In this document: piece after piece, positions 1 through 64,000 of the stretch
How the letters are laid out: each line of letters starts with the position of its first letter
How positions within the stretch are numbered: the stretch's first letter is position 1
IMG/VR virus record: IMGVR_UViG_3300018481_000003
Coordinates: 1 to 64,000 of that record
From: a virus
Direction: 5' to 3' (one strand)
DNA length: 64,000 nt
Position numbers and translations under genes: made by a program
Notes under the pieces: model-generated
The model's input: only the letters and a program-made list of their open reading frames with translations
What the model was told of the DNA's origin: nothing
Databases searched by the model: none

Positions 1-201
1 CAGTGGACCAACGGCAAGGGGCCAGGCCACATCTACGAGAACGTGGACTACGAGGGTTACCGCAGCTTCGCCAGGGTCGTGTCCAAGGGGCGCCACGTCA
101 ACTCGACACTCAACGGCAAGGTCTACTGGAAGATGAAGGGCGAGGAAGACCTGCCCTCCAACGAGAAGCGCCAGGGAATCGGCTCCCGTCTCCGCACATG
201 A
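1..201 (+). CDS. C-terminal end of an unidentified gene (partial; start lies upstream of window)
   Basis: Frame 1 is open from base 1 to TGA 199-201 (QWTNGKGPGHIYENVDYEGYRSFARVVSKGRHV...SRLRT*) with G/C-rich third positions. Its stop overlaps the next start (ATGA 198-201). Absent from the ORF track because it has no start codon. Confidence 0.5.
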   Translation, partial: QWTNGKGPGHIYENVDYEGYRSFARVVSKGRHVNSTLNGKVYWKMKGEEDLPSNEKRQGIGSRLRT

Positions 202-377
202 CCGACGACGAGATCAAGGAAATCTGGAGCAAGGAAGTGTTGTTCCAATCGATGCCCGACATCCGGGTGGGCAATGACGATGGCACCGAGATGCAGTGGC
301 GCTGGCGTGACGGCGAGTGGACGTGGAAGCACGTCCGTGGCAATGAGGTACTCCAAGAAGGCTTCGGTCCCCCGTGA
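198..377 (+). CDS. hypothetical small protein (59 aa) carrying the peptide IWSKEVLFQSMP, also found in the major capsid protein
   Basis: ATG 198 overlaps the upstream stop (ATGA). In-frame part of ORF 3..377 with coding-like GC3. Sequence MTDDEIKEIWSKEVLFQSMPDIRVGNDDGTEMQWRWRDGEWTW... Confidence 0.6.
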   Translation: MTDDEIKEIWSKEVLFQSMPDIRVGNDDGTEMQWRWRDGEWTWKHVRGNEVLQEGFGPP

Positions 378-520
378 TGGGTACCCACATCAATCCTCGT
401 ACCTCCAAGTTCAAGCCACCCAAACGGAAACATGACCCGCCTACGCAGACATCCACGGCGGTTCCCGCCAACGTCCTCAAGATACGTGCTCTTCTCGCTC
501 AGATGAGGAAGAAGAAGTGA
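377..520 (+). CDS. hypothetical small basic protein (47 aa)
   Basis: ATG 377 shares its A with TGA 375-377. The gene ends at TGA 518-520, which overlaps the next GTG 517 (GTGA). Sequence MGTHINPRTSKFKPPKRKHDPPTQ...MRKKK. Below the ORF-track length cutoff; supported by coupling at both ends. Confidence 0.45.
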   Translation: MGTHINPRTSKFKPPKRKHDPPTQTSTAVPANVLKIRALLAQMRKKK

Positions 521-990
521 TCGTCGTCAAGAACATCCCGCTGTACTGGGGGATCGAAACCGATGCTGAGGACCGATCCCTGGTGACCCGTTCCTGGCTC
601 GTAGAGGACATCATTCCGTTCCGCCAATCGATCATCGGATTCCGTATCCGGGTATCACAGCGCCAATGGCTACATATCGGCCTGTTCCGTTACCGCCGAG
701 AGGCTCTCCACCTCGGGCTGTCCTACAAGCCAACCGACATCGGAAAGTGGGGCCGAGATGCCGTTCCACCGCAGGACGAGCCAGCCGGTGATGCCGAAGA
801 CTCAGCAGAAGCTAGAGCGTCTGCCTTCCCCCGATCTGGAGACTTTGCTGGAGACGTCCCTCTCTCGGACGGCCGAACTCTTTCGTGGGTTGTCACACAA
901 GGAACTGGACACGAAGTGGGTACTCCTGGAGATGGAGATGAACCTGAACCAGGCCATGGCAGTGACGCAGGCCCTCCTCCGCAGGGTTGA
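517..990 (+). CDS. hypothetical protein; coding bias supports this frame only to about nt 755 (see frame-break finding)
   Basis: GTG 517 is coupled to the upstream stop. The first ~80 codons (MIVVKNIPLYWGIETDAEDRSLVTRSWLVEDIIPFRQ...) have G/C-rich third positions. After ~755 this frame becomes A/T-rich at third positions and low-complexity. Confidence 0.4.
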   Translation: MIVVKNIPLYWGIETDAEDRSLVTRSWLVEDIIPFRQSIIGFRIRVSQRQWLHIGLFRYRREALHLGLSYKPTDIGKWGRDAVPPQDEPAGDAEDSAEARASAFPRSGDFAGDVPLSDGRTLSWVVTQGTGHEVGTPGDGDEPEPGHGSDAGPPPQG

Positions 991-997
991 GGATTGA
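758..997 (+). CDS. hypothetical protein (79 aa), or the C-terminal half of the 517 gene after a frame change
   Basis: ORF 758..997 has strongly G/C-rich third positions and a protein-like sequence (..LERLPSPDLETLLETSLSRTAELFRGLSHKELDTKWVLLEMEMNLNQAMAVTQALLRRVED). This frame is open from 605 but has no start codon before ATG 758. Confidence 0.55.
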   Translation: MPFHRRTSQPVMPKTQQKLERLPSPDLETLLETSLSRTAELFRGLSHKELDTKWVLLEMEMNLNQAMAVTQALLRRVED

Positions 998-1022
998 TCA
1001 AAGAGTCGGTATCATTGTTTCC

Positions 1023-1331
1023 ATGAACAAGAATCTCCATTATGGCGACATCACTTACGAACAACCCGAACTACCACTGGAGTGGCCCGTGCATGATCAC
1101 TACACCGTCGAACTCCGTAAGAGCGGCGAGACGATCCGTTCGATGCGGGCCTCGTCCACCGAGGACGCCATCGGGATGATCGAAGGCTTCCGTGACTCAT
1201 CGGAAACCAAGGACCAGGTGACCTGGCGGGATCGTGACGTTGACGGTACTGGTTCACTGGTTGGGCTGGCACCGGGCGGCGTCGTCTGGCAGATCCACGT
1301 CAGTCCGAACCTCAACACCGAATTGGGATAG
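1023..1331 (+). CDS. hypothetical protein (102 aa)
   Basis: ORF 987..1331. TTG 987 is possible, but ATG 1023 (MNKNLHYGDITYEQPELPLEWPVHDHY...) is preferred. Coding-like GC3. Confidence 0.55.
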   Translation: MNKNLHYGDITYEQPELPLEWPVHDHYTVELRKSGETIRSMRASSTEDAIGMIEGFRDSSETKDQVTWRDRDVDGTGSLVGLAPGGVVWQIHVSPNLNTELG

Positions 1332-1334
1332 TCG

Positions 1335-1622
1335 ATGGCCAAGAAAGAGTGGGAGAACTGGGCGCACGACGACCTCAGGATGGAGTTGGCTGCCTTGAAG
1401 GCCAGGGTGGAGACACTGGAGAAGGCCAGGCCTGGTCGTAAGCCGTTGCCCATCGTGATCTCCAAGGAGCACGTCTGTGGTGTCGATCCTGTGTCCGACT
1501 CCACCAAGTGTCCGCATGCCTCGTTGTACCGGCGCCAGATGGGTTGCCTGGGCGACGCTTGCGTGACCAAGTCTGATTCGTATTACGCCGCTCGACGTAA
1601 GGCGGCACGTGGCGACGAGTAG
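1335..1622 (+). CDS. hypothetical protein, coiled-coil N-terminus and Cys-containing C-terminal half
   Basis: ORF 1335..1622 (MAKKEWENWAHDDLRMELAALKARVETLEKARPG...), starting 4 nt after the previous stop. Confidence 0.6.
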   Translation: MAKKEWENWAHDDLRMELAALKARVETLEKARPGRKPLPIVISKEHVCGVDPVSDSTKCPHASLYRRQMGCLGDACVTKSDSYYAARRKAARGDE

Positions 1623-1878
1623 GGAGAAGCGTCTGGCGGTAATCGAACATCTGGAGGAAGGTCCGATCTACACCGTCCACCTGGACGCTGGCTCCTTCAA
1701 CTGGCTTGTTGAGATACTCCAGGCGAAGACGAAGACGCAGGTGTGGCTCAAGCCATATCAGCGTTTGGTCAAGCGAACCCTCCTATCGTTCGAAGACGCC
1801 CGTCGTGCCATCGAGGCCGAGACAGCGACGGAGCCACGCAAGCGGACGATTCCACGCTCCCGACGTAGCAAGCGTTGA
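1609..1878 (+). CDS. hypothetical protein with a strongly basic C-terminal tail; a small-terminase role is conceivable only from its position
   Basis: ORF 1609..1878 (GTG start, 14-nt overlap with the upstream gene). Ends ..EPRKRTIPRSRRSKR. It is the last CDS before the terminator, tRNA and large terminase. Confidence 0.5.
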   Translation: MATSREKRLAVIEHLEEGPIYTVHLDAGSFNWLVEILQAKTKTQVWLKPYQRLVKRTLLSFEDARRAIEAETATEPRKRTIPRSRRSKR

Positions 1879-1936
1879 GTTACCGTGCTACACTGATCTC
1901 AAGGTCAAGGTGGTACTTGATCGGTAAGTGGGAATG

Positions 1937-1969
1937 AGGCCCTCTGCTTCGGCAGGGGGCCTTGTTCTA
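1937..1969 (+). terminator. intrinsic terminator-like hairpin
   Basis: AGGCCCTCTGC-TTCG-GCAGGGGGCCT (11 bp including one G.U, tetraloop) followed by TGTTCTAT, 59 nt after the stop at 1878. Confidence 0.6.
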
Positions 1970-1975
1970 TGTCTA

Positions 1976-2047
1976 GGGCACGTAGCTCAGTGGTAGAGCA
2001 CCTGCTTCACACGCAGGCAGTCGAGGGTTCGAATCCCCCCGTGCCCA
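1976..2047 (+). tRNA. tRNA-Val (anticodon CAC)
   Basis: Hand-folded cloverleaf. Acceptor GGGCACG/CGTGCCC; D arm GCTC-AGTGGTA-GAGC; anticodon arm CCTGC-TTCACAC-GCAGG (CAC at 34-36); T arm GAGGG-TTCGAAT-CCCCC (one A.C mismatch); discriminator A. No encoded CCA. Confidence 0.9.
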
Positions 2048-2206
2048 CTGATATCCCTGTATGGTCCAGGTATCACGGATCTGATCACCGACCTCGGTTA
2101 CGAACTCGATGACGATGAGCTAGCAGACCTCGCTGCCGAAGAGGCGGCTGAGGAAGCCCTGCTCCTGGACGAGGACGAGGAGCCGATCGAGGAACTCGAT
2201 CAGGAG

Positions 2207-3676
2207 ATGACCGACTTCCTCGACCAGTTGATCAAGCGCACGATCCTGTTCTGCGAGGAACTGTGGGGCCACGAACTGCGGCCATATCAGCGTTCGATGT
2301 CTTACCGGATGATCGAGTCTCTGATCCTCGGGGACGCCGAGGAGGTCACCGGGTTGATGGCCCGCCAGTCCGGCAAGTCAGAGGTCGTCGCCGTCACTCT
2401 GTCGGGCTGCATGATCCTCTTCCCGATCCTCGCCAAGACGTATCCGATCATGGACCGGTTCAAGGAAGGTCTGTGGGTCGGGTTGTTCGCCCCCGTCGAT
2501 GACCAGTCTGAACTTGTCTTTGCCCGCATCGTCTCCCGGTTGACCAGCGATAGAGCGATATCGATCCTCGCTGACCCGGAGATCGATGAGCGCGTCGAGG
2601 GACGTTCCAAGACGATTCGTCTCTCCAACGGATCGTTCTGCCGTCGCCAGACCGCCAACCCGAGGGCCAAGATCGAAGGCTCCACGTATCACATCATCGT
2701 CGTGGACGAAGCCCAGGAGGCTGACGAACAGGTCGTCCGCAAGTCGATCCACCCGATGCTCGCCGCCACTGGCGGCACGATGGTCAAGATCGGCACGCCC
2801 GGTTACACCAAGGGCGACTTTTACAAGGCGATCAACCTCAACAAGCGTCGTGCTCGGGGCAAGCGATCCAACCACTTCGAATACGACGAGCGGGTCGTCT
2901 GCAAGTACAACCCGTTCTACAAGAAGTTCATCGAGAAGGAGAAGCTGCGCCTCGGAGAGGACTCCGAAGAGTTCCAGATGTCATATCGCCTCAAGTGGAT
3001 GCTTGAGCGAGGGATGCTCATCACCGAGGATGATCTCGACGCCCTTGCTGACAAGACGATGGGCCTCATCAAGGGCTGGCACCGTTCCCCCTGCGTCGTC
3101 GGCATCGACCCGGCCAGGGTCAAGGACTCGACTGTCGTCACCGTCTGCTGGGTGGACTGGGAGTATCCCGATCCTGCCGGTTACCGGGAGCACCGCATCC
3201 TCAACTGGATGGAGATCCACAACACGGAGTGGGAAGAGCAGTACTTCGAAATCATGGACTTCCTCGACCCGTACTGGATCAGCCATGTTGGCGTCGATGC
3301 CCAGGGAATGGGGTCCGCAGTGGCCGACCGGATGCAGCGCCTGCTCGGCTCACGCTGTGAAGTCATTCCGTACTCCAGCGACGCCAAGAATCAGAGCGAG
3401 CGCTGGAAGCACCTGATTCAACTGATCCAGCGCCAGATGCTCATCTATCCCGGCCACTCCAAGGCCCGCCGTACCAGGGTGTGGCGCCGCTTCCGTCAAC
3501 AGATGGTCGATGTCGAGAAGGTCATGAAGGGCCAATACCTCCTGGTAGAGGCCCCCAACGAGCGTGAGGCCCATGAGGATTACGTGGACAGCTTGGCTCT
3601 TGCTGCTGCATGCAGCATGTCTGATGCGGTTCCTGTTGTTGAGCAGATGGACTCGCCGTTCTTCAATCGGTCCTGA
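2207..3676 (+). CDS. terL: terminase large subunit
   Basis: 489 aa. Walker A-like MARQSGKSE, Walker B IIVVDEAQE, and a C-terminal nuclease-type region with acidic motifs (VVGIDPAR.., GVDAQGMG). Lies upstream of the portal. The start is uncertain (see the acidic-leader finding). Confidence 0.9.
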   Translation: MTDFLDQLIKRTILFCEELWGHELRPYQRSMSYRMIESLILGDAEEVTGLMARQSGKSEVVAVTLSGCMILFPILAKTYPIMDRFKEGLWVGLFAPVDDQSELVFARIVSRLTSDRAISILADPEIDERVEGRSKTIRLSNGSFCRRQTANPRAKIEGSTYHIIVVDEAQEADEQVVRKSIHPMLAATGGTMVKIGTPGYTKGDFYKAINLNKRRARGKRSNHFEYDERVVCKYNPFYKKFIEKEKLRLGEDSEEFQMSYRLKWMLERGMLITEDDLDALADKTMGLIKGWHRSPCVVGIDPARVKDSTVVTVCWVDWEYPDPAGYREHRILNWMEIHNTEWEEQYFEIMDFLDPYWISHVGVDAQGMGSAVADRMQRLLGSRCEVIPYSSDAKNQSERWKHLIQLIQRQMLIYPGHSKARRTRVWRRFRQQMVDVEKVMKGQYLLVEAPNEREAHEDYVDSLALAAACSMSDAVPVVEQMDSPFFNRS

Positions 3677-3792
3677 TTTCTTCTGACGATTTTTGACATT
3701 CGCAGGCTCAACGAGCCTTGGGGGTGCCAGGAAACCCTGATAGCGCCGTTAACTGGTCTATGCTCCTGGTGATACCGGCCTAAGGAGGCAGC

Positions 3793-4155
3793 ATGTCCTA
3801 TCGCCCAGCTTCTGGCTACGAAACCGTCGTTGCTCAGAACCTTGCCCGTCGTGGTCCACTGCGCTTCGAAGAGGGCGTGGCAACCGACACCGACATCCCC
3901 AACGACTTCGGTCAAGGCGCCTACGGCGATCCCGGTGGAGATGGTCGGGGCCGTCCGTTCACGCCGATCAAGGGTCCAGAAGAGACGATGCGTGAGCGTG
4001 CCCACGTCGGTTCGGCCACTTGGATCGAGGCGCCCACGATGCTCTCCGACTTCGTCATCGGTGCTTCGATCGGCCAGGCACCGCCGTCGTTCGAACAAGA
4101 GGTTGGGTCTGAGGCACGCATCCGGCGCCTCAACCCAGCACAAGTCAGCGACTAA
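3793..4155 (+). CDS. hypothetical protein (120 aa)
   Basis: ORF 3793..4155 preceded by a strong SD, TAAGGAGG (3781-3788). Confidence 0.75.
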   Translation: MSYRPASGYETVVAQNLARRGPLRFEEGVATDTDIPNDFGQGAYGDPGGDGRGRPFTPIKGPEETMRERAHVGSATWIEAPTMLSDFVIGASIGQAPPSFEQEVGSEARIRRLNPAQVSD

Positions 4156-4178
4156 CAACTCGGGACTGCGTTACCATC

Positions 4179-4496
4179 ATGGTAGGTAGGTCGCCCGTTG
4201 GTGGCGGGAGAGGCACTATCTCCGCCGTTAGTGCCCTCGGCCCTGCCCCTCCTGGGCGGCCTATCTCTAACATCGGCAGTTATCTCATCAAGCCGACTGC
4301 TGAGGTCAACACCGGTTGGGAGATGATCAACGCCGATCCCAACGTCCTCAAGACGGTGCATCAGAAGTACCTCAAGGGGGCGATGTTGCCGCCAGCGCTC
4401 CAGCCGAAATACCTCCGCAAACCGGAGGTGATGGACACCAACCGGGCCAAGGCCATCTCCAGGGGATGGCGCAAGCCAAGGAGCAGACAGGGATGA
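4179..4496 (+). CDS. hypothetical protein; start uncertain (ATG 4179 or ATG 4322)
   Basis: ORF 4179..4496. The 3' half (MINADPNVLKTVHQKYLKGAMLPPALQPKYLRKPEV...) looks coding. Its stop overlaps the next ATG (ATGA 4493-4496). Confidence 0.45.
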   Translation: MVGRSPVGGGRGTISAVSALGPAPPGRPISNIGSYLIKPTAEVNTGWEMINADPNVLKTVHQKYLKGAMLPPALQPKYLRKPEVMDTNRAKAISRGWRKPRSRQG

Positions 4497-5017
4497 AGAT
4501 CACTGATCGTGACTTCCAGGACCTTGCTGAGGCGACGAACACGGTTGGTGGGTTCACGGTGAGCGCCAACACTGGTCGCACCCCGGTCAATCGCTTCTCG
4601 GTGGGGACAAGTGGGGAAGAGGTCAGCCACCCGATGCCAGAGACTGGGGGCAGCCTCAAGACGTTCGCTACCAGGAACAAGGCGACTTTGGCCCGCCCCA
4701 ACCGGGCCTTGGGCGGCTGGGAGCATGAAAGGCAGGCCTACCAGGACGTTCCTCGGGAGTACCCCACCACACCGTCAGGGGAGATGGCAGCCAGGTTCGG
4801 TTCTCTACGTGAGAACCAGAAGGCCTACGGCGTGCTCGGGGAGGAAGAAGAGGGCTACCTCGGTGACGTGAACAACCCGTTCCATCCTGGTTGGAGTGGT
4901 GATATCACCCCAGGTAATCCGTCTGCTGATGCTCATGTGTGGGCAGCGATGCCCAAGTACACCGAGATTACGTCGTTGCCGGGGCTTCGTCGTCGGAACG
5001 CACGGGAGAACCAGTGA
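4493..5017 (+). CDS. hypothetical protein (174 aa)
   Basis: In-frame part of ORF 4316..5017. ATG 4493 overlaps the upstream TGA. Sequence MKITDRDFQDLAEATNTVGGFTVSANTGRTPVNRFSVG... Confidence 0.7.
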   Translation: MKITDRDFQDLAEATNTVGGFTVSANTGRTPVNRFSVGTSGEEVSHPMPETGGSLKTFATRNKATLARPNRALGGWEHERQAYQDVPREYPTTPSGEMAARFGSLRENQKAYGVLGEEEEGYLGDVNNPFHPGWSGDITPGNPSADAHVWAAMPKYTEITSLPGLRRRNARENQ

Positions 5018-5159
5018 TGTCGAAGTCTGGCTCATCGTGGTCTTCCCAGTGCTCGTCGCAACGCCAGCCGTTGCCGTTCACACCAACTGCATGTTTACCG
5101 CAACGTCCACAGGCCTTGCGGGACCCCATCTTGGCGTACTTCGAACGGGTGTCCTCCAT
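4968..5159 (-). CDS. alternative: antisense 63-aa zinc-ribbon-like ORF (CxxC..CxxH)
   Basis: ORF 4968..5159(-): MEDTRSKYAKMGSRKACGRCGKHAVGVNGNGWRCDEHWEDHDEPDF.. Its third codon positions coincide with those of the sense ORF, so GC3 cannot discriminate. Weak SD, and 50 nt of convergent overlap with 4493..5017. Confidence 0.3.
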   Translation of the reverse strand: MEDTRSKYAKMGSRKACGRCGKHAVGVNGNGWRCDEHWEDHDEPDFDITGSPVRSDDEAPATT

Positions 5160-5193
5160 GCCGCTCAGTGTAGCAAGAGATTCGGTATCTTAA
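5017..5193 (+). CDS. possible small Ser/Pro/Gln-rich protein (58 aa); competes with an antisense zinc-ribbon ORF
   Basis: ATG 5017 shares a base with TGA 5015-5017 and has the SD GGGAGAA 7 nt upstream. Its TAA 5191-5193 overlaps ATG 5193 of the next gene. The sequence is low-complexity (MSKSGSSWSSQCSSQRQPLPF...). Confidence 0.4.
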   Translation: MSKSGSSWSSQCSSQRQPLPFTPTACLPQRPQALRDPILAYFERVSSMPLSVARDSVS

Positions 5194-6665
5194 TGCCTCG
5201 TCGTACCGCCCGTCAGACACCTGATGAAGGTTCGCCGCTGACCAACCCCACTGGGTCAGCTATCGGAACACACGCAGAGCCGGGAGCTTCCGGTGAAGGC
5301 TTCTACCAACGCATCGTTGGACGGAAGACCGGTCGCCCCGCTCCCCTCCCCTTTGGGCGGGGCGACCGAGTACCCCGTCATGAGGCAGTGATGGCAGCCC
5401 ATGGTCTGATGGACCAAGGCGCCGCCGACCCTCGTCAAGGACAACTGTTCGCTCCAGATGAGTTGCCGCAGGCCGAGTCTGCGAAGACCATGGCCGCAAA
5501 GCATGGTGTCGCCCCGCCACTGGCGGGGAGCCGCCCAGGGTTCATGCCCGAGTTGTATGAGAAGGCTGGCGGTGGGACGGTTTCGACTCCTGAGGCTCAC
5601 AAGCGCATGGTCGCAGGCATCAAGAGGTCCGGTGACCCTCATTTCGACCTGCCGACGAGTAACCAGAATCCCAGTCTCGGGCCAGTCGGAAGGATGATGG
5701 AAGAACGCCAGGCAACGAGGGACGCTCGCCCTGGTGATGCGCCCTGGTATGCCTCTCGTACCCCGGTATCAGACCCTGGACGAAACCCCAATCAAGGCAC
5801 GTTTGACCTCGGCCCCGGTAGTGCCACGGAGATGATCATTCACTCGTCTCGCGAGTTCGATGTCAACTACGAAACGATGAGTCGTGCGACAGCGCAGACC
5901 AGTCCACGGACCAAGTGGACGATGGGCCAGCAAGGGACCGATGACTTCTCGGCGCCCAACCTGGAGTCGGCAGAGAACGTCATCAGGGCGGTCAAGGCTT
6001 CTCGGGCCTCTGGACAGGACCGGGACATCGCCACTGTCGGGGCGACTGCTGGTGGTGCGGCGCTCCCCAAGGAGATGGCCAAGGCAGGGGTTGGCTTCGC
6101 TTTCGGCTCTCCCGACGATCCGATCAAGGTCAAGGAGATCCAGAGCCAGAAGGTCCCCAACTTCGACCAGAGCCTCCTGCTCGCCCACCCCAGCCAGGCA
6201 GTTCGCAAGCAGGCGGCGATGTCCTACACCGTCGATACCCATGACGTGCGCTCGACCGGCAAGCATGAGGACTTCATCAAGACGCCTGGTGGTATGGCCC
6301 TTACACGGATGACCGGGCGGCGCACGGCCTTGAAGAACCGGGACCTACCGCCGATGGGTCAGTCCAGGGTGTGGGAAGGGCAGAGGGACAAGGACCCTGC
6401 TCCGATGGGGCCGCATTCGATGCTGAGGACGCAGCGTTCCGGCAAGATCACCACTCGACCGGAGTCCAACGACCCCTACGTCCTGCCTGGTCCGAGTGGA
6501 AGGTTCGTAGAGACTGATCCCGCAGAGGAAGCGAAGTTCGCCCCCGAACACAGGATGAGCCACAGGTTCGTTGCCCCGGCAGATACCGGTGGTCCCTCTG
6601 TATTGTCACATCAGATGGAGGACCGGCGTTCGCCAATCGCCAAGCAATTGGGAATCGAGTTCTGA
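5193..6665 (+). CDS. hypothetical hydrophilic protein (490 aa), Pro/Gly/Arg-rich termini around a structured core
   Basis: In-frame part of ORF 4896..6665 from ATG 5193 (MPRRTARQTPDEGSPL...). The upstream extension overlaps other genes. Lies between terminase and portal. No family recognised. Confidence 0.7.
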   Translation: MPRRTARQTPDEGSPLTNPTGSAIGTHAEPGASGEGFYQRIVGRKTGRPAPLPFGRGDRVPRHEAVMAAHGLMDQGAADPRQGQLFAPDELPQAESAKTMAAKHGVAPPLAGSRPGFMPELYEKAGGGTVSTPEAHKRMVAGIKRSGDPHFDLPTSNQNPSLGPVGRMMEERQATRDARPGDAPWYASRTPVSDPGRNPNQGTFDLGPGSATEMIIHSSREFDVNYETMSRATAQTSPRTKWTMGQQGTDDFSAPNLESAENVIRAVKASRASGQDRDIATVGATAGGAALPKEMAKAGVGFAFGSPDDPIKVKEIQSQKVPNFDQSLLLAHPSQAVRKQAAMSYTVDTHDVRSTGKHEDFIKTPGGMALTRMTGRRTALKNRDLPPMGQSRVWEGQRDKDPAPMGPHSMLRTQRSGKITTRPESNDPYVLPGPSGRFVETDPAEEAKFAPEHRMSHRFVAPADTGGPSVLSHQMEDRRSPIAKQLGIEF

Positions 6666-6880
6666 TGGCAGAGACATCTCAAGAACGTCGGGCACGGCTC
6701 CGTGCCGAACGTGTGCCTAGGACCCCAGAGCAGCACGCCCAGATCAAGGCTGACATCGCTTCGTCCGTCCAATCCCGCAAGGAGCGCCAGGCCCAACGGA
6801 TTCAAGAAACCCACGAATCAGGTGTTGCCAATGCAGATCGTCGTAGGACGCTCCTCAATGGAGGTCAATTCGGTGCCTAA
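6665..6880 (+). CDS. hypothetical basic protein (71 aa)
   Basis: ORF 6665..6880. ATG shares a base with the upstream TGA (TGATG). Confidence 0.65.
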   Translation: MAETSQERRARLRAERVPRTPEQHAQIKADIASSVQSRKERQAQRIQETHESGVANADRRRTLLNGGQFGA

Positions 6881-7067
6881 AGGACCACAACGCATTGCCC
6901 CGATCTCCCGCAAGGTCGGCAAGAAGGCTCCGATCCGTCGTGTCACTCGCTTGAACACGCAGACTGGTATCACCCACGATGTACGGCCGACCGTCGCTGA
7001 TCCGACACACTTGGAGCGGGCAAAGTGGAACATCCATGACCGTAGCGATCAAGGAGACTGGACATGA
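6873..7067 (+). CDS. hypothetical basic protein (64 aa)
   Basis: In-frame part of ORF 6702..7067. GTG 6873 lies 8 nt after GGAGG (6860-6864). ATG 6858 is an alternative start. Confidence 0.55.
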   Translation: MPKGPQRIAPISRKVGKKAPIRRVTRLNTQTGITHDVRPTVADPTHLERAKWNIHDRSDQGDWT

Positions 7068-7312
7068 GTCGTTATATGAACGATGTCATCGGTGTACCTA
7101 CAGGCGCCAAGGTTGACCGGGCCAACCATCCCAACCGTCGCCCGAAGCGCCCGAACACTCCCAGCACCGGCTCTGTCGTGGACATCCCAGGGATCGGCCC
7201 TGCTCAGGTGACTCAATCCGGGAAGCGCTACTTCAAGTCCGAGACGCTGTCCTCCCGTCGTCCGATCAAGGACACTGGCGTCGGCATCGTCAGGGACGAA
7301 AGACTGGTCTGA
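7064..7312 (+). CDS. hypothetical protein (82 aa)
   Basis: ORF 7064..7312 with an ATGA overlap at 7064-7067. Confidence 0.65.
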   Translation: MSRYMNDVIGVPTGAKVDRANHPNRRPKRPNTPSTGSVVDIPGIGPAQVTQSGKRYFKSETLSSRRPIKDTGVGIVRDERLV

Positions 7313-7470
7313 TGGCCGCTACCGAAAAGCTCAGCCAGCAGTTCCAGTCACATGCAGAGCCGTATGACGCCATGAAGGATCGTGCTCTGGAGCAAGGGCA
7401 ACCGGTTCCCGGCCTCTTACCTCCTACCAAGTACTCCGTGAAGTGGTGGAACAAAGGAGAACCAGACTGA
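7312..7470 (+). CDS. hypothetical small protein (52 aa)
   Basis: Not in the ORF track (<60 aa). ATG 7312 shares a base with TGA 7310-7312. Sequence MAATEKLSQQFQSHAEPYDAMKDRALEQGQPVPGLLPPTKYSVKWWNKGEPD. Its stop 7468-7470 shares a base with the next ATG. Confidence 0.55.
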   Translation: MAATEKLSQQFQSHAEPYDAMKDRALEQGQPVPGLLPPTKYSVKWWNKGEPD

Positions 7471-7562
7471 TGCTTGCTGACGGACTGTATATCGGCGGCG
7501 GTGTTCTCTTGATCATCGTCGTCATCCTCGTCGTCCTGCTGCTCATGCGGAGGGGGATCTAG
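7470..7562 (+). CDS. 30-aa single-pass membrane peptide
   Basis: ATG 7470 lies 10 nt after AAAGGAG. Sequence MLADGLYIGGGVLLIIVVILVVLLLMRRGI: a hydrophobic helix with a basic anchor. Coupled at both ends (TGATG / TAGTG). Confidence 0.55.
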   Translation: MLADGLYIGGGVLLIIVVILVVLLLMRRGI

Positions 7563-7714
7563 TGCCAGCCGAGAAGCACACCAAGAAGGCGACGACCGAC
7601 AAGAAGAAGCGTCAGTGGCAGCACGTCCGCGAGTCGGCCGAGAAGTCTGGTGATTCACCGGGCAAGGCGATCACCAAGGCCAGCGGCGTTCTCAAGAAGG
7701 AAGCGAAGAAGTAA
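7562..7714 (+). CDS. hypothetical Lys-rich small protein (50 aa)
   Basis: GTG 7562 overlaps TAG 7560-7562 and lies 5 nt after GGAGGGGG. Sequence VPAEKHTKKATTDKKKRQWQHVRESAEKSGDSPGKAITKASGVLKKEAKK. Its TAA overlaps ATG 7714. Confidence 0.55.
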   Translation: MPAEKHTKKATTDKKKRQWQHVRESAEKSGDSPGKAITKASGVLKKEAKK

Positions 7715-8046
7715 TGGCCAAGGGACTCGCTGGCACCTACGGGACGAGGACCGAGAACCATCCCGGTCGTGTCGCCAAACGTGACGACGGTGGGGCAGGT
7801 GGTGCTGTTGTCAGCGACTACCAACGGATCGGTGACACCAACACCTACCGCACTCCTGATCGCCTGATGCACGTCGGTGTGGCCTCTGGAGCAGAGCGTT
7901 ACCCACCGCAGTCGGAGCAACCTGGGCGGGGCACACTCGTTCCGTCGTGGGAAGAGAACTTCTTGGGGGCACATCCATACCCTCAGCAGGTAGGCAGCGG
8001 CCCAGTGTCCGAGGTCATCAACAAGACGCAATGGACTCCGTCGTAA
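7714..8046 (+). CDS. hypothetical protein (110 aa)
   Basis: ORF 7714..8046, coupled at both ends. Confidence 0.65.
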   Translation: MAKGLAGTYGTRTENHPGRVAKRDDGGAGGAVVSDYQRIGDTNTYRTPDRLMHVGVASGAERYPPQSEQPGRGTLVPSWEENFLGAHPYPQQVGSGPVSEVINKTQWTPS

Positions 8047-8183
8047 TGTGGCCCGACTGCGATTTCAGGTGGGATACCGAAGCGGCAGACCACACTCATC
8101 GCTGCATCGAGCCGGACACTCATGAGGACGAGCACATCTGCGACTGTGGTGAACGATGTGACATGGGAGACAGGGCTTACTGA
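8046..8183 (+). CDS. 45-aa Cys/His/Asp-rich small protein (possible metal binding)
   Basis: In-frame part of ORF 7947..8183 from ATG 8046 (TAATG overlap). Sequence MWPDCDFRWDTEAADHTHRCIEPDTHEDEHICDCGERCDMGDRAY: 5 Cys and 5 His in 45 aa. Confidence 0.55.
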   Translation: MWPDCDFRWDTEAADHTHRCIEPDTHEDEHICDCGERCDMGDRAY

Positions 8184-8929
8184 TGAAAGGGCAGCCACAA
8201 CTAACCGGCGTCCGTTGGGGTAGGGGCGACCTCCCCAAGGTCGGCTCGGTTGAGCGTGGCGCCAAGGCGTATATGCAGTCCCAGGGCCTCCAGCATCGGC
8301 CCTCCAGCGCATTCCAGGGAATCCAAGCCGATCCCAACAACATCGCCGCCATCGGTCTGGCCGTTCGTGCTCAACAGGGAGCGCCAGCCCACATCTCCCC
8401 ACAACTGCATGCCTCGTACAAGGCGTTGACCGAAGGGGTCAACCAGCAGTACGAGCACATGACCCGATCTAAGGACAAAGGTGGCATGGGTCTGTCCGTA
8501 GAAGTTTCACGGGAAGACCCATACTCCTCTATGCACGCAGCCAGGGCCGATGTCGTGAAGAACTCACGCATCAAGGTGCTCGCCACAGAAACCACAGCGG
8601 CAGGGCACCAGGGCCAACATCCGGTCTGGTCTGCGGAGATGAACGACAAGTTCCGTGCTGTCCACGATGTCTTCGGACACCTTGCCATCGGTCGTAACAC
8701 AGCACGACATGGTGAGGAAGCTGCGGCCCAGCATCATGCTCAGATGTTCCCCAAGCAAGCTCACGCTGCTCTGTTCTCCGAGACACGGGCGCAGAACTCG
8801 GCGCTGATCTACAACCAGGCGTTCCCCCAGGACAAGCCTTACAACCTGCCTGAGTGGGCGACCAAGGCCAATCCCAAGCAGCCGACGCCCAAGCGCAAGC
8901 CGCAGGGCGAACAGTTGAGCTTGTTCTGA
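8183..8929 (+). CDS. hypothetical protein (248 aa) with a His-rich motif VHDVFGH..HGEE..HH
   Basis: ORF 8183..8929 with a TGATG overlap. No family recognised with confidence. Confidence 0.7.
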   Translation: MKGQPQLTGVRWGRGDLPKVGSVERGAKAYMQSQGLQHRPSSAFQGIQADPNNIAAIGLAVRAQQGAPAHISPQLHASYKALTEGVNQQYEHMTRSKDKGGMGLSVEVSREDPYSSMHAARADVVKNSRIKVLATETTAAGHQGQHPVWSAEMNDKFRAVHDVFGHLAIGRNTARHGEEAAAQHHAQMFPKQAHAALFSETRAQNSALIYNQAFPQDKPYNLPEWATKANPKQPTPKRKPQGEQLSLF

Positions 8930-9171
8930 TGGCCACCAACCTGTTCCGGGGAGAGGTACGCCCACGACGCCAACCTGCTGGGCGTCGTCACATCATGACC
9001 TCGGCTGCCAAGACCAGGGCTGATGACTTCTCCAACCCGTTCCGCCAAACGCCGATCTCCAGCACCATCTCCTCCAAGCAGTTCCCGGCGCTGTACGTTC
9101 GGTCCCCTCTGAAACGGCAGTATCGAAACTTCATGCGGATCAAGACGCCGTACACCAGGATGAGGCCCTGA
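8929..9171 (+). CDS. hypothetical basic protein (80 aa)
   Basis: In-frame part of ORF 8854..9171 from ATG 8929 (TGATG overlap). Sequence MATNLFRGEVRPRRQPAGRRHIMTSAAKTRADDF... Confidence 0.6.
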   Translation: MATNLFRGEVRPRRQPAGRRHIMTSAAKTRADDFSNPFRQTPISSTISSKQFPALYVRSPLKRQYRNFMRIKTPYTRMRP

Positions 9172-9335
9172 TGCCTGCACCACATGACCTCGATCCTCCG
9201 TCGATGACCGAAGATGAACGTCTGGAGGCCAAGCGCTACGACTCCGCTCACGCCTTTGAGATGATGCACCCGGCGATCAGTCGTGCCCAGTTCGGCAGTG
9301 CCAGCCCCCTACGAGCGTTTGAGGTCGAAGAATGA
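9171..9335 (+). CDS. hypothetical small acidic protein (54 aa)
   Basis: Not in the ORF track. ATG 9171 shares a base with TGA 9169-9171. Sequence MPAPHDLDPPSMTEDERLEAKRYDSAHAFEMMHPAISRAQFGSASPLRAFEVEE. Its stop overlaps the portal ATG (ATGA 9332-9335). Confidence 0.55.
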   Translation: MPAPHDLDPPSMTEDERLEAKRYDSAHAFEMMHPAISRAQFGSASPLRAFEVEE

Positions 9336-10990
9336 CCGTCGCCTTCCACTCCCCCAGCTTCAGGGCGGCGGCGTCTGACCTGACTATCGCTATCTCACCA
9401 CTGGGCCTTGTTGAGTTAGCAGACGAAGAGTTCGAAGTACACGGCCCTCGGCTGAACCGCTACGCCTCCAACTGGGCCTGGTACCTGGGTCACCACTGGG
9501 CCTACAAGCGTGAGATCGGTGAGCCGCAACTCGTCTTCAACTGGGTGAAAGCATTTTCCGACTATCTCACCAACTTCTCCTTCTCCAAGGGGATCAACTT
9601 CTACTCCCCGGAGGCCACTGCTGCCATCGTCCCGTACTCCTTGCTGGAGGTGTGGGAGGTCCACAACAACAAGAACCAGGTGCTGATGGAGTTGGCCCAG
9701 CTTGGGTCAGTGTCAGGGGACTGTTTCGTCAAGGTTGCCTACGAGCCGCCATACATGGATATGGCTGGTGTTCCCCACGAAGGGCGCATCCGCATCCTTC
9801 CGATCAACCCGGCGTTCTGCTTCCCCGAGTTCCATCCTCACGACCGCAGCCGGATGATCCGGTTCAAGACCAAGTACAAGTTCTTCGGGACGGCCCAGGA
9901 CGGCACTCGCCAGGTCATGACCTACGTCGAGTTGATGACGGAGGATATGATCGAGGAGTACATCAACGACGAGTTGATCGACCAGAGGCCCAACCCCATC
10001 GGTGAGATAGCGGTTGCCTTCTGTCCCAACTACGTCGTTGCCTCGTCCCCGTGGGGCCTCTCCGACATCACCGACATCATTCCACTGAACCGTGAGTACA
10101 ACGAGAAGGCCACGGAGATCAGCGACATCATCAACTATCACGCCTCTCCTGTGACGGTGATAACCGGGGCCAAAGCGTCCAACCTGGAGAAGGGTCCCCG
10201 CAAGGTGTGGGCCGTCACCAACAAGGACGCCAAGATCCAGCAACTGGAGCTACAGACCAACTTCACCGGGCCGTTGGGCTACATGGAGTTGCTCAAGCAG
10301 AACATGCACGAACTGACCGGTGTTCCAGCAGCCGCCCTGGGAACGATGCAGCCGATCAGCAACACCTCCGGTGTGGCCTTGGCCATTCAGTACCAGCCGT
10401 TGATGCTCAAGCATGGGCGCAAGGTCATCAACTACACCAAGCTGTTCGAACGGATCAACGAGTTGATCATGAGGCATGCCTTCGTGTTTGCCCCTGAGTT
10501 GACGATCTACGACCCGATGCGGTCCTCGACGTACCTCAAGCCGGATCAGCTTCCTGAACTCGACCCGGCCAGCCCGGTGTCCTACCGCACGTACGTCGAT
10601 TGGCCGTCTCCGATGCCCATCGACCGGCTGCTCAAGATCAACGAAATCCAGGCATTGATGGCGATGAACCTTGAATCCCGTCGTGGCGCACTGCGTGACC
10701 TGGGAGTTCAGTTCCCCGACCAGAAGATCAGGGAAATCTTCGAAGAGGTCATGGAGGACTCCAAGGAGCAGGGTGCCCTGCAACTGATCCAGAACCAGAT
10801 CGCCGGGTTCAACATGGCTGCTACCGGCATGATGCCTGATGGCACCCCGATGATGGGCGCCGATGCCGAAGGAAACCCGCAGATTGCCCAACCTCCGGTC
10901 AACCCGGAGGTCGCCCAGGAGCTTCAGTTCCTGGCCTACGGCCAGATGCCGCCGCAACTCCAGGACTTCGAAGCTGATGACCAAACGTAG
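9332..10990 (+). CDS. portal protein
   Basis: 552 aa, sitting between the terminase block and the scaffold/capsid genes. The central region (..ITDIIPLNREYNEKATEISDIINYHASPVTVITGAK..) and the acidic C-terminus are typical of portal proteins. Confidence 0.8.
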   Translation: MTVAFHSPSFRAAASDLTIAISPLGLVELADEEFEVHGPRLNRYASNWAWYLGHHWAYKREIGEPQLVFNWVKAFSDYLTNFSFSKGINFYSPEATAAIVPYSLLEVWEVHNNKNQVLMELAQLGSVSGDCFVKVAYEPPYMDMAGVPHEGRIRILPINPAFCFPEFHPHDRSRMIRFKTKYKFFGTAQDGTRQVMTYVELMTEDMIEEYINDELIDQRPNPIGEIAVAFCPNYVVASSPWGLSDITDIIPLNREYNEKATEISDIINYHASPVTVITGAKASNLEKGPRKVWAVTNKDAKIQQLELQTNFTGPLGYMELLKQNMHELTGVPAAALGTMQPISNTSGVALAIQYQPLMLKHGRKVINYTKLFERINELIMRHAFVFAPELTIYDPMRSSTYLKPDQLPELDPASPVSYRTYVDWPSPMPIDRLLKINEIQALMAMNLESRRGALRDLGVQFPDQKIREIFEEVMEDSKEQGALQLIQNQIAGFNMAATGMMPDGTPMMGADAEGNPQIAQPPVNPEVAQELQFLAYGQMPPQLQDFEADDQT

Positions 10991-10993
10991 AGT

Positions 10994-11033
10994 CCTGATA
11001 CGTCCCTTAGAGATGAGATACTCCTGTATCAGG
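10994..11033 (+). promoter_or_regulatory. hairpin after the portal gene (CCTGATAC / GTATCAGG arms, 24-nt loop)
   Basis: The 8-bp perfect inverted repeat starts 4 nt after the portal stop. Its arms contain the same GATAC/GTATC pair as the SD cassettes. Confidence 0.3.
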
Positions 11034-11085
11034 GCAATTCGTGCTAGAAATAGACCCCGTACATCTGGACAACCCGAGGGAACAC

Positions 11086-11898
11086 ATGTCGAACGTCAGT
11101 GATACGGGCCAAGGAGTCCTCGTTGGAGTCGATCCGGCGCAGCCGAGGATGGCCAACGAGTGGCAACAGACCCGCCCGGACCAAGCAGTGAGTCAACCGG
11201 TTCCGCAACGTGGACAGCCTCCTCAAGAGGAGCGTCCTGCCTACCGCTGGACCGACGACGACATCGAGAAGGCACGCCAGCAAGAGAAGGAGAAGCTGTA
11301 TCCGCGTATCGATGATATGCAGACACAACTTCGCCAACTGGCTGAAGAGCGTGAGGCCGAGAAGGCTGAACGAGAACGCCTCGCTGAAGAGGCTGAAGCT
11401 GCTCGACGGGCCAAGGAAGAGGGCGAGATGGAGGTCCGCACACTTCTGGAACGCAAGGACCAGGAGTGGCAACAGCAGATCGCCCAACTGAATGCCCGGT
11501 ATGACGCTGATCGTGAGGTGTTCTCCAAGGAGCGCCTACTGCAAGAAGCAGAGTTGTACCGGCGTGACCGTATTGCCCAGGAGCAGGAGAACATCCTCCC
11601 TGAGCTTCGTGATTTCATCCAGGGTTCGTCCCCGGAAGAGATCGATCAATCCATCGAAGCGATGAAGCAGCGCACTGCTTCCGTACTCGCCAACTTCGCC
11701 GCTGTGGAGCCGCCTCCGGTTCCATATCAGCGCATCGGGGCCTCACCCACGGCCCCTCCTGTAGGACCAATGGAGCAATTGCCGTCGTATGAATCGTTAA
11801 CGCCCGAAGACATTCGTGGCATGGATATGGACACGTACAAGAGATACCGGACACAACTCCTGCAAGCGACCAGCCAGGCGCAACGGCGTCAAGGCTGA
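11086..11898 (+). CDS. scaffolding protein (coiled-coil)
   Basis: In-frame part of ORF 11041..11898. ATG 11086 lies 6 nt after GAGGGA. It has a long charged heptad-like region (EKARQQEKEKLYPRIDDMQTQLRQLAEEREAEKAERERLAEEAEAARRAKEEGE...). Positioned between portal and capsid. Confidence 0.75.
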   Translation: MSNVSDTGQGVLVGVDPAQPRMANEWQQTRPDQAVSQPVPQRGQPPQEERPAYRWTDDDIEKARQQEKEKLYPRIDDMQTQLRQLAEEREAEKAERERLAEEAEAARRAKEEGEMEVRTLLERKDQEWQQQIAQLNARYDADREVFSKERLLQEAELYRRDRIAQEQENILPELRDFIQGSSPEEIDQSIEAMKQRTASVLANFAAVEPPPVPYQRIGASPTAPPVGPMEQLPSYESLTPEDIRGMDMDTYKRYRTQLLQATSQAQRRQG

Positions 11899-11960
11899 CG
11901 GGTAAGACAATACCCACATAGGGGCGCTCGCCGTCCCACGCTCCACAAGGAGAATCCACT

Positions 11961-13370
11961 ATGGCAGTCGGTGGCAGTCTTGGTGGCGAGCTTCCGATCG
12001 TATCCGGTATCACCGGCACGACGAGAGCCGCCCCCGGAGGCATCTACTCACAGTACGAACCAGCGGTCGGTTACTTCGGTAACGCAACCATGGACAACAC
12101 GGGCGTTGGCTACGCCGGGGCGGTTGCGACCGGCTCGACCATGCTGGGTCCGGCGATCCAGACCATCTGGTCAAAAGAGATCCTGTTCCAATCGATGCCC
12201 GTCTTGCGGTTCGAACAGTTCGCGGTGAAGAAGACGGAACTCGGCACGATGCCGGGTCTGACGGTGAACTTCATGAGGTACAACAACCTCCCGGTTCCCG
12301 CAGGTCCACTGGTCGAAGGCGTTCGCATGAAGACGCACGCCATCACGGCAAACCAGTACGCCATCACCGTCCAGGAGCAGGGGTTCGCCGTCGCAGTGTC
12401 CGAACTGCTGCTCAACGCCAGCTTCGATGACATCATGGCGTCGTCGTCCCGCCTCCTCGGGCGGAACATGGCGCTGTACATGGATGGTCAGGCTCGCACC
12501 ACGCTGGCTCGGGCGTCGTCGGTCGTGTTCGGTTACGCCAAGCCCACGGCGATCAACGTCGGCTACGGCATCTACGAGGGTGGTACCCCGGCGACCGGGC
12601 TTGCTCAGGTCACGACCGCCGCAGGTACCGGCACGTTGGACGACAACTTCTGGCTGACGCCGTACAGCATCAAGGATGCCGTCGAGGTCCTCGCCACGAA
12701 GAACGTCCCTCGCCTCGGTGAGACGTACGTCTGCTTCATCCACCCGCACCAATCTCGTCGGTTGCGTGATACCCCCGAGTGGATCGAGGTAACCAAGTAC
12801 GCCGCTCCTGGCAACTTCATGCTCGGTGAGATCGGGCGCTTGGACGACGTGGTCTTCATCGAGACGACGCAGGTGTCCAGCCCGACCGCTGGTGTCGTTG
12901 ATGCCAGCGATCCGTGGTCGCAGCTTCCTGGTGGAGCGGTGACTTCGGTCAACCCGGACAACCCGGACTGGCGTGGCGTGTCTCTCGGTCTGTCTGCGGC
13001 ACAGCAGACGGCGCTTGCCGCCAGCCTGCCCCCGGCGTACGACACGGCTGGTGAGTACCCGACCGGTTCCGACCCGTTCGGTGACATCGACGTTGGCCAC
13101 CCGGCTTCGGCTGGTGGCACGTCTCTCGACATCCCACCGCAGACTGGTACTCAGTCACCAGGGTGGGGCGAGCCGTGGGGTCCGGTCAACGGGATCTACG
13201 AGGCGATCATGCTCGGAGACAACGCCTTCGGCCATGCCATCTCGCTCCCGGTCGAACTCAGGGATGGAGGTGTCCTCGACTTCGGCCGGGAGCACGCCCT
13301 CGCCTGGTACTCGATCTGGGGCTGGGGTGTCATCACGGATTCGTCCGTGGTCAAGATCATCACCAACTAG
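11961..13370 (+). CDS. major capsid protein (HK97-fold; resembles N4 gp56-type capsid proteins)
   Basis: 469 aa. SD AAGGAG 9 nt upstream. Sequence pattern ..IWSKEILFQSMPVLRFEQFAVKKTELGTMPGLTVNFMRYNNLPVPAGPLVEGVRM..QYAITVQEQGFAVAVSELL.. Follows the scaffold gene, and a strong hairpin follows it. Confidence 0.85.
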   Translation: MAVGGSLGGELPIVSGITGTTRAAPGGIYSQYEPAVGYFGNATMDNTGVGYAGAVATGSTMLGPAIQTIWSKEILFQSMPVLRFEQFAVKKTELGTMPGLTVNFMRYNNLPVPAGPLVEGVRMKTHAITANQYAITVQEQGFAVAVSELLLNASFDDIMASSSRLLGRNMALYMDGQARTTLARASSVVFGYAKPTAINVGYGIYEGGTPATGLAQVTTAAGTGTLDDNFWLTPYSIKDAVEVLATKNVPRLGETYVCFIHPHQSRRLRDTPEWIEVTKYAAPGNFMLGEIGRLDDVVFIETTQVSSPTAGVVDASDPWSQLPGGAVTSVNPDNPDWRGVSLGLSAAQQTALAASLPPAYDTAGEYPTGSDPFGDIDVGHPASAGGTSLDIPPQTGTQSPGWGEPWGPVNGIYEAIMLGDNAFGHAISLPVELRDGGVLDFGREHALAWYSIWGWGVITDSSVVKIITN

Positions 13371-13382
13371 GACACAACGGAT

Positions 13383-13417
13383 CGTGGGCGGGGGTACGTG
13401 GAGTCCCCCCGCCCACG
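13383..13417 (+). terminator. GC-rich hairpin after the capsid gene (partial terminator/attenuator)
   Basis: CGTGGGCGGGGG / CCCCCGCCCACG, a 12-bp perfect stem with an 11-nt loop, 13 nt after the capsid stop. Confidence 0.55.
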
Positions 13418-13421
13418 TTGC

Positions 13422-13441
13422 GATACGGAGGTATCACAATG
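13422..13441 (+). promoter_or_regulatory. SD-in-hairpin cassette GATAC-GGAG-GTATC-ACA-ATG (copy 1)
   Basis: 5-bp stem GATAC/GTATC with GGAG in the loop. The 21 nt GATACGGAGGTATCACAATGA are identical to 51765-51785. Confidence 0.6.
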
Positions 13442-14329
13442 AGCATTGTTGCTGTCCATGGCCCCTACACGTTCGGGTCGAGGGGCATCACTGAGACTGA
13501 GGAACTTGTTGGCACGGTCAACCCGACCAATGGTCTACTTTGGGACTTCCGTCTCGACTACCCGACCACCAGGTCAGCCCAGGACTTCTCCTGGGCCTTC
13601 CCGACTGACGGCACGCCAACGCCGCAGACCGTGATCGATCCCGCAGTGGTCACCTATGCCACCCCAGGGTCCAAGACGGTCACGTTGACCGTCACCAACA
13701 CGGCCAGGGCCACCGTCAACAACAGGGCGCTGACGAACAACATCGCCACCCTCTCGTTCTCTGCGCCCCACGGCTTCGTTCCTGGCCAGATCGTCACCGT
13801 GTCTGGTGCTGTCGGCGCTCCTTTCACGGGCACCTTCACCTTGATTACGGCCAGCGGTACCACGCTGACCTACGCCTGTGTTGGTGCTGACGTTACGTCG
13901 GGGGCAACGACCGGCACGGTGACTTCGGCTTCTTCGCAGTACCCCGCAGCAGGGACACACACCATCACCGTCACAGCGGTTACAGGAGAAGGTGCGGCTG
14001 GTTCCAGCTTGCGGTCACTTCCGGGAGGGGACGAAGAAGAGGAATACGACCCCGGTGAGCACACCGTGGCCGAGGTCCAGCAGTACGTCACCGACAATCC
14101 CGACGAAGTCGAAGCGGTGTATGACGCCGAGGTCGATGGAAAGAACCGTTCGACCCTGGTCACCTGGCTGGAGGAGAACATCCCCTTCGATCCCAGTGCT
14201 TACACCGTGCAGGAGGTCGTGGACTACGCCGAGGCCAACCCTGATCAGTTGGAAGACATCATCGCCTCTGAGCAAGGTGGTAAGAACAGGACAACCCTCG
14301 TCTCCCAGTTGGAGACGTTGAGGTCGTAA
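13439..14329 (+). CDS. capsid decoration-like protein: PKD-like Ig domain, a ~65-aa module shared with baseplate proteins, and two tandem ~47-aa helical repeats
   Basis: In-frame part of ORF 13163..14329 from ATG 13439 (strong SD). PKD-like segment FSWAFPTDGTPTPQTVIDPAVVTYATPGSKTVTLTVTN. Its position immediately after the capsid gene suggests a head-surface protein. Confidence 0.65.
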   Translation: MSIVAVHGPYTFGSRGITETEELVGTVNPTNGLLWDFRLDYPTTRSAQDFSWAFPTDGTPTPQTVIDPAVVTYATPGSKTVTLTVTNTARATVNNRALTNNIATLSFSAPHGFVPGQIVTVSGAVGAPFTGTFTLITASGTTLTYACVGADVTSGATTGTVTSASSQYPAAGTHTITVTAVTGEGAAGSSLRSLPGGDEEEEYDPGEHTVAEVQQYVTDNPDEVEAVYDAEVDGKNRSTLVTWLEENIPFDPSAYTVQEVVDYAEANPDQLEDIIASEQGGKNRTTLVSQLETLRS

Positions 14330-14351
14330 CTGAACGAAGGAGAACAACATC

Positions 14352-14690
14352 GTGGCAACAACCAAGCAAGCGGCAGCGGCAGAGGTAGAGGTCGAACTCG
14401 ACCCCGACATGGACCCGGCGACCAGCGAGGTCACCAGGCCCTCCGATCTCGGGTTCAAGACTGCCCAACCACGCCACCGGGAGATCGAAGTCGAGCCTCT
14501 GGATGAGAAGCAAGAGCCTCCTGATCCTCAGGGGTTCGTGGAGATCCGCATGGCTGAAACCATCGAGGAGTTCACCTGGGGGAACCCGCACTACCAGTAC
14601 CGCCTGGAAGAGGGCAAGAGGTACCGGGTCCCCGTTGAAGTTGCGCGCTACCTCTACAACCTGGGCTACGTGTACCGACGCGGAATGTAG
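14352..14690 (+). CDS. hypothetical protein (112 aa), acidic N-terminus
   Basis: ORF 14352..14690. GTG start 10 nt after GAAGGAG. Confidence 0.65.
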   Translation: MATTKQAAAAEVEVELDPDMDPATSEVTRPSDLGFKTAQPRHREIEVEPLDEKQEPPDPQGFVEIRMAETIEEFTWGNPHYQYRLEEGKRYRVPVEVARYLYNLGYVYRRGM

Positions 14691-14699
14691 GAGAGAACT

Positions 14700-16268
14700 A
14701 TGACTCGGCCGTCCGTCAAGCATGACGGGTTTCTGGTCCCCAACGCCGCCCTTGTGGACCACCCGAGGATGGCTGAGCCGGATCAGATCGACTTCAACAC
14801 TGTCGCCCAGGCTCGTTGGGGTGTGGTCGAGGGCTGCTTGGTCACTGTGTCGGGATCACAGGCCCAATGCACCCTTGGTGGCCTGGCCTTAGTCAATGGA
14901 GAACTCGTCACTGTCTCCCCTGGACAGACGGCGAACCTTGGTACCGGAGGGTCGCAGGACCGCTTCGATCTGATCACCGTTGACGGGGCCGGGACGCTGA
15001 AGGTGGCCTCAGGACTACCAGCAGTCGATCCGATCTTCCCTGACACCTTGGCCACCGAGACGGTGCTCGCTGCCGTGTTCATCCCCACCGGGGTGTCCAA
15101 TCTGTCGAGCAACGTCATCGACAAGCGCAAGTTCATCGTGCGCTCTCTGCTCACGAAGATCGGTGAGGGCGAGCCTCTGATCCGCAACATCAACGGGACC
15201 GGCGATCACTTCCTGGTCACTGGTGTGGGCAAGATGACGTGGGGCAGCGACACTGTCTTGCAGAAATCCGGGGCCTTCAAGCTCAAGGTGACCAGACACC
15301 TTGAGGTCGAAGGTGACGTTGCTGCTGGAGGGCACGTCCAGGCTCGGTCGTTGACGGCGACGGACAACGTCATCGGCGCCAACATCATGATCGGCTCTGA
15401 GCTTCCCGCCACGGCTATCGATGGGTCGATTTTCCAGCATGTCGGTGGGCGCCTGTACATCCGTAAGTCTGGTACTTGGAAGGAACTGGCGACCATCGAG
15501 AATGCCGTTCCGGTCGGCACGATCATCCAGAACGTCATTCCCCCATCCGCCATGCCTGCTGGTTGGATACCGGTCAACGGCACAGCACAGTTCTCGGTGA
15601 CTCAGTATCCGGCGTTGTTCGAAGTGCCGGGTCTGGCCACCTATGTCTCCGGGACCGGCGACAACAGGATGATGAAGTTGCCCGACGCCACAGGCCGGGT
15701 GTTGATGACTTCGTTCAACCAGCCCAAGGCATTGTCCACGGGTGGAGTCACCAACAACCAGGTCACGCTTCTTACCGGCAACCTCCCCAAGCACAAGCAC
15801 GGCGTTGGGGTGAACCCTTCCACTGCTGTCCAGGCCTCGCTCTATCTCGGTGTCGGCCTCGGTGGTGGTCACGGTCATGTCGTGGAACTCAGTGGTGGGC
15901 ACATTCACGACGTGATTGTTGAACACCACATCCACTATGGCTTTGACATGAACATGGCGTCAGTCAAGGGGGTCGGTGCGTTCAGCGGCGGTCGCTACAA
16001 GCTCGATGCTCTGTTCAACGACCGCAACCACCCGGTCACCGTGGACCTCTTCCCCTTCACGATGCCTCCCACTGGCGGCAGGGTCACCGTGACCAGCACC
16101 GGCTCGACGCACCGCCACGACATTCGGGAAGTTGCTGACCACAATCACCCGATCACCGGCAACATTCCGGCACACGATCATGTGGTGACCGAGAACGACG
16201 TTGGCGCTGGCACGCCGTTCGATATCACACCGGCGTTTCTGACGATCTACACATACATCAGGGTCTGA
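14700..16268 (+). CDS. fibre protein with a phage tail-collar domain and seven HxH motifs
   Basis: 522 aa. Collar-type motif ..PAGWIPVNGTAQFSVTQYPALFEVPGLATYVSGTGDNRMMKLPDATGRVLM.. It is followed by HKH, HGH, HIH, HIH, HRH, HNH and HDH. Confidence 0.75.
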   Translation: MTRPSVKHDGFLVPNAALVDHPRMAEPDQIDFNTVAQARWGVVEGCLVTVSGSQAQCTLGGLALVNGELVTVSPGQTANLGTGGSQDRFDLITVDGAGTLKVASGLPAVDPIFPDTLATETVLAAVFIPTGVSNLSSNVIDKRKFIVRSLLTKIGEGEPLIRNINGTGDHFLVTGVGKMTWGSDTVLQKSGAFKLKVTRHLEVEGDVAAGGHVQARSLTATDNVIGANIMIGSELPATAIDGSIFQHVGGRLYIRKSGTWKELATIENAVPVGTIIQNVIPPSAMPAGWIPVNGTAQFSVTQYPALFEVPGLATYVSGTGDNRMMKLPDATGRVLMTSFNQPKALSTGGVTNNQVTLLTGNLPKHKHGVGVNPSTAVQASLYLGVGLGGGHGHVVELSGGHIHDVIVEHHIHYGFDMNMASVKGVGAFSGGRYKLDALFNDRNHPVTVDLFPFTMPPTGGRVTVTSTGSTHRHDIREVADHNHPITGNIPAHDHVVTENDVGAGTPFDITPAFLTIYTYIRV

Positions 16269-16273
16269 TACCC

Positions 16274-17011
16274 ATGTATGTCGGCTCACGCTTCGGTCAG
16301 GACACCAAGGCTCGTATCGCTACCAGCACTTCTTTACTCTTGGAGGCTTCCGAGATGCCAGCCGAACCCTCCTATCAACAGTTGGTGTCGTTTCTCCCCG
16401 AGATCGTCTCCGGCAGCGGCATTTCTTCCGGTGGGCTGACATCCGCTGCCGGGGGCACGGACAGCGACGACTGGAAGGTCTATCCCGACCGTCTCGACCT
16501 GTACGTCTACCAAGGTGACGACATCCAGATCCCGCTGTACTTCGTCAACGCCGCCCAGCCGACTCTCGACATGTCCACCTGGGCCTGGAAAGCACAGGCC
16601 CGAATCAACCACCGCTACTACGCCGCACAGTCCCATGAGTTCATCATCGACACCGAGTTGATCTTGCCCACAGCGCCGGACACGGTCAACCAGACGTTGG
16701 TGACCCTGTTCTTACCCCGGTATCGCAACAGGTACGTAGGCCTCTACTCCTGGGAGCTTTACTCGATCAGCCCGTACGAGGGGCCGACCTTCGTTGACCC
16801 ACCACCGGACGCTCCCGAATTTCCACCGATCCCCGACGAGGAGTGGCCTCCTGTCGATCAGGTCAAGACGTGGATCTACGGGCGCTTCTACATCGTTCCG
16901 AGGACGACGACGACGGACTGGTTGCCGGTTCCTGACAACGCTCTTCATGCCGGTGAGACGGTCGTTGTCACACCGACTGGTACCTACGGCCCGAACGGGA
17001 GAGTGCCATGA
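16274..17011 (+). CDS. hypothetical structural protein; ATG 16355 (GGAGG 8 nt upstream) is an alternative start
   Basis: ORF 16274..17011. Its stop overlaps the next ATG (ATGA 17008-17011). Confidence 0.6.
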   Translation: MYVGSRFGQDTKARIATSTSLLLEASEMPAEPSYQQLVSFLPEIVSGSGISSGGLTSAAGGTDSDDWKVYPDRLDLYVYQGDDIQIPLYFVNAAQPTLDMSTWAWKAQARINHRYYAAQSHEFIIDTELILPTAPDTVNQTLVTLFLPRYRNRYVGLYSWELYSISPYEGPTFVDPPPDAPEFPPIPDEEWPPVDQVKTWIYGRFYIVPRTTTTDWLPVPDNALHAGETVVVTPTGTYGPNGRVP

Positions 17012-17217
17012 CCGTCATCTCTGCCCCCAACCAGCCCGTTCGGATCATCACTGGCGGCACCAATGGCGTCAACGTCACCGCTCGCACCGGTCCCGCTGGA
17101 CCAGCGGGTCCACCAGGGCCTCCCGGCGCTGCTGCACAATGGGATGCGATGAGTCAGGCCGAATACGACGCTCTGCCCGACAAAGACCCCAACACGCTGT
17201 ATGTCATCGTGCCGTAA
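17008..17217 (+). CDS. 69-aa collagen-like mini-protein
   Basis: Five G-X-Y triplets (GPAGPAGPPGPPGAA), then the QAEYDALPDKDPNTLYVIV motif common in phage fibre proteins. Confidence 0.65.
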   Translation: MTVISAPNQPVRIITGGTNGVNVTARTGPAGPAGPPGPPGAAAQWDAMSQAEYDALPDKDPNTLYVIVP

Positions 17218-17230
17218 GGAGGCAACCAAC

Positions 17231-17803
17231 ATGAAAGCAACCGCCTATCAGTTCGCTCACCATCGCATGGTCGATGGCGAGCGCTGCCTGATTTGGGGCA
17301 ATGGGATTGGCGAGTTGCTCATCCCGGTCAACTCCCCCGAGTACATCGAGGCCCTCAACGACCGCATCTGGTCACACAACGACCTCACCAACGAGGGCGA
17401 GGACGAACTGCTCAACACTTACTTCCGTACCCAGGCCAAGAAGGTCACCTTGTACGGGCGGCTGTACGGCGCAGGGACGTTCACCGATACATCCACGCTG
17501 GCATCCACCGGAGGTGCGACCGAGGTCACCGGCACCGGATACACCCCGACCTCGCAGTGTGCGTGGACGGTCGGTGACACCCACTTCGGTGCCCCGGCGA
17601 ACGTCTCCTCTTCGCAGACGACGACTTCGCAGACGAGGACGTTCACTGCTGGTGGCACTTGGACCGCTGCGGTGTCTCTCGTCTTGTCCGACGCTGCAAC
17701 AGGTACGTCGGGCAAGCTCATCGCCTGGGTTGCCCTGTCAACCACGCGCACGCTCGTCAACACCGACACCCTCGACGTTTCCATCGCTGTCGGACTGAAC
17801 TGA
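17231..17803 (+). CDS. hypothetical structural protein (190 aa), Thr/Ser/Gly-rich
   Basis: In-frame part of ORF 17201..17803. ATG 17231 lies 8 nt after TAAGGAGG. Confidence 0.7.
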   Translation: MKATAYQFAHHRMVDGERCLIWGNGIGELLIPVNSPEYIEALNDRIWSHNDLTNEGEDELLNTYFRTQAKKVTLYGRLYGAGTFTDTSTLASTGGATEVTGTGYTPTSQCAWTVGDTHFGAPANVSSSQTTTSQTRTFTAGGTWTAAVSLVLSDAATGTSGKLIAWVALSTTRTLVNTDTLDVSIAVGLN

Positions 17804-17831
17804 GGCCCGCCGCAACGGCGGGGAGTAACTG

Positions 17832-18614
17832 ATGGCCTTCCCGACCATCCCCACAGGCGGTCGGATTCTTGCCGCTAACCAACTGAACAACACCTCTCCC
17901 CGCACATTCCCTGACCTGAGCGGGCTGACCAAGAACTCGGGCGACTTGCTCATCGCCATCTGCGTCGCCTATCAGACCTCGACCGGCACGAACGCTGCGT
18001 TCTCTGGATGGACGGGCAGCTTCACTGAGTTCCACGACTCGGCGTCCTCGACGACGATGGCGATCGGTGCCGCCTACAAGTGGTCAACGGGTTCGGAGAC
18101 TGGCACGTTCGCCGTGACTCAGGCAGCGACGATCACTGGTGATGCCTCGATGATCCTTATGTCGATACCAGGCGCTCATGGTTCCACACCACCTGAAGCC
18201 GGTGGGCGTGTCTCGGCAACGACAGCGCTTCCCGATCCGACCTCGTTCGACCCGAGCGGCTGGGGGGTTGAGGACACGATGTGGATCAACGTCGTCGGTT
18301 GCGGCTGCACGAACATTGGCGGCACCTGGACCGGGTGCGGGGCGACGCCGCCGACGAATTACACCAACTGGCTCGACACCAACGCCGCCGACACCAGCGT
18401 CGTCGGTGACTGTGAAGCAGCAGTCTCCTTCCGCCACAACCGTGCCGCCGCCGAGGATGCAGGGACCGCCTCCGGTATCGACATCTCCAACGCCCGCAGC
18501 GCTGCACTGACCATCGCCGTCCGTCCTCTCGACCCCGGCCTCGACCCAGTCGCCCAGAACCCGGCCGACCTGCGTCGCCCACTACCCCGCCGCTTCCGCC
18601 TCAGATACCGATAG
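17832..18614 (+). CDS. hypothetical structural protein (260 aa)
   Basis: ORF 17832..18614 with SD GGGGAG upstream. Confidence 0.65.
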   Translation: MAFPTIPTGGRILAANQLNNTSPRTFPDLSGLTKNSGDLLIAICVAYQTSTGTNAAFSGWTGSFTEFHDSASSTTMAIGAAYKWSTGSETGTFAVTQAATITGDASMILMSIPGAHGSTPPEAGGRVSATTALPDPTSFDPSGWGVEDTMWINVVGCGCTNIGGTWTGCGATPPTNYTNWLDTNAADTSVVGDCEAAVSFRHNRAAAEDAGTASGIDISNARSAALTIAVRPLDPGLDPVAQNPADLRRPLPRRFRLRYR

Positions 18615-18622
18615 GAGCCTCT

Positions 18623-19087
18623 ATGCCCCGCATCTACACCTGCGAGTTTGAGAACATCGCCGTGACCACCGCCGTCGATATGTTCATCTTCGACCCGGCT
18701 GCGGAACGACCGATCGAGTTGATCGGCTTGTTCATCTCCCAGCACACCGAGGTGACCACGAACGTCGGCCGGGACGAGTTCATGAGGATGCGGATCATCC
18801 GCGGTCACACGACGGCGGGGACGGGCACGTCGGCAACGCCGGTTCCGATCGAACCGATCGATGTCGCCGCTGGGTTCACCTGTGTCACCAACGCGACGAC
18901 ATCAACGGCCGGGACAGCCGTCAACGTGCATTCCGAGGCGTGGAACGTGCGTACTGGGTTCGGCATGATATGGCCCGCCGACTCGGGACCGCAGACGACG
19001 GGGACGAGCCTGTTGGTTGTGCGTTTGATGGCCGCCCCGTCCGAATCGATCTCCTTCTCCGGTACCACCTACATCCGCGAGCTTTAA
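18623..19087 (+). CDS. hypothetical structural protein (154 aa)
   Basis: ORF 18623..19087 with SD TAGGAG upstream. Confidence 0.65.
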   Translation: MPRIYTCEFENIAVTTAVDMFIFDPAAERPIELIGLFISQHTEVTTNVGRDEFMRMRIIRGHTTAGTGTSATPVPIEPIDVAAGFTCVTNATTSTAGTAVNVHSEAWNVRTGFGMIWPADSGPQTTGTSLLVVRLMAAPSESISFSGTTYIREL

Positions 19088-19095
19088 GACGGATC

Positions 19096-21897
19096 ATGTC
19101 GAGGTTCCCGTATCCCGAGCGAGGGAGGACAGCCCTGCTGTGGCGTCCTCGCGCCCGTCGTCGGCTGGCGGGTGGGGCACCGGCAACGCTGGAGGAAGCA
19201 GCGACAGTTACGCAGGAAGGCTTCCGTTGGCGTAACGACGACGGCAGTGAGACAACAGCGACGTGGCTAGCGGCGCAGGACACGAACGCCTCGTTGGACA
19301 TTGGAGAGACTGCCCGACTGCGGATGATCCTCGACGCCACGGGCGACCCCGACCCGTTCCCTCCGACGCTGTACTACCGCAAGGTCGGCGGAGTAGGCGG
19401 CACTATCGGCAATACAACGCAGATGGGTAGCTCCGCAGGCGCCAACTCAGACTTCAACTGCGAGGCGCTTGTCGGGCCGTCGTATCGGTACACGGCGAGC
19501 AGTGGAGATGTCGTCACTGAGGTCGCTGTCTATGGCGACGGGACCGGCGACTGCCAGGTCGGCGTCTATGAGTACTCGGGCGGGGTGCCGACAACCAGGG
19601 TCGGCACGATCAACGTCGCTATTGAAGAGAGTGCTGGGTGGCATACGGGGTCGGGCAGCATCGCTCTGGCTGATGGCGTCACCTACGTCGTCGCCATCGA
19701 CTACTACCTGACAGCCGGATGGAACATTCGATACGGGACAACGTCAGCGGGAGACACGTCAATCTCCACGGTCGGGGCACCGACTCCGTCGTTGCAGGCG
19801 ACATGGACGCAAGCCTCGACGGCAGGAACCGCAACATCGTTCTACGCCACGGTGACCAACAACTCACCATGGCTGCCCGTCCCGGTCGGAGCCGGTGGCG
19901 GTGGCGTCGGCGGCATCATTGGCTGGGATCAGGAAGCTGCGACCTCAGCAGCAACGGGGGACAACTGGCAAATTCAATGCTTCGTTAGTAACGACCTTAC
20001 CCATGTAGCAAGTGAGGGTGACGTCGTTACTGAGTTCGTCGTTTATGGTGACGGAACAGGTCTTGCCGAGATGGCTCTCTACGAGATTTCAGGTGGAGTG
20101 CCAACTAATCGAGTTGGCACAGCAACGACAGTCAACATCGGGGCTGGTGCTGGTTGGCACGTTACGACCGTCGATATTCCGCTGACCGCTGGCATTCGCT
20201 ACGGCGTGGCTATGGATTACGAAGCTGGCCTAGGTTGGAACATTCGTTATGGCAGTGGACCAGGCGGTACGACAATGTCTTCGGGAGTAGCTTTCGGGCC
20301 GTTACCTTCTACTTGGAGTCAAACTGGTACCGGGACTGATGTCGTTTCGTTCTACGCCACGGTCACAGCAGCCTCGACCGACCCCGTCTACATCGCCGCC
20401 TCTTCCAACATCACTGCCGGGGGGCAGGACACGACCGCTCAACTGACTGCACCGTCTGGTAAGACAACGGCTGACTTCTCAGTCGGCCGCATGTGGGACG
20501 ACGAGAACGGCATTGACGAGATCGACATTGGCGTTGCCGCCTTCTTGCCGACCGATATCACTTGGGCCGAGGCGTTCTGGGCCGACGACCCTGGCTTCAC
20601 ACCTCCCGCTGACGGAGCCAACATCTCTGCGGCCACCGGACTCATGGGAGGAACCTGGTCAATCAATGCTGGCACGCCTCACTGGGTTGCCAACATGGCT
20701 GGCACCGGCAAGCCCGCAGTGCAGTTCAGTGGCGCAGAGCGGTTGATGCACACACTCGCCAGCGGGCTGAGTAACCGTACCTGGGTGATCGTGGGTCGGG
20801 CGCTCGGAACGTCTGATGCCGATCTCGTTGATGGCGAGATTCCATCTTCGGGTGGTGACGGACGTGTGCTGTTCGATTCCAACGGCGGTGATTTCCGGGT
20901 CTATGCAGGAAACTCCGTAGCTGTAACTAACTCAGATACGGGTCTGCACCTGTTCTTCGTTGAGTTCCGCCCAGCCGCCAACGAATCGTTGTGGATCGAT
21001 GGCACTCTGATCAGCAGCTTCGATGGTGGCACTCAAACCGGGACTACCGCCTTGGTCATTGGTTGTGGTCCGAGTGGAGGTGCCAACAGCGATGGGTCGC
21101 AGGTGGCCTTCGCTGGAATGTACAGCGGGCTGTTGACGCAAGATCAACGAGACGACCTGCTCGCCTGGTACCAGAGTCACTATGGCCGTTTGACGGTCAC
21201 CACCGACCTGATCGTCCACCTCGACGCCTCGACGCTGACGTTGGCCAACAACGATCCTGTGTCGTCGTGGACTGATGTGTCACCGGTGGGCACGAACCAC
21301 GCAACCCCTGTGGCTGACACCAACAGGCCCTTGTATATCGCTTCCGGCCTCAATGGGTTGCCGACCGTGCGCTTCGACGGTACCGACAACTACTTGACGA
21401 TGCCCTCGGGGTTCTCGACGTGGACCGCTGGATTCACCTGGTTCTTCGTAGCCACTCCCGGCGCTACGCCAACGAACAATGAGAAGTTTCTCTCGTTCTC
21501 CAGCGGAGGAAGTCGGGTTATTGCCTGTGGTCGGAACGCTTCGACTTCGGAAGGGATCTTGTTCTCCTACAACTCCAGTGACGCTGTTCGATACTTCTAC
21601 AGTTCCACTGGACTCTCTCCCGCCAGTACTGGCGCTGTGTACTCGTTCCACAACCCGGCCGGGACAGCCGACGCCGCAGTCAGCGGAGAGATGCGTAAGG
21701 GCAATGTGTCGTTCGGGACTGGTGACACGTACATCCCGCCGGTCGTCACCCGCTCCGACAACTTCATCGGCGTGTCGTGGTTCGGACCAGAGTTCTACAA
21801 GGGCGACTTCTCCGAGATCCTCGTCTACAACCGGGCGCTCACCGAGCCTGAGATCACCGCCGTCTACGCCTATCTCAATGAGAAGTACGGCCTCTGA
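19096..21897 (+). CDS. large fibre/lectin-like protein: tandem ~150-aa duplicated domain plus two LamG (concanavalin-like) domains
   Basis: In-frame part of ORF 18940..21897 from ATG 19096; the upstream extension overlaps the previous gene. Duplicated units both end ..SFYATVT. The C-terminal halves have LamG-type patterns (..LNGLPTVRFDGTDNYLTMP.., ..GDFSEILVYNRALTEPEITAVYAYLNEKYGL). Confidence 0.7.
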   Translation: MSRFPYPERGRTALLWRPRARRRLAGGAPATLEEAATVTQEGFRWRNDDGSETTATWLAAQDTNASLDIGETARLRMILDATGDPDPFPPTLYYRKVGGVGGTIGNTTQMGSSAGANSDFNCEALVGPSYRYTASSGDVVTEVAVYGDGTGDCQVGVYEYSGGVPTTRVGTINVAIEESAGWHTGSGSIALADGVTYVVAIDYYLTAGWNIRYGTTSAGDTSISTVGAPTPSLQATWTQASTAGTATSFYATVTNNSPWLPVPVGAGGGGVGGIIGWDQEAATSAATGDNWQIQCFVSNDLTHVASEGDVVTEFVVYGDGTGLAEMALYEISGGVPTNRVGTATTVNIGAGAGWHVTTVDIPLTAGIRYGVAMDYEAGLGWNIRYGSGPGGTTMSSGVAFGPLPSTWSQTGTGTDVVSFYATVTAASTDPVYIAASSNITAGGQDTTAQLTAPSGKTTADFSVGRMWDDENGIDEIDIGVAAFLPTDITWAEAFWADDPGFTPPADGANISAATGLMGGTWSINAGTPHWVANMAGTGKPAVQFSGAERLMHTLASGLSNRTWVIVGRALGTSDADLVDGEIPSSGGDGRVLFDSNGGDFRVYAGNSVAVTNSDTGLHLFFVEFRPAANESLWIDGTLISSFDGGTQTGTTALVIGCGPSGGANSDGSQVAFAGMYSGLLTQDQRDDLLAWYQSHYGRLTVTTDLIVHLDASTLTLANNDPVSSWTDVSPVGTNHATPVADTNRPLYIASGLNGLPTVRFDGTDNYLTMPSGFSTWTAGFTWFFVATPGATPTNNEKFLSFSSGGSRVIACGRNASTSEGILFSYNSSDAVRYFYSSTGLSPASTGAVYSFHNPAGTADAAVSGEMRKGNVSFGTGDTYIPPVVTRSDNFIGVSWFGPEFYKGDFSEILVYNRALTEPEITAVYAYLNEKYGL

Positions 21898-24272
21898 TGT
21901 CTTGGTCTGGCGCAATCACGCTGCTGTTCTCGCAGCCGTCGAGCGACTCAGCAACGACCACGTCTGCGTCGTTCACTCCACCAGCGGACTCATTGGAGTT
22001 CGTCCAGCACTCACACAGTGCCAATGGGCACTCCACGGTGCCCGATGTCCAGATATCGAACACGGGTGGATTGACATTCGGTCGGAGTGTCACCGACGTT
22101 GTGGACTTCGCTGGTCCCAACGACATTCAAGGGGCGCTGTTCGCTGCTCCGGTCGGAGGATCGCCGTCCTCGATGACGGTGACGGTGGACCCCTTCCCGA
22201 CCACTGATGCCGCCTATCAGTCGATGGCCGGTTTCGCCGTGACCGAGGGTGAGATTCTGCAAGGGCCAGTGGGCCGCATCGTTGTAGATGGTGCTACGAC
22301 GCACACCACCGCTGCGCTCCCTGTTGCGACGACAAGCGGCAATCTCGTCATCGCCGGGTTCAGCACCCACACCACCGGGGGAGTTGCTGCATCAGCACCG
22401 AGCGGGTTCACACTGCTGGTCGCTCAGGACACCAACTACCAGATGCAGTCGATCTTCTACAGCACGACTCACGTCGGGACGACGGTCACTTGTCCTGACC
22501 TTGGCGAGTCGCTGTACGTCACGGCGTCGTGGATCATCGAGATCGAAACTCCGAGTGCTCCACCTACCGGTGCTTACACCGAGTTGGAATGGAACGTGGG
22601 AGTCCAGGCTCCAGCGGTAGCCGACGAGGTCTACGAGTTTCGGGTCTACGCCGGGGACACGCCGCTCACTGACTACCTGATAACCGCACAACTGTCGGTG
22701 GAGTCGGCTGGTGGTGGCGTCAACTACAACGAAACCGGCCGCAGCATCACCATCGCTGCCACTACCACGGCGACAGACCAGGCCGACTGGAAGAGCAACG
22801 TCGGGCTTTCCATCCCGGTTGTCGCCACGACGACAGCCACTGCCCAGTATGACAACCGCGAGCTTGCCCTGTCGATCCCCATCGTTGGGACGACCACGGA
22901 AACCAGTCAGGCCGACTTCAAGGAACTGGGTCTGTCCGTTCCTGTTGTCGCCACCACAACGACCACAGCGCAGTACGACCATCGGGAACTGGCGCTGGCG
23001 ATCCCGATCACCGCTGCCACGACGCTCGCTGTTGATCAAGCCGACTTCAAGGAGGTGGGCACTGCTGGCAGCGGTCTTCTGACTTCGATTGCTGCTGTTG
23101 TCACAGCCACCGACGTACACAACGTCGCTGGTGCTGGCTACAACGAGACGAATCGCTCCATCCTGATCACGGCGGCAGTCACTGTTCCTACTGAGCAGGC
23201 TGACTTCAAGGACTTGGCGCTGTCTGTTCCCGGCGTCGCCACGGTCACGCTCCCCATAGACAGGTATGAGCGCTACGACCTCGACAGGTCAGTAGCGATC
23301 ACTGCGACCATTACAACACCGACCGATCGGGCCAACCGCAAGGAACTGGCTCTGTCGGTACCGGTCACGGCGACGGTCACCGCCACTGATCTGATCAAGC
23401 GCGGGGAGTTGGGCAAGTCAGTCCCCGTCGTTGCCACCGTCACGGAAACCGACCAGGCCGATTGGAAGTCCAACGTCGGCCTCTCCGTCCCCGTTGTCGG
23501 CACCGTCACAGTTCCCACCGACAAGCTCAAGACCTTTGAGACGGCACTGTCGGTACCGGTTGTCGCTACCACGACATCTACCGACCAAGCTGACTTCAAG
23601 AACCTGGCTCTCGGTCTGTCGATCACGGCCTTCGTCACCTGTACCGATAACCAGCAGTCTCCAGGGCACTACGAGGACACTGGTCTGCCGATCAGCATCG
23701 CCGCCACCGTGGCGACGGTCACCGAGCAGACCGACTACAAGGACTTGGCTCGTTCTGTCCCTGTTGTGGCGACCACGACGGTCACCGCCCTCAAGCACTT
23801 CTACGCCACCGGCCTTTCGATACCTGTTGTCGCAACAGTGGCATCCACTGCGCTGCACAAGCGGTTTGAGCCTCTCGCACTTCCGGTTGTCTCGACGGTT
23901 GCTCTGCTCACGGATCAAGCCGACTTCAAGGATCTCACTCGTTCTGTCAACGTCGCCGCCACTATCACGATTACCGAAGGTTTCGGTGGCGCCATCGAGA
24001 CTGGGCGGCAGATCCTCATCACTGCCACGGTCAGTCGTACTGACCGGGCCGATTTCAACGATCTGCTCGCTCTTGGTGTCGGGTCACAGATCACTCTCAC
24101 CGACCAGGCCGACTACCACCAGTTGCTTACTGTCCTCATCCTGTCAACCATCAGGGCGACCGACCTACAGCGCTACATCAATGGTGTCGTCCTCAACACT
24201 GCGCTGGCTCTGTACTTGGGGGACATCCCGGTGCAGAAGGTCTACTGCGGGTCAGTCCAGGTCTGGCCGTAA
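21897..24272 (+). CDS. 791-aa protein: a ~270-aa globular N-terminus followed by about 20 tandem ~21-aa repeats
   Basis: ORF 21897..24272 with a TGATG overlap. Repeat consensus L-S-[VI]-P-V-V-A-T-T-T-x-T-D-Q-A-D-F-K-x-L-[AG], read directly from the translation. Confidence 0.75.
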   Translation: MSWSGAITLLFSQPSSDSATTTSASFTPPADSLEFVQHSHSANGHSTVPDVQISNTGGLTFGRSVTDVVDFAGPNDIQGALFAAPVGGSPSSMTVTVDPFPTTDAAYQSMAGFAVTEGEILQGPVGRIVVDGATTHTTAALPVATTSGNLVIAGFSTHTTGGVAASAPSGFTLLVAQDTNYQMQSIFYSTTHVGTTVTCPDLGESLYVTASWIIEIETPSAPPTGAYTELEWNVGVQAPAVADEVYEFRVYAGDTPLTDYLITAQLSVESAGGGVNYNETGRSITIAATTTATDQADWKSNVGLSIPVVATTTATAQYDNRELALSIPIVGTTTETSQADFKELGLSVPVVATTTTTAQYDHRELALAIPITAATTLAVDQADFKEVGTAGSGLLTSIAAVVTATDVHNVAGAGYNETNRSILITAAVTVPTEQADFKDLALSVPGVATVTLPIDRYERYDLDRSVAITATITTPTDRANRKELALSVPVTATVTATDLIKRGELGKSVPVVATVTETDQADWKSNVGLSVPVVGTVTVPTDKLKTFETALSVPVVATTTSTDQADFKNLALGLSITAFVTCTDNQQSPGHYEDTGLPISIAATVATVTEQTDYKDLARSVPVVATTTVTALKHFYATGLSIPVVATVASTALHKRFEPLALPVVSTVALLTDQADFKDLTRSVNVAATITITEGFGGAIETGRQILITATVSRTDRADFNDLLALGVGSQITLTDQADYHQLLTVLILSTIRATDLQRYINGVVLNTALALYLGDIPVQKVYCGSVQVWP

Positions 24273-24284
24273 TGATCTACGCTG

Positions 24285-24303
24285 GATACGGAGGTATCAG
24301 ATG
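24285..24303 (+). promoter_or_regulatory. SD-in-hairpin cassette GATAC-GGAG-GTATC-AG-ATG (copy 2)
   Basis: Same 15-mer, GATACGGAGGTATCA, as at 13422 and 51765, directly upstream of ATG 24301. Confidence 0.55.
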
Positions 24304-24732
24304 GCCAATAGCAAGTACACCCAGGTCATCGACCTGGTGGCTTCAGGTGACCTCGTTTGGCCGTCCAGCCAGATTTTCGGCTGCCTGGTCACTGGGGCCA
24401 CCTTCAACCCGGCGCACAAGAAACTCTCGCAGTTGGGTGTAGGCACCAGAGCGACCGCACAAATCCAAGGGCGTAGCCTTGCCCCTGGAGGCATGTGCCT
24501 GGGCTACCCGGCGTTCTTCAACACCGTCGAGGGGGGCATCGACTACCAGGTGATTCTTGCTCAAGAACTTGGGCACGACGACCCCAACCTGCTGGCCTTC
24601 TACGACACCGATGAGACTGGCGGGCCGCTTCGTCTCGATCACACCGGGACACTCGTCGTGCGCCCGGTGATTGCTCCTGAACCGTTCCCCGAGGGTGTGC
24701 CGACTGACTCCCGACTCTGGATGAGGTTGTGA
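24301..24732 (+). CDS. hypothetical protein (143 aa)
   Basis: In-frame part of ORF 23431..24732 from ATG 24301; the upstream extension overlaps the repeat protein in another frame. Sequence MANSKYTQVIDLVASGDLVWPSSQIF... Confidence 0.7.
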   Translation: MANSKYTQVIDLVASGDLVWPSSQIFGCLVTGATFNPAHKKLSQLGVGTRATAQIQGRSLAPGGMCLGYPAFFNTVEGGIDYQVILAQELGHDDPNLLAFYDTDETGGPLRLDHTGTLVVRPVIAPEPFPEGVPTDSRLWMRL

Positions 24733-24733
24733 G

Positions 24734-25585
24734 ATGTCCGCACTAACGATTGCCGGGTCGGCCAGAGCGATGATCCGGGACTTCCCCAAGTACTTCGAAG
24801 TTGAGTTGGGTCCGCTCAACATTCTGACCATCCGCCTGCCCCATCCGTTGATCTCCCCGACCTCGATGCAGGTGTTCCTGGCTACCCCACCGACGCCCCC
24901 AGCTACCGAGTACATCTCCACGCAGACCAGTGACTGGGAACTCGATGAGCGCAACGGGCTGCTCAAGCTCACCAACGAGGAGGCGCTGAACAAGAGGGCG
25001 CTTGTATCGGCGTATCACTACACCTGGTTCTCCGACTCCGACTTGGCGATGCACGTCTCCCAGGCAGCCGACGAGGTCCTCTACAACACGCACGGCGACA
25101 TCGATGACATCGATGGCATCTACTCCGAGGTGACAGCGATGGGCGCCGTGGTCAGGGCGCTCTGGTCGTTGTGCCTGGAGTTCTCCTTCGATATCGACGT
25201 ATCGACGCCTGAAGGAATGTACATTCCGGCCCGTCAGCGGTTCGGCCAAGTGCTGCAAATGCTGAACTACTGGGAGAGCCAGTACACGGCTAGGGCCAAT
25301 GCATTGAACATCGGTCTTGGGGCGCTGGAGCAGTTCAACCTGCGTCGGACGGCGTATCTCACCAACAGGTATGTGCCGCAGTATCAGGGACGGGAAATTG
25401 ATGACCCTCGTTGGCCAAAGCGCATCCTGCACCCGGTTCCTGACAGCACGATGAGCGCCCCTGGTGGTGCCGACAGCGTTGATGTCATCGATGTGACCGA
25501 GGCGCTGACCCCGGCGTCGATGTCACGGCGTTACCAGGGTTGGCGTGAGATCGGCTGGACCAGTGTCGGAACGAGTGGTGTCTGA
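24734..25585 (+). CDS. hypothetical protein (283 aa); neck/adaptor role possible from position only
   Basis: ORF 24734..25585, starting 1 nt after the previous stop. Confidence 0.6.
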   Translation: MSALTIAGSARAMIRDFPKYFEVELGPLNILTIRLPHPLISPTSMQVFLATPPTPPATEYISTQTSDWELDERNGLLKLTNEEALNKRALVSAYHYTWFSDSDLAMHVSQAADEVLYNTHGDIDDIDGIYSEVTAMGAVVRALWSLCLEFSFDIDVSTPEGMYIPARQRFGQVLQMLNYWESQYTARANALNIGLGALEQFNLRRTAYLTNRYVPQYQGREIDDPRWPKRILHPVPDSTMSAPGGADSVDVIDVTEALTPASMSRRYQGWREIGWTSVGTSGV

Positions 25586-26313
25586 TGGCTAAGACCACCA
25601 GTCGTGGAGGCAAGGCGCCGTACCCCAAGGAGATCACCCCGACTGGTACCGGCTTCGGCGGTGCGGCTGCCCACAAGGAAGTCGGTCTGTGGCGGGAGTA
25701 TCCGAACAACGAGCAGTTGCAGATGTTCATGACGGCCAGGGAGATTAAGGCCGGGTTCTCTCCTGCTGAGGGTGACCGGATGTACCACGGCACCAACACG
25801 TTCGCCAACCTCGCTCACATCCCTCCTGAGGTCGGGCCTGACCCAAGGGCTGGGGAGGTCACCCAACGGCCTGCCCGTACCGACCGGGTCACCAACAAGC
25901 GAACCGGTATCTCAGAACACAAGAAGGCCCGCCTGGCGGCTGGGTACACCCAAGAGGAACCGGGTGTGGAGCGGCAGTACCGCCGTCGCACGGGCGTCAA
26001 CCTGATCGCCCCGAGAGAAACCGATGAGCAGATGTGGTCACGCAAGCTCACCGAAGCGCAGACGCCTGGGCGTGGCAATCATGAGCAGTCACTGGTCGAG
26101 CACTTGCAGTCCGGTGGTGATGTCGGCCTGATACATCTCGGCCACACCAAGAACGCCCTGCTCAGTCCTGATGAGCGCAAGACGGCCAAGCCGATGGTCG
26201 CTGGCTCTCAGCACCGCATCGCCGCTATGGAGCACATCAACGCTGATCAGTACCTGCCGGTGATGCACCATGAGTCAATCGTCCACGCCAAGTTCGAACC
26301 GGAGTATGACTGA
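25585..26313 (+). CDS. hypothetical hydrophilic protein (242 aa)
   Basis: ORF 25585..26313 with a TGATG overlap. Confidence 0.6.
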   Translation: MAKTTSRGGKAPYPKEITPTGTGFGGAAAHKEVGLWREYPNNEQLQMFMTAREIKAGFSPAEGDRMYHGTNTFANLAHIPPEVGPDPRAGEVTQRPARTDRVTNKRTGISEHKKARLAAGYTQEEPGVERQYRRRTGVNLIAPRETDEQMWSRKLTEAQTPGRGNHEQSLVEHLQSGGDVGLIHLGHTKNALLSPDERKTAKPMVAGSQHRIAAMEHINADQYLPVMHHESIVHAKFEPEYD

Positions 26314-26648
26314 TGGCCTTCGTCGGCAAAGGGTGGCGTTCTCCTCAGGCCACTGACCCAGCAGTCAACACCGGAGCGGCCTCGACTGCCACGGTGACCG
26401 TGCTCGCCCCGACTACCTTCATCCGCAAGAGCAACATCACGTTGACCGTCACCGGCACCGGCTTCACCGCTGCCACCAAGCTCTACGCCAACTACAACCC
26501 GATCTCCACCACGTATGACAGCGCCACCCAGTTGCGCTGCACCAGCTTCAACACCACTCCCGACAGTGGTGGGGCAGGGACGATTGCCATCGGCGTGGTC
26601 AAGCCCGGAGAGAAGATTTCCGGCACACAGAACTTCACGGCCACCTGA
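26313..26648 (+). CDS. Ig-like (IPT/TIG-type) domain protein (111 aa)
   Basis: ..TVTVLAPTTFIRKSNITLTVTGTGFTAATKLYANYNPISTTYDSATQLRCTSF..GAGTIAIGVVKPG.. matches the IPT/TIG beta-sandwich pattern. TGATG overlap. Confidence 0.6.
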   Translation: MAFVGKGWRSPQATDPAVNTGAASTATVTVLAPTTFIRKSNITLTVTGTGFTAATKLYANYNPISTTYDSATQLRCTSFNTTPDSGGAGTIAIGVVKPGEKISGTQNFTAT

Positions 26649-27160
26649 TGGACGTACGCAGAGAGGTCCGGGAAATCTGGAAGCACTTCGACCGCTACCA
26701 GGAAGACATCGGAGAGGCGTTGATCTACTACAAGTTCGACGCTGAGTCGTCGAACTACGACGACGTGTACAACGAGGGATACCGCCGTTACGAGCCAGGT
26801 ATCAAGATCCCGATCCTGTGGCAGGACCAGTCCGAGGCCAATGAGGACTACGCCCCTGAAGGTCGTCGGCCGACTCAGCGGATCAGGTTGGCGGTCTCCG
26901 CCCGTGATCTCCATGAGGCTGGTATCTCGGTAACAGAGGTTCATGGCAACCGTCTCACTGATGACTCGCCGTCGATCGTCTGGCGCTACGACCGGGTCCA
27001 CGACATCATCTACTTCGACAACCGTTACTACGAAGTCTCGGCCTTCCAGATTCGTGGGCGAGCCAAAGGCGAAGATGTGATCATCGGGATCACAGGAATC
27101 GAAACCTTCCCGTCTGACGATATGGCCTTCGACTACTCACCAGGGAGCGCCCATGTCTGA
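26648..27160 (+). CDS. hypothetical protein (170 aa); head-tail connector candidate from position
   Basis: ORF 26648..27160 with a TGATG overlap. Confidence 0.55.
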   Translation: MDVRREVREIWKHFDRYQEDIGEALIYYKFDAESSNYDDVYNEGYRRYEPGIKIPILWQDQSEANEDYAPEGRRPTQRIRLAVSARDLHEAGISVTEVHGNRLTDDSPSIVWRYDRVHDIIYFDNRYYEVSAFQIRGRAKGEDVIIGITGIETFPSDDMAFDYSPGSAHV

Positions 27161-28133
27161 TCCACTACCCACCATTGCTCCGTACGGGGCAGCCGACTGG
27201 GACGACTACGACCACAACTGGCGGGCGGCGGATGCCGAGTGGTTGCAGTCTCGGGGCATCCTGCGGTTCTCCAACGCAGCGCAGCGGGACAGCGCCATCG
27301 TGGACGGTGGCCTCGGGCCTACTCCTGCGGTCGGCACGTTCGTCTACAACCAGACCGAGGACATCCTCAACTATCGCTCCAGCGACAACACTTGGAAGCC
27401 GTACCGCTCACTGCCGACCAACATGAAGACGGTCACCGACACGGTGGCCACTGTCAAGATCGCTCACTCTGCGGTTGCTTCCGGCGACAAAGGCATGACC
27501 TTCACCCCGACTGGTATCTCCACAGACCTACCACTCACGATCCTTGGCGGTGTCCTCACCACTGATCTGACCGGTGTGTCGATCAAGACCGGGGCGGCAA
27601 CGGCCAAGCTGACGACTGACGCCACCAACCTCGTCTCTGACAAGGCGATCACTGCTCCCGGTATCAAGCTGACCGGTGCCACCAACCCAGTGATCGACGC
27701 CACCGACAAGAACGCCATCATTGGCATCCTCGATGCCACCACGATCAACGCCACTGCGATCACGGCGACTGGGGCACTGACAGGTGGGTCGATCACTGGT
27801 GCTACCGGGACGATCAACGGCGTGGTCTTCAATGCTTCGTGGGTGAAGGCCGACACTGGGTTCGTTGCTCAAGGCGGCTATCTCCACGGCGATGCTTCCA
27901 ATGGGTATTTGAGGTACCGCAACCCAACTACAGGTGCTGCGGGTGCTGCGCTGGTCAGAGTCGATACAGGAAATGTCTGGATCGATGGCGGGTACTTCCG
28001 TATCACAGGTGGTCGTGGCATCCCTTGGCACAACTCGGCTGGTACCCATACGGCATGGATCTCTCCGGTGATCTACTCCGCTGCTGATCCAGGGGCTGCT
28101 AACTACCCTGACGGAACGTTGTGGATCAGTTGA
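27153..28133 (+). CDS. fibre-like protein (326 aa) with Thr/Gly/Ala-rich shaft repeats
   Basis: ORF 27153..28133 with SD GGGAG upstream. Shaft-like region ..KTGAATAKLTTDATNLVSDKAITAPGIKLTGATNPVIDATDKNAIIGILDATTINATAITATGALTGGSITGATGTINGV.. Confidence 0.6.
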   Translation: MSDPLPTIAPYGAADWDDYDHNWRAADAEWLQSRGILRFSNAAQRDSAIVDGGLGPTPAVGTFVYNQTEDILNYRSSDNTWKPYRSLPTNMKTVTDTVATVKIAHSAVASGDKGMTFTPTGISTDLPLTILGGVLTTDLTGVSIKTGAATAKLTTDATNLVSDKAITAPGIKLTGATNPVIDATDKNAIIGILDATTINATAITATGALTGGSITGATGTINGVVFNASWVKADTGFVAQGGYLHGDASNGYLRYRNPTTGAAGAALVRVDTGNVWIDGGYFRITGGRGIPWHNSAGTHTAWISPVIYSAADPGAANYPDGTLWIS

Positions 28134-28134
28134 C

Positions 28135-29049
28135 GTGGCTGTCTACGTCAAGAGGAACAGCACCAGCAACGTAGGCCCTGCCTACGGCGGCAACTGGGTC
28201 GGCCCGATCGCCAACGGCAACATCCGTTCCAGATGGGGTGGTGGCTGGTTCGTCCCTAGTTATGTTCGTTCCAAGAGAGGCAATGTTGGTGCTGGGTCTT
28301 GGCACGACTCTGGTTACCGAGGACTTCCTACCGCCCCCACCAACCTTGCTGTTAACTCTTGGACGACATATGAATCTGTCAGCTTCAAGTGGAACGCTGG
28401 TGCGGGTGGTGCGCCTGCGGCCAGTTATGACGTTCAGATCAATAACCAGGCCAATAATGCCGTGGTGGCCTCTTCGAACGACACTGCTTCACCATCGATC
28501 AGCTTCACCCAGGTCGTTCCGTATACGAAGTACAACGTCTACGTTAGAGCCAAGACTGCGAGTGGCCAGGTCAGCGACTGGGTAGGCCCGCTCAAGATTT
28601 GGATGGGCAAGGCCGCTGTGACGACCTACACCACCGAGACGGCGACGAGAGCGTGGTCCAACGGCCAGGGCATCAACAGCTACAAGGATGTCAGTGATGG
28701 TTGCATCGTCCCCTCCAGCGTCAAGCTGACCCATGTCCGTTTCGTCATCTATGCCAACGAACACTTCACCGGCATCCTGTGCCCCTACAACAACCGCCAG
28801 ATATACGCCATCCACAACGGTGGCCTGGGCGGTCAGTTCAACTGGCAAGCGTGGTCGATTGACGAGACGCACTACTGGGACTACAACGGCAACGGCGGTC
28901 TTACCGGGCTGAGATGTGCTGGGACCGGCTGGTCGATTTACTCCACTGGCCTTCAACGAGCCTTGGGCAACGTCTATGCCTACGGTAACGAGACGTACAG
29001 CTACCAACAGGCCCACACGACTCCTGCGGTGGCCAACACCTATTGGTGA
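28135..29049 (+). CDS. fibronectin type III domain protein (304 aa)
   Basis: GTG 28135. FN3 pattern PTAPTNLAVNSWTTYESVSFKWNAGAGGAPAASYDVQINNQ..YTKYNVYVRAKTASGQVSDW. Confidence 0.65.
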   Translation: MAVYVKRNSTSNVGPAYGGNWVGPIANGNIRSRWGGGWFVPSYVRSKRGNVGAGSWHDSGYRGLPTAPTNLAVNSWTTYESVSFKWNAGAGGAPAASYDVQINNQANNAVVASSNDTASPSISFTQVVPYTKYNVYVRAKTASGQVSDWVGPLKIWMGKAAVTTYTTETATRAWSNGQGINSYKDVSDGCIVPSSVKLTHVRFVIYANEHFTGILCPYNNRQIYAIHNGGLGGQFNWQAWSIDETHYWDYNGNGGLTGLRCAGTGWSIYSTGLQRALGNVYAYGNETYSYQQAHTTPAVANTYW

Positions 29050-29061
29050 CATACTCCAGGG

Positions 29062-29319
29062 ATGATTGACCCCATCGGAGCATCAGCAATCAAGTCACTG
29101 GGGATCGACGTCGCCAACCTGACCTCTCGGTTGGCCATCCAGACCGCCCTTCTCGATGAGATCCTCGGGCGGGTCATGGAGATCGATCAGGGCGCCTGGG
29201 TCCACAACCAACTGACCGATGAGAACGGCGAAACCTCTGGCGAGTACGCCACCACGATGCCTGGCACGGAGACGGACAAGGTGCAGGCATTGCTCGCCTT
29301 CATAGCGTCGTTGCAGTAG
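29062..29319 (+). CDS. hypothetical protein (85 aa)
   Basis: ORF 29062..29319. Confidence 0.55.
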   Translation: MIDPIGASAIKSLGIDVANLTSRLAIQTALLDEILGRVMEIDQGAWVHNQLTDENGETSGEYATTMPGTETDKVQALLAFIASLQ

Positions 29320-29382
29320 TCTCGGACTCGTCAGGGGTCGAGCGGATTCCTGGCCCAGTTGAACAGACCATGGAGAGCCGGG

Positions 29383-29790
29383 ATGGCGACGATCGAGATC
29401 GCACCTGGATGGGTTGACGCCGTCCAGTCATACATCGAAGGACTCATGGTCAACTCAATCGCTGCCGCTGAGAACGCCACCAAGCTGTTCCAAGAGAGGG
29501 TGCGCGAGACTGCTCGACAGGACGAAGACTGGTCTTCGATCGCTGACAACATCTCGCTGTGGTCCCAGGACGGTCACCTGGTCATCGGGGTCCAAGACCC
29601 GGTGTTCGCCTCTCAGGCAGCGCTCTTGGAGTATGGCGACGCTGAACATGCCCCCAATCCCATGTTGCGAACGCTGACTTCGGCATCCCGTGATGCCGCT
29701 GAGTCGATGCGTGGCGAGATGGAGGGTCACTACGGGCCGTCGATGAACATCGGTGGGCCTCGTATCGCGGGCATGTTCCATGGCGAGTAG
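29383..29790 (+). CDS. hypothetical protein; possibly an HK97 gp10-like head-tail joining protein
   Basis: In-frame part of ORF 29359..29790. ATG 29383 follows GGAGAG. The motif ..LLEYGDAEHAPNPMLRTL.. resembles the gp10-type EfGT..a.PFl pattern (weak). Confidence 0.5.
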   Translation: MATIEIAPGWVDAVQSYIEGLMVNSIAAAENATKLFQERVRETARQDEDWSSIADNISLWSQDGHLVIGVQDPVFASQAALLEYGDAEHAPNPMLRTLTSASRDAAESMRGEMEGHYGPSMNIGGPRIAGMFHGE

Positions 29791-30649
29791 GCCATTCCGC
29801 GACGAGCCGGACATCTACACCCACGAAGGGTTCCTGCTGTCCGAGGACAAGTTGATGCTCGACCATCTCAGCGGCATCACCGTGCCGATGCGTGAATCCA
29901 CCGACCCACCGACGCCGGTCGGTGTGTGGTTCCGCTGGCCCGAGGGTGAACGGCAGATCAAGTATCCGTTCATGACCATCGATCTGCTGCAAGCTGAGCC
30001 TGCATTCGATCTCTTCCACTCCGACCATCGGGAGCCTGCCGTACACCTGTATCGGCCCTCTGTCTCCCCGGAACTGCCGGAACCTCCTGACGGTTGGGGC
30101 GCCCAGGGTTACTCGATCCGCAACTATCTGCCGTTCCGGTTGATGTATCAGGTGACGGTCCATGCTCGCAGCGCCCTGCACGACCGCTACTTGCAGTCGA
30201 TCTTCAAGACCGACGTGTTCCCGGTGCGGCCCTTCTGGATCTGGAACCCGATGGACGAGACTTGGCGGCGCACCGAGTTGCTCCAGGCGACCGCATCCGA
30301 TCTCTCCGAAACCACCGAGTCAGGCACCAAGCGGATCTTCCGCAAGGTGTACACGGTGTCGATGTTGGCCGAGGTTCCCCAGGACCGGATCATCGACTCC
30401 TACGTCTACAAGGCGCTGCGGGTGTTCATCCCCGTCGTGGACCTCGCCTGGTTCGATGACTACTACCACCAGATCCTCAAGAACCAGCCGACTCCGTTGA
30501 GCACGTTCACCCAACAGGAGCGGGCCGATGCCGGTGAGTGGTTGCACATCGTGCATGAAGGCATGGAAGTTCCGACACCGCCTGGGGCGATGTCGTTTGC
30601 TTACGGCGAAGGGCCTTATGGGTTCGGACCATACGGAGGTAACCCATGA
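29780..30649 (+). CDS. hypothetical protein (289 aa); tail completion/terminator candidate from position
   Basis: In-frame part of ORF 29753..30649 from ATG 29780 (11-nt overlap with the previous gene). Confidence 0.55.
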   Translation: MASRPFRDEPDIYTHEGFLLSEDKLMLDHLSGITVPMRESTDPPTPVGVWFRWPEGERQIKYPFMTIDLLQAEPAFDLFHSDHREPAVHLYRPSVSPELPEPPDGWGAQGYSIRNYLPFRLMYQVTVHARSALHDRYLQSIFKTDVFPVRPFWIWNPMDETWRRTELLQATASDLSETTESGTKRIFRKVYTVSMLAEVPQDRIIDSYVYKALRVFIPVVDLAWFDDYYHQILKNQPTPLSTFTQQERADAGEWLHIVHEGMEVPTPPGAMSFAYGEGPYGFGPYGGNP

Positions 30650-31221
30650 CTGACGTTGCACCTCCTGAGCCGGGCCAGACGTTGTGGGGTGATGATCTCA
30701 ACGCCTACCTGGTTTCGCTGGAGTCCCGAATCGCCACCAACGAGGCTCGGTTTGATGCTCAGAATGTTCAGTTGTCCGAGATGCAGGTTCAGATCGACGC
30801 CCAGGACACCTTGATGGCGTCGATGGAGAGCCGGATCGACACGTTGGAGATCAGACCTGATTATGTTTACGACAACGCTGGTTACCAGTTCTCCAATGCC
30901 GCCCCTCCTGCTACTGGCAACCAGGTGCGCCTCAACAACGTAGATCCTGCTCTGGCCACGATGATCGACATGCGGTTGCTCGATTCCGATGGTGCTGATC
31001 GCTCCCAATGGATACGGATGCTCGACTCTTACGCATTGCTTCGCATCCAGGATTGGAACGACTCCAATGTCTTCCATCGTTATCGAGTCACTGATGTGGC
31101 AACGATGGACTCAAGCAACGCCCAAATTCCTGTTACCTACATCGATGGTGCAGGCACCATACCCAACGCCAAGGTCAACGTGGCCTTTACGGTAGCGATA
31201 CCGATATGGGTATTTCCATAG
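30646..31221 (+). CDS. hypothetical protein (191 aa) with an N-terminal coiled-coil
   Basis: ORF 30646..31221 with an ATGA overlap. Preceded by ATACGGAGGTAAC, a variant of the SD cassette. Confidence 0.6.
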   Translation: MTDVAPPEPGQTLWGDDLNAYLVSLESRIATNEARFDAQNVQLSEMQVQIDAQDTLMASMESRIDTLEIRPDYVYDNAGYQFSNAAPPATGNQVRLNNVDPALATMIDMRLLDSDGADRSQWIRMLDSYALLRIQDWNDSNVFHRYRVTDVATMDSSNAQIPVTYIDGAGTIPNAKVNVAFTVAIPIWVFP

Positions 31222-31300
31222 CTCTTGTGATAATGCCGTCTGGCTCGTAGCACTTTTCGTCGCACTCTGTCGTTAACACGTACTTCAGGCAAGGAGCGAC

Positions 31301-33721
31301 ATGCCCATTACCTACAGACGGCCAGGCGTCTACCTGGAAGAGAGCCTGTTAGTCAACAGCGCTGACACAGCATCGACCTTCACGGTCGGCTGCTTCATCG
31401 GTGTTGCCGAGAAAGGCCCCATCCTCAACCCGACCCGTGTGGACTCATGGTCGGACTACGTCACGGTGTTCGGCGGGTTCAACCCGATCACGCCGCCAGC
31501 GCCATCCGACCCCAATGACATCACCACGGAGTCCTTCGGCACGATCAACTACGAGGATCTCCTCACGTTGCAGTCCGACACGACCAACGGCAACGGCCAG
31601 TTCCCTGGCGATCCGTTCACGGCTGGGCAGTACGTCAAGCTCCACGACGGTTCCAAGGCGCACTACCTACTCCCGACTCTGTCAACCGTCCGCACGACGG
31701 CGGCACCGAACCAGATGTTTGCTGCGGACGCCGACATCACCGAGTCGAGTGTGACCTCTGCGGCTCGGATGGGTGTCGCTACCAACGAGACTCAGACGCT
31801 GACACCCAGCGCCACGCTGACTGCTGGTCAGTTCAAGTTGGTCGTCCGTGGGGTGACGACCGCCGACATCGCTTACAACGCTGCGGCTGCCACCATCCAG
31901 ACGGCGATCCTGGCAGTACTTCCCAATGCCGGGGGTGCAACGACCACTGTGACCGGCACAGGAACGATTGCGTCGTCGGCACAGACGGTGACCTTCGCCG
32001 GTTACGGCGTTACGGACCCCATCACGGTGCTTCCTGGTACCACTCCGCTCGTCGGAGGCACGATCAACGTCGCCACGACACTTGAGGGCACCGGGGGCGA
32101 GGGCTTCGTCGCCGCTCCAACGAGCGCTTGGACGACCGGCCAGAACATTTGGGTCGGGGACCACGCCTTCTACTGGAACGGCACGTCATGGCAGCCAGGT
32201 ACTGCCGGTGGAGGCCAGGCCAAGGAGAACTCTGGTTCCTGGGTGGCCAACGCCTTTCCCGGTACGGGAGCGACCGTCCCATCGATCACAAAGGTCCTCT
32301 CATACCTGCCTTTCGCTGTGTACTCGTACTTCCAAAGTGGCGGGCGCACTTGCTGGGTGGTCAGGGCCACTTCGACTTCGGAGTCCGAACAAGGCGTCTC
32401 AGCGTCCGTTTCGGTCAACGGTCGAGAGCCTGCGACGAGTCCTCTGCGGTCCTTCAACATCAGGGCGCTGTCGGCAGGCACCTGGGGCAACAAGATCAAG
32501 TACACCCTGGGTACGCAGTCAACGGTGGGGGTTGCCCCCAACGCTGACGATGTCTTCGCTATCCAGGTGTTGGTGGAGAACGCCGAGGGCTACGACGAGG
32601 TGGTCGAAACCTTCTCCGGTCTTTCGGTGAAGGGTGAGATCCCCGGTTCCCGGCGAGCCGATGTCGTGATCAACGATCCGGCTTCCGGTTCGCAGTACAT
32701 CAGGATCACCGACATCAACGAGGAACAGGGACAGCCGGACGACACCAGCGAGGCTGTGGCTTTGTCGGGTGGAGAAGATCCGTTCATCCCGGACGCTTCT
32801 GGCCTGGTGGCGGCAACGTCAGTTACGGCTCAGATCGAGGGGCCGATGATGGTCAACATCGTCGGGTATCACAACGATGTCTCCAAGATCAACACCGACC
32901 AGACCAACGTGTCCTACGTCTCAGCCACCGTGCCATCGTCGGCATGGCCTGACCGCCAAGACGTGTTCGTGGTCAACGACTCGGCCCCGCCCCGCATCCC
33001 CAACCAGCCTTCGGCTGGCTACAAGACCACGATCCAGACGACCCTGGCGGTCAACACCGGAGACTCCTACAGCGCCTCGTACGCTCCGTGGATTCTCGTC
33101 CCCCATCCCCAGCGGTTGGGTGACGTGGTCGCTATCCCGCCTGGTGGTGGAGTGATGGGCGTTGCGGCCAGGACGGACGCCACGGTCGGTGTGTTCCGGG
33201 CACCTGCTGGAGTCATTGCCAGCATCTCCAACGCTGTCGGGGTCCAGGCCAAGTTCACCGACACGGAGTTGGGCGACCTCAACTCGTCCAACATCAACGT
33301 CATCCGTTCGGTGGTCGGCTCGGGCATCTGCGTGATGGGCGCCCGCACCCGCAAGACCTACGGGGCCGACCGCTACATCAGCGCTCGTCGCACGCTGATC
33401 TACATCAAGGAGGTCTTGAAGCGGACGACCCAGTTCGCCGTGTTTGAGAACAACGACCAGCGACTGTGGTCGTCGCTCACGATGGCGGCGGATCGCATCC
33501 TCCGTCCGTTGTGGGATGCCGGTGGACTCAAGGGAGCCAACTCCACCGAGGCCTACTACATCCGTTGTGATGATGTCCTCAACTCCCCATCGGTCATCGC
33601 CTCTGGCGAAGTCCGCATGGAGATCGGCGTGGCCCTCCAGTATCCAGCGGAGTTCGTGATCATCCGCATCACCCAATACGACCGTGGCTCGTTCACGGCT
33701 GAGGTCGTCCCGGCGACGTGA
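31301..33721 (+). CDS. tail sheath protein (806 aa, with a large insertion)
   Basis: N-terminus MPITYRRPGVYLEES.. and the C-terminal region ..FRAPAGVIASISNAVGV..NINVIRSVVGSGICVMGARTRK..RYISARRTLIYIKEVLKR..FENND..LW.. are canonical sheath motifs. SD AAGGAG. The tube gene follows. Confidence 0.9.
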   Translation: MPITYRRPGVYLEESLLVNSADTASTFTVGCFIGVAEKGPILNPTRVDSWSDYVTVFGGFNPITPPAPSDPNDITTESFGTINYEDLLTLQSDTTNGNGQFPGDPFTAGQYVKLHDGSKAHYLLPTLSTVRTTAAPNQMFAADADITESSVTSAARMGVATNETQTLTPSATLTAGQFKLVVRGVTTADIAYNAAAATIQTAILAVLPNAGGATTTVTGTGTIASSAQTVTFAGYGVTDPITVLPGTTPLVGGTINVATTLEGTGGEGFVAAPTSAWTTGQNIWVGDHAFYWNGTSWQPGTAGGGQAKENSGSWVANAFPGTGATVPSITKVLSYLPFAVYSYFQSGGRTCWVVRATSTSESEQGVSASVSVNGREPATSPLRSFNIRALSAGTWGNKIKYTLGTQSTVGVAPNADDVFAIQVLVENAEGYDEVVETFSGLSVKGEIPGSRRADVVINDPASGSQYIRITDINEEQGQPDDTSEAVALSGGEDPFIPDASGLVAATSVTAQIEGPMMVNIVGYHNDVSKINTDQTNVSYVSATVPSSAWPDRQDVFVVNDSAPPRIPNQPSAGYKTTIQTTLAVNTGDSYSASYAPWILVPHPQRLGDVVAIPPGGGVMGVAARTDATVGVFRAPAGVIASISNAVGVQAKFTDTELGDLNSSNINVIRSVVGSGICVMGARTRKTYGADRYISARRTLIYIKEVLKRTTQFAVFENNDQRLWSSLTMAADRILRPLWDAGGLKGANSTEAYYIRCDDVLNSPSVIASGEVRMEIGVALQYPAEFVIIRITQYDRGSFTAEVVPAT

Positions 33722-33738
33722 GCAAGAAGGAGTAACAC

Positions 33739-34359
33739 ATGCCCACAGCCCCATCCCTTGCTGACCGGACCCGCCTCCGTGCCGATCCCGTCCGCAACTT
33801 CAAGTTCCAGGTCCAACTGTTCCACTCCGATGCGAAGCTGCAAACGCAGATCGCAGAGATGGGCTTCATGACGGTGGAGGGCCTCTCGATGAACACCGAG
33901 ATGGTTCCCTACCGTGAGGGCGGCTGGAACACCAACCCACACAAACTCCCCGGTCTGACGGACTTCGCCCCACTTTCGATGAGTGCTGGCGTGTTCCACA
34001 CCAAACCGGGCATGTGGAATCTAGCGAAGCAAATGTTCTCCGTACAGTGGGGACAAGGAACCATCGGCTTCGGTGAAGAGTTCCGCTACGACATGGCCGT
34101 ACGTGTGCTCGACCACCCGGTGACTGACGGAGCGGCCTCTGGTTCGACCCGTGACACCTCGGGGTCGATCGTCGCCTTCGCCTTCTACAACTGCTGGACG
34201 GCGTCGGTGGGCTTCAACGGACTCAACGCCATGGACAACTCGGTCCTCATTCACCAGATGACCGTCCACCATGAGGGCTTCGACGTGTTCTTCGGCAACG
34301 CCGACGCGATGAACCTCCGTCATGGAGCCACCCAAGGGGTGCTTCCCGCATCCCGATAG
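33739..34359 (+). CDS. tail tube protein (T4 gp19 / contractile-injection-system tube family)
   Basis: ..VRNFKFQVQL..MGFMTVEGLSMNTEMVPYREGGWNTNPHKLPGLTDFAPLSMSAGV.. matches the conserved tube pattern. SD AAGGAG. Lies directly after the sheath gene. Confidence 0.85.
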   Translation: MPTAPSLADRTRLRADPVRNFKFQVQLFHSDAKLQTQIAEMGFMTVEGLSMNTEMVPYREGGWNTNPHKLPGLTDFAPLSMSAGVFHTKPGMWNLAKQMFSVQWGQGTIGFGEEFRYDMAVRVLDHPVTDGAASGSTRDTSGSIVAFAFYNCWTASVGFNGLNAMDNSVLIHQMTVHHEGFDVFFGNADAMNLRHGATQGVLPASR

Positions 34360-34385
34360 TCCACTATCACACAGGAGAATGAATC

Positions 34386-35216
34386 GTGACCGACGTAGCT
34401 GAAACGTCTTCCGAAGAACTGATCGACAAACAGCAGTCGCTCGCCAACGCCAAGCAGGCCATCGCTGGTCCGACCCCTCTCATCGAGGACTCACCGGACA
34501 CAGCGATGGTCCTGCCTCGCGGTCTGTACGTGAGCGGAACCTTCAAGCGCCAGGCTGTCGTGCGTGAACTGACCGGCGTTGACGAGGAACAGTTGGCCAA
34601 GTCCAAGGACAACTCCAACATGTTCGACCTGGTCATCGCTCTCGGGACCGTCAGCATCGATGACTTCGACCTGACAGCGATGCCGGTGGTCGAACGGCAG
34701 ACCTGGCTCCGCATGCTGCTCCTGGGCGAGCGGGACCAATTGTTCCTGGCGATCAGCAAGGCGACCTTCGGGGAAGGCCGAACGATCAACTTCACCTGCT
34801 CGATGTGCAACGAGGCCCAGGAGACGGAACTCCTGTTGTCGGAAGACTTCAAGCCCAAGGAAGTAGACCCCTCGTTGTCGATGGAGAGTTTCGAACACAC
34901 CACGGCGAGGGGCGACGTGTTGATCGTCCGGTTGGTGACCGGTGAGGATCAGAACGAGGCGTTCACCCGTAAGGGCGCTTCGATCCCTGAGCAGAACACG
35001 ATCATCCTGTCTCGGTGCATCACGAAGTTGAACGGTGGCCTGGTGCCAGACCCGACTGGATACGCCAGGGCGTTGTCGATCAAGGACCGTGAACTACTGC
35101 TTGCCGAGATGGTCAGCAGGCAACCATCCATCGATTTAGGGGTGTCCACTCAATGTGCTGCATGCGGTGCCGACCAGACGCTCAACCTCAACTGGGGGTT
35201 GATCTTTCGTTCCTGA
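34386..35216 (+). CDS. tail assembly chaperone candidate with two CxxC pairs (276 aa)
   Basis: GTG 34386 lies 8 nt after CAGGAG. Sits between the tube and tape measure genes. Contains CSMC and CAAC pairs (zinc ribbon). It is followed by a coding-like +1 frame extension. Confidence 0.6.
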   Translation: MTDVAETSSEELIDKQQSLANAKQAIAGPTPLIEDSPDTAMVLPRGLYVSGTFKRQAVVRELTGVDEEQLAKSKDNSNMFDLVIALGTVSIDDFDLTAMPVVERQTWLRMLLLGERDQLFLAISKATFGEGRTINFTCSMCNEAQETELLLSEDFKPKEVDPSLSMESFEHTTARGDVLIVRLVTGEDQNEAFTRKGASIPEQNTIILSRCITKLNGGLVPDPTGYARALSIKDRELLLAEMVSRQPSIDLGVSTQCAACGADQTLNLNWGLIFRS

Positions 35217-35361
35217 CGAACAAGCCCTCTACCTTCAATACGACCATCTCTCGACGGTTTACCCCGGCTGGACGCTGACTGAGATCCGACTGATGACCAG
35301 AAGACAACGCCAGTACTGGCTGAAGTTGGCCAAGTGGAAGAGAGAGAAGTCTCTTGGCTAA
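35209..35361 (+). CDS. +1-frame extension of the chaperone (predicted frameshift product tail, 50 aa)
   Basis: The +1 frame is open only from 35203. It has G/C-rich third positions (VPDEQALYLQYDHLSTVYPGWTLTEIRLMTRRQRQYWLKLAKWKREKSLG*) and no start codon before ATG 35293. It ends 8 nt inside the tape measure gene. Confidence 0.5.
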   Translation, partial: VPDEQALYLQYDHLSTVYPGWTLTEIRLMTRRQRQYWLKLAKWKREKSLG

Positions 35362-38344
35362 CACACCGCCGATTCAGGAACCCAACGCTGCTGGCAACCG
35401 GCCCAGTGGACTGTGGACTCCAGGGAGCATCGCCTCAGGCGTCAACATCGACCTGCCCGGACTGACCCAGGCATCCACACAGATCAACTCGGTGACCTCG
35501 GCCCTCTACGGGTTGAAGGCAGCGCTGCGGGATGTCGGCTCGGGCAGCTACATGTTGGCCCAGGGCGTCAACAATCTGTTCCAAGGGATCACCAGATCCG
35601 CACAGCAAACGGCTAGCGCTATTACCGGGGTATCACAAGCTCTTGGCTCGGTATCAAGTGGTGGCGGTGGCGGCACCAGTGGTGGCGGTGGCGGCACCGC
35701 TGGTGCTGGTCGTGGTGTCCCAGCGTGGGTTGGCCAAGCCACGACCAGTGCGGGAGCAGGATCGGCAGCAAGTGGCGGGGGAGGCCCGACAGCACCGCCA
35801 GGGAACATCAGTCTCACGTCCTCGATGCTCGGGATGAACCCCTCTGCTGGTGTCGAGCCGAGTTTCTGGAAGAACCTGGCGCTGTTCCCGCTGCGGTTCA
35901 TCAGGGACCAGGTTGATATCAACAGGCAAACGGCATTGTCCACGGAGACAGCGCTGAGTCGTACGGCCTTTGCCTCGGGGGCCAACTTCACCGACGTGTA
36001 CAACCAACTGTCTCGGCGCCCCGGCAACATCCAAGGAACTGTCGCTGATCTGAACACGTTGTTCGCCAATGCTCCTGGCTACGGGGCGATGTACAACTTC
36101 GCTGGTGGAGCTAACGCTCCCCGTACTGCTGGGTATCTGGCTGGAGTACGGGAAGCTCAGATGATCACTCCTGGGGCGCCCGTCGCTCAGATCGCTGGGA
36201 CGATTGGTGGTCAAGCCAGCAATGTGGCTTCCCAGCAGGCGGCTCAGATGCTGACAGGCGGCGCATTCGGGATGATCAAGTCCGGGGGTGGTCAGAAGTC
36301 TCTGACGGAGTGGGCCGAGAGCGTGCTCAAGTGGTTGGAGGGTATGCGCGGTGGGCCTGATCGGGGGAAGCCGTTCGACTACGGCCAGTTGATCGCCCAG
36401 TACTTCCCTGGCTCCAACATCGACGCCTGGTTCGAACAGACCGGCGTCAGTCAGGACATGCGGGAGTACTGGTGGTCCTACGCCCTGCGTAAGGCTCAGT
36501 CCTTTGCCGGGACGAGTCAACAGGGCCGGATGGAGATCACACCTTCTGGTGGTACCACGCCTGCTGGCGGGGTGATGTGGAACCGGCTCAAGGCCACGTC
36601 GCAACTGACGACGGGGCAGTTTGGACTGGCTAGCCAGATGGCCGGTGCCTACTCCAACAAGGAGCAGGCCAACCAGTGGTTCAACCGACTGATGTCGGAC
36701 TTCACCCGCACGATGGTCCCCAGTGCAGTCGGCGCAGGCAACCTCAACTTCATGCAGTTCCTCCCCGACACGGTGGAACAGATGTTGATGCAGTTGCTGG
36801 AGCGCAGCGGCAAGGCGGGAACTGGTATTGGGGCGATGCTCGGGTACGGAAATCTGTTTGCGGATAAGGCAGACCAGAGTGTTGCTAGTTCTCTGCTCAG
36901 TGGTGTTTGGGACTTCTTTGAACCCAATATTGACATACCAGGTATCGATGTTTCTGACATCCTTGGTGGAGCCTATGACTTCGTCATGCCGAACTGGCCT
37001 TGGGGTGATGTCGGTGACGTAGGCGACAACATGTACTCGACGACTGGTGGCACCGGCACTGCTGGGATGCACCCCGACATGAAGCGCAAGGTCGGCAAGA
37101 TGATGAAGGCCAACCCACGCCTTCGTATCAACTCCGGTCTGCGTGACAACCGCATGCAACAGACGCTCAAGAAGCGTGGGGTCGGTCGTGTCTCTGGTAA
37201 GCCGTCAGCACACACCAGAGGGATGGCAGCCGACCTCGGCCCGCCCAGTCAGTACAACTGGCTCGTCAAGAACGCCTCCAAGTTCGGCCTCAAGTCAGGA
37301 GTTGGCGCAGGTGAGCCGTGGCACGTCGGGATGGGCGACGTGGAGGGTGTTGGCGACGTTTGGGATGACTTCCTCAGCGCCTTCCCACTGCTCGGTGGTT
37401 TCGAGAACATCATCACCAACGAGAATCGTCCTGAGGGAACCATCTCTGGTGTCTCCACCGTCGTCAACACTGTCTTCGATCTGCTTCGTGGAATGTTCAC
37501 TGGCAGTGATGCCTCGGCGACTGATATCTCATCAGGACTGGTGCAACTTCCTGACCTCTTCTCCCAGTTGATGGCCAAGTCGGCAACGTGGGGGACGGTT
37601 GGCGGGATCATCGCCACGAACCATCCTGATGCCGATACCACCACCTCCTCTACCTCTACTGACTCTGACGTTTCTGTTCTGAGTTCTGATGATAGTCCTG
37701 GCACGGTAACACAACAGGGCATCAACGCAGCGAAGGCCCTGTACAACGCTGGGTTCAAAGAGAAACTTGACCTGACGAAGATTGTCGCCATCGCCAAGCG
37801 GGAGTCAGGTTGGGACCCAACCCAGGAGAACCCCAACGGTGAAGACAAGGGCTTGATGCAGATCAACATCAAGGCCCACAGGGACCGGATTGCTTCGTTG
37901 GGTTACTCCAGCGCTGACATGATGAACATCCAGAAGAACGCCAACACCGCCTACGACATCTACTCCGACTCTGGCAAGAGCTTCATGGCGTGGAACTTCT
38001 CTGAAAAAAGTATCCAGTGGGGTCTGCCTCCTCGTCCTGGTTGGGCACCTGCTGATAACCAGGCCAGGGGTGGAGGGATCGCCAGTCCCTTCATACGGAC
38101 GAACCTTGAAGAAGCGGGGAATGTTGTCGAAGCAGCGGATCTTCCAGGTCTTGGAGACATCGAACAGGGCTATCTCCCGGTAGCCCCGAGTACTCCACGG
38201 AACGGTGCGCTGTTGCAGTTCAACAACACCTTCCACATCTCAGGCAATGGTGGCGGCGGCGGCATCGATTTGCGTCGCACTGTGACAATGATCGCTGACC
38301 ACCTTGAGGACGAGATGAACAACCGACTGCTGAGGGCAAGCTGA
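35354..38344 (+). CDS. tape measure protein with an M15-type peptidase domain and a lytic transglycosylase (SLT) domain
   Basis: 996 aa, TTG start, Gly-rich and helical regions. Peptidase M15/VanY-like segment ..RINSGLRDNRMQQTLKK..SAHTRGMAADL..GEPWHVG.. at ~37060-37335. SLT-like segment ..AIAKRESGWDPTQENPNGEDKGLMQIN..AYDIY.. at ~37715-38000. Confidence 0.85.
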   Translation: MANTPPIQEPNAAGNRPSGLWTPGSIASGVNIDLPGLTQASTQINSVTSALYGLKAALRDVGSGSYMLAQGVNNLFQGITRSAQQTASAITGVSQALGSVSSGGGGGTSGGGGGTAGAGRGVPAWVGQATTSAGAGSAASGGGGPTAPPGNISLTSSMLGMNPSAGVEPSFWKNLALFPLRFIRDQVDINRQTALSTETALSRTAFASGANFTDVYNQLSRRPGNIQGTVADLNTLFANAPGYGAMYNFAGGANAPRTAGYLAGVREAQMITPGAPVAQIAGTIGGQASNVASQQAAQMLTGGAFGMIKSGGGQKSLTEWAESVLKWLEGMRGGPDRGKPFDYGQLIAQYFPGSNIDAWFEQTGVSQDMREYWWSYALRKAQSFAGTSQQGRMEITPSGGTTPAGGVMWNRLKATSQLTTGQFGLASQMAGAYSNKEQANQWFNRLMSDFTRTMVPSAVGAGNLNFMQFLPDTVEQMLMQLLERSGKAGTGIGAMLGYGNLFADKADQSVASSLLSGVWDFFEPNIDIPGIDVSDILGGAYDFVMPNWPWGDVGDVGDNMYSTTGGTGTAGMHPDMKRKVGKMMKANPRLRINSGLRDNRMQQTLKKRGVGRVSGKPSAHTRGMAADLGPPSQYNWLVKNASKFGLKSGVGAGEPWHVGMGDVEGVGDVWDDFLSAFPLLGGFENIITNENRPEGTISGVSTVVNTVFDLLRGMFTGSDASATDISSGLVQLPDLFSQLMAKSATWGTVGGIIATNHPDADTTTSSTSTDSDVSVLSSDDSPGTVTQQGINAAKALYNAGFKEKLDLTKIVAIAKRESGWDPTQENPNGEDKGLMQINIKAHRDRIASLGYSSADMMNIQKNANTAYDIYSDSGKSFMAWNFSEKSIQWGLPPRPGWAPADNQARGGGIASPFIRTNLEEAGNVVEAADLPGLGDIEQGYLPVAPSTPRNGALLQFNNTFHISGNGGGGGIDLRRTVTMIADHLEDEMNNRLLRAS

Positions 38345-39894
38345 TGCCGTACCGCTACGGAATCAAGAACCAGTTCCGGCCAACCTCGCTGGCGCCCAAC
38401 GCCTATGGGTGGACCTCTTCTCCGCAGTACAACCGTGCCGACGTGCCGACTGGGTTGATGGATCGACCTACCAACATCTCGGCTGAACAGTTCCTCCAGC
38501 AGTTCGCCTACGAGTGGTTCGACTCTTCGAACGTTTCTACGGGGGCAGCCTCCCAGAATGCTGCTGCTTCTGCACGGGGGTCCTTCTCCAACCCGCCGTT
38601 CGTCAGTGGGGCAGCCGGTCGTCTACACCCGGCGTTGCAGTCAGGAAGCGGCTCGCCAGCCAGGATTCTGCGTGGGTTCATCCGCCGTGCCCAACATGAA
38701 GCGGGGGACAACCTCTCCAGGGCCAGGCTCTACTTCATGTACAACCCCGAGATCATCTCTCGGGATTACGTGAGCTATCTGGAGCAGGGCGCCCTCGATC
38801 CTTTCAATACCGTGTATCAGAGCGGCAACTTGGTAGCCCCACCATCGATCCTTGACTTCTCGTTCGAACTGTTCTTCGACCGCCAGGAAGAGGCCACCCA
38901 GGTCAACCATCCCGGTGTCTTCGTGGACTACCAGTTCTTCGACCTCGTCGTCCGCAACGTCGTGCCTTCCGACCCCAACCAGGCTAGTAACACACTGCCA
39001 GACAACGGCTTGATGATGGTCAACCCCAGGGACATCACCGTTGTGTTCTCACCACAGATGACGATCCAGGGTCGGCCCCTCAACGCCAGGGTGACCTTCG
39101 AACGTTTCACCCACCGGATGACTCCGACCCGTATGCGGATCGCTCTGACGATGCGTGCCGTGTACATGGGGCCACTCAAGGAGATCACCGAGTACCGGGC
39201 TGAGTCCTTCCCGGCAGAAGCCTCGATCCCCTTCGGTGAGTCCGAAACCTGGACGTCCACGATCACTATCGGTGAGATCAACCAGATCGAGCAGGGTGGG
39301 CCTGTTGACAGTGACACCGAGGATGACTACTACGAGCAACTGGATATCTCTAACGAAGGCAACGGCGCCGTACGGGCGAAGGCGCTCAACTGGGCCAAGG
39401 GAATTGTGGTACCTGGAGAAACCAGGTATGTCGATGGCAACTCTGGATCGGCTCGCTGGAACCTGCCTGCTTCGGCTGACTGTTCTGGACTCGTCACCGC
39501 CTCCTACACGGCGATTGGTGCGATGCAGGAGGTGTTCGGCACCACACAACACATCGGCACTGAAACAATGCTCGGGAACTGGCAAGGCAACGGCTACAAG
39601 AACGTCAAGAGGTTCTCGTATGAGGATATCACAACAGGAAGGAAGCTGACCTACGGTGACCTGTTGATCAGACCAGGCCACGTCATGTTCTTCGACTCCT
39701 ACTCGTCGGATGGGAAGTTCAACATCTTTGCGGCCCAAAGCGCAAGCAGCAACCCACAGGTCGGGCCGCACAACGGGCAGAACCTCTCAACCACCGCCTA
39801 CATCGGCATCAGTCCACGCCCTGTCGGGGCCAACGGTAACGCCAATGCCGCCAACTCGGCTACGTCACTGAACACCACCAGGGCGACACTCTGA
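38344..39894 (+). CDS. baseplate-associated protein with a C-terminal NlpC/P60 endopeptidase domain
   Basis: 516 aa with a TGATG overlap. The C-terminus ..ASADCSGLVTASYTAIG..YGDLLIRPGHVMFFDS.. carries the NlpC/P60 Cys and His signatures. Confidence 0.75.
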   Translation: MPYRYGIKNQFRPTSLAPNAYGWTSSPQYNRADVPTGLMDRPTNISAEQFLQQFAYEWFDSSNVSTGAASQNAAASARGSFSNPPFVSGAAGRLHPALQSGSGSPARILRGFIRRAQHEAGDNLSRARLYFMYNPEIISRDYVSYLEQGALDPFNTVYQSGNLVAPPSILDFSFELFFDRQEEATQVNHPGVFVDYQFFDLVVRNVVPSDPNQASNTLPDNGLMMVNPRDITVVFSPQMTIQGRPLNARVTFERFTHRMTPTRMRIALTMRAVYMGPLKEITEYRAESFPAEASIPFGESETWTSTITIGEINQIEQGGPVDSDTEDDYYEQLDISNEGNGAVRAKALNWAKGIVVPGETRYVDGNSGSARWNLPASADCSGLVTASYTAIGAMQEVFGTTQHIGTETMLGNWQGNGYKNVKRFSYEDITTGRKLTYGDLLIRPGHVMFFDSYSSDGKFNIFAAQSASSNPQVGPHNGQNLSTTAYIGISPRPVGANGNANAANSATSLNTTRATL

Positions 39895-40229
39895 TGGCCA
39901 TCCACCCCAACTCCCGGTACATCGATAGCGAACAGCATTCGGCAGTGCGCCACTACTACGACCAGTTCGGTCGCCCTCTGATCGAGGACCAGTCGGGCAA
40001 CCTCCGCTACATCTACACGTCGGCCACCGCTACGTACCTGCTCAACACGTTGCCGTTGCCTCCACCGCCACCTGCTGAGTACTACGTCAAGGAAGACGAG
40101 CACATGCCTTTCTTGGCGTACAAGTTCATGGAGAACTCAGCCCGGTGGTGGGAGATCGCTGAGGTCAACCCGAAGGTTTGGTACCCACTCGACATGAAGA
40201 TGGGTGACTACGTGAGGATTCCGTCGTGA
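39894..40229 (+). CDS. LysM-like tail protein (P2 gpX-like)
   Basis: 111 aa. The C-terminus ..DEHMPFLAYKFMENSARWWEIAEVNPKVWYPLDMKMGDYVRIPS has a LysM-like pattern. It sits between the tape measure block and the hub gene. Confidence 0.6.
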   Translation: MAIHPNSRYIDSEQHSAVRHYYDQFGRPLIEDQSGNLRYIYTSATATYLLNTLPLPPPPPAEYYVKEDEHMPFLAYKFMENSARWWEIAEVNPKVWYPLDMKMGDYVRIPS

Positions 40230-41404
40230 GCATCACCGACTTGATGGCGTCTCCGACGTATCGCTCGACCCGTGGTCGAGTTCCGGTCTACCGTCCTCTG
40301 CTCAACGGTCAAGAGTTCGACATCACCGTCAAGGAGGCGGCGGTCATCCTTGGCGACAACACCCATGAGACTGCGGTGTTGTCGTGTTCGTCCTCGACGT
40401 TGACGAACCTCGACGGCATTCTCGACTCGACGTTGAGCTTCTTCTTCGGCCAAGCCCCACGTACCGAACTGTTTTGCGGCTACATCACCAGTGTCAGTGA
40501 GGAAGATGCTGGGAAGGGCAACCTGACGTTCAGCCTCATGGTGTTGGGGGCGACGCAGCCGATGCTCAAGGGACGGCCCAGGTTCTGGCGCAACAAGACG
40601 GTACCTGCTGCTGTCGAATCGTTGAGTTACGCCAACGGATTGGGATTTCACGGAAGTTCGCATACCCACCTATGGGGCGTCCTCGCACAGACCAGTGAGT
40701 CCGACTGGCAGATGGCTGTCCAGTACACCAAGCGTCTCGGCTGGTCGCTGTTCACCAGGTACGGCGTGTTGATGTGCATGGACCCCAACGAGTTGATCAG
40801 CACCAAAGGCGCCTATGTCACGCTCTGTTCGATCGAGAAGCTGGGGGACTACGACATCACCGAAGAACGACGCCTGATCGAGTTCACCCCTTCGGAGAAG
40901 TCCGAAGAGATCCCCGAGAACATGGGCACCCAGGTCGCCTACTTCTCCGACAAGGGCGATGTCCAGGTGATCAAGGAGATCGGAGACTTCAAGTCGTACC
41001 GCTTCGTCAACAACGTGGTGCTCCGCAACCGTGACGAAGCAGAGATCATCGCCAACGCCGGGGCGTCACGGGTCAGCGAGTGGAAGCAGAAGGCTGAGGC
41101 CCGTATTTGGGGCGACGCTGACATCTATCCCGGCATGTGTGTCGATGTTGTCACCGCCAACCGGGCCTACTACCGGGAGAAGTTCGACGGTCGGTGGCTC
41201 GTTCAATCTGTGGGCCACAAGATGGACGGGCAGCAGTACCAGACCAACCTGCGCTTGGCTCGGCCTGCTTCGGACACTCAGATCACTCAGGACGTGTACC
41301 GGTCGTTCTGGTTGGAGGCTGGTCGCTCTCGCCCGACCTTGTCGATTCAGGACAAGGCCTGGGTGTCGTCGTGGACCAACCCAACACTGCGGGATGTGGC
41401 CTGA
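40226..41404 (+). CDS. baseplate hub protein (late control gene D / gpD-like)
   Basis: 392 aa with a GTGA overlap. The pattern ..FFFGQAPRTELFCGYITSV..VLAQTSESDWQMAVQYTKRLGWSLFTRYGVLMC.. and its position before a gp25-like gene fit gpD-like proteins. Confidence 0.65.
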   Translation: MSITDLMASPTYRSTRGRVPVYRPLLNGQEFDITVKEAAVILGDNTHETAVLSCSSSTLTNLDGILDSTLSFFFGQAPRTELFCGYITSVSEEDAGKGNLTFSLMVLGATQPMLKGRPRFWRNKTVPAAVESLSYANGLGFHGSSHTHLWGVLAQTSESDWQMAVQYTKRLGWSLFTRYGVLMCMDPNELISTKGAYVTLCSIEKLGDYDITEERRLIEFTPSEKSEEIPENMGTQVAYFSDKGDVQVIKEIGDFKSYRFVNNVVLRNRDEAEIIANAGASRVSEWKQKAEARIWGDADIYPGMCVDVVTANRAYYREKFDGRWLVQSVGHKMDGQQYQTNLRLARPASDTQITQDVYRSFWLEAGRSRPTLSIQDKAWVSSWTNPTLRDVA

Positions 41405-41844
41405 TGCGAGCGATTCGCTATCCCTTCCGCTTCACCCCGGCTGGTAGGGTCCAAGAGGCATTGTCATACGAGGACATCGTGCGTGGCCAGGTCATCGATG
41501 CGCTGATGACCAACCAGGGTGAGCGGGTGATGCGTCCCCGTTACGGCAGCGACATCCAGTCAGCACTGTTCGATCCCACCGATGAGTTGGTGCTCAAGGA
41601 TGCCGCCAGTCAGATCAAGGCTCGTCTGGAGAGGATGTTGGAGAGAGCCTTGATCCGTTCGGTGACTATCTCTGCTGGTACCTACACAGCACAGACTCCA
41701 CTGATGGTGAGCGAACCTGGCGTTGTCTACGTCGATATCAGCTATCGGCCATCGCTGTACGCCACCGATGTCAACCTGACAATCCCGGTTGGCTCAGAGT
41801 TCATCCAGCGTTCGCTCGCTGGGGGAGGTACCTCCGTACTATGA
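41404..41844 (+). CDS. baseplate wedge protein (GPW / gp25-like)
   Basis: In-frame part of ORF 41137..41844 from ATG 41404 (TGATG). The sequence ..IRYPFRFTPAGRV..VRGQVIDALMTNQGERVMRPRYGSDIQSALFDP.. is the gp25/W signature. Confidence 0.8.
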   Translation: MRAIRYPFRFTPAGRVQEALSYEDIVRGQVIDALMTNQGERVMRPRYGSDIQSALFDPTDELVLKDAASQIKARLERMLERALIRSVTISAGTYTAQTPLMVSEPGVVYVDISYRPSLYATDVNLTIPVGSEFIQRSLAGGGTSVL

Positions 41845-43727
41845 CCGACACCGGCATTCTCGTCTCGCTAGAGGATGAGGACGTATTCCGTTCACGGGTC
41901 GTCCTCGACTACACCAGCCGAGATTTCACCGCCATCAGGGCACAGCTTGTCGGCCTGGCCGAAGGCCTGATGCCTGAATGGGAAACGGTCGGGGAGTCCT
42001 CCGACTTCGGCACGCTGTTACTGGAACTGTTCGCTTACATGGGCGACGTGATGCACTTCTACATCGACCGCACCGCATCCGAGGCGTTCCTTGGCACGGC
42101 AGTGCGGCGCCAGTCCGTGATGTACATCGCTGACATGTTGGGATACCGGCCTATCGGACAGCAGGCAGCTACCGTCAAGCTCTACTTCTCCTTGGACGCC
42201 AACGCTGAGGAGGAGATCAAGTTGCCCGCCCGCACCAGGGTGTACAACGAGACTGACAACGCCGAGTCCGTCGTCGTCTTCGAAACCGACATGGAAATCA
42301 CTCTTGAGCCGGGAAACGTTGATATCTCGGTGACCGCTACTGAGGGCGTCTCGGTTCGTGATGTGATACTTGGAATCAGCCTGGGCATCCCCAACTCCGA
42401 GTACCTGCTCAGGGAGAAGGGCATCGTCTACGGCACCGTGTCCGTGCAGTCCGACGAGGCCGGTCAGACCCTGCCGTGGACCTTCGTCACCGACCTTGCT
42501 CTTGCTCGCCCGACACAGCCAGTGTTCACCACGTTCCTCGATGACCAAGACAACACACATGTCGTGTTCGGTGACAATGCAGCCGGTCGTATCCCTCCTG
42601 TCGATGCCACGATGTACGTCAGCTACCGCTTTGGCGTCGGGAGAATGGCTAACGACCTCGCTCCCAACACGATCAACACGATCTCAGCATCGTCAGCCAC
42701 GAACATCGATATGTGGGGAGTCACGGTACGTAACCCGCAGTCTCCGATCGGCGGTACTGACCCCGAGACTATTGAGTCAATGAGATTCTCGATCCCCAGG
42801 GCTGCCTCCAGGATCAAGAGTCGGGCTGTCACCCTCAATGACTACGCCGACTTGGCGATGCAGGTTCCGGGCGTGGCCAAGTCAGTCTCCTACGGCACGG
42901 TGTACACCGCCGTCCATGTCGTTCTCGCCCCTGTCGATGGCAAGGGTGACGAGAACTACATGACCAAGCTGTGCCTCCAGGTCGAGGACTACATGAAGGA
43001 CAAGATCATCGTCGGCTCGACGGTCTACGCCGAACCGCATGATGTCGAAGACCTGTGGGAGACGGTCCACATCAGGCTGCTTGTTCATGTGATCGAGGGA
43101 TACAACCGTACGAGCGTCCGTTTGCAGGTCGAGTCGGTGATCATCAGGTTGCTGGAGTTCAACAACGTGGACTTCGGTTGGCGGGTTTCGATCGGCAAGA
43201 TTTACCGGGCCGCTCTGGCAGTCCAGGGCACGGAGTGGGTCGAGTTGATGTGGCTCTCCACAACAGAGCCGACCACGCTTGAGGATCAGGACATGGCTCC
43301 GATCACTGGCAACGCAAACCCTTCTCCTGGGATCGTCACAGACATCGAGGTCGATCCGCTGTTGATCCCGAGGATCGCCCCCACTCCGGTGCTGACAACG
43401 TCAACCGTGATCAAGAGATCCTTGACCTCCAACGTTGCCACGTTGACTACATCGACTACCCACAGCCTGATCCCTGGTGACATCATCGAGGTGCGGAACG
43501 TGGACGCCACGTTCAACGGTCGCTACGAAGTGCTCGCTACTCCTACGGCGACATCGCTGACCTACGACAAGACGAATGCTGATATTCCAGAGGTTGAGCT
43601 TGTCGCTGGCAGCGTGGATCAAATCTCACCACCTGCGGATGAAGCGCTGTTCCCTGGCCTCAGTGAGCCTGAGCGCACCCATAACGGTCTATGGGTGTGG
43701 GCCGTTGGAGGAGTTCCTGGAACGTGA
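41841..43727 (+). CDS. baseplate J-like protein with an extra C-terminal ~65-aa module
   Basis: 628 aa with an ATGA overlap. The N-terminus ..DYTSRDFTAIRAQLVGLAEGLMPEWETVGESSDFGTLLLELFAYMGDVMHFYIDRTASEAFLGTAVRRQSV.. is the baseplate J signature. Confidence 0.85.
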   Translation: MTDTGILVSLEDEDVFRSRVVLDYTSRDFTAIRAQLVGLAEGLMPEWETVGESSDFGTLLLELFAYMGDVMHFYIDRTASEAFLGTAVRRQSVMYIADMLGYRPIGQQAATVKLYFSLDANAEEEIKLPARTRVYNETDNAESVVVFETDMEITLEPGNVDISVTATEGVSVRDVILGISLGIPNSEYLLREKGIVYGTVSVQSDEAGQTLPWTFVTDLALARPTQPVFTTFLDDQDNTHVVFGDNAAGRIPPVDATMYVSYRFGVGRMANDLAPNTINTISASSATNIDMWGVTVRNPQSPIGGTDPETIESMRFSIPRAASRIKSRAVTLNDYADLAMQVPGVAKSVSYGTVYTAVHVVLAPVDGKGDENYMTKLCLQVEDYMKDKIIVGSTVYAEPHDVEDLWETVHIRLLVHVIEGYNRTSVRLQVESVIIRLLEFNNVDFGWRVSIGKIYRAALAVQGTEWVELMWLSTTEPTTLEDQDMAPITGNANPSPGIVTDIEVDPLLIPRIAPTPVLTTSTVIKRSLTSNVATLTTSTTHSLIPGDIIEVRNVDATFNGRYEVLATPTATSLTYDKTNADIPEVELVAGSVDQISPPADEALFPGLSEPERTHNGLWVWAVGGVPGT

Positions 43728-45844
43728 GTGATCCGTGGTGGCCCCCGCTCGTTGACGACCCTGCCTTCCAGGTCAGGCGGCAGTCGTACAGCTTGACGCA
43801 GGGTGGCGACTACGTACGTGGGTCGCAGTACGAGATCAAGGGCACGCTCAGTGGTGCAGCGACACCGTTGCCGACGAGTCCTGAGATCGGAGACACCTGG
43901 CTGCTGGATGCTCCGCTGCCCACTGCTGCGCCTGCTCCGGTAACGGGGATACCAGCGACCTCAGTCAAGGCCGCTGGGCAGGCGATTCGTTGGGATGGTA
44001 CGGACTGGATCAACCTCGGTGTTCTGCCTGCCGTTCACCAGACGGTCCTGCGCTATCCGACGACAGAGCCTGGCTACGAAGACGTTGAGGGCAAGGCGTA
44101 TCTCACCATACGTTGGTATGGGCACGAAACGGTGAGCGTCAAATTGCCACCTGATTCCGAGAATCTCTTGCCTCGGGACATCATCCAGCCCATCGGTGTG
44201 GCCGAGATCGCTTGGGGCTGGCCGATCAGTCTGGAGTCCAACTGGGATGAGGTCGCCCTGATCCGTTCTGGTTTCGGACGCCCAGTGACCGTCACTGATG
44301 GGGTCACGGTGTTCCGGGCAACGCAGGCTTCCTTCATCAAGGATGGTGTGATGACACCGCCGCCTGTCGTCTACGACCGACCACTACAGGTCGGCCGGTA
44401 CTTCTACTACTCACTGTTCTTCCGCACGACGCAACTGGACTGGGTACTCGGCATGTCCGAAGAAGTGCTGATCCCCAGGGATTACAAGCACGCCGACCAT
44501 CTGTGGAACACGATCCCTCCGTGGTACCGATACACCGACGACAACCTGCGAACCGGCAGTGCTGAGAACAAGCTCGACGGTGGTCCGCTTCTCAAGTACC
44601 TCACCCTGTTCGGTTGGGAACTGGACCGGACCCGTGAGTACGTCGAACAGTGGCAGAACGTCTACAACATCGACAAGTCTCCGATGTCTCTGTTGCGGAA
44701 GGTCGGTGACAACTTCGGGGTGCCCTACAAGGCGGCTGTTGGTGACGTGAGATACCGCAGCATGCTCGCTGCTCTCCCGCAACTGCTTCTGATTCGTGGT
44801 ACCTCTGCTGCTCTGGAGGGAGTGATCGAGGCTGGGTCGAAGTGGCTGTGTGGTACCACCATCGGCCCCAACCTGATGCTGCTCGTTGATGACTCGACGT
44901 TCCGCACTGGTCCCGGTAACTGGGGCACCCAACACACCGGAGCCGGTGTCGGTTGGGATTATCTCACCGCCAACGAAGTGATCATCAAGGCAGGGCCGAA
45001 CACTGGTGGCGGCAACACACCATCGGCTCCTTACGGTGAGAAGTCGATGCGTGTGCAGACCATCAACTCCAAGGAGACTGCCAACTTCGGCATCTCCTGT
45101 GGCTGCATCTTCCGACTCAACGAGGCTGATCCTCCCGATGTGGTCGGCGTCTATCCACGCACTGCTGGTATCGCAATCCACGAAGGCTTCCAGTACGGAT
45201 TCACTGTCCAGGTGTACGCCGAGGCAGCGGTGACGGTGCGGGTCGCCCTGCTGTGGTTCGGCAAGGGCGGCTACCCGACCACCTATCTCAGCAAATCAGA
45301 GAAGGCCACCACGTACACCGCCACGAACAAGCAGTTGACATCGAACGTCGCCACCCTGACGATTGGGACGCACCCACTCATCGTCGGGAATTCGATCGAC
45401 GTGACGAACATCGATGCCGTCTTCAACGGCACCTACACGATCACAGCGATAGCGGCAACCACGGTGTCGTACGCCAAGACGAACGCCAACGTTGCCTCGA
45501 CCCCGATAGCCACCGGCACGGTCACCAGGGGGGAGAGTGCCACGGTCGGTGGTTGGAAGAACTTCTTCCACCAAGGTGTGGCTCCACCGGGAGCGATCTA
45601 CATGTGTCCGGCGCTGTACTTCACCGGTCGTGCTGCTGTTGTCGATTCACCGGAGCGCTCAGGGTTCATCGACCTCGCCGGGGCGATGGTCTACGAGGTA
45701 GATCAAGTGTCCGTGCCGAGGAACTACATCGCCCCTGACAAATTCTTCACCCTTGGTGATGCCGAAGAGGTGTTGGGTGTCGAGACTGAAATTGAAGGCG
45801 ACGAGGTTGGCGGCTACATCCTCGGCAATCCGAGGGCAACTTAA
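43724..45844 (+). CDS. baseplate/tail protein (P2 gpI-like) with the shared ~65-aa module
   Basis: In-frame part of ORF 43691..45844. GTG 43724 overlaps the stop of the J gene (GTGA) and lies 10 nt after GGAGGAG. The segment ..LLRKVGDNFGVPYKAAVGDVRYRSMLAALPQLLLIRGTSAALEGVIE.. resembles gpI-type proteins. Confidence 0.65.
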   Translation: MSDPWWPPLVDDPAFQVRRQSYSLTQGGDYVRGSQYEIKGTLSGAATPLPTSPEIGDTWLLDAPLPTAAPAPVTGIPATSVKAAGQAIRWDGTDWINLGVLPAVHQTVLRYPTTEPGYEDVEGKAYLTIRWYGHETVSVKLPPDSENLLPRDIIQPIGVAEIAWGWPISLESNWDEVALIRSGFGRPVTVTDGVTVFRATQASFIKDGVMTPPPVVYDRPLQVGRYFYYSLFFRTTQLDWVLGMSEEVLIPRDYKHADHLWNTIPPWYRYTDDNLRTGSAENKLDGGPLLKYLTLFGWELDRTREYVEQWQNVYNIDKSPMSLLRKVGDNFGVPYKAAVGDVRYRSMLAALPQLLLIRGTSAALEGVIEAGSKWLCGTTIGPNLMLLVDDSTFRTGPGNWGTQHTGAGVGWDYLTANEVIIKAGPNTGGGNTPSAPYGEKSMRVQTINSKETANFGISCGCIFRLNEADPPDVVGVYPRTAGIAIHEGFQYGFTVQVYAEAAVTVRVALLWFGKGGYPTTYLSKSEKATTYTATNKQLTSNVATLTIGTHPLIVGNSIDVTNIDAVFNGTYTITAIAATTVSYAKTNANVASTPIATGTVTRGESATVGGWKNFFHQGVAPPGAIYMCPALYFTGRAAVVDSPERSGFIDLAGAMVYEVDQVSVPRNYIAPDKFFTLGDAEEVLGVETEIEGDEVGGYILGNPRAT

Positions 45845-48549
45845 TGTCATACTTCTTCACCAACAGTGCCCGTCAGAAGATGTTCACCACTCCAGCAGCG
45901 TTCAGTGGAGGCACGATCTCGATCACCTTCTACCGTGAGGCTCCGACGTTTGAGAACAATGACGCTAGGTACGTCACCGCTGTCACCCTTGCAGACCTGG
46001 AAGAGAACCTGGGGTGGGTACAAGCAGACGCTGATCCGGTCACCTTCACCACGGCGACCACCAAGGAGATCGAGGCCAACCTCTATGTGAGGTACGGACG
46101 AGTTCCCTTCACCGCCCTCTCTGCTCCGGTTGAAGCCAAAGCGATGGCCTTCACGCTTGCCGGTGAGATCATCTTCGTCACGAACTCACCGTTCCTGAAG
46201 ACGGCGCTGATCTCACCACAGGATGGTCTGACCTCCAACCCGGATGCAGGCACAGACTTTGAGGTTCCTCCACCTGAGTCCAACAACCGCTGGCTGTTCG
46301 CATGGGCTGAGGCACCTAGTTCATCACTGACGCTTCCAGGAACGACCGGCAACTACCTCTCGACACCTGATGCAACGGCGCTGGACATCACTAGTGAGAT
46401 GACTGTCATTGCGAGGATCAAGCCAACTGACTGGACCCCTGCGTCACAGGTGAACATCGTTTCCAAAGCGCTGACCACTACCAACATTTCGTGGTACTTC
46501 CAGTTGACTCCCACAGGTCAGCTTCAGTTCACTTGGTCATCTGGCGGCACAAGTGCCACCAACACCAACAAGTTGTCTGGCGGAAACCTGGCGGCGCTGG
46601 TTAACAACACTTGGTTGTACGTGTCGGTGACATTCGTCGGGGCCACCGGGAGTGTTCGATTTTGGACCTCCCCTGACAACGTAGCCTGGACAGAACTCGG
46701 GACAACGACAGCAGTTGGAGCAACCTCGATCTTCTCCGGTGCCGCTCCCTTGGAGATAGGTAGCGCCAGTGGTGGACTACTTCCCTTTGCTGGTGGCATC
46801 GGCTACGTCCAGATCCGTAACACCACAGCCGCTGGTGGTGAGGTGTTCCGCTTCGATTTGGCCAACCTCAACGGGCTAGCTCCAGCGGCCACGACGTTCA
46901 CAGCTACTACCGGCCAGACCGTCACGATCAACAAGACAGGTTCTTCCTATATCACATCAGGACCTACCACTGTCGCCTCGGTGTTCGAAGGGCCGCTTGC
47001 TATCTCACAGGGTGCGCCACCGTTCGAAGCCAGCCACACCCAACACGTCTGGCTTTATCCACAGCGAACCAACTTCATCGCCAACCCCAGCTTCGAAGGG
47101 GCTGCGACGGCGATGGGCTACTGGGGTTGCAATGGTGCGGCCTCCCGAGTTCCACTTCCGACACCGACCGCCGTCACTGGTGGGTGGGCTGGAAAGTTCG
47201 GTGCTCCTCCAGCAGGGGTGTCCTTCCCTGGCACTAGCGGAAACTACTTGTCAACACCTGATGCCGCTGCGCTCGACATCACCGCCGACATCTGCATCGT
47301 CGCCCACATCAAACCTATTTCGTGGATACCGGACAGTGTTGATCACGGGAACATGGCGATCGTCTCCAAGTGGGGAGGTTCACCGAACAACTCCTGGCAG
47401 TTCAACGTGGAAATGTCGGGGTACCTGGAGTTCGTTTGGTCGGTGGCTGGATCGGCCAGTGTCATCGCCACGTCGGCTGACTTCTCGACCATTCCTGGCG
47501 GGGGGCCTGCCGATGGTGAGTGGATGTACGTTGCCGTGTCGTTCCAAGCCAACACCGGCTCTAGTACCCGGTCCATCAAGTTCTGGACTTCTCCCGACAA
47601 CGACAACTGGACTCAACTCGGGACAACTGCTGGGGGAGTCAACACGGCGATCTTCTCATCGAACGCTGAAGTACAGATCGGTGGAACAACTGGCACCCTC
47701 GATGATTTCTACGGAGGCATTAGTTACGTCTCGATACGCGCTGGGGTCGGAGTAGGCAACATCATTGGGGGTACCGAGAGGTTCCGCTTCGAAGGGTCTG
47801 ACATCACCGATGTCGCCACCGATACGTTTACGGCTTCGACTGGTCAGACGGTCACCATCCATCGCTCTGGTAGTCCTGCCACAGAAGTTACGACTTCAAC
47901 ACTTGTTGTGGAGTCCAACGTCTTCCCCACCTACCGCGCCGAACACTGGACGGTGCAGCTTCGGGCCAGAGGTGACGGCAACCTCAAGGTCGGCTTCGTG
48001 TGGTGGGACGATGACTTCACGTCCACGGCGGTGGACTGGGGTGTCGAGACTTGGACGTTGAGTTCAGGATCGTTCACTCATATCGCCATTTGCCGCACTG
48101 CCGTAGAGACGTATCAAGGCATGCTCCGTCTGGAGTTCGACGGCACTGAGATACTCATCGACCAGGTGCTCGTAGAGCGGGGCTTCCTCAAGGACTGGGA
48201 CTACTTCGACGGCGACAGCCGTTACGGCGAGCGTGACGACTACTCCTGGTACGGCGGGGAGACACGCAAGGGCAAGACGTACAGCATGTGGTACAACAAC
48301 TACAAGGCGGTCCACGGGCGCATGTTCGCCAGGGAGACTGACGACCTCTCCAAGATCACCGACGAGGATCTGGAGCAGTACGGCTACGTCTACAAGTGGA
48401 TACCGTCAGGGACCATTGTCATACCACACAGCGGTGTGCTCCATGAGGGTGACACCGTGGCTGAGGTCATCTACAAGGACCCCACCAGCGTGTTGAGTTA
48501 CAAGGCCGACGACACCGACGTCATGGGGATCGACAACCCCTGGACCTAG
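45844..48549 (+). CDS. tail fibre / receptor-binding candidate with two LamG domains and a C-terminal beta-sandwich
   Basis: 901 aa with a TAATG overlap. Two paralogous segments, ..LPGTTGNYLSTPDATALDITSEMTVIARIKPTDW..FWTSPDNVAWTELG.. and ..FPGTSGNYLSTPDAAALDITADICIVAHIKPISW..FWTSPDNDNWTQLG.. Confidence 0.7.
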   Translation: MSYFFTNSARQKMFTTPAAFSGGTISITFYREAPTFENNDARYVTAVTLADLEENLGWVQADADPVTFTTATTKEIEANLYVRYGRVPFTALSAPVEAKAMAFTLAGEIIFVTNSPFLKTALISPQDGLTSNPDAGTDFEVPPPESNNRWLFAWAEAPSSSLTLPGTTGNYLSTPDATALDITSEMTVIARIKPTDWTPASQVNIVSKALTTTNISWYFQLTPTGQLQFTWSSGGTSATNTNKLSGGNLAALVNNTWLYVSVTFVGATGSVRFWTSPDNVAWTELGTTTAVGATSIFSGAAPLEIGSASGGLLPFAGGIGYVQIRNTTAAGGEVFRFDLANLNGLAPAATTFTATTGQTVTINKTGSSYITSGPTTVASVFEGPLAISQGAPPFEASHTQHVWLYPQRTNFIANPSFEGAATAMGYWGCNGAASRVPLPTPTAVTGGWAGKFGAPPAGVSFPGTSGNYLSTPDAAALDITADICIVAHIKPISWIPDSVDHGNMAIVSKWGGSPNNSWQFNVEMSGYLEFVWSVAGSASVIATSADFSTIPGGGPADGEWMYVAVSFQANTGSSTRSIKFWTSPDNDNWTQLGTTAGGVNTAIFSSNAEVQIGGTTGTLDDFYGGISYVSIRAGVGVGNIIGGTERFRFEGSDITDVATDTFTASTGQTVTIHRSGSPATEVTTSTLVVESNVFPTYRAEHWTVQLRARGDGNLKVGFVWWDDDFTSTAVDWGVETWTLSSGSFTHIAICRTAVETYQGMLRLEFDGTEILIDQVLVERGFLKDWDYFDGDSRYGERDDYSWYGGETRKGKTYSMWYNNYKAVHGRMFARETDDLSKITDEDLEQYGYVYKWIPSGTIVIPHSGVLHEGDTVAEVIYKDPTSVLSYKADDTDVMGIDNPWT

Positions 48550-48558
48550 ACTCCGACG

Positions 48559-48816
48559 ATGGAGTATGTCGTCGTTGTACTAGCGGTGTGGGGTGTGTGC
48601 GACACCGCCAAGGTCCTGCTAGATGGACCTGAGTGGGCCTGGAAGGTTCTGCCGTTCGTTCTCGGTCTGGCTGGGCAGGCCTTGGTCAACCCCTCCTACC
48701 TGTGGTACGGGATCGGCTGGGGGGCGGCAGCGATGTTGTTGACACTCGTCTCGGACGTGTTGCTGGTAACCGCAGACTGGGTTAGGTTTGCGGCTCTGCG
48801 TACGCAGAAGAGATGA
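48559..48816 (+). CDS. small membrane protein, holin-like (85 aa, 2-3 hydrophobic helices, basic C-terminus)
   Basis: MEYVVVVLAVWGVC..WKVLPFVLGLAGQALV..GIGWGAAAMLLTLVSDVLLV..RTQKR. Lies after the fibre gene, near the end of the late operon. Confidence 0.5.
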   Translation: MEYVVVVLAVWGVCDTAKVLLDGPEWAWKVLPFVLGLAGQALVNPSYLWYGIGWGAAAMLLTLVSDVLLVTADWVRFAALRTQKR

Positions 48817-48829
48817 AGGAGAATCCGCC

Positions 48830-49669
48830 GTGGCAATGCATTTAGTACTCGGTGATGGGGAGATGTCCAAGAAGGAACTCACCGAGACACTCAAGGACCT
48901 GTGGGACAAGGCTGGCGAGGAAGCGTTCTGGTTCATCGTCCAGGGCAAGAGCGAACCCACAGAAACCGACACCAACCTCGTCAAGTGGCTGGTGACCAAC
49001 GAGGTCTGGTTCGAAGTCCTCACCGACGACGCCGATGCGATGGACGAGCTTTACAGCGACGCCCAGGAGACGCACGTCGTCAAGCGTCTCGGGCAGAAGG
49101 CCGTCAGCCTGCTCAACACCAAGCCCGAGGAGGACGAGTCGGCCGACGTGTTGGCCCTGTTCGTCTCCGACGACTCCGCTGCCGAGGAAGACCGCTGGCT
49201 GAACAGTGTTCTCCAACTGGTGGTCGATGCCGGGTTCAAGGTCTACGGTCTGAACGACGGTCTGGTCGAAGTCGATCTCGACGGCGAGGCCGACACCACC
49301 ACAGAAGAAGAGGAAGAGGAAACTGTGCCCACCCCCACCAAGAGAGGCTCTGTCAAGAAGGCGGCAGCCGCCAAGGCAGCAGCACCGGCCAAGGCCAAGT
49401 CGTACACCAAGGACGACCTGGAAGAGATGGAACTCGATGAGTTGAAGAAGATCGCTGGCGACAAGGGCATCGAGTTGCCACCGCGCACTCGTCACGCCAC
49501 GTACATCGCCGCCATCTTGGGTGAGGACAGCAAGGACGCACCGGCAGTCGAGGTCACCAGCCCACCGGTCACCAAGACGGTGGAGTCGTCCAACGGCGAC
49601 ATCGATGAGGTTGTCGAGCAGGTTCTGGAGATCGTCATCGAGAAGTTGGTCAAAGCGCTCCAGGCGTAG
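48830..49669 (+). CDS. acidic protein with a Lys/Ala-rich linker and a SAP/Rho_N-like helix-extended-helix motif
   Basis: In-frame part of ORF 48788..49669. GTG 48830 lies 8 nt after GAAGGAG; ATG 48836 is an alternative. Contains ..TTTEEEEEETVPTPTKRGSVKKAAAAKAAAPAKAKSYTKDDLEEMELDELKKIAGDKGIELPPRTRHATYIAAIL.. Confidence 0.65.
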   Translation: MAMHLVLGDGEMSKKELTETLKDLWDKAGEEAFWFIVQGKSEPTETDTNLVKWLVTNEVWFEVLTDDADAMDELYSDAQETHVVKRLGQKAVSLLNTKPEEDESADVLALFVSDDSAAEEDRWLNSVLQLVVDAGFKVYGLNDGLVEVDLDGEADTTTEEEEEETVPTPTKRGSVKKAAAAKAAAPAKAKSYTKDDLEEMELDELKKIAGDKGIELPPRTRHATYIAAILGEDSKDAPAVEVTSPPVTKTVESSNGDIDEVVEQVLEIVIEKLVKALQA

Positions 49670-49695
49670 TTCGCGAGCACTACGTCTGTGTAGCC

Positions 49696-49732
49696 AACAG
49701 GCCCCGGTTGTCATGGGCGACCGGGGCCTGTT
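49696..49732 (+). terminator. strong intrinsic terminator-like hairpin ending the late operon
   Basis: AACAGGCCCCGGT / ACCGGGGCCTGTT, a 13-bp perfect stem with an 11-nt loop, 27 nt after the stop at 49669. Confidence 0.7.
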
Positions 49733-49745
49733 GTTATACCCGACG

Positions 49746-49774
49746 TTGTGTTGGCGTCAAAGGTACGGTACCAT
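49746..49774 (+). promoter_or_regulatory. candidate promoter (TTGTGT - 17 nt - TACCAT) positioned for a leaderless transcript starting at GTG 49782
   Basis: The -10 matches TANNNT and ends 7 nt before GTG 49782. There is no SD upstream of that start. It lies directly after the terminator. Confidence 0.35.
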
Positions 49775-49781
49775 TGTCGGA

Positions 49782-50867
49782 GTGAGCAACCCCGACTTCC
49801 ACTTACCATCGGACGAGCCGCTCTCAGCGGAGGTCCTCCGAGACATTCAGTACCGCGACGTAAAGATCATCCTTGGCCTTTCCCACTGGTGCGGCTGGAC
49901 CATCCACAAGGCCAAGACCTTCCACCTTCGGGCGTACGACGGCACGTCGATGGAAATCCCGACGAATACCAACCTCAACATCCGGGTGTTCCGGTCAAAG
50001 ATCCGCACGATCCTGCGCCACCGTGACACCGACATCTCTACGCCGGTCGGCGTGATGGTTGGTTCGATCATCGAGACGTTCAAGGTGGACAAGTCGCACG
50101 CCACGCTGCTCTGGAAGCTGGCCAACGAGGTCAAGCCAATCGCCAACGGAGAGAAGGCGGCGATGGCTGAACTTCCTGACGTGCGCCGGATCACCAAAGT
50201 CGAGCCGTGGTCGGCGCACAGTCGTACCCGCAAGGACGGCGTTACCGAGACGTACCCGTCGAAGGCCGTGATGGAGCGCACGTGGTCTGATAACACAACG
50301 GACTACGCTTGCCGCTGGGACGATTGCTCGTACACCAACGAGAACCCACGGTCAACGGCCCGTCACTACGCCGCCCACCGACGTGGCGAGGGCAAGCAGT
50401 CACAGCCCCTTCCCGATGGCGTCGATCCGACGTGGACCCCACAGAAGCGTGCTCGCATCGCCAGGCTGCGTGGAGAAGTGGACGGCGCTCTGCGTGCGGC
50501 ACTGGCTCAGAACATCGACTGGTCGGTGGTCGATCAGGCTGAGTGGATCGCCACCTGGATCATCGAACACCGTGTCGAACCGTTGGGTGACGGCGAGGGC
50601 GGCGGCAGTGAGCGGGAGTTGACGGCTGAGGAACTCCTTGACCGTATCGCTGCTCTGGCCAGCCGTGGTCGGACCCCCCTCCTGCGCCAGCAGATCGACT
50701 CGCTCAACGCAGCAGTCGAGGGCTACATGTCCGAAGTGGATACCGTCCGGGCAGAGGCGGCACTGGCTACGGCCCGAGCCGAACGAGCGGAGAACAATCT
50801 CCACACGCTCCGTGATCTGCTCAACGAAACCGATCCGATCACTAAGGAAGAGGCGCAAGATGGGTGA
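49782..50867 (+). CDS. hypothetical early protein with a C2H2-type zinc finger and a C-terminal coiled-coil (361 aa)
   Basis: In-frame part of ORF 49521..50867; the upstream part overlaps the previous gene and the terminator. GTG 49782 is the preferred start. Finger sequence YACRWDDCSYTNENPRSTARHYAAH. Confidence 0.6.
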   Translation: MSNPDFHLPSDEPLSAEVLRDIQYRDVKIILGLSHWCGWTIHKAKTFHLRAYDGTSMEIPTNTNLNIRVFRSKIRTILRHRDTDISTPVGVMVGSIIETFKVDKSHATLLWKLANEVKPIANGEKAAMAELPDVRRITKVEPWSAHSRTRKDGVTETYPSKAVMERTWSDNTTDYACRWDDCSYTNENPRSTARHYAAHRRGEGKQSQPLPDGVDPTWTPQKRARIARLRGEVDGALRAALAQNIDWSVVDQAEWIATWIIEHRVEPLGDGEGGGSERELTAEELLDRIAALASRGRTPLLRQQIDSLNAAVEGYMSEVDTVRAEAALATARAERAENNLHTLRDLLNETDPITKEEAQDG

Positions 50868-51045
50868 GGAACCACCGACCGAAGTCCCCGGCATCAATGA
50901 CATCTACATCGCTGAGTTGAGCGACGGTGTGGCGATGTACTGCGACAAGTGCGGGCAAGAAATCTACAACGGCGTCCAGATCAACGTCGGTGACGTGATC
51001 ATCGAGGCTGCCAACCACATCAGAGAGCACAAGGACAATGGCTGA
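50860..51045 (+). CDS. hypothetical small protein (61 aa) with a CxxC motif
   Basis: In-frame part of ORF 50638..51045. ATG 50860 follows AAGGAAGAGG. Sequence MGEEPPTEVPGINDIYIAELSDGVAMYCDKCGQEIYNG.. Confidence 0.6.
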   Translation: MGEEPPTEVPGINDIYIAELSDGVAMYCDKCGQEIYNGVQINVGDVIIEAANHIREHKDNG

Positions 51046-51313
51046 GCGTGAGCGTTTCCCCGAAGACTGGAACCCAGTCGATGCTGGCTACATCACCGGG
51101 ATGCCGATGGATGATGGGCGCTACTGGTGCCTGCTCCTGCTGACGTTCGGCCGGTTGCGTATCGTCATCGCAGAGGATCAGTTCAGCGCTGGCGAGCACT
51201 GGTGCTACGAGGACAACGCCGCCGCCATGCTGAGTTACTTCGCCGGTTCTGACGTTCCTCCGGTCGGCTGGAAGCGGCACATGCTTCCTGACGGAATGTT
51301 TGAGAGGCGCTGA
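51038..51313 (+). CDS. hypothetical protein (91 aa)
   Basis: ORF 51038..51313 with an 8-nt overlap with the previous gene. Confidence 0.6.
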   Translation: MAERERFPEDWNPVDAGYITGMPMDDGRYWCLLLLTFGRLRIVIAEDQFSAGEHWCYEDNAAAMLSYFAGSDVPPVGWKRHMLPDGMFERR

Positions 51314-51717
51314 TGAGCGAGGTCCGTTCCCAGCCATGTAGTTCCTGTCCGTACCGTCAGGACGTGCCCTCAGGTGTGTGGGCGCACGACGAGTACGAGA
51401 AACTGAGGGACTATGACGCTCCCACAGCAGAACAACCCTTCGCAACCTTCGCCTGCCACGCCACCCCCGATCACCACTGCCACGGGTGGGCCGTCGTCCA
51501 CACCAGCAGAGGAAACGAGTACGACCTCATCGCTCTGCGTATTTGGCCACCGGAGGGTGGCATCCCTGAGGCGGCTGTTCCACTGTTCGACTCAGGCAAC
51601 GATGCGGCCGACCATGGGCAGGCCGACATCACCGATCCGTCCACTGACGCCAAGGTGGTAACACAACGATTGATGAGAAAGTACCCACGACTCCAGAGCG
51701 ATGATGAAGCGGTGTGA
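51313..51717 (+). CDS. hypothetical Cys/His-rich protein (134 aa)
   Basis: ORF 51313..51717 with a TGATG overlap. Sequence ..QPCSSCPYRQDVPSGVWAHDEY..FACHATPDHHCHGW.. Confidence 0.6.
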   Translation: MSEVRSQPCSSCPYRQDVPSGVWAHDEYEKLRDYDAPTAEQPFATFACHATPDHHCHGWAVVHTSRGNEYDLIALRIWPPEGGIPEAAVPLFDSGNDAADHGQADITDPSTDAKVVTQRLMRKYPRLQSDDEAV

Positions 51718-51764
51718 GTGCGGGCAGTATCCCGACGTGTGTGCCCACTACGGTCACGCCAACA

Positions 51765-51784
51765 GATACGGAGGTATCACAATG
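51765..51784 (+). promoter_or_regulatory. SD-in-hairpin cassette GATAC-GGAG-GTATC-ACA-ATG (copy 3)
   Basis: Identical over 21 nt to copy 1 (13422-13442), directly upstream of ATG 51782. Confidence 0.6.
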
Positions 51785-51967
51785 AACTGGCAGAGTGAAG
51801 AGCATTCCCTGATGGCCGGGATGCTCATCGGCCACCTGATGAAGGCCGGGGTCAAGGCCTACCCATCCGTCGATGAGCACGGCGACTACATGAACGAGAT
51901 CGTCATCGAACTGGACCCTGGCGTCGAGTCGATGAAGGTCAAGATTTCGGTGATGCCTCCGTTGTGA
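51782..51967 (+). CDS. hypothetical small protein (61 aa)
   Basis: In-frame part of ORF 51701..51967 from ATG 51782 behind the SD cassette. Sequence MNWQSEEHSLMAGMLIGHLMKAGVKAYPSVDEHGDYMNEIVIELDPG.. Confidence 0.6.
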   Translation: MNWQSEEHSLMAGMLIGHLMKAGVKAYPSVDEHGDYMNEIVIELDPGVESMKVKISVMPPL

Positions 51968-52045
51968 TAGCGCCCTACTGCTAGTAGGTTGATCATCGTG
52001 AACGGGGCACCACGCCCCATCGGAGCAAGAAACAGGAGTACCACC

Positions 52046-53872
52046 GTGACCGATACGAGCGCCGCCAAGGCGCGTACCACCCGGAGGAAGCTGCAAAGCG
52101 TTCCTCCCCCACCTGATCCGGCACCACCGGACCCGGTGGACTTGGAGCTACTTGAAGAGTGCTCCCAACACACCATGGAGGACGGCAGGCAACTGCTGTA
52201 CTTCGAAGACGGGCAGAAGCCGAGCGACGTGCTGCTGGAGGCAGTCGATGTCGTGGTGGCCGAGAACAACATGCGGTTGCAGGCAGGAGGGTTCCACCCC
52301 GACCTAATCTTCCGCAGCGGCAAGGACAGTGGGCAGTTCGTCACCCTCGCCAAGGATGACGACGGCACCGTGGTCGTCAAGCCGCTGACCAACGTCGGCA
52401 TCTCGATGGCCTTGCAGAGTCGCTTCTGCTACCTCGCTGGGAAGAAGGTCAAGACGCACCGTCCGATGCCTGGCTGGTTCGCCGGGGCATTGAACTACGG
52501 CAACACCGAGTACCGCTTCCCGATCCTCAACGGACTGCTCAACCATCCGGCCATCCATCTCGACGGCAACATCGTGGACCGTGAGGGCTACGACCCGGTG
52601 ACCAAGTGCTGGGTCGTCGCTGGTTGGGACAACCTCAAGGTTCCGGCCAAGCCGAGCGCCAAGCAGATGACGGCGGCGATCCAAACGCTGCGTGAGCCGT
52701 TCGAAGAGGTCATCTTCGCTGGCGACAACGTGGTCGATGCCAGCCCGGTCAAGGGCGACGGAGCGATCATGGTGGCGAGCGAGGCCAACGCCCTCGGGTT
52801 GATGTTCACCCCGTTGGTGCGGGCGCAGTTGACGACTGCACCGTTCTTCATCATCACGTCGAGTCAGTGGGGCACGGCCAAGGGCCTCGTCGCCACGATC
52901 ATCTCGATCATCGCTCAGGACAGCGCACCGTTGCTCACCGACATGAAGATCAGCCCCGATCAGATGGAGAAGAACGTGGACCGCGTGCTCCACGACCATC
53001 CCGGCGCCAAGATCATCCAGTTCGATGAGCCGCAGGACGCCAACAGTGGTGGTCGGTTCCACAGTCGCAAGCTGGCTCTGCTGGCGACGACCGACAAGTA
53101 CGTCAACCGTCCGGTGTACGGGCGGGCGGCGGTGTCGGTGGACACACGACGGACGATGATCTTCACCGGCATCAACATCAGGCCCGACCAGGACATGGTG
53201 CGTCGGGTCAGCTTCATCGAGTTGGCCCTCCCGGAGGATGGCACGCTGCCCCATGAGCGTGAGTTCAAGCATGAGGACCGCAACGACAAGGTGAAGCTCC
53301 AGCAGTGGGTCAGCGCCAACCGGCGCAACTTCATCGCTGCGATGCTCACGCTGGTCAACGGATGGCGGGAGGCGGGCTGCCCGCAAGCCGACTTCTCCTT
53401 CGACTTCCCCGAGTGGGTCCACACTGTCGGCGGCATCCTCCAGAATGCCGGTATCACAACGTGGATGGCCAACCGCAACGACGTGTACTCCAACGCTGAC
53501 GAGGCGTTGAAGACGGCCTTCATTCTCGGTGTCGCAGGAGTCACCGGAGCGGGACCGTTCACGTCACGGCAGATCGCCAAGCTGCTGATCAACTCCAAGC
53601 AGTCCGAGGAACTGATGGACAAGCTGGCCTGGGACGACACCTGGGCACGCAAGCTCCACCAGGGATGGAAGGACGAGGACGAGATGACCTACTGCATCGG
53701 TCGGCTGCTGGGCGGGTTGAAGGACCGGCTCCTGGCGGACGGCAACGGTGGTCGGATCATCGTGTCGTCTCCCGGCGTCAACCACGCCAAGCAACAGGTG
53801 TGGACTTTCACGACTCCTGGGGTGACAGTGCCTCAGGTCAAGCGAGGTCGTCCCCGCAAGTCCACTCCGTAA
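52046..53872 (+). CDS. P4/D5-type (SF3) primase-helicase-like protein with a non-canonical P-loop and a C-terminal AT-hook
   Basis: In-frame part of ORF 51989..53872. GTG 52046 lies 8 nt after AGGAG. Layout ..RFPILNGLLNHPAIHLDGNIVDREGYDP..FFIITSSQWGTAKGLVATIISII..KIIQFDEP.. The P-loop position reads SSQWGTAKG rather than GxxGxGK[ST]. The protein ends ..VKRGRPRKSTP. Confidence 0.45.
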   Translation: MTDTSAAKARTTRRKLQSVPPPPDPAPPDPVDLELLEECSQHTMEDGRQLLYFEDGQKPSDVLLEAVDVVVAENNMRLQAGGFHPDLIFRSGKDSGQFVTLAKDDDGTVVVKPLTNVGISMALQSRFCYLAGKKVKTHRPMPGWFAGALNYGNTEYRFPILNGLLNHPAIHLDGNIVDREGYDPVTKCWVVAGWDNLKVPAKPSAKQMTAAIQTLREPFEEVIFAGDNVVDASPVKGDGAIMVASEANALGLMFTPLVRAQLTTAPFFIITSSQWGTAKGLVATIISIIAQDSAPLLTDMKISPDQMEKNVDRVLHDHPGAKIIQFDEPQDANSGGRFHSRKLALLATTDKYVNRPVYGRAAVSVDTRRTMIFTGINIRPDQDMVRRVSFIELALPEDGTLPHEREFKHEDRNDKVKLQQWVSANRRNFIAAMLTLVNGWREAGCPQADFSFDFPEWVHTVGGILQNAGITTWMANRNDVYSNADEALKTAFILGVAGVTGAGPFTSRQIAKLLINSKQSEELMDKLAWDDTWARKLHQGWKDEDEMTYCIGRLLGGLKDRLLADGNGGRIIVSSPGVNHAKQQVWTFTTPGVTVPQVKRGRPRKSTP

Positions 53873-53988
53873 TGCGGGGGGATGCGGGGGGATCAACCCC
53901 GACCTTCGGAGGTCCAGGGCATTGTCCCTGGGCCTTCGTCGTTGTGGGCTGGAAGGTGGCCGAACATCCCCCCGCATCCCCCCGCATT
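53871..53988. repeat. perfect 23-bp inverted repeat (each arm = 2 x ATGCGGGGGG) enclosing a 72-nt three-hairpin core
   Basis: 53871-53893, AATGCGGGGGGATGCGGGGGGAT, is the exact reverse complement of 53966-53988. Inner hairpins lie at 53901-53914, 53914-53931 and 53931-53961. TTTATTAT follows. Confidence 0.85.
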
Positions 53989-54005
53989 TATTATCTCAAT
54001 GCGTG

Positions 54006-54036
54006 CGTTGATATCAACGTGGTAGCTCGCTATGGT
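54006..54036 (+). promoter_or_regulatory. candidate promoter (TTGATA - 17 nt - TATGGT) overlapped by the 14-bp palindrome CGTTGATATCAACG (operator-like)
   Basis: Palindrome 54006-54019; -35 at 54008-54013; -10 at 54031-54036 (TANNNT). Lies 34 nt upstream of ATG 54070, which has a GGAGGA SD. Confidence 0.4.
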
Positions 54037-54069
54037 TCCGTCTCTTAGCGACACCGGAGGACTAACACC

Positions 54070-54792
54070 ATGGAGCACACGAAGTACGAGGCCCTCGTCA
54101 ACGAGGGGAGGAATCTTTGGACGAACAGCAAGCAGGCTCAGGCCCGCTTGATGGTCATCCTCAAGATCGTTCAGGACGACGGCTGTCTCGACACCTACTG
54201 CGAGGACATCGGCCTCACCCCGGCAACGGCGAAGAACTACCTCGCCGCCTACGACAAGTTTCTTGACCTCGGCTTCGTCCCTGGGTCGGGAGATGGCGTC
54301 GATCAGACCATCGTCAGGATGTGGGAAGACATCTACGACCCGACGCTTTTCGATCCGCGCTATAGCACGGTGGATCGTGAAGGTGTGGACGCCGCCGCCA
54401 GAGAGTTGGAGTTGAGAGGTTCGACCAAGGCCTACGACATCGCCAAGAACCCCAACTCGATGAAGGCGGCAATCATCGGTGACGGACGTGCCGCTTCGGC
54501 AGCAGTCGAAGCGATCATCGCCAGGGCCAAGACCGATCCGTTGATCGCCATCGCTTTGCGGGCTGGCTTTCGTGACACCCCGCCTCGTCCTCTGGACCGT
54601 CCGCATCGGGACGCCGACACCATCGTCAGGGATGCTCTGCACTCTCTCGACCATGCGGCCATCCGCCTGACCGAGATCGACGTTCCTGACTACATGGCCG
54701 ATCTCGTCGCCCGTCATGTGGGGAACTCCCTCGGCATTCTCCACAACGTCATCACGATCATGAGGGGGAAGGGGGTGTTGCAGGACTTGTAG
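54070..54792 (+). CDS. hypothetical early protein (240 aa), possible HTH near the N-terminus
   Basis: ORF 54070..54792 with SD GGAGGA. Sequence ..CEDIGLTPATAKNYLAAYDKF.. Confidence 0.65.
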   Translation: MEHTKYEALVNEGRNLWTNSKQAQARLMVILKIVQDDGCLDTYCEDIGLTPATAKNYLAAYDKFLDLGFVPGSGDGVDQTIVRMWEDIYDPTLFDPRYSTVDREGVDAAARELELRGSTKAYDIAKNPNSMKAAIIGDGRAASAAVEAIIARAKTDPLIAIALRAGFRDTPPRPLDRPHRDADTIVRDALHSLDHAAIRLTEIDVPDYMADLVARHVGNSLGILHNVITIMRGKGVLQDL

Positions 54793-54863
54793 TCCGCAAG
54801 GACTAATGACACAACACCAGTTGTGTCTCGGAGCACATCGGCCCGAGGGCCGAAAGGGGAACA

Positions 54864-55382
54864 ATGAGCATTGCTCAGGCAGCAGCGCTGCGAACACACC
54901 TCCAGAACCTCACGACATCAGGGGCGGCGATCACCGCCTACCCGGATGCCGAGGAACTGGTTCTCAACTGGGGGGCCACGACTTACGACGTGGCTGATCT
55001 CGTCAGAGCCGTCCGTCAGGGCTGCCCTCCCGGTTACATCATCCCGTTCGTCTGCAAGTGGACGGACATGCGGGTGATCATGGCCCACGGCAACGGCCAG
55101 TGGTTCACTCACGCCTTGCTGGCGACGGCAGCTTCGATGTCGTACTGCAAGACGAGACTGCGGAACGTCGCTCGCGACTTCCGCAACATGGCGGCAGGGT
55201 TCCCGGCAGGGACGCCCTTCCGTGTGAGCACGGAGAACTTCTGCTCCGTGGTCGAGGCGTTCACGGCACCGGGCTACGGCCCCCTGTCCATCGCCATCAC
55301 CCAGTTGCCGATGCTCGCTCGTCGGGCCTCGGCAGCAGAACGGGCGTTGCTCACCAGTGAGGCGGCACGTTACGCTGCCTAG
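54864..55382 (+). CDS. hypothetical early protein (172 aa)
   Basis: ORF 54864..55382 with SD AAAGGGGA. Confidence 0.65.
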   Translation: MSIAQAAALRTHLQNLTTSGAAITAYPDAEELVLNWGATTYDVADLVRAVRQGCPPGYIIPFVCKWTDMRVIMAHGNGQWFTHALLATAASMSYCKTRLRNVARDFRNMAAGFPAGTPFRVSTENFCSVVEAFTAPGYGPLSIAITQLPMLARRASAAERALLTSEAARYAA

Positions 55383-55461
55383 TTCACAGGTGGTTACCGG
55401 TTCGGACCCGGTCTGTTGCTCATGAGGCGCAGTAAGGCTCAAACGGAGAGCTACCAACCAG

Positions 55462-55494
55462 GAGCCGCCCTTCGGGGCGGCTCTTGTCGTTATT
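55462..55494 (+). terminator. intrinsic terminator
   Basis: GAGCCGCCC-TTCG-GGGCGGCTC followed by TTGTCGTTATT. Confidence 0.75.
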
Positions 55495-55504
55495 ATGCCA
55501 ACAC

Positions 55505-55577
55505 GCCGGGTTAGCTCAGTAGGCAGAGCAGTCGCCTTGTAAGCGACAGGTCGTCCGTTCGAACCGGACACCCGGCT
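55505..55577 (+). tRNA. tRNA-Thr (anticodon UGU)
   Basis: Hand-folded cloverleaf. Acceptor GCCGGGT/ACCCGGC; D arm GCTC-AGTAGGCA-GAGC; anticodon arm GTCGC-CTTGTAA-GCGAC (TGT); variable AGGTC; T arm GTCCG-TTCGAAC-CGGAC; discriminator T. Confidence 0.9.
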
Positions 55578-55602
55578 CGACGTAACATGAGTCCAGACAA
55601 GC

Positions 55603-55637
55603 GAAGAGGCCGGGGGACTTGCATTCCCGGCCTCTTC
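55603..55637 (+). terminator. terminator-like hairpin downstream of tRNA-Thr
   Basis: GAAGAGGCCGGG / CCCGGCCTCTTC, a 12-bp perfect stem with an 11-nt loop. The tail is not U-rich (ATAAACC). Confidence 0.5.
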
Positions 55638-55665
55638 ATAAACCTCGTTCCGATCTGAGGTCAAC

Positions 55666-56592
55666 ATGGATAAGGGTAAGGGACGGCAAGCCAGGTTGCA
55701 AGCCTACGACGCCATCAGGCGGATGGAGAGGCCCGACAGCATCACGCCGACCAACTGGAATCGGGTGGAGCAACTGCTCTGGATCATCGCTCGCCGGTAC
55801 CCGAAGGCCTACCCCAGCCAGGAACGGTTGGCCGCTGAAATGAAGTTGAGTACTCGCACAGTACGTCGGTTGATTCGCATGGCTAGAGAGGCCGGGTTGC
55901 TAACGGTGTGGCGTGATGCAGGGACGAAGAAGCGTCACAGTTACTCCAAGACGAACTGGTATCACATCACGGAGTTGCTAGAGCATGAGGACAAAGTGTC
56001 CCCATTGAATGAGGACAGAATGGCCTTCGAAGGTACAGGTGATACTTCCGTATCCCCGTACCAGCAAACACCACCTTCGGTGAAGAGAACTTCGTTCTCT
56101 TCTCCTACGAGTGGTTCGGCCCGCCAGCGGCGGGGCCGAACTACGGTTGAGAAGGTGGACAAGAGCCGAGCAGAACAGATCGCTGCGGCAGCAGGGGATC
56201 GGCGCATCGAGAGGCGACCACGGCAGAAGGAGTTCAATCCTTCTCGGCGCCTGGCTTCCCACTTCCTGGACCAGTGGGAGAACTTGTGCCAGCACCAGAC
56301 ATCGCTGCGCGACTTCCGCCCCGCCGACTCGGTGGGTCAGATGGTTGGTTACTTCCGGGCCACCTTCCTGGCTCCGGTTGCCGGTCGCGTGTACACCCCC
56401 GATGAGGTTCGTGAGTACATCGACCAGTTCATCGAAGAGGTCCGTCGCGGGGACGTACAGGTCAAGCGGAAGCAGTCAGCGTTCATGCGCTTCTGCGGGT
56501 GGTGGGGGCGGGATCGGTCCCCGGACATGCCCGCAGATGTTTCTCGCCGGTACCACGAAGAGGCCTTGACGAAGCGACAGCGGGCGCAGTAA
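55666..56592 (+). CDS. winged-helix/HTH DNA-binding protein (possible replication initiator or regulator)
   Basis: 308 aa with SD GAGG. HTH-like segment ..SQERLAAEMKLSTRTVRRLIRMAREAGLLTV.. Confidence 0.55.
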   Translation: MDKGKGRQARLQAYDAIRRMERPDSITPTNWNRVEQLLWIIARRYPKAYPSQERLAAEMKLSTRTVRRLIRMAREAGLLTVWRDAGTKKRHSYSKTNWYHITELLEHEDKVSPLNEDRMAFEGTGDTSVSPYQQTPPSVKRTSFSSPTSGSARQRRGRTTVEKVDKSRAEQIAAAAGDRRIERRPRQKEFNPSRRLASHFLDQWENLCQHQTSLRDFRPADSVGQMVGYFRATFLAPVAGRVYTPDEVREYIDQFIEEVRRGDVQVKRKQSAFMRFCGWWGRDRSPDMPADVSRRYHEEALTKRQRAQ

Positions 56593-56612
56593 CTTCACTT
56601 CCTCATCAAGTC

Positions 56613-56663
56613 CCCCCCAGGGCCAGTAGGCCATGGCCGTGGTCCTGGGGTAACCCTGGGGGG
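56613..56663. repeat. 10-bp perfect inverted repeat CCCCCCAGGG / CCCTGGGGGG with a palindrome-containing 31-nt loop
   Basis: The arms are at 56613-56622 and 56654-56663. The loop contains GGCCATGGCC and an alternative pairing partner, GGTCCTGGGG. Confidence 0.7.
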
Positions 56664-56691
56664 TTCCTGATGGGGAGGACGAAAGGACTTG

Positions 56692-57252
56692 ATGATGACA
56701 TCGACGTTGCCGACACGTCTCGGCACGTACAAAGACCTCCAAGAGCACCAGCAACTCGCTGTTGCGGAGTGGTGGCAAAACGTCCGTGATGGTCAGGGCC
56801 AGGTCGGGCTGTGGGTTTACGGCAACCGAGGCGAGGGGGCCAGCTTCATCGGCACTGCCGCCATGCGACGGTTGGTTCGTGACGGTGTCATCGCTGAACC
56901 GGACTGGGAGTACATCAACTCCTTCGACCTGATGGATCAGATTCGCATCTCCTGGTCGGCTGACCAGGTGTCCCGAGGCAACGCCAACGACTACGACTTG
57001 TACACCGAGGCGGCTCGCTTTGAGGATGACGTGAAGAAGTTGTGGAGCATCAAGCTGTTGATGGTTGACGACGTGTATCACAACCAGGATATGGCTTTCT
57101 TCCGCAAGCACATCTTTGACCGGCTGTTCCAGCGGGTCAAGGATGCGTTGCCCACAGTGGTCGCCACGGATATGCCACCATCGGCTCCCCAGGTGGAGAT
57201 GTGGCAGAAGGTCATCGAGTCTTGGTTCGTGACGTGCTATGCAGAACGGTGA
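56692..57252 (+). CDS. DnaC/IstB-like helicase-loader candidate with a degenerate Walker A
   Basis: ORF 56689..57252 with ATG 56692/56695 after GAAAGGA. The segment ..GLWVYGNRGEGASFIGTAAM.. occupies the P-loop position but has no GK[ST]. Walker B-like LLMVDDV. Lies immediately upstream of the DnaB-like helicase. Confidence 0.4.
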   Translation: MMTSTLPTRLGTYKDLQEHQQLAVAEWWQNVRDGQGQVGLWVYGNRGEGASFIGTAAMRRLVRDGVIAEPDWEYINSFDLMDQIRISWSADQVSRGNANDYDLYTEAARFEDDVKKLWSIKLLMVDDVYHNQDMAFFRKHIFDRLFQRVKDALPTVVATDMPPSAPQVEMWQKVIESWFVTCYAER

Positions 57253-57661
57253 TCTGGCGACGCACTTCCGAGAGGAACTTATTGTCATACTAGAGGGGGT
57301 CCTCTGTCAGGTCACCGTTAACGAGGAACCCAAGCGTAGGTTCCGGCGCCAGCAGCCAGCTACGTATCACATCAACTGGCATGAGCTACCCCTCAAACGG
57401 ATGGTCACGATCAAGGAGCGCTGGCCGGACTACGAGTTGAACGTCGTCACGTTCATCAGCCCCCGGCTGGCCGACGAGGCGGCTGAGTTCCTCGATCTGA
57501 TCGACGCCCCCTACGACTCGATCTCGTACCAGGGTATGGGATCGTTCACCGGCTCTCTTCGCTATCGCCCCCATGTTCGGGCGGTCTATGATTGCGATCC
57601 CCAGCGCCTCGACAACTACGGCCAACTGGGTAGAGCAGTCGTACGAGGGGAGGATTTTTAA
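57239..57661 (+). CDS. hypothetical protein (140 aa)
   Basis: ORF 57239..57661 with a 14-nt overlap with the upstream gene. Confidence 0.6.
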   Translation: MQNGDLATHFREELIVILEGVLCQVTVNEEPKRRFRRQQPATYHINWHELPLKRMVTIKERWPDYELNVVTFISPRLADEAAEFLDLIDAPYDSISYQGMGSFTGSLRYRPHVRAVYDCDPQRLDNYGQLGRAVVRGEDF

Positions 57662-58981
57662 GTGGCGGACTGGGCACATGCCTTCCTCTCCAAGGTGGTT
57701 CTGGAAGAGGACATGGCGGCGGCGGTCAACGCCCGCATCACCCCGGAGTTCTTCCGTAACGACGACTACGCCCTGGTCTGGCAGTTCATGCTCGACCACT
57801 TCAACGAGCACGGCACGGCGCCAGACGAGCAGGTCGTCGCCCAGGCCTTCCCAGCAGTCCACTGGAAGCCGCAGAAGCAGGCCCTGAGCTACCTCATCGA
57901 CCGGATGCAGCAGGACCGCAAGTACGTGATCTTGACCCAGGTGCTGTCCGAGGCTGTCACCTACGTCGATCAGGAGAAGCCCGACGACATCGCCAACCTG
58001 ATGCAGGAAGGCCTGATCCAGGCCAGGTTGGAAACATCCAAGTCTCTCGATGAGAACGTCATCTCATCCCGCAGGCCGGTCGAGGAACTGCTCGTTGACC
58101 GGATGGACGACCCAGGGATGCTGCGTGGTATCTCAACTGGCTTCCATGGCATCGACTACGTGACCGGTGGTCTGCAACCCGAGCAGTTCATCGTCCTGCT
58201 TGGTACACCGAAGTCGTTCAAGTCGGCCACTCTTCTGGCGATGGCTCAACGGGTTCACAAGCAAGCCAAGGTTCCACTGTTCATTGGTTTCGAGATGTCC
58301 AACATCGAACAGCGTGACCGCTGGGTTTCACTGATCTCTGGTGTCAGTCTGACCAAGATCATGAATGGCACGTTGTCTGGCAAGGAGTTCCAAGCTGTCC
58401 AGAAGGCGCTGCGTCAGCAGGAAGCGGAACGTTCCTTCATCTTCTCTACTGATATCACATCAGCAACCACCGTATCCGGTCTACAGGCCAAGATACAGCA
58501 GTACCAACCCGATGCAGTCTTCGTGGATGGTGCTTATCTCATGCAGTCGGAGCTACCGAAGGTAGAGCAAGGCTCACCGCAGGCGATGACCAGCATCAGT
58601 CGAGGGATCAAACGCCTCGCCCAGGCGCAGAAGATCCCCATCGTTGTAACAACACAAGCGTCGCTCCCCCGATCTCGCAGTGGTCTCACACTGTCGTCAG
58701 CGATGTACACCCAAGCATGGGGACAGGACTGTGATGTCTTCCTGGGTGTCGAGAGAGTTCAAGAAGAGAAGGCTGAAGGTGAACTGGTCGATGAGATCAA
58801 CTCCGGGCCAGCCATCGTGAAGTTCCGAGTGATCGAATCCCGGTCAGGCCCCCGCCGAGACACGTTGTTGGAGTGGGACTGGTCCAAGGGTTCTGTACAA
58901 GAAATCGACGTGATGGCAGCGCGGCAGCAGTTGACACCTGCGGCACGACGACGCTTTAGCGCACAAGACGACGAAGAGTAG
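57662..58981 (+). CDS. DnaB-family replicative helicase
   Basis: 439 aa. GTG start 7 nt after GGGGAGGA. Contains ..ISTGFHGIDYVTGGLQPEQFIVLLGTPKSFKSATLLAMA.. (P-loop region), ..DAVFVDGAYLM.. (Walker B) and ..IPIVVTTQASL.. The primase gene follows. Confidence 0.75.
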   Translation: MADWAHAFLSKVVLEEDMAAAVNARITPEFFRNDDYALVWQFMLDHFNEHGTAPDEQVVAQAFPAVHWKPQKQALSYLIDRMQQDRKYVILTQVLSEAVTYVDQEKPDDIANLMQEGLIQARLETSKSLDENVISSRRPVEELLVDRMDDPGMLRGISTGFHGIDYVTGGLQPEQFIVLLGTPKSFKSATLLAMAQRVHKQAKVPLFIGFEMSNIEQRDRWVSLISGVSLTKIMNGTLSGKEFQAVQKALRQQEAERSFIFSTDITSATTVSGLQAKIQQYQPDAVFVDGAYLMQSELPKVEQGSPQAMTSISRGIKRLAQAQKIPIVVTTQASLPRSRSGLTLSSAMYTQAWGQDCDVFLGVERVQEEKAEGELVDEINSGPAIVKFRVIESRSGPRRDTLLEWDWSKGSVQEIDVMAARQQLTPAARRRFSAQDDEE

Positions 58982-58983
58982 CA

Positions 58984-59907
58984 ATGAACCTCTACACGAT
59001 CCTTGAAAGTGCAGGGATCGCACCGTTACGGGAGACTCAGCGGGAAATCTATGCCCGCTGTCCGATGCACGTAGCACGCACCGGGCACGAAGACCACAAC
59101 CCGTCATGGTCGATCAACCAGAACACCTACCGCCATCACTGCTTCTCCTGTGGCTACGGAGGGACCACCCTTCAACAGTTGCTTGTGGATGTCACCGGGT
59201 CGGCGCCAGACGATTTGGACAAGGAGCTAGCCAAGCAGTCCTTCCTGCGGAGGATGTCCGAGGTTGGGGAGCAGCCAGAGGAGACTCTGGAACCGATCAT
59301 CCCGATCCTCACCGAGTGGTCGTTACATCACGCCATGTTCGACGTGCCGGAACGGCTGGTCGCCTTCCGACATCTCCAACGTGTGGCGATAGACGCCTAT
59401 GAGGTACGTTGGACAGGTAAGACCAGACAGTGGGTACTCCCTCTCCGATCACCAGAGGGCCTTCTACTCGGCGCCCAGTACCGACAGAAGGGCAACGTCG
59501 TTACGCTCCCTGATGGTGTCTCCAAATCGACAACCCTGTTCGGATTCCTACAGTGCTGCGAAGGTTCTCACTGCACCCTGGTCGAGTCGCCGCTCGACGC
59601 AGTTCGTCTGTTTGGCCTTGGTATCCCGGCCCTATCTTCGCTGGGCGCTTGGGTGGCACCGGAACAGATCAAGTTGCTGGCAAGAACCTTCACCCGAGTC
59701 TTCGTAGCCCTCGACAACGACACGACGGGCAACAAGTCTGCTGAGATAGTGGCTCCCCTGCTCCGCAAGGCAGGGACGACACCGATCCGCTGGAACTACG
59801 ACGGACTGGTGGACGACGAAGGCGATCCCGCCAAGGACGTTGGCGAAGTGGAGTCCGACGAGGCGCTGCTAGCGAGTTGGGGGCGCACGACCAGAATGGG
59901 TCTTTGA
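58984..59907 (+). CDS. DNA primase (CHC2 zinc finger plus Toprim, DnaG-type)
   Basis: Zinc finger CPMHVARTGHEDHNPSWSINQNTYRHHCFSCGYGG. Toprim motifs ..TLVESPLDAVRL.. and ..VALDNDTTGNK.. Confidence 0.85.
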   Translation: MNLYTILESAGIAPLRETQREIYARCPMHVARTGHEDHNPSWSINQNTYRHHCFSCGYGGTTLQQLLVDVTGSAPDDLDKELAKQSFLRRMSEVGEQPEETLEPIIPILTEWSLHHAMFDVPERLVAFRHLQRVAIDAYEVRWTGKTRQWVLPLRSPEGLLLGAQYRQKGNVVTLPDGVSKSTTLFGFLQCCEGSHCTLVESPLDAVRLFGLGIPALSSLGAWVAPEQIKLLARTFTRVFVALDNDTTGNKSAEIVAPLLRKAGTTPIRWNYDGLVDDEGDPAKDVGEVESDEALLASWGRTTRMGL

Positions 59908-59935
59908 CACATGTGTTGAGTACTAGTGTCAGCAC

Positions 59936-60340
59936 ATGGGATATCACCAACGCTGTTCCAAGTGTGGTGTAAAGCTGCACTGCTCCGACTGTGGGGCGCC
60001 CGTCGATGACGGCCTCCAACCAGGCCAGGTGGGCAAGCACCATCGTCTTGTGCCCTTCGACCCACACAAGCGGGGGGCATGGAGTACCCAGCGAGGCCGC
60101 ATCATGCGGGTGATGTACGACGCTCTCCCTGATCTGCTCCTGGCCCGAGAGATATCGGACAAGATCGGCATCAGCCACAACCAAGTCAACACACGACTCG
60201 GTGAGTTACGGACGATGGGCTTGACCTGTTGGCCGGGGTCATGGCGTCACACTGTGACGAACTCTCCAGCCTTTGAGAACCAGTTGACGGATCAAGGTCT
60301 GCGGCTGTTCCGGCGTACGATCCCTCGCCAGTGGAACTAA
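59936..60340 (+). CDS. zinc-ribbon plus winged-helix DNA-binding protein (134 aa)
   Basis: CSKCGVKLHCSDCG at the N-terminus. HTH-like segment ..LLAREISDKIGISHNQVNTRLGELRTMGL.. No SD; TAGTGT ends 7 nt before the ATG, so a leaderless transcript is possible. Confidence 0.6.
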   Translation: MGYHQRCSKCGVKLHCSDCGAPVDDGLQPGQVGKHHRLVPFDPHKRGAWSTQRGRIMRVMYDALPDLLLAREISDKIGISHNQVNTRLGELRTMGLTCWPGSWRHTVTNSPAFENQLTDQGLRLFRRTIPRQWN

Positions 60341-61911
60341 CTCTCCGTCCCTACCAGGTCGAGGCAGTTGACCGCATCGTAGAACGGCGTAGTCTGCTGC
60401 TTGCGCTGACGATGGGGGCGGGTAAGACAGTGGCGGCTGTCTCCGCGGTAAGGCATCTCCGTCGTCAGCGCATCGTGGACAAGGGTGTGATCTTCGCTCT
60501 CAAGTCCACCAAGTGGCAGTGGGTCAGAGAGATCGCCAAGGTCGATCCCCGAGCCAAGGTGCAGGTGGTGGATGGCGACAGAAGATCCAGAACTGCCGCC
60601 ATCCGCCGTGCAGGACGGTACCACTACACGATCATGCACTACGAGTGTTTGGTCAACGACTGGGACATGATCAAGAAGTACCTGCCGATCGACTTCATGA
60701 TTCTGGACGAGGCCACCTACATCAAGAGCTTCCGGGCCAAGCGATCCCGAGCAGCGAAGGCGTTGGGCAAACGTTCAGGCGTTCGTATGGCCCTATCGGG
60801 ACAGCCGGTGGAGAACCGGCCCGAGGAACTCTTCTCGATCATGGAGTTCGTGGACCCCGAAGTACTCGGCAGCTTCCACAAGTTCGACCGCACGTTCATC
60901 GTCCGTGATGGCTACGGCAGGCCCAAGAGGTACCGCAATCTCAACCTGATCCACCAACGTCTCGGCCCAGCGATGTACCGCAAGAGCCGTGAGGACATCG
61001 CTGAGTGGCTGCCAGAGATGATCGAACTGGAGATGCCTGTCGTTCTGGACCCGGCGACGATGGCCCTTCACGATCTGATTCGTCACGACCTCTCTGTCGC
61101 CATCGACAAGGCCCTCGCTGAGGGTGTGCGGGGCGGCTTCGACATCCTCACCCACTACGGACGGACGCCGACCGGCAAGGACGCCTCGCTGATGGGTGAC
61201 GTGATGTCCCGGTTGCTGGCGATGAGGATGCTGTCGAGTCACCCAGCGCTCCTCAACATCTCAGCGAAAGACTTTGATAGCGAGGTATCGAGGCGTGGCA
61301 GCAAGTACGCCAGCGAACTCAACGCCTCGGGTGCCCTCTCAGGTCTGCCCAACACCCATGAGAAGTTGGACCACCTTCTGGAACACGTCGATGAGATACT
61401 GGATGAGGACCCACGCCACAAGGTCGTCGTCTTCTCCTACTTCAAGCCGATGCTGTCGATGATCGCCAGGGAACTGATCGGCAGGATCACCAAGGGGCCA
61501 CTGGGTGCGGGCCTGACGATGATCACCGGGGATGTCTCAGGTATCGAGAGGGACAACCGCATCCAGCGGTTCAACAACAGCCCCGACTGTCGCATCTTCC
61601 TGTCGTCGGATGCCGGGGCCTACGGCATCAACCTCAACCAGGGCAGCCATCTGATCTGCTACGACCTACCGTGGTCAGCCGGTGCTCTCTCACAACGCAT
61701 CTCCCGCATCGACCGCACCGACTCGTCGTTCAAGCAGATCCACATCGGTTACATGTTCGGCCTGAACACCATCGAGGAACGGATGTTCAACATGCTGATC
61801 CAGAAGCGCAAGGTGGCCCGAGCCTTCATCGACGGTGAGTTCGACGGCAAGGGCGGCGGCTCGATCAACCTCGACCTGGAGTCACTGCGCGAGTTCCTCG
61901 ACACGCAGTAA
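60331..61911 (+). CDS. SNF2-family (SF2) helicase / DNA-dependent ATPase
   Basis: 526 aa, GTG start. Motif I LTMGAGKTV, motif II ILDEATYIK, and C-terminal helicase motifs ..FLSSDAGAYGINLNQGSHLICYDLPWSAGALSQRISRIDR.. Confidence 0.9.
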   Translation: MELTLRPYQVEAVDRIVERRSLLLALTMGAGKTVAAVSAVRHLRRQRIVDKGVIFALKSTKWQWVREIAKVDPRAKVQVVDGDRRSRTAAIRRAGRYHYTIMHYECLVNDWDMIKKYLPIDFMILDEATYIKSFRAKRSRAAKALGKRSGVRMALSGQPVENRPEELFSIMEFVDPEVLGSFHKFDRTFIVRDGYGRPKRYRNLNLIHQRLGPAMYRKSREDIAEWLPEMIELEMPVVLDPATMALHDLIRHDLSVAIDKALAEGVRGGFDILTHYGRTPTGKDASLMGDVMSRLLAMRMLSSHPALLNISAKDFDSEVSRRGSKYASELNASGALSGLPNTHEKLDHLLEHVDEILDEDPRHKVVVFSYFKPMLSMIARELIGRITKGPLGAGLTMITGDVSGIERDNRIQRFNNSPDCRIFLSSDAGAYGINLNQGSHLICYDLPWSAGALSQRISRIDRTDSSFKQIHIGYMFGLNTIEERMFNMLIQKRKVARAFIDGEFDGKGGGSINLDLESLREFLDTQ

Positions 61912-61933
61912 GGGCCACCCGAAGGTGGCCCTT
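61908..61933 (+). terminator. intrinsic terminator-like hairpin
   Basis: TAAGGGCCACC-CGAA-GGTGGCCCTTA, an 11-bp perfect stem that includes the SNF2 stop codon. Confidence 0.65.
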
Positions 61934-62051
61934 ACCATTCACCCAGTCACGACCTGGGTGCCCCGTCGCTAGTTCGGGGTGTCGGCACTCTTAGGTGGCG
62001 CTTCGTGAAGGCCACGGCCAGCGGCGTTTGTCACTGTACTACCATCAGGCG

Positions 62052-62531
62052 ATGCCCACATCACGCCGTGTCATACCACGATCCAAGACTGGGGACCTCC
62101 TCTACACCCTGAGGGACTATCTCACCAACCGTTCGCTGCGTGAGCGCTCCGAGTTCCATGAGGGCAACCTCAAGAAGGAACTGATGCAGCACCTGGAGAG
62201 CGAGGGTGTCCCCGAGGGCGAGGGTCATCGGGTCATCGAACTGGACGCTCCCGAAGAGTACTTCGCCGTCAAGAACGGCCAGCCACAGCCGAAGCAGGTC
62301 ACCGGCATCAAGCGTCAGCGCCGTGTCTCCAACACACTCAACGAGGAACGGACGATGGCTTTGTTGAAGCGCAAGGACTTGCTCGATCAATGCACGGAGG
62401 TCGTCGTCGTCCTCAACGAGGACGCCATCCTTGCCGCCAACTACGGCGAGCAGATCACCGACGACGAACTGGCTGCGTTGTACGACGAGAGCGAGACGTT
62501 CGCCTTCTACCTCATCACTGAGGATGCCTGA
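62052..62531 (+). CDS. hypothetical protein (159 aa)
   Basis: In-frame part of ORF 61995..62531 from ATG 62052 (MPTSRRVIPRSKTGDLLYTLRDYL..). No SD. TACCAT (62040-62045) ends 6 nt before the ATG, so a leaderless transcript is possible. Confidence 0.6.
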   Translation: MPTSRRVIPRSKTGDLLYTLRDYLTNRSLRERSEFHEGNLKKELMQHLESEGVPEGEGHRVIELDAPEEYFAVKNGQPQPKQVTGIKRQRRVSNTLNEERTMALLKRKDLLDQCTEVVVVLNEDAILAANYGEQITDDELAALYDESETFAFYLITEDA

Positions 62532-62541
62532 CGCTTGATAG

Positions 62542-62571
62542 TTGCTAGTAGCCAGTAACTGCTGGTACTAT
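62542..62571 (+). promoter_or_regulatory. candidate promoter (TTGCTA - 18 nt - TACTAT) with an imperfect dyad in the spacer
   Basis: -35 at 62542-62547 and -10 at 62566-62571. The spacer contains TAGTAGCCAG..CTGGTACTA. Lies 28 nt upstream of ATG 62600, which has a GAGG SD. Confidence 0.35.
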
Positions 62572-62599
62572 CCCAACCCCATGACACAACGAGGTTCCG

Positions 62600-62929
62600 A
62601 TGACTGAATCTTTCGCTGCTGTCGAGTCAACGTGGCACAACGAGCGACGGATGTACATCCGTTGCCGCACCATCGGCCACTCATGGTTCGACTACGACTC
62701 CACCTGGACCCCACAGTTCGGTGTACCTCTGACGGTGCGCTGCGAACGGTGTGGTACAGAGCGGCGAGATACGGTATCTCAACGTGACGGCAGGCTATTG
62801 GCCCGCCACTACCACAAGCCAGCGGGCTACGACCTGAAACGTGGTGAGCCACGGTTGACGCGGAGTGACTTCCGTCTACTCCTGTTGACCGTCAGGCTCC
62901 AAGACCAAGCGAAGAGGAAAACAGGATGA
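62600..62929 (+). CDS. hypothetical protein (109 aa) with Cys/His residues
   Basis: ORF 62600..62929 with SD GAGG. Confidence 0.65.
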   Translation: MTESFAAVESTWHNERRMYIRCRTIGHSWFDYDSTWTPQFGVPLTVRCERCGTERRDTVSQRDGRLLARHYHKPAGYDLKRGEPRLTRSDFRLLLLTVRLQDQAKRKTG

Positions 62930-63387
62930 GCGAGACAGATACCGCATCAGATACGTGGCCGACGATCATGCCGCCCTTTGAGAAGGCGGCGGTCGAGAAT
63001 GAGCAGCCTCCCGTCGATGAAGAGCAGGCGGCGGTTACGGAGAAGCGCAAGTACACCAAGCGCGCTCCAAACAACCGCAAGGACTGTGAGGTCTGCGGCA
63101 AGAACTACTCGATCAAGCATCTCTACGCCCACAAGCGCAAGGTCCACGGCATCTTCGGCGGGCGTACTGGTGTCACACGTGCGCCGTACAACAGGAAGAA
63201 GGAGACGCTAGAGATCGCTTCGGTGCCCAAGGTCAACGGAGCACCACTGGCTCCACTGACTGCCGAGCAGGTCACTCGGGCTGCTGCCGAGGCGCTGTGG
63301 CCTGATGGCGTCCCGCATGACATGCTGACGCCTCTGATGCGTTGGAATATCCAGACCCACTACTTCCTGGCCGAGGTTCAACAGTGA
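62926..63387 (+). CDS. C2H2-like zinc-finger protein (153 aa)
   Basis: ATGA overlap. Finger sequence ..RKDCEVCGKNYSIKHLYAHKRKVHG.. Confidence 0.65.
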   Translation: MSETDTASDTWPTIMPPFEKAAVENEQPPVDEEQAAVTEKRKYTKRAPNNRKDCEVCGKNYSIKHLYAHKRKVHGIFGGRTGVTRAPYNRKKETLEIASVPKVNGAPLAPLTAEQVTRAAAEALWPDGVPHDMLTPLMRWNIQTHYFLAEVQQ

Positions 63388-63845
63388 GCAACTCAGCGAT
63401 AGACGAAAAGTTCAGTGACTTGGAGTATCCACACCCCGGTCGGCGCAAGCCAGTGAACCGGGACGTGGTTACTACCAAGTCGTCAGACCCAGTCGAGTGG
63501 GACCATCGCCCCGCCTACTACAAGATCAACGGCGAGCGCCGGGAGTTCTTCCTCATCTCCCACCTGGCCAAGGCTCTCGGCTACAGCGTGCAGTCGATTC
63601 GTGCTTGGGAGGCCCAGGGTCTGCTGGCTCGTACGCCGTACCGATCTCCGCGCACCAAGACACCTGTCGCCGGGGGCCGCTCCAACAAGGGCAAGAGACT
63701 CTGGACACGGCAGCAGGTGGAAGGTATTGTGCGGATTGCGAGGAAGCACCGGGTGATCTTTCCCAACCGCAAGGGCGTGAAGCATCCCCCGACGCCAGCC
63801 TTCGCAGCCGAGGTTGGTGAGTTTTTCGCCAGCCTCACCCAATAA
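63384..63845 (+). CDS. MerR-like HTH DNA-binding protein
   Basis: In-frame part of ORF 63342..63845. GTG 63384 overlaps the upstream stop (GTGA). Sequence ..FFLISHLAKALGYSVQSIRAWEAQGLLARTPY.. Confidence 0.6.
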   Translation: MSNSAIDEKFSDLEYPHPGRRKPVNRDVVTTKSSDPVEWDHRPAYYKINGERREFFLISHLAKALGYSVQSIRAWEAQGLLARTPYRSPRTKTPVAGGRSNKGKRLWTRQQVEGIVRIARKHRVIFPNRKGVKHPPTPAFAAEVGEFFASLTQ

Positions 63846-63884
63846 CACACTGCACACTGCACACAACACACTGCGAGGTACACC

Positions 63885-64000
63885 ATGCCCCCGTCGAAGA
63901 AGCCTGCCCGTCGTCTGCCGCCCAAGGACATCGATGATGTCGAGGAAGTCGAGGACGATGAGGAAGACGAAGACGAAGAGGACGAGCGCCCTGCCCGTAG
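63885..64000 (+). CDS. N-terminal part of a gene running off the window (basic N-terminus, then a poly-acidic stretch)
   Basis: ATG 63885 lies 6 nt after GAGG. The sequence MPPSKKPARRLPPKDIDDVEEVEDDEEDEDEEDERPAR.. stays open to the window end. Confidence 0.5.
   Translation, partial: MPPSKKPARRLPPKDIDDVEEVEDDEEDEDEEDERPAR

Follow-up and report, generated by a model that had tools for sequence, protein, structure and literature searches.

Three start codons in the window (i.e., the whole 64,000-nucleotide stretch of viral DNA analyzed here) are preceded by the same short cassette. The sequence GATACGGAGGTATC has three mismatch-free copies (13422, 24285, and 51765), all on the plus strand, and the 14-mer GATAC-GGAG-GTATC is exact at each of them (Table 1). 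The open reading frames that follow (ATG 13439, 24301, and 51782) are real and encode products of 296, 143, and 61 amino acids, respectively. The first lies after the capsid gene and contains a PKD domain, in keeping with its earlier description as decoration-like; the second is positioned after the fiber genes; and the third has a DUF6283 gene and a primase/polymerase-like gene as neighbors. Two of the three cassettes in 64 kb precede structural genes. Cassettes 1 and 3 share an exact 21-nt sequence (GATACGGAGGTATCACAATGA at both), and the similarity among the three copies ends at the palindrome plus a few bases. When up to two mismatches were allowed, GATACGGAGGTATC had seven matches, compared with 0.27 expected from dinucleotide shuffles, and none of 100 shuffles gave seven. 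A previous sequence-only reading of this DNA had reported the three positions, the 21-nt identity, the reverse complementarity of GATAC and GTATC, and a repetition beyond chance, all of which were reproduced here.

The center of the cassette, GGAG(G), is an ordinary Shine-Dalgarno (SD) sequence, as its position and orientation show. The conserved 3' tail of 16S rRNA is 5'-GAUCACCUCCUU, and in a comparison made by hand the cassette paired with it through GGAGGU only, GAUAC and AUCAC being left unpaired. All exact cassettes are sense, both in the window and in those related loci that were oriented by the direction of their genes, with a gap of 1 to 6 nt from GTATC to the start codon, and they head at least six unrelated gene families. 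These features uphold the earlier view that the repeat is a shared, selected signal with a working SD. The triplet ACA followed by ATG recurs after GTATC before unrelated genes. Few window genes have a full GGAGG at the proper distance, and the cassettes together with a variant at 30630 make up a large share of them. This variant, which had been listed as a fourth copy, is present and serves as the ribosome-binding site (RBS) of its gene, but it is without the TATC half-site and its predicted fold reaches merely -0.6 kcal/mol. The same bases encode the C terminus of the upstream gene (...GPYGFGPYGGNP, i.e., …GPYGGNP), and the resemblance to the cassette appears to arise largely because the 3' end of that gene is encoded there; its place in the family is doubtful on these grounds.

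Table 1. Cassettes, palindromes, and neighboring features in the window (a dot marks sites given without a strand)
Feature	Position	Strand	Context
GATAG-AGCG-ATATC	2549..2562	.	Within terminase gene
Extra GATAC	10997-11001		Near post-portal palindrome
Palindrome GATAC-TCCT-GTATC	11017..11030	.	After portal gene, 10 nt upstream of extended -10
Extended -10 promoter-like element GTGCTAGAAAT	11041..11051	+	Upstream of scaffold and capsid genes
Long GC-rich terminator-like hairpin	13383..13417	+	Between capsid stop codon and cassette 1
Cassette 1, GATAC-GGAG-GTATC	13422..13435	+	SD GGAGG 13427-13431; start ATG 13439; GGAGG-to-ATG distance 7 nt
Cassette 2, same 14-mer	24285..24298	+	SD 24290-24294; start ATG 24301; GGAGG-to-ATG distance 6 nt
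GATAT-CGAC-GTATC	25190..25203	.	Intragenic, encodes D-I-D-V-S
Doubtful variant CATACGGAGGTAAC	30630..30643	+	SD of ATG 30646; in 3' end of upstream gene
Palindrome GATAG-TCCA-CTATC	34355..34368	.	Followed by ACAC, separate SD AGGAG (34373-34377), and GTG 34386
GATAC-CGGC-CTATC	42142..42155	.	Within baseplate wedge gene
Cassette 3, same 14-mer	51765..51778	+	SD 51770-51774; start ATG 51782; GGAGG-to-ATG distance 7 nt
GATAC-TTCC-GTATC	56041..56054	.	Within HTH_36 protein gene 55666-56592
GATAG-CGAG-GTATC	61276..61289	.	Within SNF2-type helicase gene

The window belongs to a clade of uncultured soil myoviruses that are kin to Streptomyces phages such as BRock and GiJojo, and the host is probably an actinomycete. 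GenBank contained no near-identical phage, and the 13 kb examined of GiJojo, a cultured relative, held neither the cassette nor the palindrome. Among the genomes of 185,579 bacterial and archaeal species, none matched the 20-mer cassette, and a 16-mer had 26 matches across the whole of IMG/VR, of which about 20 belong to this phage family; Rfam matches in the window were confined to two tRNAs. No relatives of the primase/polymerase-like gene turned up, and a DnaB-like gene was used in its place. Conservation before orthologous genes, which was to be expected of a shared signal, holds at two sites and fails at the third. The post-capsid cassette is exact in about 14 to 17 distinct relatives, whose capsid proteins are 69 to 82% identical, and the site at 24285 is conserved in L084 and L038, but the nearest relatives (L183 and L184) do not share the site at 51765; L189 carries GATAGCCAGGTATCAC-ATG there. 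Some relatives have a different small hairpin in the same place, before the gene that follows the decoration gene.

The arms of the cassette are far more widespread than the cassette itself. The window has 10 copies of GATA-N6-TATC (about one per 6 kb), compared with ~0.07 to 0.2 copies expected from shuffles, and every other spacing from 0 to 12 gave no copy or one. The GC-rich related phage contigs contain 121 distinct copies with the N6 spacing versus 0 to 6 at the other spacings (k = 2 to 10); the low-GC distant relatives showed no enrichment of N6. With relatives included, the palindromes occupy at least 40 distinct genomic positions, many of them shared among relatives, such as those after the portal gene (n = 11) and at 13423 (n = 14), 25190, 42142, and 61279 (n = 8 each). 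The motif is a dyad of 14 to 18 bp with a consensus of about BBGATACC-NN-GGTATCVV, in which the single-position base preferences are mirror symmetric, flanks included. Its central bases differ from site to site and thus appear weakly constrained. Half of the window palindromes fall in the few per cent of intergenic sequence adjoining gene starts: four of the ten precede start codons by no more than 35 nt, and one is phased with a -10 element. The remaining five are intragenic, and four of these recur in relatives. At 34355, the SD is separate from the palindrome and the gene opened by GTG 34386, located after the tube gene, encodes a T4 baseplate-like domain; the orthologous sites in L086 and L087 read ATAC-CCYC-GTAT followed by CACACAGGAG. 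The same arrangement of a non-SD center with a separate downstream SD is found in L012, L086/87, L033, L020, and L039.

The earlier observation that the region after the portal gene uses the same arms was also correct. The palindrome there lies upstream of the extended -10 promoter-like element and is centered near -33. Of 19 loci, 15 have a gap of 10 nt between the two, 3 have 11 nt, and 1 has 9 nt, with the intervening bases varying freely. The extended -10 element is kept even in distant low-GC relatives. A scan of all family loci for the composite of palindrome, 10 nt, and extended -10 returned the post-portal site alone, and a search on both strands for -10-like elements at a promoter-type distance from every window palindrome found none that was consistent except at this site. 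In a sister clade, the arms are spaced as GATA-N4/N5-TATC instead of N6, and the post-portal copy lies downstream of the -10 element.

Codon usage in relatives suggests that three of the intragenic copies are maintained by rare codons, i.e., by selection at the nucleotide level. In the helicase gene, most of the 12 close relatives retain GATA…TATC, with the encoded amino acid alternating among V, L, and I; NTA codons (GTA/CTA/ATA) are used in 12 of the 12, compared with 4.6% of V/L/I codons. Eight relatives retain GGA and CCT at the baseplate wedge site, codons that account for 14% of Gly and 20% of Pro usage, respectively, and the middle codon varies. At the D-I-D-V-S site, GTA (6% of Val codons) is retained in 8 of the 24 relatives listed above 50% identity. 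The predicted RNA stability of these rare-codon sites is 0 to -0.7 kcal/mol (-0.5 for the helicase palindrome and 0.0 for that of the wedge gene). The protein encoded around 56041 is winged-helix and replication-initiator-like, and arms with differing centers occur at the mapped position in three relatives; no iterons, clustered copies, or origin were seen around this site. The terminase copy is not kept in relatives and may be due to chance or be lineage specific.

As had been proposed, the cassette 14-mer is predicted to fold into a 5-bp stem with GGAG in the loop (-3.8 kcal/mol; z = -5.1). The accompanying idea that an RNA stem presents or hides the SD finds no support as the main explanation, since the arms also occur at the -35 region of a promoter, beside a separate SD, and in five genes. 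The pattern of variation points the same way. Covariation was assessed in a census anchored on GATA…TATC, so that half-site positions 1 to 4 were fixed by the search pattern; at positions 5/10, the 81 distinct non-cassette sites had 33 Watson-Crick pairs versus 35.1 expected (p = 0.76), with 27 uncompensated C/C and G/G combinations and 4 compensated G/C pairs. This census was used in place of a looser one (ATA-N6-TAT; 390 sites), which was too noisy for covariation, and the tally of G·U relative to A·C variants (30 versus 11) was set aside because orthologous coding sites counted repeatedly and reverse-oriented duplicate loci had inflated it. The terminator-like hairpin at 13383 to 13417 has compensatory double changes at 7 of its 11 pairs among 18 relatives, whereas in the same 18-sequence alignment cassette 1 has no two-sided pair change and its 14-mer is identical in 14 of the 18. 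Individual variants do have a compensatory look (L010, CATAC…GTATG; window 34355, GATAG…CTATC; and L014), and others are U·G wobbles (L033, L023, and L019).

We consider it unlikely that the palindrome is a translational operator at the RNA level, i.e., that the hairpin, or its kin with a non-SD loop beside an SD, is bound by a sequence-specific RNA-binding protein through which mainly late genes are coordinately repressed or activated. The exact cassettes, all sense and close to their start codons, are what such an operator would produce, as are the stable stem with the SD in its loop and the conservation of the stem sequence, which protein recognition would require; yet the conserved intragenic copies and those with inner mismatches have an RNA stability of about 0 kcal/mol. 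The variants with compensatory or wobble changes (L010, 34355, L014, and L033) and the alternative small hairpins before the gene after the decoration gene also fit, but over the 81 non-cassette sites covariation is missing and uncompensated mismatches dominate. Moreover, the fixed 10-nt distance to the -10 element is a property of DNA, and mirror-symmetric preferences in flanks and center are unexpected of a hairpin loop. The ACGGA of the cassette matches the A(N)GGA-in-loop pattern of CsrA-type sites; a Pfam scan of 30 window proteins detected neither a CsrA-like domain nor any other that binds RNA, and these proteins are a sample from a genome that probably extends well beyond the window.

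A purely cis-acting structured RBS is very unlikely. The weak, AU-rich stem would in this case present or insulate the SD, or protect a processed 5' end, without any trans factor and would give strong, context-independent initiation to genes that are not translationally coupled. This agrees with the location of the cassette genes after intergenic gaps (two of them behind hairpins), with the share of full-GGAGG genes that carry the cassette or its variant, and with the G-poor SD-to-start spacers that recur in this phage group (TATCACA, TAACAC, and AATCCAC). An element selected for structure only, however, should drift with compensation as the adjacent terminator does, and the cassette is frozen; the arms at the promoter, beside separate SDs, and inside genes, together with the strict N6 spacing, would be left unexplained.

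The data lent no support to the proposal that the cassette marks module junctions. In the nearest relative, the genes downstream of 24285 are homologous and the fiber gene upstream of it is not, and the region downstream of 51782 is mosaic, as a cassette spread by recombination or gene conversion would predict. The last 28 codons of that fiber gene are nevertheless conserved, so that the break in similarity does not coincide with cassette 2, and the two neighbors of 13422 are conserved in syntenic order. The ending of similarity among the copies within a few bases of the palindrome and the near restriction of the 16-mer to this family also speak against recombination or common descent, and the shuffles exclude chance. 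Taken together, these origins are extremely unlikely.

The copies away from ribosome sites, the strict spacing, the rare codons at sites without an RNA fold, and the mirror symmetry without covariation point to sequence-specific recognition of double-stranded DNA rather than to an RNA structure in which the SD is exposed or masked. The palindromes have what is expected of an operator: inverted half-sites at a fixed distance (N6 alone being enriched), degeneracy that is mirror symmetric, and no dependence on complementarity. We therefore tentatively favor, on sequence evidence, a dyad-symmetric DNA site for a putative dimeric regulator, similar to an operator or stoperator, in the spacer of which a ribosome site may be accommodated. 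The cassette could accordingly be a composite of two overlapping signals, the SD in the center and the half-sites in the arms, a view that we hold with the same reserve. Under this DNA-site reading, GATAC and GTATC would be the two half-sites of a motif that the clade keeps at numerous fixed positions: the -35 region of the post-portal promoter, short gaps ahead of several late-gene starts, and coding regions. A homodimeric, sequence-specific DNA-binding protein of the phage or its host would occupy the palindromes. At the post-portal promoter, this protein would probably act near -33 in the timing of scaffold and capsid transcription, given that -33 and, in the sister clade, a location past the -10 element are typical repressor positions. 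At the other sites it may be a roadblock or part of a genome-wide control network of the operator-and-stoperator or KorB-operator type, although its role away from the promoter is conjecture. A palindrome in a very short intergenic gap could host an SD in its center; such a weakly constrained center would account for identical 14- to 21-mers before unrelated genes. The mRNA copy would unavoidably form a weak hairpin with the SD looped, and any effect on translation would be secondary. Candidate DNA-binding proteins in the window, all of them weak, are the HTH_36 protein (55666-56592) and two with weak domain matches, to a winged helix (59936-60340) and to a MerR-like domain (63342-63845).

The palindromes might instead serve another DNA-level process, such as replication or recombination, nicking or modification, or the loading of a ParB/KorB-like clamp, with the overlap with the RBS being incidental; this is unlikely. 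The copies are dispersed, fixed in position, dyad symmetric, and present within essential genes, and a conserved one lies in the gene of the replication-initiator-like HTH protein, but iterons and clustered copies are absent around it and one copy keeps a precise distance to a promoter. The concentration of half of the window copies in intergenic sequence near gene starts suggests a role in gene expression, and no methyltransferase, nickase, or ParB domain was detected in the 30 scanned window proteins, although the window probably covers the smaller part of the genome.

Among described elements, the start-associated sequences (SAS) and stoperators of mycobacteriophages come closest. The SAS of Cluster K contain an SD core (consensus GGGATAGGAGCCC) and occur 11 to 19 times per genome in the non-structural arm (PMC3203893, 2011); their function was still open in 2025 (PMC12699233). 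The extended form (ESAS) consists of inverted repeats, for which the authors favored protein-binding DNA sites over RNA hairpins (PMC3203893). The cassette resembles SAS in having an SD core within a short conserved motif whose flanks are unable to pair with 16S rRNA, in lying sense-oriented a few bases before start codons (mostly ATG), in heading different gene families in different relatives, and in its symmetric outer parts (GGG…CCC in SAS and GATAC…GTATC here). It differs in sequence, in occurring in unrelated myoviruses with a probably different host group, in the number and location of its SD-type copies (3 per 64 kb, mostly at late structural genes), and in that its arms can stand apart from any SD, as they do at a promoter and in genes, with a strict N6 spacing. 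In Cluster A mycobacteriophages, which have an L5 gp71-type repressor, operators and stoperators have been proposed to block transcription initiation and elongation, respectively (PMC9283540). They share with the palindromes the many dispersed copies of a short site, in a promoter and in short intergenic spaces at gene boundaries. Stoperators, however, are asymmetric 13-mers that are bound by a monomer and depend on orientation, whereas the motif described here is dyad symmetric, flanks included, and is also intragenic; and the Cluster A repressor is known, whereas our window offers generic HTH candidates only and no sign of lysogeny functions.

A further parallel is provided by the KorB operators (OB) of the IncP plasmid RK2, which comprise about a dozen palindromes over roughly 60 kb that are promoter adjacent, promoter distant, or intragenic. 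The dispersal of one palindrome near promoters, far from them, and within genes is similar here, but KorB is a ParB-family protein of a plasmid system, its sites do not overlap RBSs, and no ParB-like gene was detected in the window. T4 RegA, the MS2 coat protein, and CsrA/RsmA are translational regulators that bind mRNA. Like phage translational operators and CsrA/RsmA targets, the cassette places GGA in the loop of a short SD-overlapping hairpin, and unlinked mRNAs share the site; it differs from these in its lack of covariation, in having copies away from RBSs or in RNA that does not fold, and in the presence of one site per mRNA. Actinobacteria are not known to possess CsrA. There is also a slim chance that one phage protein reads the palindrome on both DNA (as operator and roadblocks) and RNA (as the SD hairpin of selected late genes). 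The timing of virion-gene transcription would in that case be tied to that of translation through one factor, which would offer a mechanism for the unexplained mycobacteriophage SAS.

If the operator reading is correct, a large clade of soil myoviruses would run genome-wide control through one strictly spaced palindrome, in a system strong enough to impose rare codons on the helicase, baseplate, and other genes and to fix the surroundings of several RBSs. An RBS nested in the weakly constrained spacer of an operator would also be a testable model for start-associated motifs, the function of which has been open since 2011, and the palindrome would be a ready motif for regulator searches and for studies of late-gene timing in actinophages. 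For annotation, identical "super-RBS" repeats may be two-signal composites rather than translation devices.

Several further features of the sites deserve mention. The cassettes are strictly start proximal and sense, with ACA-ATG recurrent, which weighs against an operator and would fit a role at the RNA level too, and the compensatory and wobble variants (L010, 34355, L033, L023, and L019) weigh in the same direction. The N4 or N5 spacer of the sister clade, found at one orthologous site, looks more like tolerance of loop length than like a rigid dimer. In several relatives, the 3' half (GGTATCAC) persists without the 5' half, an arrangement that is unexpected under a simple model of two half-sites. 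A likeness to the BldD box and the LexA (Cheo) box breaks down in either half-site sequence or spacing. There is no support for base pairing between the GUAUC spacer and the GAUAC of the 16S 790 loop or for mimicry of helix 45, and neither is proposed here. Finally, GGTATCACAA was considered as a wider motif (21 matches with up to one mismatch versus 2.45 expected) and dropped as a separate element; its copy in the sheath gene encodes a conserved V-G-Y-H, the synonymous sites of which vary.

The cassette GATAC-GGAG-GTATC is, on the sequence evidence, most likely a Shine-Dalgarno (SD) sequence nested in a dispersed, operator-like palindrome. The repeat GATACGGAGGTATC is exact at 13422, 24285, and 51765, and a search of the window allowing up to two mismatches yielded 7 matches (0.27 expected). 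The sequence-only observation is confirmed: GGAGG lies 7, 6, and 7 nt upstream of ATG 13439, 24301, and 51782, each of which opens a real ORF; copies 1 and 3 are identical over 21 nt; the 14-mer is predicted to fold as a 5-bp stem capped by a GGAG loop (-3.8 kcal/mol); and the same arms are present in the region after the portal gene. The sequence-only reading was also right to propose a shared signal, but its emphasis on translation is only partly supported, since the arms also occur away from ribosome sites. The 30630 sequence, which it listed as a variant cassette, works as an SD, but its membership in the family is doubtful: its TATC half is missing, it hardly folds, and it lies inside the 3' end of the gene before it (…GPYGFGPYGGNP*). 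That gene ends at 30649 with a Gly/Tyr-rich repeat (AYGEGPYGFGPYGGNP; region 30581-30649), and its last codons form the SD of the next gene, the stop and start overlapping as ATGA.

The layout of the post-capsid site is kept in about 14 to 17 distinct relatives: the stop codon is followed by a long GC-rich hairpin, 3 to 8 variable bases, GATACGGAGGTATC, 2 to 5 bases, and the ATG of a conserved gene whose product starts with MSIVAVHGP…. The 24285 site is kept in two related loci (L084 and L038); conservation failed for the 51765 site, which is absent in the nearest relatives despite the presence of the 61-aa gene there. In other relatives, exact copies of the cassette precede the tail tube gene and the genes for a 96-aa protein and a small membrane protein. 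This pattern of presence and absence argues that the cassette is gained and lost gene by gene, with the full sequence re-created each time. The 16-mer GATACGGAGGTATCAC matches only 26 times across IMG/VR as a whole, and about 20 of these matches are within this phage family. Two unrelated phage contigs of low G+C content (L177:1020 and L178:5489; 41% and 30%, respectively) have exact copies directly upstream of ATG codons that open real ORFs; these are probably chance recurrences of an SD-containing word.

In an alignment of 18 sequences, 7 of the 11 pairs in the hairpin that precedes the cassette have undergone compensatory double changes, whereas none of the three predicted pairs of the cassette is altered on both sides; 14 of the 18 sequences share an identical 14-mer. 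A frozen 14-mer beside a covarying hairpin indicates that the cassette is selected for its sequence and not merely for its pairing ability. The hairpin itself probably serves the capsid message as a terminator or attenuator of the actinobacterial type, or as an RNA-stabilizing end.

Several relatives (L012, L086, L087, L033, L020, and L039) keep the arms around a non-SD center, with a separate SD downstream; judged from such sites, the arms are not a feature of ribosome sites. GATA-N6-TATC occurs 10 times in the window (0.17 expected), and a scan of spacers of 0 to 12 nt revealed enrichment only at 6 nt, with 0 or 1 copies at each other spacing and 0.07 to 0.2 copies in the shuffled window. 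The GC-rich relatives contain 121 distinct N6 copies versus 0 to 6 at spacers of 2 to 10 nt, and the copies of the family map onto 40 or more window positions, many of them recurrent. Distant low-GC relatives showed no N6 enrichment, and no N6 copies were found in the 13 kb of GiJojo examined. In a sister clade, whose capsid is about 56% identical, N6 copies are missing and the palindromes are instead GATA-N4-TATC and GATA-N5-TATC; at one orthologous site, two contigs have the N4 form and a third the N5 form.

Features of the window and of related contigs (positions without a prefix refer to the window)
Feature	Position	Sequence	Context
Val(CAC) tRNA gene	1976-2048		5' of terminase gene
Second ribosome-site repeat	3775-3800, 17209-17233	GCC(G/T)TAAGGAGGCA	Before two genes
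Extended -10 promoter-like element	11041-11051	GTGCTAGAAAT	5' of scaffold and capsid genes
Third ribosome-site context	11946-11960, 48815-48829	AAGGAGAATCC(A/G)YC	Before capsid gene and gene at 48830
Long GC-rich hairpin without T-tract	13383-13417		Directly 3' of capsid stop codon; structure conserved
Intragenic site	25190		Rare GTA (6% of Val codons) kept in 8 of the 24 listed relatives with more than 50% identity
Arms with separate SD	34355	GATAG-TCCA-CTATC-ACAC-AGGAG-N8-GTG
Wedge site	42142		GGA and CCT kept in 8 relatives; codon between varies
Thr(TGT) tRNA gene	55505-55578		5' of HTH_36 gene
Intragenic site	56041		Arms kept around four different centers
Helicase site	61276	GAT-A…TA-TC	Kept in most of 12 close relatives
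Arms with separate SD	L012	CATAC-CCGT-GTATC-ACACGCC-GAAGGAAC…ATG
Arms with separate SD	L086 and L087	ATAC-CCYC-GTAT-CACAC-AGGAG…GTG
Sister-clade palindromes	L263:8933, L263:13012, L264:8942, L265:4320 and nearby

Several copies within genes are conserved at the codon level. At the helicase site, the residue varies among Val, Leu, and Ile in the 12 close relatives, and all 12 use GTA, CTA, or ATA, which between them account for 4.6% of V/L/I codons. The predicted RNA stability at 61276, 42142, and 25190 is 0 to -0.7 kcal/mol. The copy at 2549 showed no conservation in relatives.

The palindrome after the portal gene is phased with a promoter-like element. The conserved form of this element, GTGCTAtAAgT, fits the pattern of an extended -10 promoter and persists from this clade into distant low-GC relatives. 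The distance from the palindrome end to this element is exactly 10 nt in 15 of 19 loci (11 nt in three and 9 nt in one), and the bases between them are freely variable. The 10-nt distance therefore centers the palindrome near -33. In the sister clade, the post-portal palindrome lies just downstream of a -10-like element (TGCTATACAT). On general knowledge of promoters, both positions would be typical of repressors. A conserved GGACAAC downstream of the window element may be part of the leader.

The cassette may also have a role at the RNA level: SD-type copies are strictly start-proximal, an ACA-ATG tail recurs after the cassette, some relatives keep the 3' half alone, spacer length varies in the sister clade, and a few variants look compensatory. 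Independently degenerate mirror half-sites at a fixed distance are characteristic of a homodimeric DNA-binding protein, whereas an RNA stem would lead to compensation. Among 81 distinct non-cassette 14-mers, positions 5 and 10 showed no covariation (33 Watson-Crick pairs versus 35.1 expected; p=0.76), with 27 uncompensated C/C and G/G combinations and 4 compensated G/C. Single-position preferences were mirror images (position 5 with 10, 6 with 9, and two flanking bases per side, with A avoided on the left and T on the right), resulting in a consensus of roughly BBGATACC-NN-GGTATCVV. Mirror symmetry without covariation at a fixed spacing therefore fits a putative homodimeric DNA-binding protein rather than an RNA stem. 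The counts and their N6 specificity, the conservation of position and codon choice, the symmetry without covariation, and the phasing with the promoter element are shown by the sequences; we infer that such a protein binds the palindrome, that it is a repressor, and that it has a role at non-promoter sites. The cassette would thus represent an ordinary SD that occupies the center of a dispersed operator-like site with dyad symmetry, where the bases vary and seem weakly constrained. Where an intergenic gap spans 20 to 30 nt, the two would have to overlap, and identical 14- to 21-mers would recur because two constraints are superimposed; the mRNA hairpin would be an unavoidable by-product, which may or may not matter.

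The nearest known system in appearance is that of the start-associated sequences (SAS) of Cluster K mycobacteriophages. These 13-mers contain the SD, have symmetric ends, and lie a few bases upstream of start codons; their extended form was judged likelier to act as a DNA site bound by a protein (PMC3203893), and their function was a question still standing in 2025 (PMC12699233). Nearest in proposed mechanism are the operator-plus-stoperator sites of Cluster A phages, asymmetric sequences to which a monomer binds (PMC9283540). Because the palindrome and cassette lack the sequence and distribution features that define SAS, as well as the asymmetry of stoperators, the element is a member of neither family. 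Its general kind is familiar, but the motif is clean, strictly spaced, and found across the clade; the evidence that it is under selection is unusually strong, and it offers a testable link to the long-standing SAS question.

The window has a G+C content of 59 to 62%, with practically every gene on the + strand. Genes for the terminase, portal, scaffold, capsid, and a PKD-domain protein are followed by those for fibre-like proteins, a contractile sheath, a T4 gp19-type tube, and baseplate proteins, and lastly by a replication block (primase/polymerase-like, HTH_36, DnaB-like, DnaG-type primase, and SNF2 helicase). A GenBank search revealed no near-identical phage. Over two thirds of its length, the capsid protein shares about 70% identity with its counterparts in BRock, GiJojo, and pSt2308, all Streptomyces myoviruses; its identity to the capsid proteins of 80 kept IMG/VR contigs, some of which are 100 to 118 kb long, is 56 to 84%. 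A related 112-kb contig in the isolate assembly of Nonomuraea roseoviolacea JCM 3145 may hint at the host; together with the capsid kinship, it suggests that the host is probably an actinomycete. Other related contigs of 45 to 110 kb (among L263 to L268) were binned into Microthrixaceae, Saccharibacteria, Armatimonadota, Proteobacteria, and Gemmatimonadales MAGs, probably through mis-binning. At 51989-57660, the primase/polymerase-like gene and its neighbors are missing from the nearest relatives (L183 to L187), which share the flanking DUF6283, 61-aa, and DnaB-like genes with the window; by this comparison, the segment is a mosaic replacement within the replication module.

Other sequences also recur in the window. 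GGTATCACAA, with up to one mismatch, is overrepresented (21 sites, including 32865, 35629, and 53450, versus 2.45 expected), and its copies are mostly on the + strand and partly intragenic; the copy in the sheath gene was rejected as a signal, being explained instead by a conserved G-Y-H peptide. In the second ribosome-site repeat, a 3-bp GCC…GGC stem is possible around the SD, and the third context also precedes several genes in relatives (L033, L039, L014, L075, and L078).

Follow-up and report, generated by a model that had tools for sequence, protein, structure and literature searches.

To our knowledge, experimental work on a helicase gene with its own stem-loop or inverted-iteron origin behind it has been confined to archaeal pRN plasmids and staphylococcal SaPIs. 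Short origin repeats serve SF3 initiators at SV40 site II, the papillomavirus E1 site, and the ori and crr of phage P4 alpha, and terminators embedded in a longer dyad symmetry occur in the lambda sib/tI retroregulator and in phage RNase III hairpins. The winged helix of P4 alpha binds the origin repeats (PMC4234260). In pRN1, a stem-loop of ~100 nt (21-nt stem, 58-nt loop) located 3' of orf904, a PrimPol/SF3-helicase/winged-helix gene, is necessary for replication and sufficient when supplied with the replication operon; the symmetry of the stem is required and a terminator hairpin lies alongside (PMC4234260). Bordetella phage BIP-1 has a similar stem-loop 3' of its replication gene (PMC4234260). 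SaPIs place their iterons immediately past rep, with at least two per side in opposite directions, and these are read by the C-terminal winged helix of the self-loading Rep helicase (PMC9371898). The classical position of an origin in lambda O-type systems is inside the initiator gene (PMC7466680), and the palindrome of the yobI terminator has been described as doubling as a LexA site with less read-through (bioRxiv 10.64898/2026.08.19.745784).

Here we describe a 118-nt element behind an ATPase-like gene in a 64-kb stretch of viral DNA (hereafter the window, meaning the whole stretch analysed). The virus is uncultured and Streptomyces-phage-like, with a ~118-kb phage-like genome and an actinobacterial-type host. 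The best explanation of the comparative data is that the element has two layers, the outer arms probably behaving like DNA repeats and the inner hairpin like an RNA terminator.

Position and sequence of the element

The element consists of two 23-nt arms around a 72-nt core (Table 1) and carries four exact copies of ATGCGGGGGG, two on the + strand and two on the - strand. A preliminary description of this DNA had reported the inverted repeat, its four decamers, and an overlap with the upstream stop codon, all of which are present exactly as given, the TAA (53870-53872) of the upstream ORF contributing its last two bases to the start of the left arm. Its remark that the decamer occurs nowhere else in the window holds as well, there being no other exact copy in the 64 kb and one-mismatch matches elsewhere staying at chance level. 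An inverted-repeat scan of the 64 kb identifies the arm pair as the longest and cleanest inverted repeat of the window; by hand arithmetic, chance would give ~3e-7 perfect 23-nt repeats within 300 nt per 64 kb.

Table 1. Coordinates of the element, its parts, and its immediate surroundings in the window
Feature	Position	Strand	Remarks
627-aa primase-associated P-loop ATPase-like gene	51989-53872	+	ORF; start uncertain
Left arm, AATGCGGGGGGATGCGGGGGGAT	53871-53893	+	23-nt perfect inverted-repeat arm
Left-arm units, GCGGGGGGAT	53874-53883 and 53884-53893	+	Two tandem 10-nt copies
ATCAACCCC-type motif, CAACCCCG in the window	53894-53901	+	Directly after left arm
Middle stem, ACCTTC/GAAGGT	53902-53907 with 53952-53957	+	Closes branched core; consensus fold
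Inner GC-rich hairpin, GGAGGTCCAGGG, loop CATTGT, CCCTGGGCCTTC	53908-53937	+	Covariation; terminator calls in relatives
T-rich tail, GTCGTTGTGG within TTCGTCGTTGTG	53938-53947	+	Follows inner hairpin
Right arm	53966-53988	-	Exact reverse complement of left arm
Right-arm tandem units	53966-53975 and 53976-53985	-	
AT/T-rich tract, TTTATTATCTCAAT	53989-54002	+	After right arm, upstream of next promoter
Palindrome, CGTTGATATCAACG	54006-54019	+	Overlaps promoter -35
Promoter-like TTGATA-17-TATGGT	54008-54036	+	For downstream gene 54070-54792

Folding, which the preliminary description had proposed together with a search of related phages and a covariation check, gives -87 kcal/mol as RNA (z = -7.6, 0 of 200 shuffles as good) and -46 kcal/mol as ssDNA (z = -7.55). 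The idea of a stable structured RNA finds no backing, the element belonging to no Rfam family (the search returns only microRNA-precursor, long-hairpin models, at 31 bits against a gathering score of 83) and ARAGORN detecting no tRNA or tmRNA there. Because all genes here lie on the + strand, the element is transcribed, and GC skew is uninformative for the same reason. On the transcribed strand the stem measures 19-24 bp across genomes, and the outer stem forms only when the inner terminator is read through. The ATCAACCCC-type motif is conserved in 8/9 genomes and can pair with the preceding G-run when a transcript ending at the inner terminator is folded.

Core structure and the inner terminator

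The minimum free energy fold and the comparative consensus agree on an outer stem, a 6-bp middle stem, and one 12-bp inner hairpin (53908-53919 with 53926-53937), which replaces the three-hairpin cloverleaf originally proposed for the core. The second of the three proposed hairpins survives as the tip of the inner hairpin, whereas the first and third are unsupported because their bases are already occupied by this covariation-supported structure. The middle stem is 87.5% paired with little covariation. The inner hairpin, of 12-14 bp and GC-rich, is present in 9/9 genomes, with five pairs changed on both sides and four varying through G·U; its wobble amounts to 10 G·U on the + strand against one A·C, the outgroup adding two further G·U read by eye from the sequence rather than counted by a tool. 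A terminator scan scores the homologous hairpins of the relatives L016, L018, and L020 as + strand terminators; the tails of these three pass the T-tract criterion of the scan, while the window's own tail, TCGTCGTTGT, falls below it. Weak T-tails are typical of terminators in high-GC hosts. The inner hairpin also resembles the window's own terminator at 55459-55486. Comparative evidence shows the inner hairpin with its T-rich tail to be a predicted, ordinary + strand intrinsic terminator of the operon ending at 53872, and for this part of the element the early suggestion that a terminator separates two transcription units is right. Among the relatives compared, the GC content between the arms is 57-69%, at or above the locus average, and the lowest 20-mer reaches 40-60%. 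Other nested hairpins are found behind replication genes in the window, for example at 56600-56676.

Arms, relatives, and linkage

The 627-aa gene is carried by eight genomes at 62-88% identity, all with the same architecture at the same place, as is also found in an outgroup whose ATPase gene is 50% identical, so that the architecture is present in all nine related genomes. The left arm begins within the stop codon or 0-5 nt past it in 9/9 genomes. Among the relatives, the gene that follows comes from one of at least five families, and the upstream genes vary too. In L017 the ATPase gene is surrounded by opposite-strand genes and the element is still present; here the next gene starts 37 nt past the element with no recognisable promoter, which implies read-through of the element.

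In the outer helix, 139/140 pairs are Watson-Crick and none is G·U when L019, which is probably error-prone, is left out. Changes on both sides affect 10 of the 20 stem pairs and none is one-sided, a level of covariation reached by 0/500 shuffles. With no more than nine related genomes to compare, such counts are not independent. With respect to G·U pairs, the outer arms differ from the inner hairpin, having 0 against 10 (~10% of inner pairs; Fisher p = 3e-4). The relatives carry homologous arms with other unit sequences in the same architecture: two units stand on each side in opposite orientation in all nine genomes, and in 7/8 clade genomes each arm is a tandem pair of period 10 with an identity of at least 9-10 nt. 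Six distinct unit sequences occur (GCGGGGGGAT, AGGGGGGATC, GTAGGGGATC, GGTGGGGAT, GTAGGGGGTT, and GGTGGGGATC), and since the unit differs between genomes yet repeats within each, the four copies evolve in concert, as holds even for the pair L014 and L015 with 97% identity between their ATPase cores. The spacing from arm to arm forms two classes, one of 71-72 nt and one of 81-82 nt; within L016-L019, the sequences in the 3' part of the core bear no relation to one another. The outgroup relaxes these 'strict' arm features, its units being 7/9 identical with a period of 9 and one G-G mismatch, and its spacing of 111 nt lying outside both classes.

Each fetched locus has one element, with no units elsewhere. 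In public viral and genome collections, the arm 20-mer has no hairpin copies and matches only (CCCCCCGCAT)n tandem microsatellites, such decamer microsatellites of the same sequence existing in actinobacterial genomes. No match was obtained in a near-identity search of GenBank phages, in protein-pattern scans of IMG/VR with both flanking proteins and with the alignment, in a protein-pattern scan of JGI metagenomes, or in a core-motif DNA scan of viral contigs; exact look-ups of the window's own proteins gave no record, and the core-motif scan of metagenomes gave nothing related, its matches including some ordinary terminators that have GAAGGCCC...GGGCCTTCGTCGTT in common. In the distant phage homologues phiAsp2 Pas55, RcXuper, and phiCbK gp146, the ATPase domain resides within proteins of 1200-1400 aa, and behind these genes there are only short gaps or ordinary terminators; the element is clade-specific, as none of the three has a comparable structure downstream.

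The upstream ATPase-like protein

The public gene call for the upstream protein (P0001) is 565 aa long, which corresponds to a start near 52175. Its central domain has homologues in the C-terminal halves of Prim-Pol, NrS-1-pol, DUF3854, and PolA fusion proteins, and represents the ATPase module that follows Prim-Pol, NrS-1-pol, and PriCT primase domains on their C-terminal side; no primase domain was detected in the 627-aa protein itself. Among 42 superfamily members D346, G394, and R406 are invariant and N396 and R405 nearly so, while the P-loop reads GTAKG against a superfamily consensus of GTGK. The name 'SF3-like' given in the preliminary description is plausible from motif-like stretches (GTAKG, IIQFDE, FTGIN, RR), but no curated helicase family or solved helicase structure in Pfam, NCBIfam, or the PDB matched the ATPase, and profile searches of PDB sequences gave spurious or weak matches only.

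The full-length structure model is poor (pLDDT 49). The last ~100 aa of the protein are confidently modelled as a helical domain with a beta-hairpin (pLDDT ~85), for which topology alone suggests a winged helix, the best PDB match of the domain model being non-significant (E-value 0.11). This C-terminal domain is the fastest-evolving part of the protein, at 45-65% identity compared with 62-83% for the rest, and is followed by the basic tail. The AT-hook proposed for this tail is there in the window as KRGRPRKS, but its GRP core recurs in only 4/8 orthologues, the other four having simply a basic Gly/Pro tail. Two tests, of ATPase residue covariation and of domain similarity against unit sequence, gave no clear tracking pattern.

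Downstream region and the lambda-like replication module

The AT-rich tract, the 14-bp palindrome, and the TTGATA-17-TATGGT promoter-like site past the right arm are all present as first reported. The 30 nt past the right arm have 37-50% GC in all relatives, and the AT/T-rich tract could act as a U-tail for the outer stem. The palindrome is not conserved, and the palindrome/promoter region varies with the downstream gene that each relative carries; on these comparative grounds both sites are assigned to the downstream module and not to the element. A strong minus-strand promoter-like site reading into the element (54017-53990) is conserved in no relative and was rejected as a by-product of the palindrome. 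The downstream proteins belong to several unrelated families without recognised DNA-binding domains, for which reason they were rejected as consistent partners of the element.

The genome also has a complete lambda-like module with an O-like initiator, a DnaC-like loader, DnaB, and a DnaG-like primase. The O-like genes contain tandem repeats spaced by 24 nt (at 55985-56025 in the window; L014 has three clean copies), and these, about 2 kb downstream, make a more classical candidate origin than the element, which is intergenic and 1.7 kb upstream of the O-like gene. With this module and the origin candidate in its O-like gene, a second origin is not required.

An origin-like reading and its alternatives

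In the best reading of the arms, which we hold tentatively, they bind protein and form an origin-like site for assembly of the neighbouring primase-associated ATPase, uniting the stem-loop geometry of pRN1 with the repeat layout of SaPIs, and we infer such a DNA-site function for the observed two-arm architecture. The 3' end of the ATPase gene would form a two-layer module, with the terminator inside and recognition arms outside. The arms would serve as dsDNA recognition sites of two 10-bp iteron-like units each, facing one another across 7-8 helical turns and jointly conferring a stem-loop potential of ~118 nt on the DNA. A sequence-specific phage protein, most likely the fast-evolving C-terminal domain of the ATPase encoded just upstream, would bind the two units of each arm and assemble head-to-head on both, the outcome being an origin-like loading or assembly site. 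The unit sequence would represent the phage-specific identity of the site, which would account for the four copies changing together in close relatives.

The proposal of an origin made in the preliminary description is thus retained as the best single hypothesis, with linkage, DNA-type arms, and the pRN1 and SaPI analogues in its favour, whereas the 'classical origin layout' is not: the centre is GC-rich, the AT tract is part of the terminator-tail and promoter zone, and the palindrome is unconserved. Support comes from the inheritance of the ATPase gene and element as a unit in the nine genomes, whatever flanks them, and from the DNA-type constraint on the arms. Linkage alone does not imply a relationship between protein and site, because any gene's terminator travels with its gene. 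Against the origin-like reading stand the very stable hairpin, the GC-rich centre, and the lack of an unwinding element, as well as the failure of ATPase residues or domain similarity to track the unit sequence, the absent primase domain, the lack of a curated helicase family, the P-loop off consensus, and a C-terminal domain with no significant structural match. The lambda-like module with its own candidate origin, the relaxed arm features of the outgroup, and the non-independence of counts from only nine genomes weigh on the same side.

A somewhat unlikely alternative is that the element functions solely as RNA, combining a nested 'fail-safe' terminator with an RNase III site. Transcripts stopping at the inner terminator would keep a protective 3' hairpin, while read-through would add the right arm and form a perfect dsRNA of 20-24 bp with a U-rich tail; this stem would terminate transcription again or undergo RNase III cleavage that separates or destabilises the upstream message, in the manner of lambda sib/tI. 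The very stable RNA fold, the covarying complementarity of the stem, the position of the arm next to the stop codon, and the U/AT-rich sequence behind the right arm in all relatives fit this idea, as do the nesting, which lets the stem form only on read-through, and the transcription of the element, with the read-through implied for L017. The stem is also about two helical turns long. RNase III substrates have about that length of dsRNA. Further nested hairpins after replication genes in the window, such as that at 56600-56676, point the same way. For an RNA, however, complementarity suffices, leaving the identical 10-nt tandem units within each arm unexplained, as well as the absence of G·U from ~140-160 pairs next to an RNA hairpin with ~10% G·U and the spacing held at 72 or 82 nt despite replacement of the sequence; Rfam, moreover, offers nothing beyond sub-threshold generic long-hairpin microRNA models.

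The same DNA-level evidence from the arms would fit a regulatory site, a reading we consider unlikely, in which a phage transcription factor uses the four units as operators, looping or clamping the terminator region and so acting as a roadblock or insulator that tunes read-through from the ATPase operon into the next unit, the terminator palindrome doubling as a protein site. Such a dual use has a precedent in the terminator palindrome with a LexA site (bioRxiv 10.64898/2026.08.19.745784), and the position at an operon boundary, with a promoter 9-19 nt past the right arm in the window and L014, is suitable. The element nevertheless accompanies the upstream gene even where the promoter, operator-like palindrome, and gene on the downstream side have been exchanged, and so is not the region that controls the downstream unit. 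No regulator candidate lies consistently nearby, the downstream proteins having no recognised DNA-binding domains, and the units occur once per locus, whereas repressor operators and stoperators usually recur.

An extension of the origin-like reading, which we regard as quite improbable, would make the element a dual-coded, transcription-gated origin, the 118 nt being both the RNA terminator of a self-loading helicase-like gene and the DNA assembly site of its product. Fast concerted change of the four units would provide a phage-specific replication identity, separate from the lambda-type O/DnaB origin, and the second origin would be used in step with the transcription programme. RNA polymerase that stops at the inner hairpin would not reach the right arm, and read-through would transcribe the whole origin, producing the 23-bp RNA stem or displacing bound protein.

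A MITE-like mobile or selfish element, or a functionless palindrome of chance or mutational origin, is effectively refuted and ruled out for practical purposes, since terminal inverted repeats with internal direct repeats in ~118 nt and same-sequence decamer microsatellites in actinobacterial genomes are outweighed by a single copy per locus with none elsewhere in the window, T/T flanks without target-site duplication, public arm 20-mers occurring only as tandem microsatellites and never as a hairpin element, and an identical position with compensatory changes in nine diverged genomes. A G-quadruplex, attP arm sites, an invertible segment, a protelomerase site, a pac site, parS, a retron, and a CRISPR-like repeat were also rejected, the required partner gene, symmetry, or repeat orientation being missing.

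If the arms are a loading site for the ATPase, the replicon design of a helicase gene plus its own origin would extend to large actinophage-like genomes, in a variant with the gene's own GC-rich terminator in place of a melted centre. The system would then offer natural specificity variants, with six unit sequences among proteins 62-97% identical, of potential use for the study of initiator-origin co-evolution and for orthogonal Streptomyces replicons. If the RNA reading is true, the element would be a clean nested terminator and processing site, the unusually strict stem still calling for explanation.

Comparison with known systems

Two precedents built around terminators share features with the element and also differ from it. 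As in lambda sib/tI, the longer stem requires read-through RNA and has sufficient length for RNase III, but tandem-unit arms, the lack of G·U, and spacing classes are not features of RNase III sites. In the yobI/LexA case, one sequence at an operon boundary is both an RNA stem-loop and a protein-binding palindrome, the latter being putative here; there the terminator stem is the site, whereas here the putative sites lie on either side of the terminator and are inherited together with the upstream gene.

Among origins, those of the lambda type differ in having iterons and an AT-rich region inside the O-type gene, the element here being intergenic. SF3 initiators resemble the locus in that the initiator-helicase is encoded by the same element as its four short repeats, which form two inverted pairs nucleating head-to-head hexamer assembly (putative here), though their inverted pairs are adjacent or form a compact palindrome by an AT tract instead of standing 72-82 bp apart. 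With SaPIs the locus shares repeats just downstream of a helicase ORF (the left arm lying at the stop codon in 9/9 genomes), two or more of them on each side of the centre in opposed orientation, an element-specific repeat sequence, and recognition assigned to the C-terminal domain of the helicase, which is putative here. SaPI iterons are, however, 5-6 nt long and number 6-12, against four 10-nt units, and the SaPI centre is AT-rich and melts, against 57-69% GC with a terminator hairpin; no homology to SaPI Rep was detected in sequence or structure.

Several differences also separate the locus from pRN1. The stem here is built of tandem 10-nt units, whereas pRN1 is described as lacking iterons (PMC4234260); a primase domain is absent from the protein here, whose identities as a helicase and as a winged-helix protein are only putative; the host is of actinobacterial type, and the ~118-kb phage-like genome also carries a lambda-like module. 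The likeness nonetheless extends to a stem-loop just past the gene of a replication protein, with a 21-nt stem and 58-nt loop in pRN1 and 23 and 72 nt here, a geometry matched across the genomes by stems of 19-24 nt and loops of 71-82 nt starting from the stop codon. In both systems, the terminator hairpin of the gene is associated with the stem-loop, the structure is kept among relatives despite low sequence conservation, and the symmetry of the stem matters, while the protein encoded here has the ATPase module common to Prim-Pol fusions.

An inverted repeat directly 3' of the ATPase-like gene

The 118-nt element at 53871-53988, lying behind the gene for a 627-aa primase-associated P-loop ATPase-like protein, is the longest and cleanest inverted repeat of the window. 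Its 23-nt arms are perfectly complementary, the last two bases of the TAA of ORF 51989-53872 lie within the left arm, and the arms hold four exact ATGCGGGGGG decamers, two per strand, with zero further exact copies in 64 kb and 1-mismatch matches elsewhere at chance frequency. The arms, their overlap with the stop codon and the four decamers had been read correctly in the preliminary description, as had the AT-rich tract beyond the element, the palindrome that follows and a promoter-like TTGATA-17-TATGGT. Its predicted fold is much more stable than those of shuffled sequence, whether it is folded as RNA (-87 kcal/mol, z = -7.6) or as single-stranded DNA (z = -7.55). The three-hairpin cloverleaf proposed for the core between the arms is unsupported, because the inner hairpin of the comparative consensus structure occupies the bases of its hairpins 1 and 3. 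On the minus strand, a strong sigma-70-like site at 54017-53990 (TTGATA-16-GATAAT with TG, 10/12 matches) is aimed leftwards into the element; it is absent from every relative and is a match of the kind that the palindrome and AT tract generate.

Features of the element, its relatives and the surrounding DNA (L014-L020, loci of seven close relatives; L006, L010, L011 and L013, actinobacterial loci)
Feature	Locus	Position	Strand	Sequence or remark
Left arm	window	53871-53893	+	AATGCGGGGGGATGCGGGGGGAT
Right arm	window	53966-53988		exact reverse complement of AATGCGGGGGGATGCGGGGGGAT
Unit	window			GCGGGGGGAT
Unit	L014			AGGGGGGATC
Unit	L015, L017, L020			GTAGGGGATC
Unit	L016			(G)GGTGGGGAT
Unit	L018			GTAGGGGGTT
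Unit	L019			GGTGGGGATC
Promoter	window			first feature downstream of element
-35 palindrome	window	54006-54019		CGTTGATATCAACG
-35 palindrome	L014	about 7839-7853		GAGTTGTCACAACTC
Two genes of unknown function	window	54070-54792, 54864-55382		downstream of promoter
Canonical terminator	window	55459-55486		tail TCGTTATTAT
tRNA-Thr(TGT)	window	55505-55578
Terminator-like hairpin	window	55603-55637		GAAGAGGCCGGG...CCCGGCCTCTTC
O-like or RepC-like initiator	window	55666-56592		HTH_36, phrog_270/391
DnaC-like loader, DnaB, DnaG-like primase, SNF2 helicase	window			after initiator, in this order
Two 17-mers	window	55985 and 56009 (55985-56025)		beside two short palindromes
Further O-like-gene sites	window	56079-56105, 56111-56144
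Three clean 24-mers	L014	1898-1969		GGACCATGACCAGTCAGTGGTCAC, internal dyad symmetry
Two repeat pairs	L019	5303-5345, 5467-5504
Decamer microsatellites, 3-7 copies	L010, L011, L013, L006	4846-4895, 7361-7400, 2693-2752, 19-60		(ATGCGGGGGG)n or (CCCCCCGCAT)n

Conservation and linkage to the ATPase gene

Close relatives of the 627-aa protein number only seven among 5.8 billion proteins (62-88% identity), the window's own protein being listed there as P0001, and in all seven fetched loci the gap directly 3' of the homologue carries the same architecture. It opens with a perfect 19-24-nt arm that begins within or 0-5 nt past the stop codon; next are a C-run motif, ATCAACCCC or one like it, and an inner hairpin rich in GC, behind which lies a T-rich tail. 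A segment that varies between loci then leads to the complementary arm, beyond which the DNA is AT-richer. An out-of-sample test of the element's presence was provided by L035 and L036, the contigs of P0012, a stand-alone relative of about 50% identity found by exhaustive profile search. This outgroup has the element as well, with an arm overlapping the TAA, two G4 units per arm, the motif ATCAATCCCC, a terminator-like inner hairpin followed by GTTGTG, and a complementary right arm followed by TTATCTC. No comparable element was found downstream of the distant homologues in phiAsp2 (Pas55), RcXuper and phiCbK (gp146), in which the domain lies within 1200-1400-aa proteins; on this comparison the element is specific to this small clade. 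The element is thus genuine and conserved, is confined to this clade and goes together with the ATPase gene.

The genes around this pair are not conserved, the downstream gene belonging to at least five unrelated families, one of them chimeric, and the upstream genes varying too; in L017 the ATPase gene and element stand alone amid opposite-strand genes. This gene content places the breakpoints of mosaicism outside the unit of ATPase gene and element. The chimeric gene, L018 2156-2920, is 'Y'-like over its first ~90 aa (as in L016 2549-3388, L019 and L020) and 'X'-like over the remainder (as in window 54070-54792, L015, L017 and L020), showing module shuffling directly beside the element. The gene directly after the element in L014 (7935-8792) is ParB-like (phrog_1033, E = 8e-13; DUF6551), and no other locus has a ParB-like gene at that position. 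The promoter after the element bears in its -35 region an operator-like palindrome that varies with the downstream gene family; L016, L019 and L020, with homologous downstream genes, have a common GGCCTGTTG(C/T)GCC motif just past the right arm. In L020 the ATPase gene is broken into two overlapping ORFs (4027-4734 and 4710-5900; 235 and 396 aa), a split attributed to a frameshift or assembly error; the element downstream is intact.

An outer helix and an inner hairpin

Aligning the eight clade elements gave a consensus structure in three parts: an outer helix of 20 pairs, a middle helix of 6 and an inner hairpin of 12. The covariation of this structure was reached by 0/500 column shuffles on any of five measures; sliding the partner columns by 1-3 lowered pairing from 95% to 43-55%. 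In the outer helix both sides have changed in 10 of 20 pairs and one side only in none. Watson-Crick pairs fill 139 of 140 cells, with no G·U, when L019 is left out of the count, its left arm resembling a homopolymer-error copy of its perfect right arm (the contig name 'np1212' may denote a nanopore assembly). The inner hairpin, read on the + strand, has 10 G·U and 1 A·C (equivalent to G·U on the other strand), and the two layers differ significantly in G·U frequency (Fisher p = 3e-4), a value that overstates independence as the sequences are related. Two further + strand G·U pairs were read by eye in the outgroup hairpin. With G·U on the + strand and hardly any A·C, this base-pairing pattern marks the inner hairpin as an RNA structure read from the + strand. 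The homologous hairpin was called as an intrinsic terminator in L016, L018 and L020, that of the window resembles the window's canonical terminator in stem and tail alike, and GAAGGCCC...GGGCCTTCGTCGTT is common to generic terminators found in a motif scan. The inner hairpin is thus a predicted + strand RNA terminator.

Tandem units, arm spacing and their possible meaning

Re-phased, each arm consists of two 10-nt units, identical or nearly so, with a period of 10 in every reliable case. All four copies within a genome are of the same unit variant, and this agreement persists even for L014 and L015, a pair with 97% identity in the ATPase core; the arms, as read from these genomes, are strictly complementary tandem-unit repeats evolving in concert. 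Arm-to-arm distances form two classes, 71-72 nt (window, L014, L015 and L020) and 81-82 nt (L016-L019), and in the 3' part of the core L016, L017, L018 and L019 show no sequence relationship to one another. Since the classes differ by one DNA helical turn, arm-to-arm spacing appears to be under constraint. The outgroup tempers both the period and the spacing arguments: its units are 7/9 identical with a period of 9, a single G-G mismatch interrupts the arms, and the spacing of 111 (75-76 or 83-86 in the others on the same scale) belongs to neither class. Within the clade the DNA-type features are strong, though not absolute.

The reading preferred here, held tentatively and at slightly under an even chance, is that the arms are putative double-stranded DNA binding sites which together would serve the adjacent ATPase as an origin-like assembly site. 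Rather unlikely is that the whole is a fail-safe terminator of nested design or a site for RNase III. The nearest parallel to that would be lambda sib/tI, where a terminator lies within a longer RNase III stem formed on read-through only; an RNA stem demands left-right complementarity alone, leaving the identity of the two units within an arm without reason. A regulatory operator or roadblock is less probable still, its precedent being a terminator palindrome that doubles as a LexA site and reduces read-through (bioRxiv 10.64898/2026.08.19.745784). That the element is mobile or due to chance is scarcely credible, and some probability is assigned to none of these readings. The element is not a dispersed repeat: across public collections of viral and prokaryotic genomes, all matches to the arm 20-mer are (CCCCCCGCAT)n microsatellites, and each genome's unit is confined to its own element, with the single exception of an isolated exact copy in L020 at 2288. 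The decamer microsatellites were seen between genes in Streptomyces, Actinomadura, Kitasatospora and a Mycobacterium MAG, in many cases shortly before the start of a gene, and are unrelated to the hairpin element.

With its differing units, the element would provide a natural set of specificity variants.

The adjacent ATPase-like protein

The upstream protein has zero Pfam, NCBIfam or PDB sequence matches and is without a primase domain. Its residues ~170-510 align with the C-terminal halves of 'DNA polymerase/primase' proteins (PHROGs, BLAST), and an exhaustive search returned 3,947 cluster representatives at E <= 1e-10, most of them 500-1000 aa long with the domain in the C-terminal half; partner domains in 42 sampled members include Prim-Pol, NrS-1 polymerase HBD, DUF3854, PolA, PriCT and RepB-primase. 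A deeper profile against the PDB gave only a weak match (E = 0.17) to chains 6k9c and 6k9e, listed just as 'Primase', which are probably the NrS-1 primase-polymerase C-terminal region. On these results 'SF3-like helicase' is a plausible label for the protein but not an established one: it has conserved stretches that resemble motifs, but the P-loop of the clade is unusual. The P-loop-like motif at residues ~293-299, QWGTAKG, is invariant in 8/8 orthologues, the clade having GTAKG where the superfamily consensus is GTGK (PQxGTGK), so that ATPase activity may be altered.

The full-length AlphaFold model is poor (pLDDT 49), and the last ~100 residues are modelled confidently (pLDDT ~85) as a bundle of helices plus a beta-hairpin. 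No other part of the protein evolves as fast as this C-terminal domain. It has no significant structural neighbour (best E-value 0.11), its weak matches including scattered winged-helix domains. Two tests found no residues or domain similarity tracking the unit sequence. Of the AT-hook, the KRGRPRKS tail is present in the window but the GRP core is retained in only 4/8 orthologues.

Genomic setting and a second candidate origin

The window has a GC content of ~60% and all of its long ORFs on the + strand, with structural genes at ~2.2-48.5 kb followed by the replication region. It has no near match among GenBank phages; its closest relatives in culture are the BRock-like siphophages of Streptomyces, ~113-116 kb in size (terminase 48%, DnaB 30% identical), so the host was probably an actinobacterium. 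A tRNA-Val(CAC) lies directly ahead of the terminase gene (1976-2048), and tRNA-Thr(TGT) has terminator-like hairpins on both sides. Other inverted repeats include CCCTGGGGGGTTCCTGATGGGGA at 56600-56676 (83% complementary, inner GGCCATGGCC palindrome; -54.6 kcal/mol, z only -2.6) and a long imperfect one at 49672-49756 (37-nt arms, 73% complementary, 11-nt loop), which overlaps the first ~240 nt of ORF 49521-50867 and, depending on where this gene truly starts, may be part of it or shortly precede it.

The O-like genes of the window, L014 and L019 contain tandem repeats spaced by 24 nt. Their proteins are only 23-35% identical between these genomes and the repeats differ as well, as expected of initiators with matched iterons. 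The repeats look like a lambda-type 'origin inside the O gene', and the phage probably has a conventional origin there, which lowers the need for the 118-nt element as an origin.

Comparison with known systems

Both of the experimentally studied origins of pRN1 and SaPI occupy exactly the position of the element. In pRN1, the necessary part is a stem-loop of ~100 nt behind orf904, with a stem of 21 nt and a loop of 58 nt. It functions when relocated, requires stem symmetry, adjoins a terminator hairpin and keeps its structure across the plasmid family despite low sequence conservation; phage BIP-1 has a similar stem-loop 3' of its replication gene, and the authors proposed that primase/SF3-helicase/winged-helix replication proteins assemble at such stem-loops (PMC4234260). 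In the SaPI origin an AT-rich centre is flanked on either side by at least two iterons 'pointing in opposite directions', and Rep reads them with a winged helix of its C-terminal domain (PMC9371898). The element combines the pRN1 geometry with the SaPI layout of two iterons on each side. Its centre, however, is 57-69% GC, unlike that of SaPI, and its neighbour protein is without a primase, demonstrated helicase or winged helix. As these two defining features fail, likeness rather than membership is claimed: by analogy the element would work like the pRN1 and SaPI origins while belonging to neither family.
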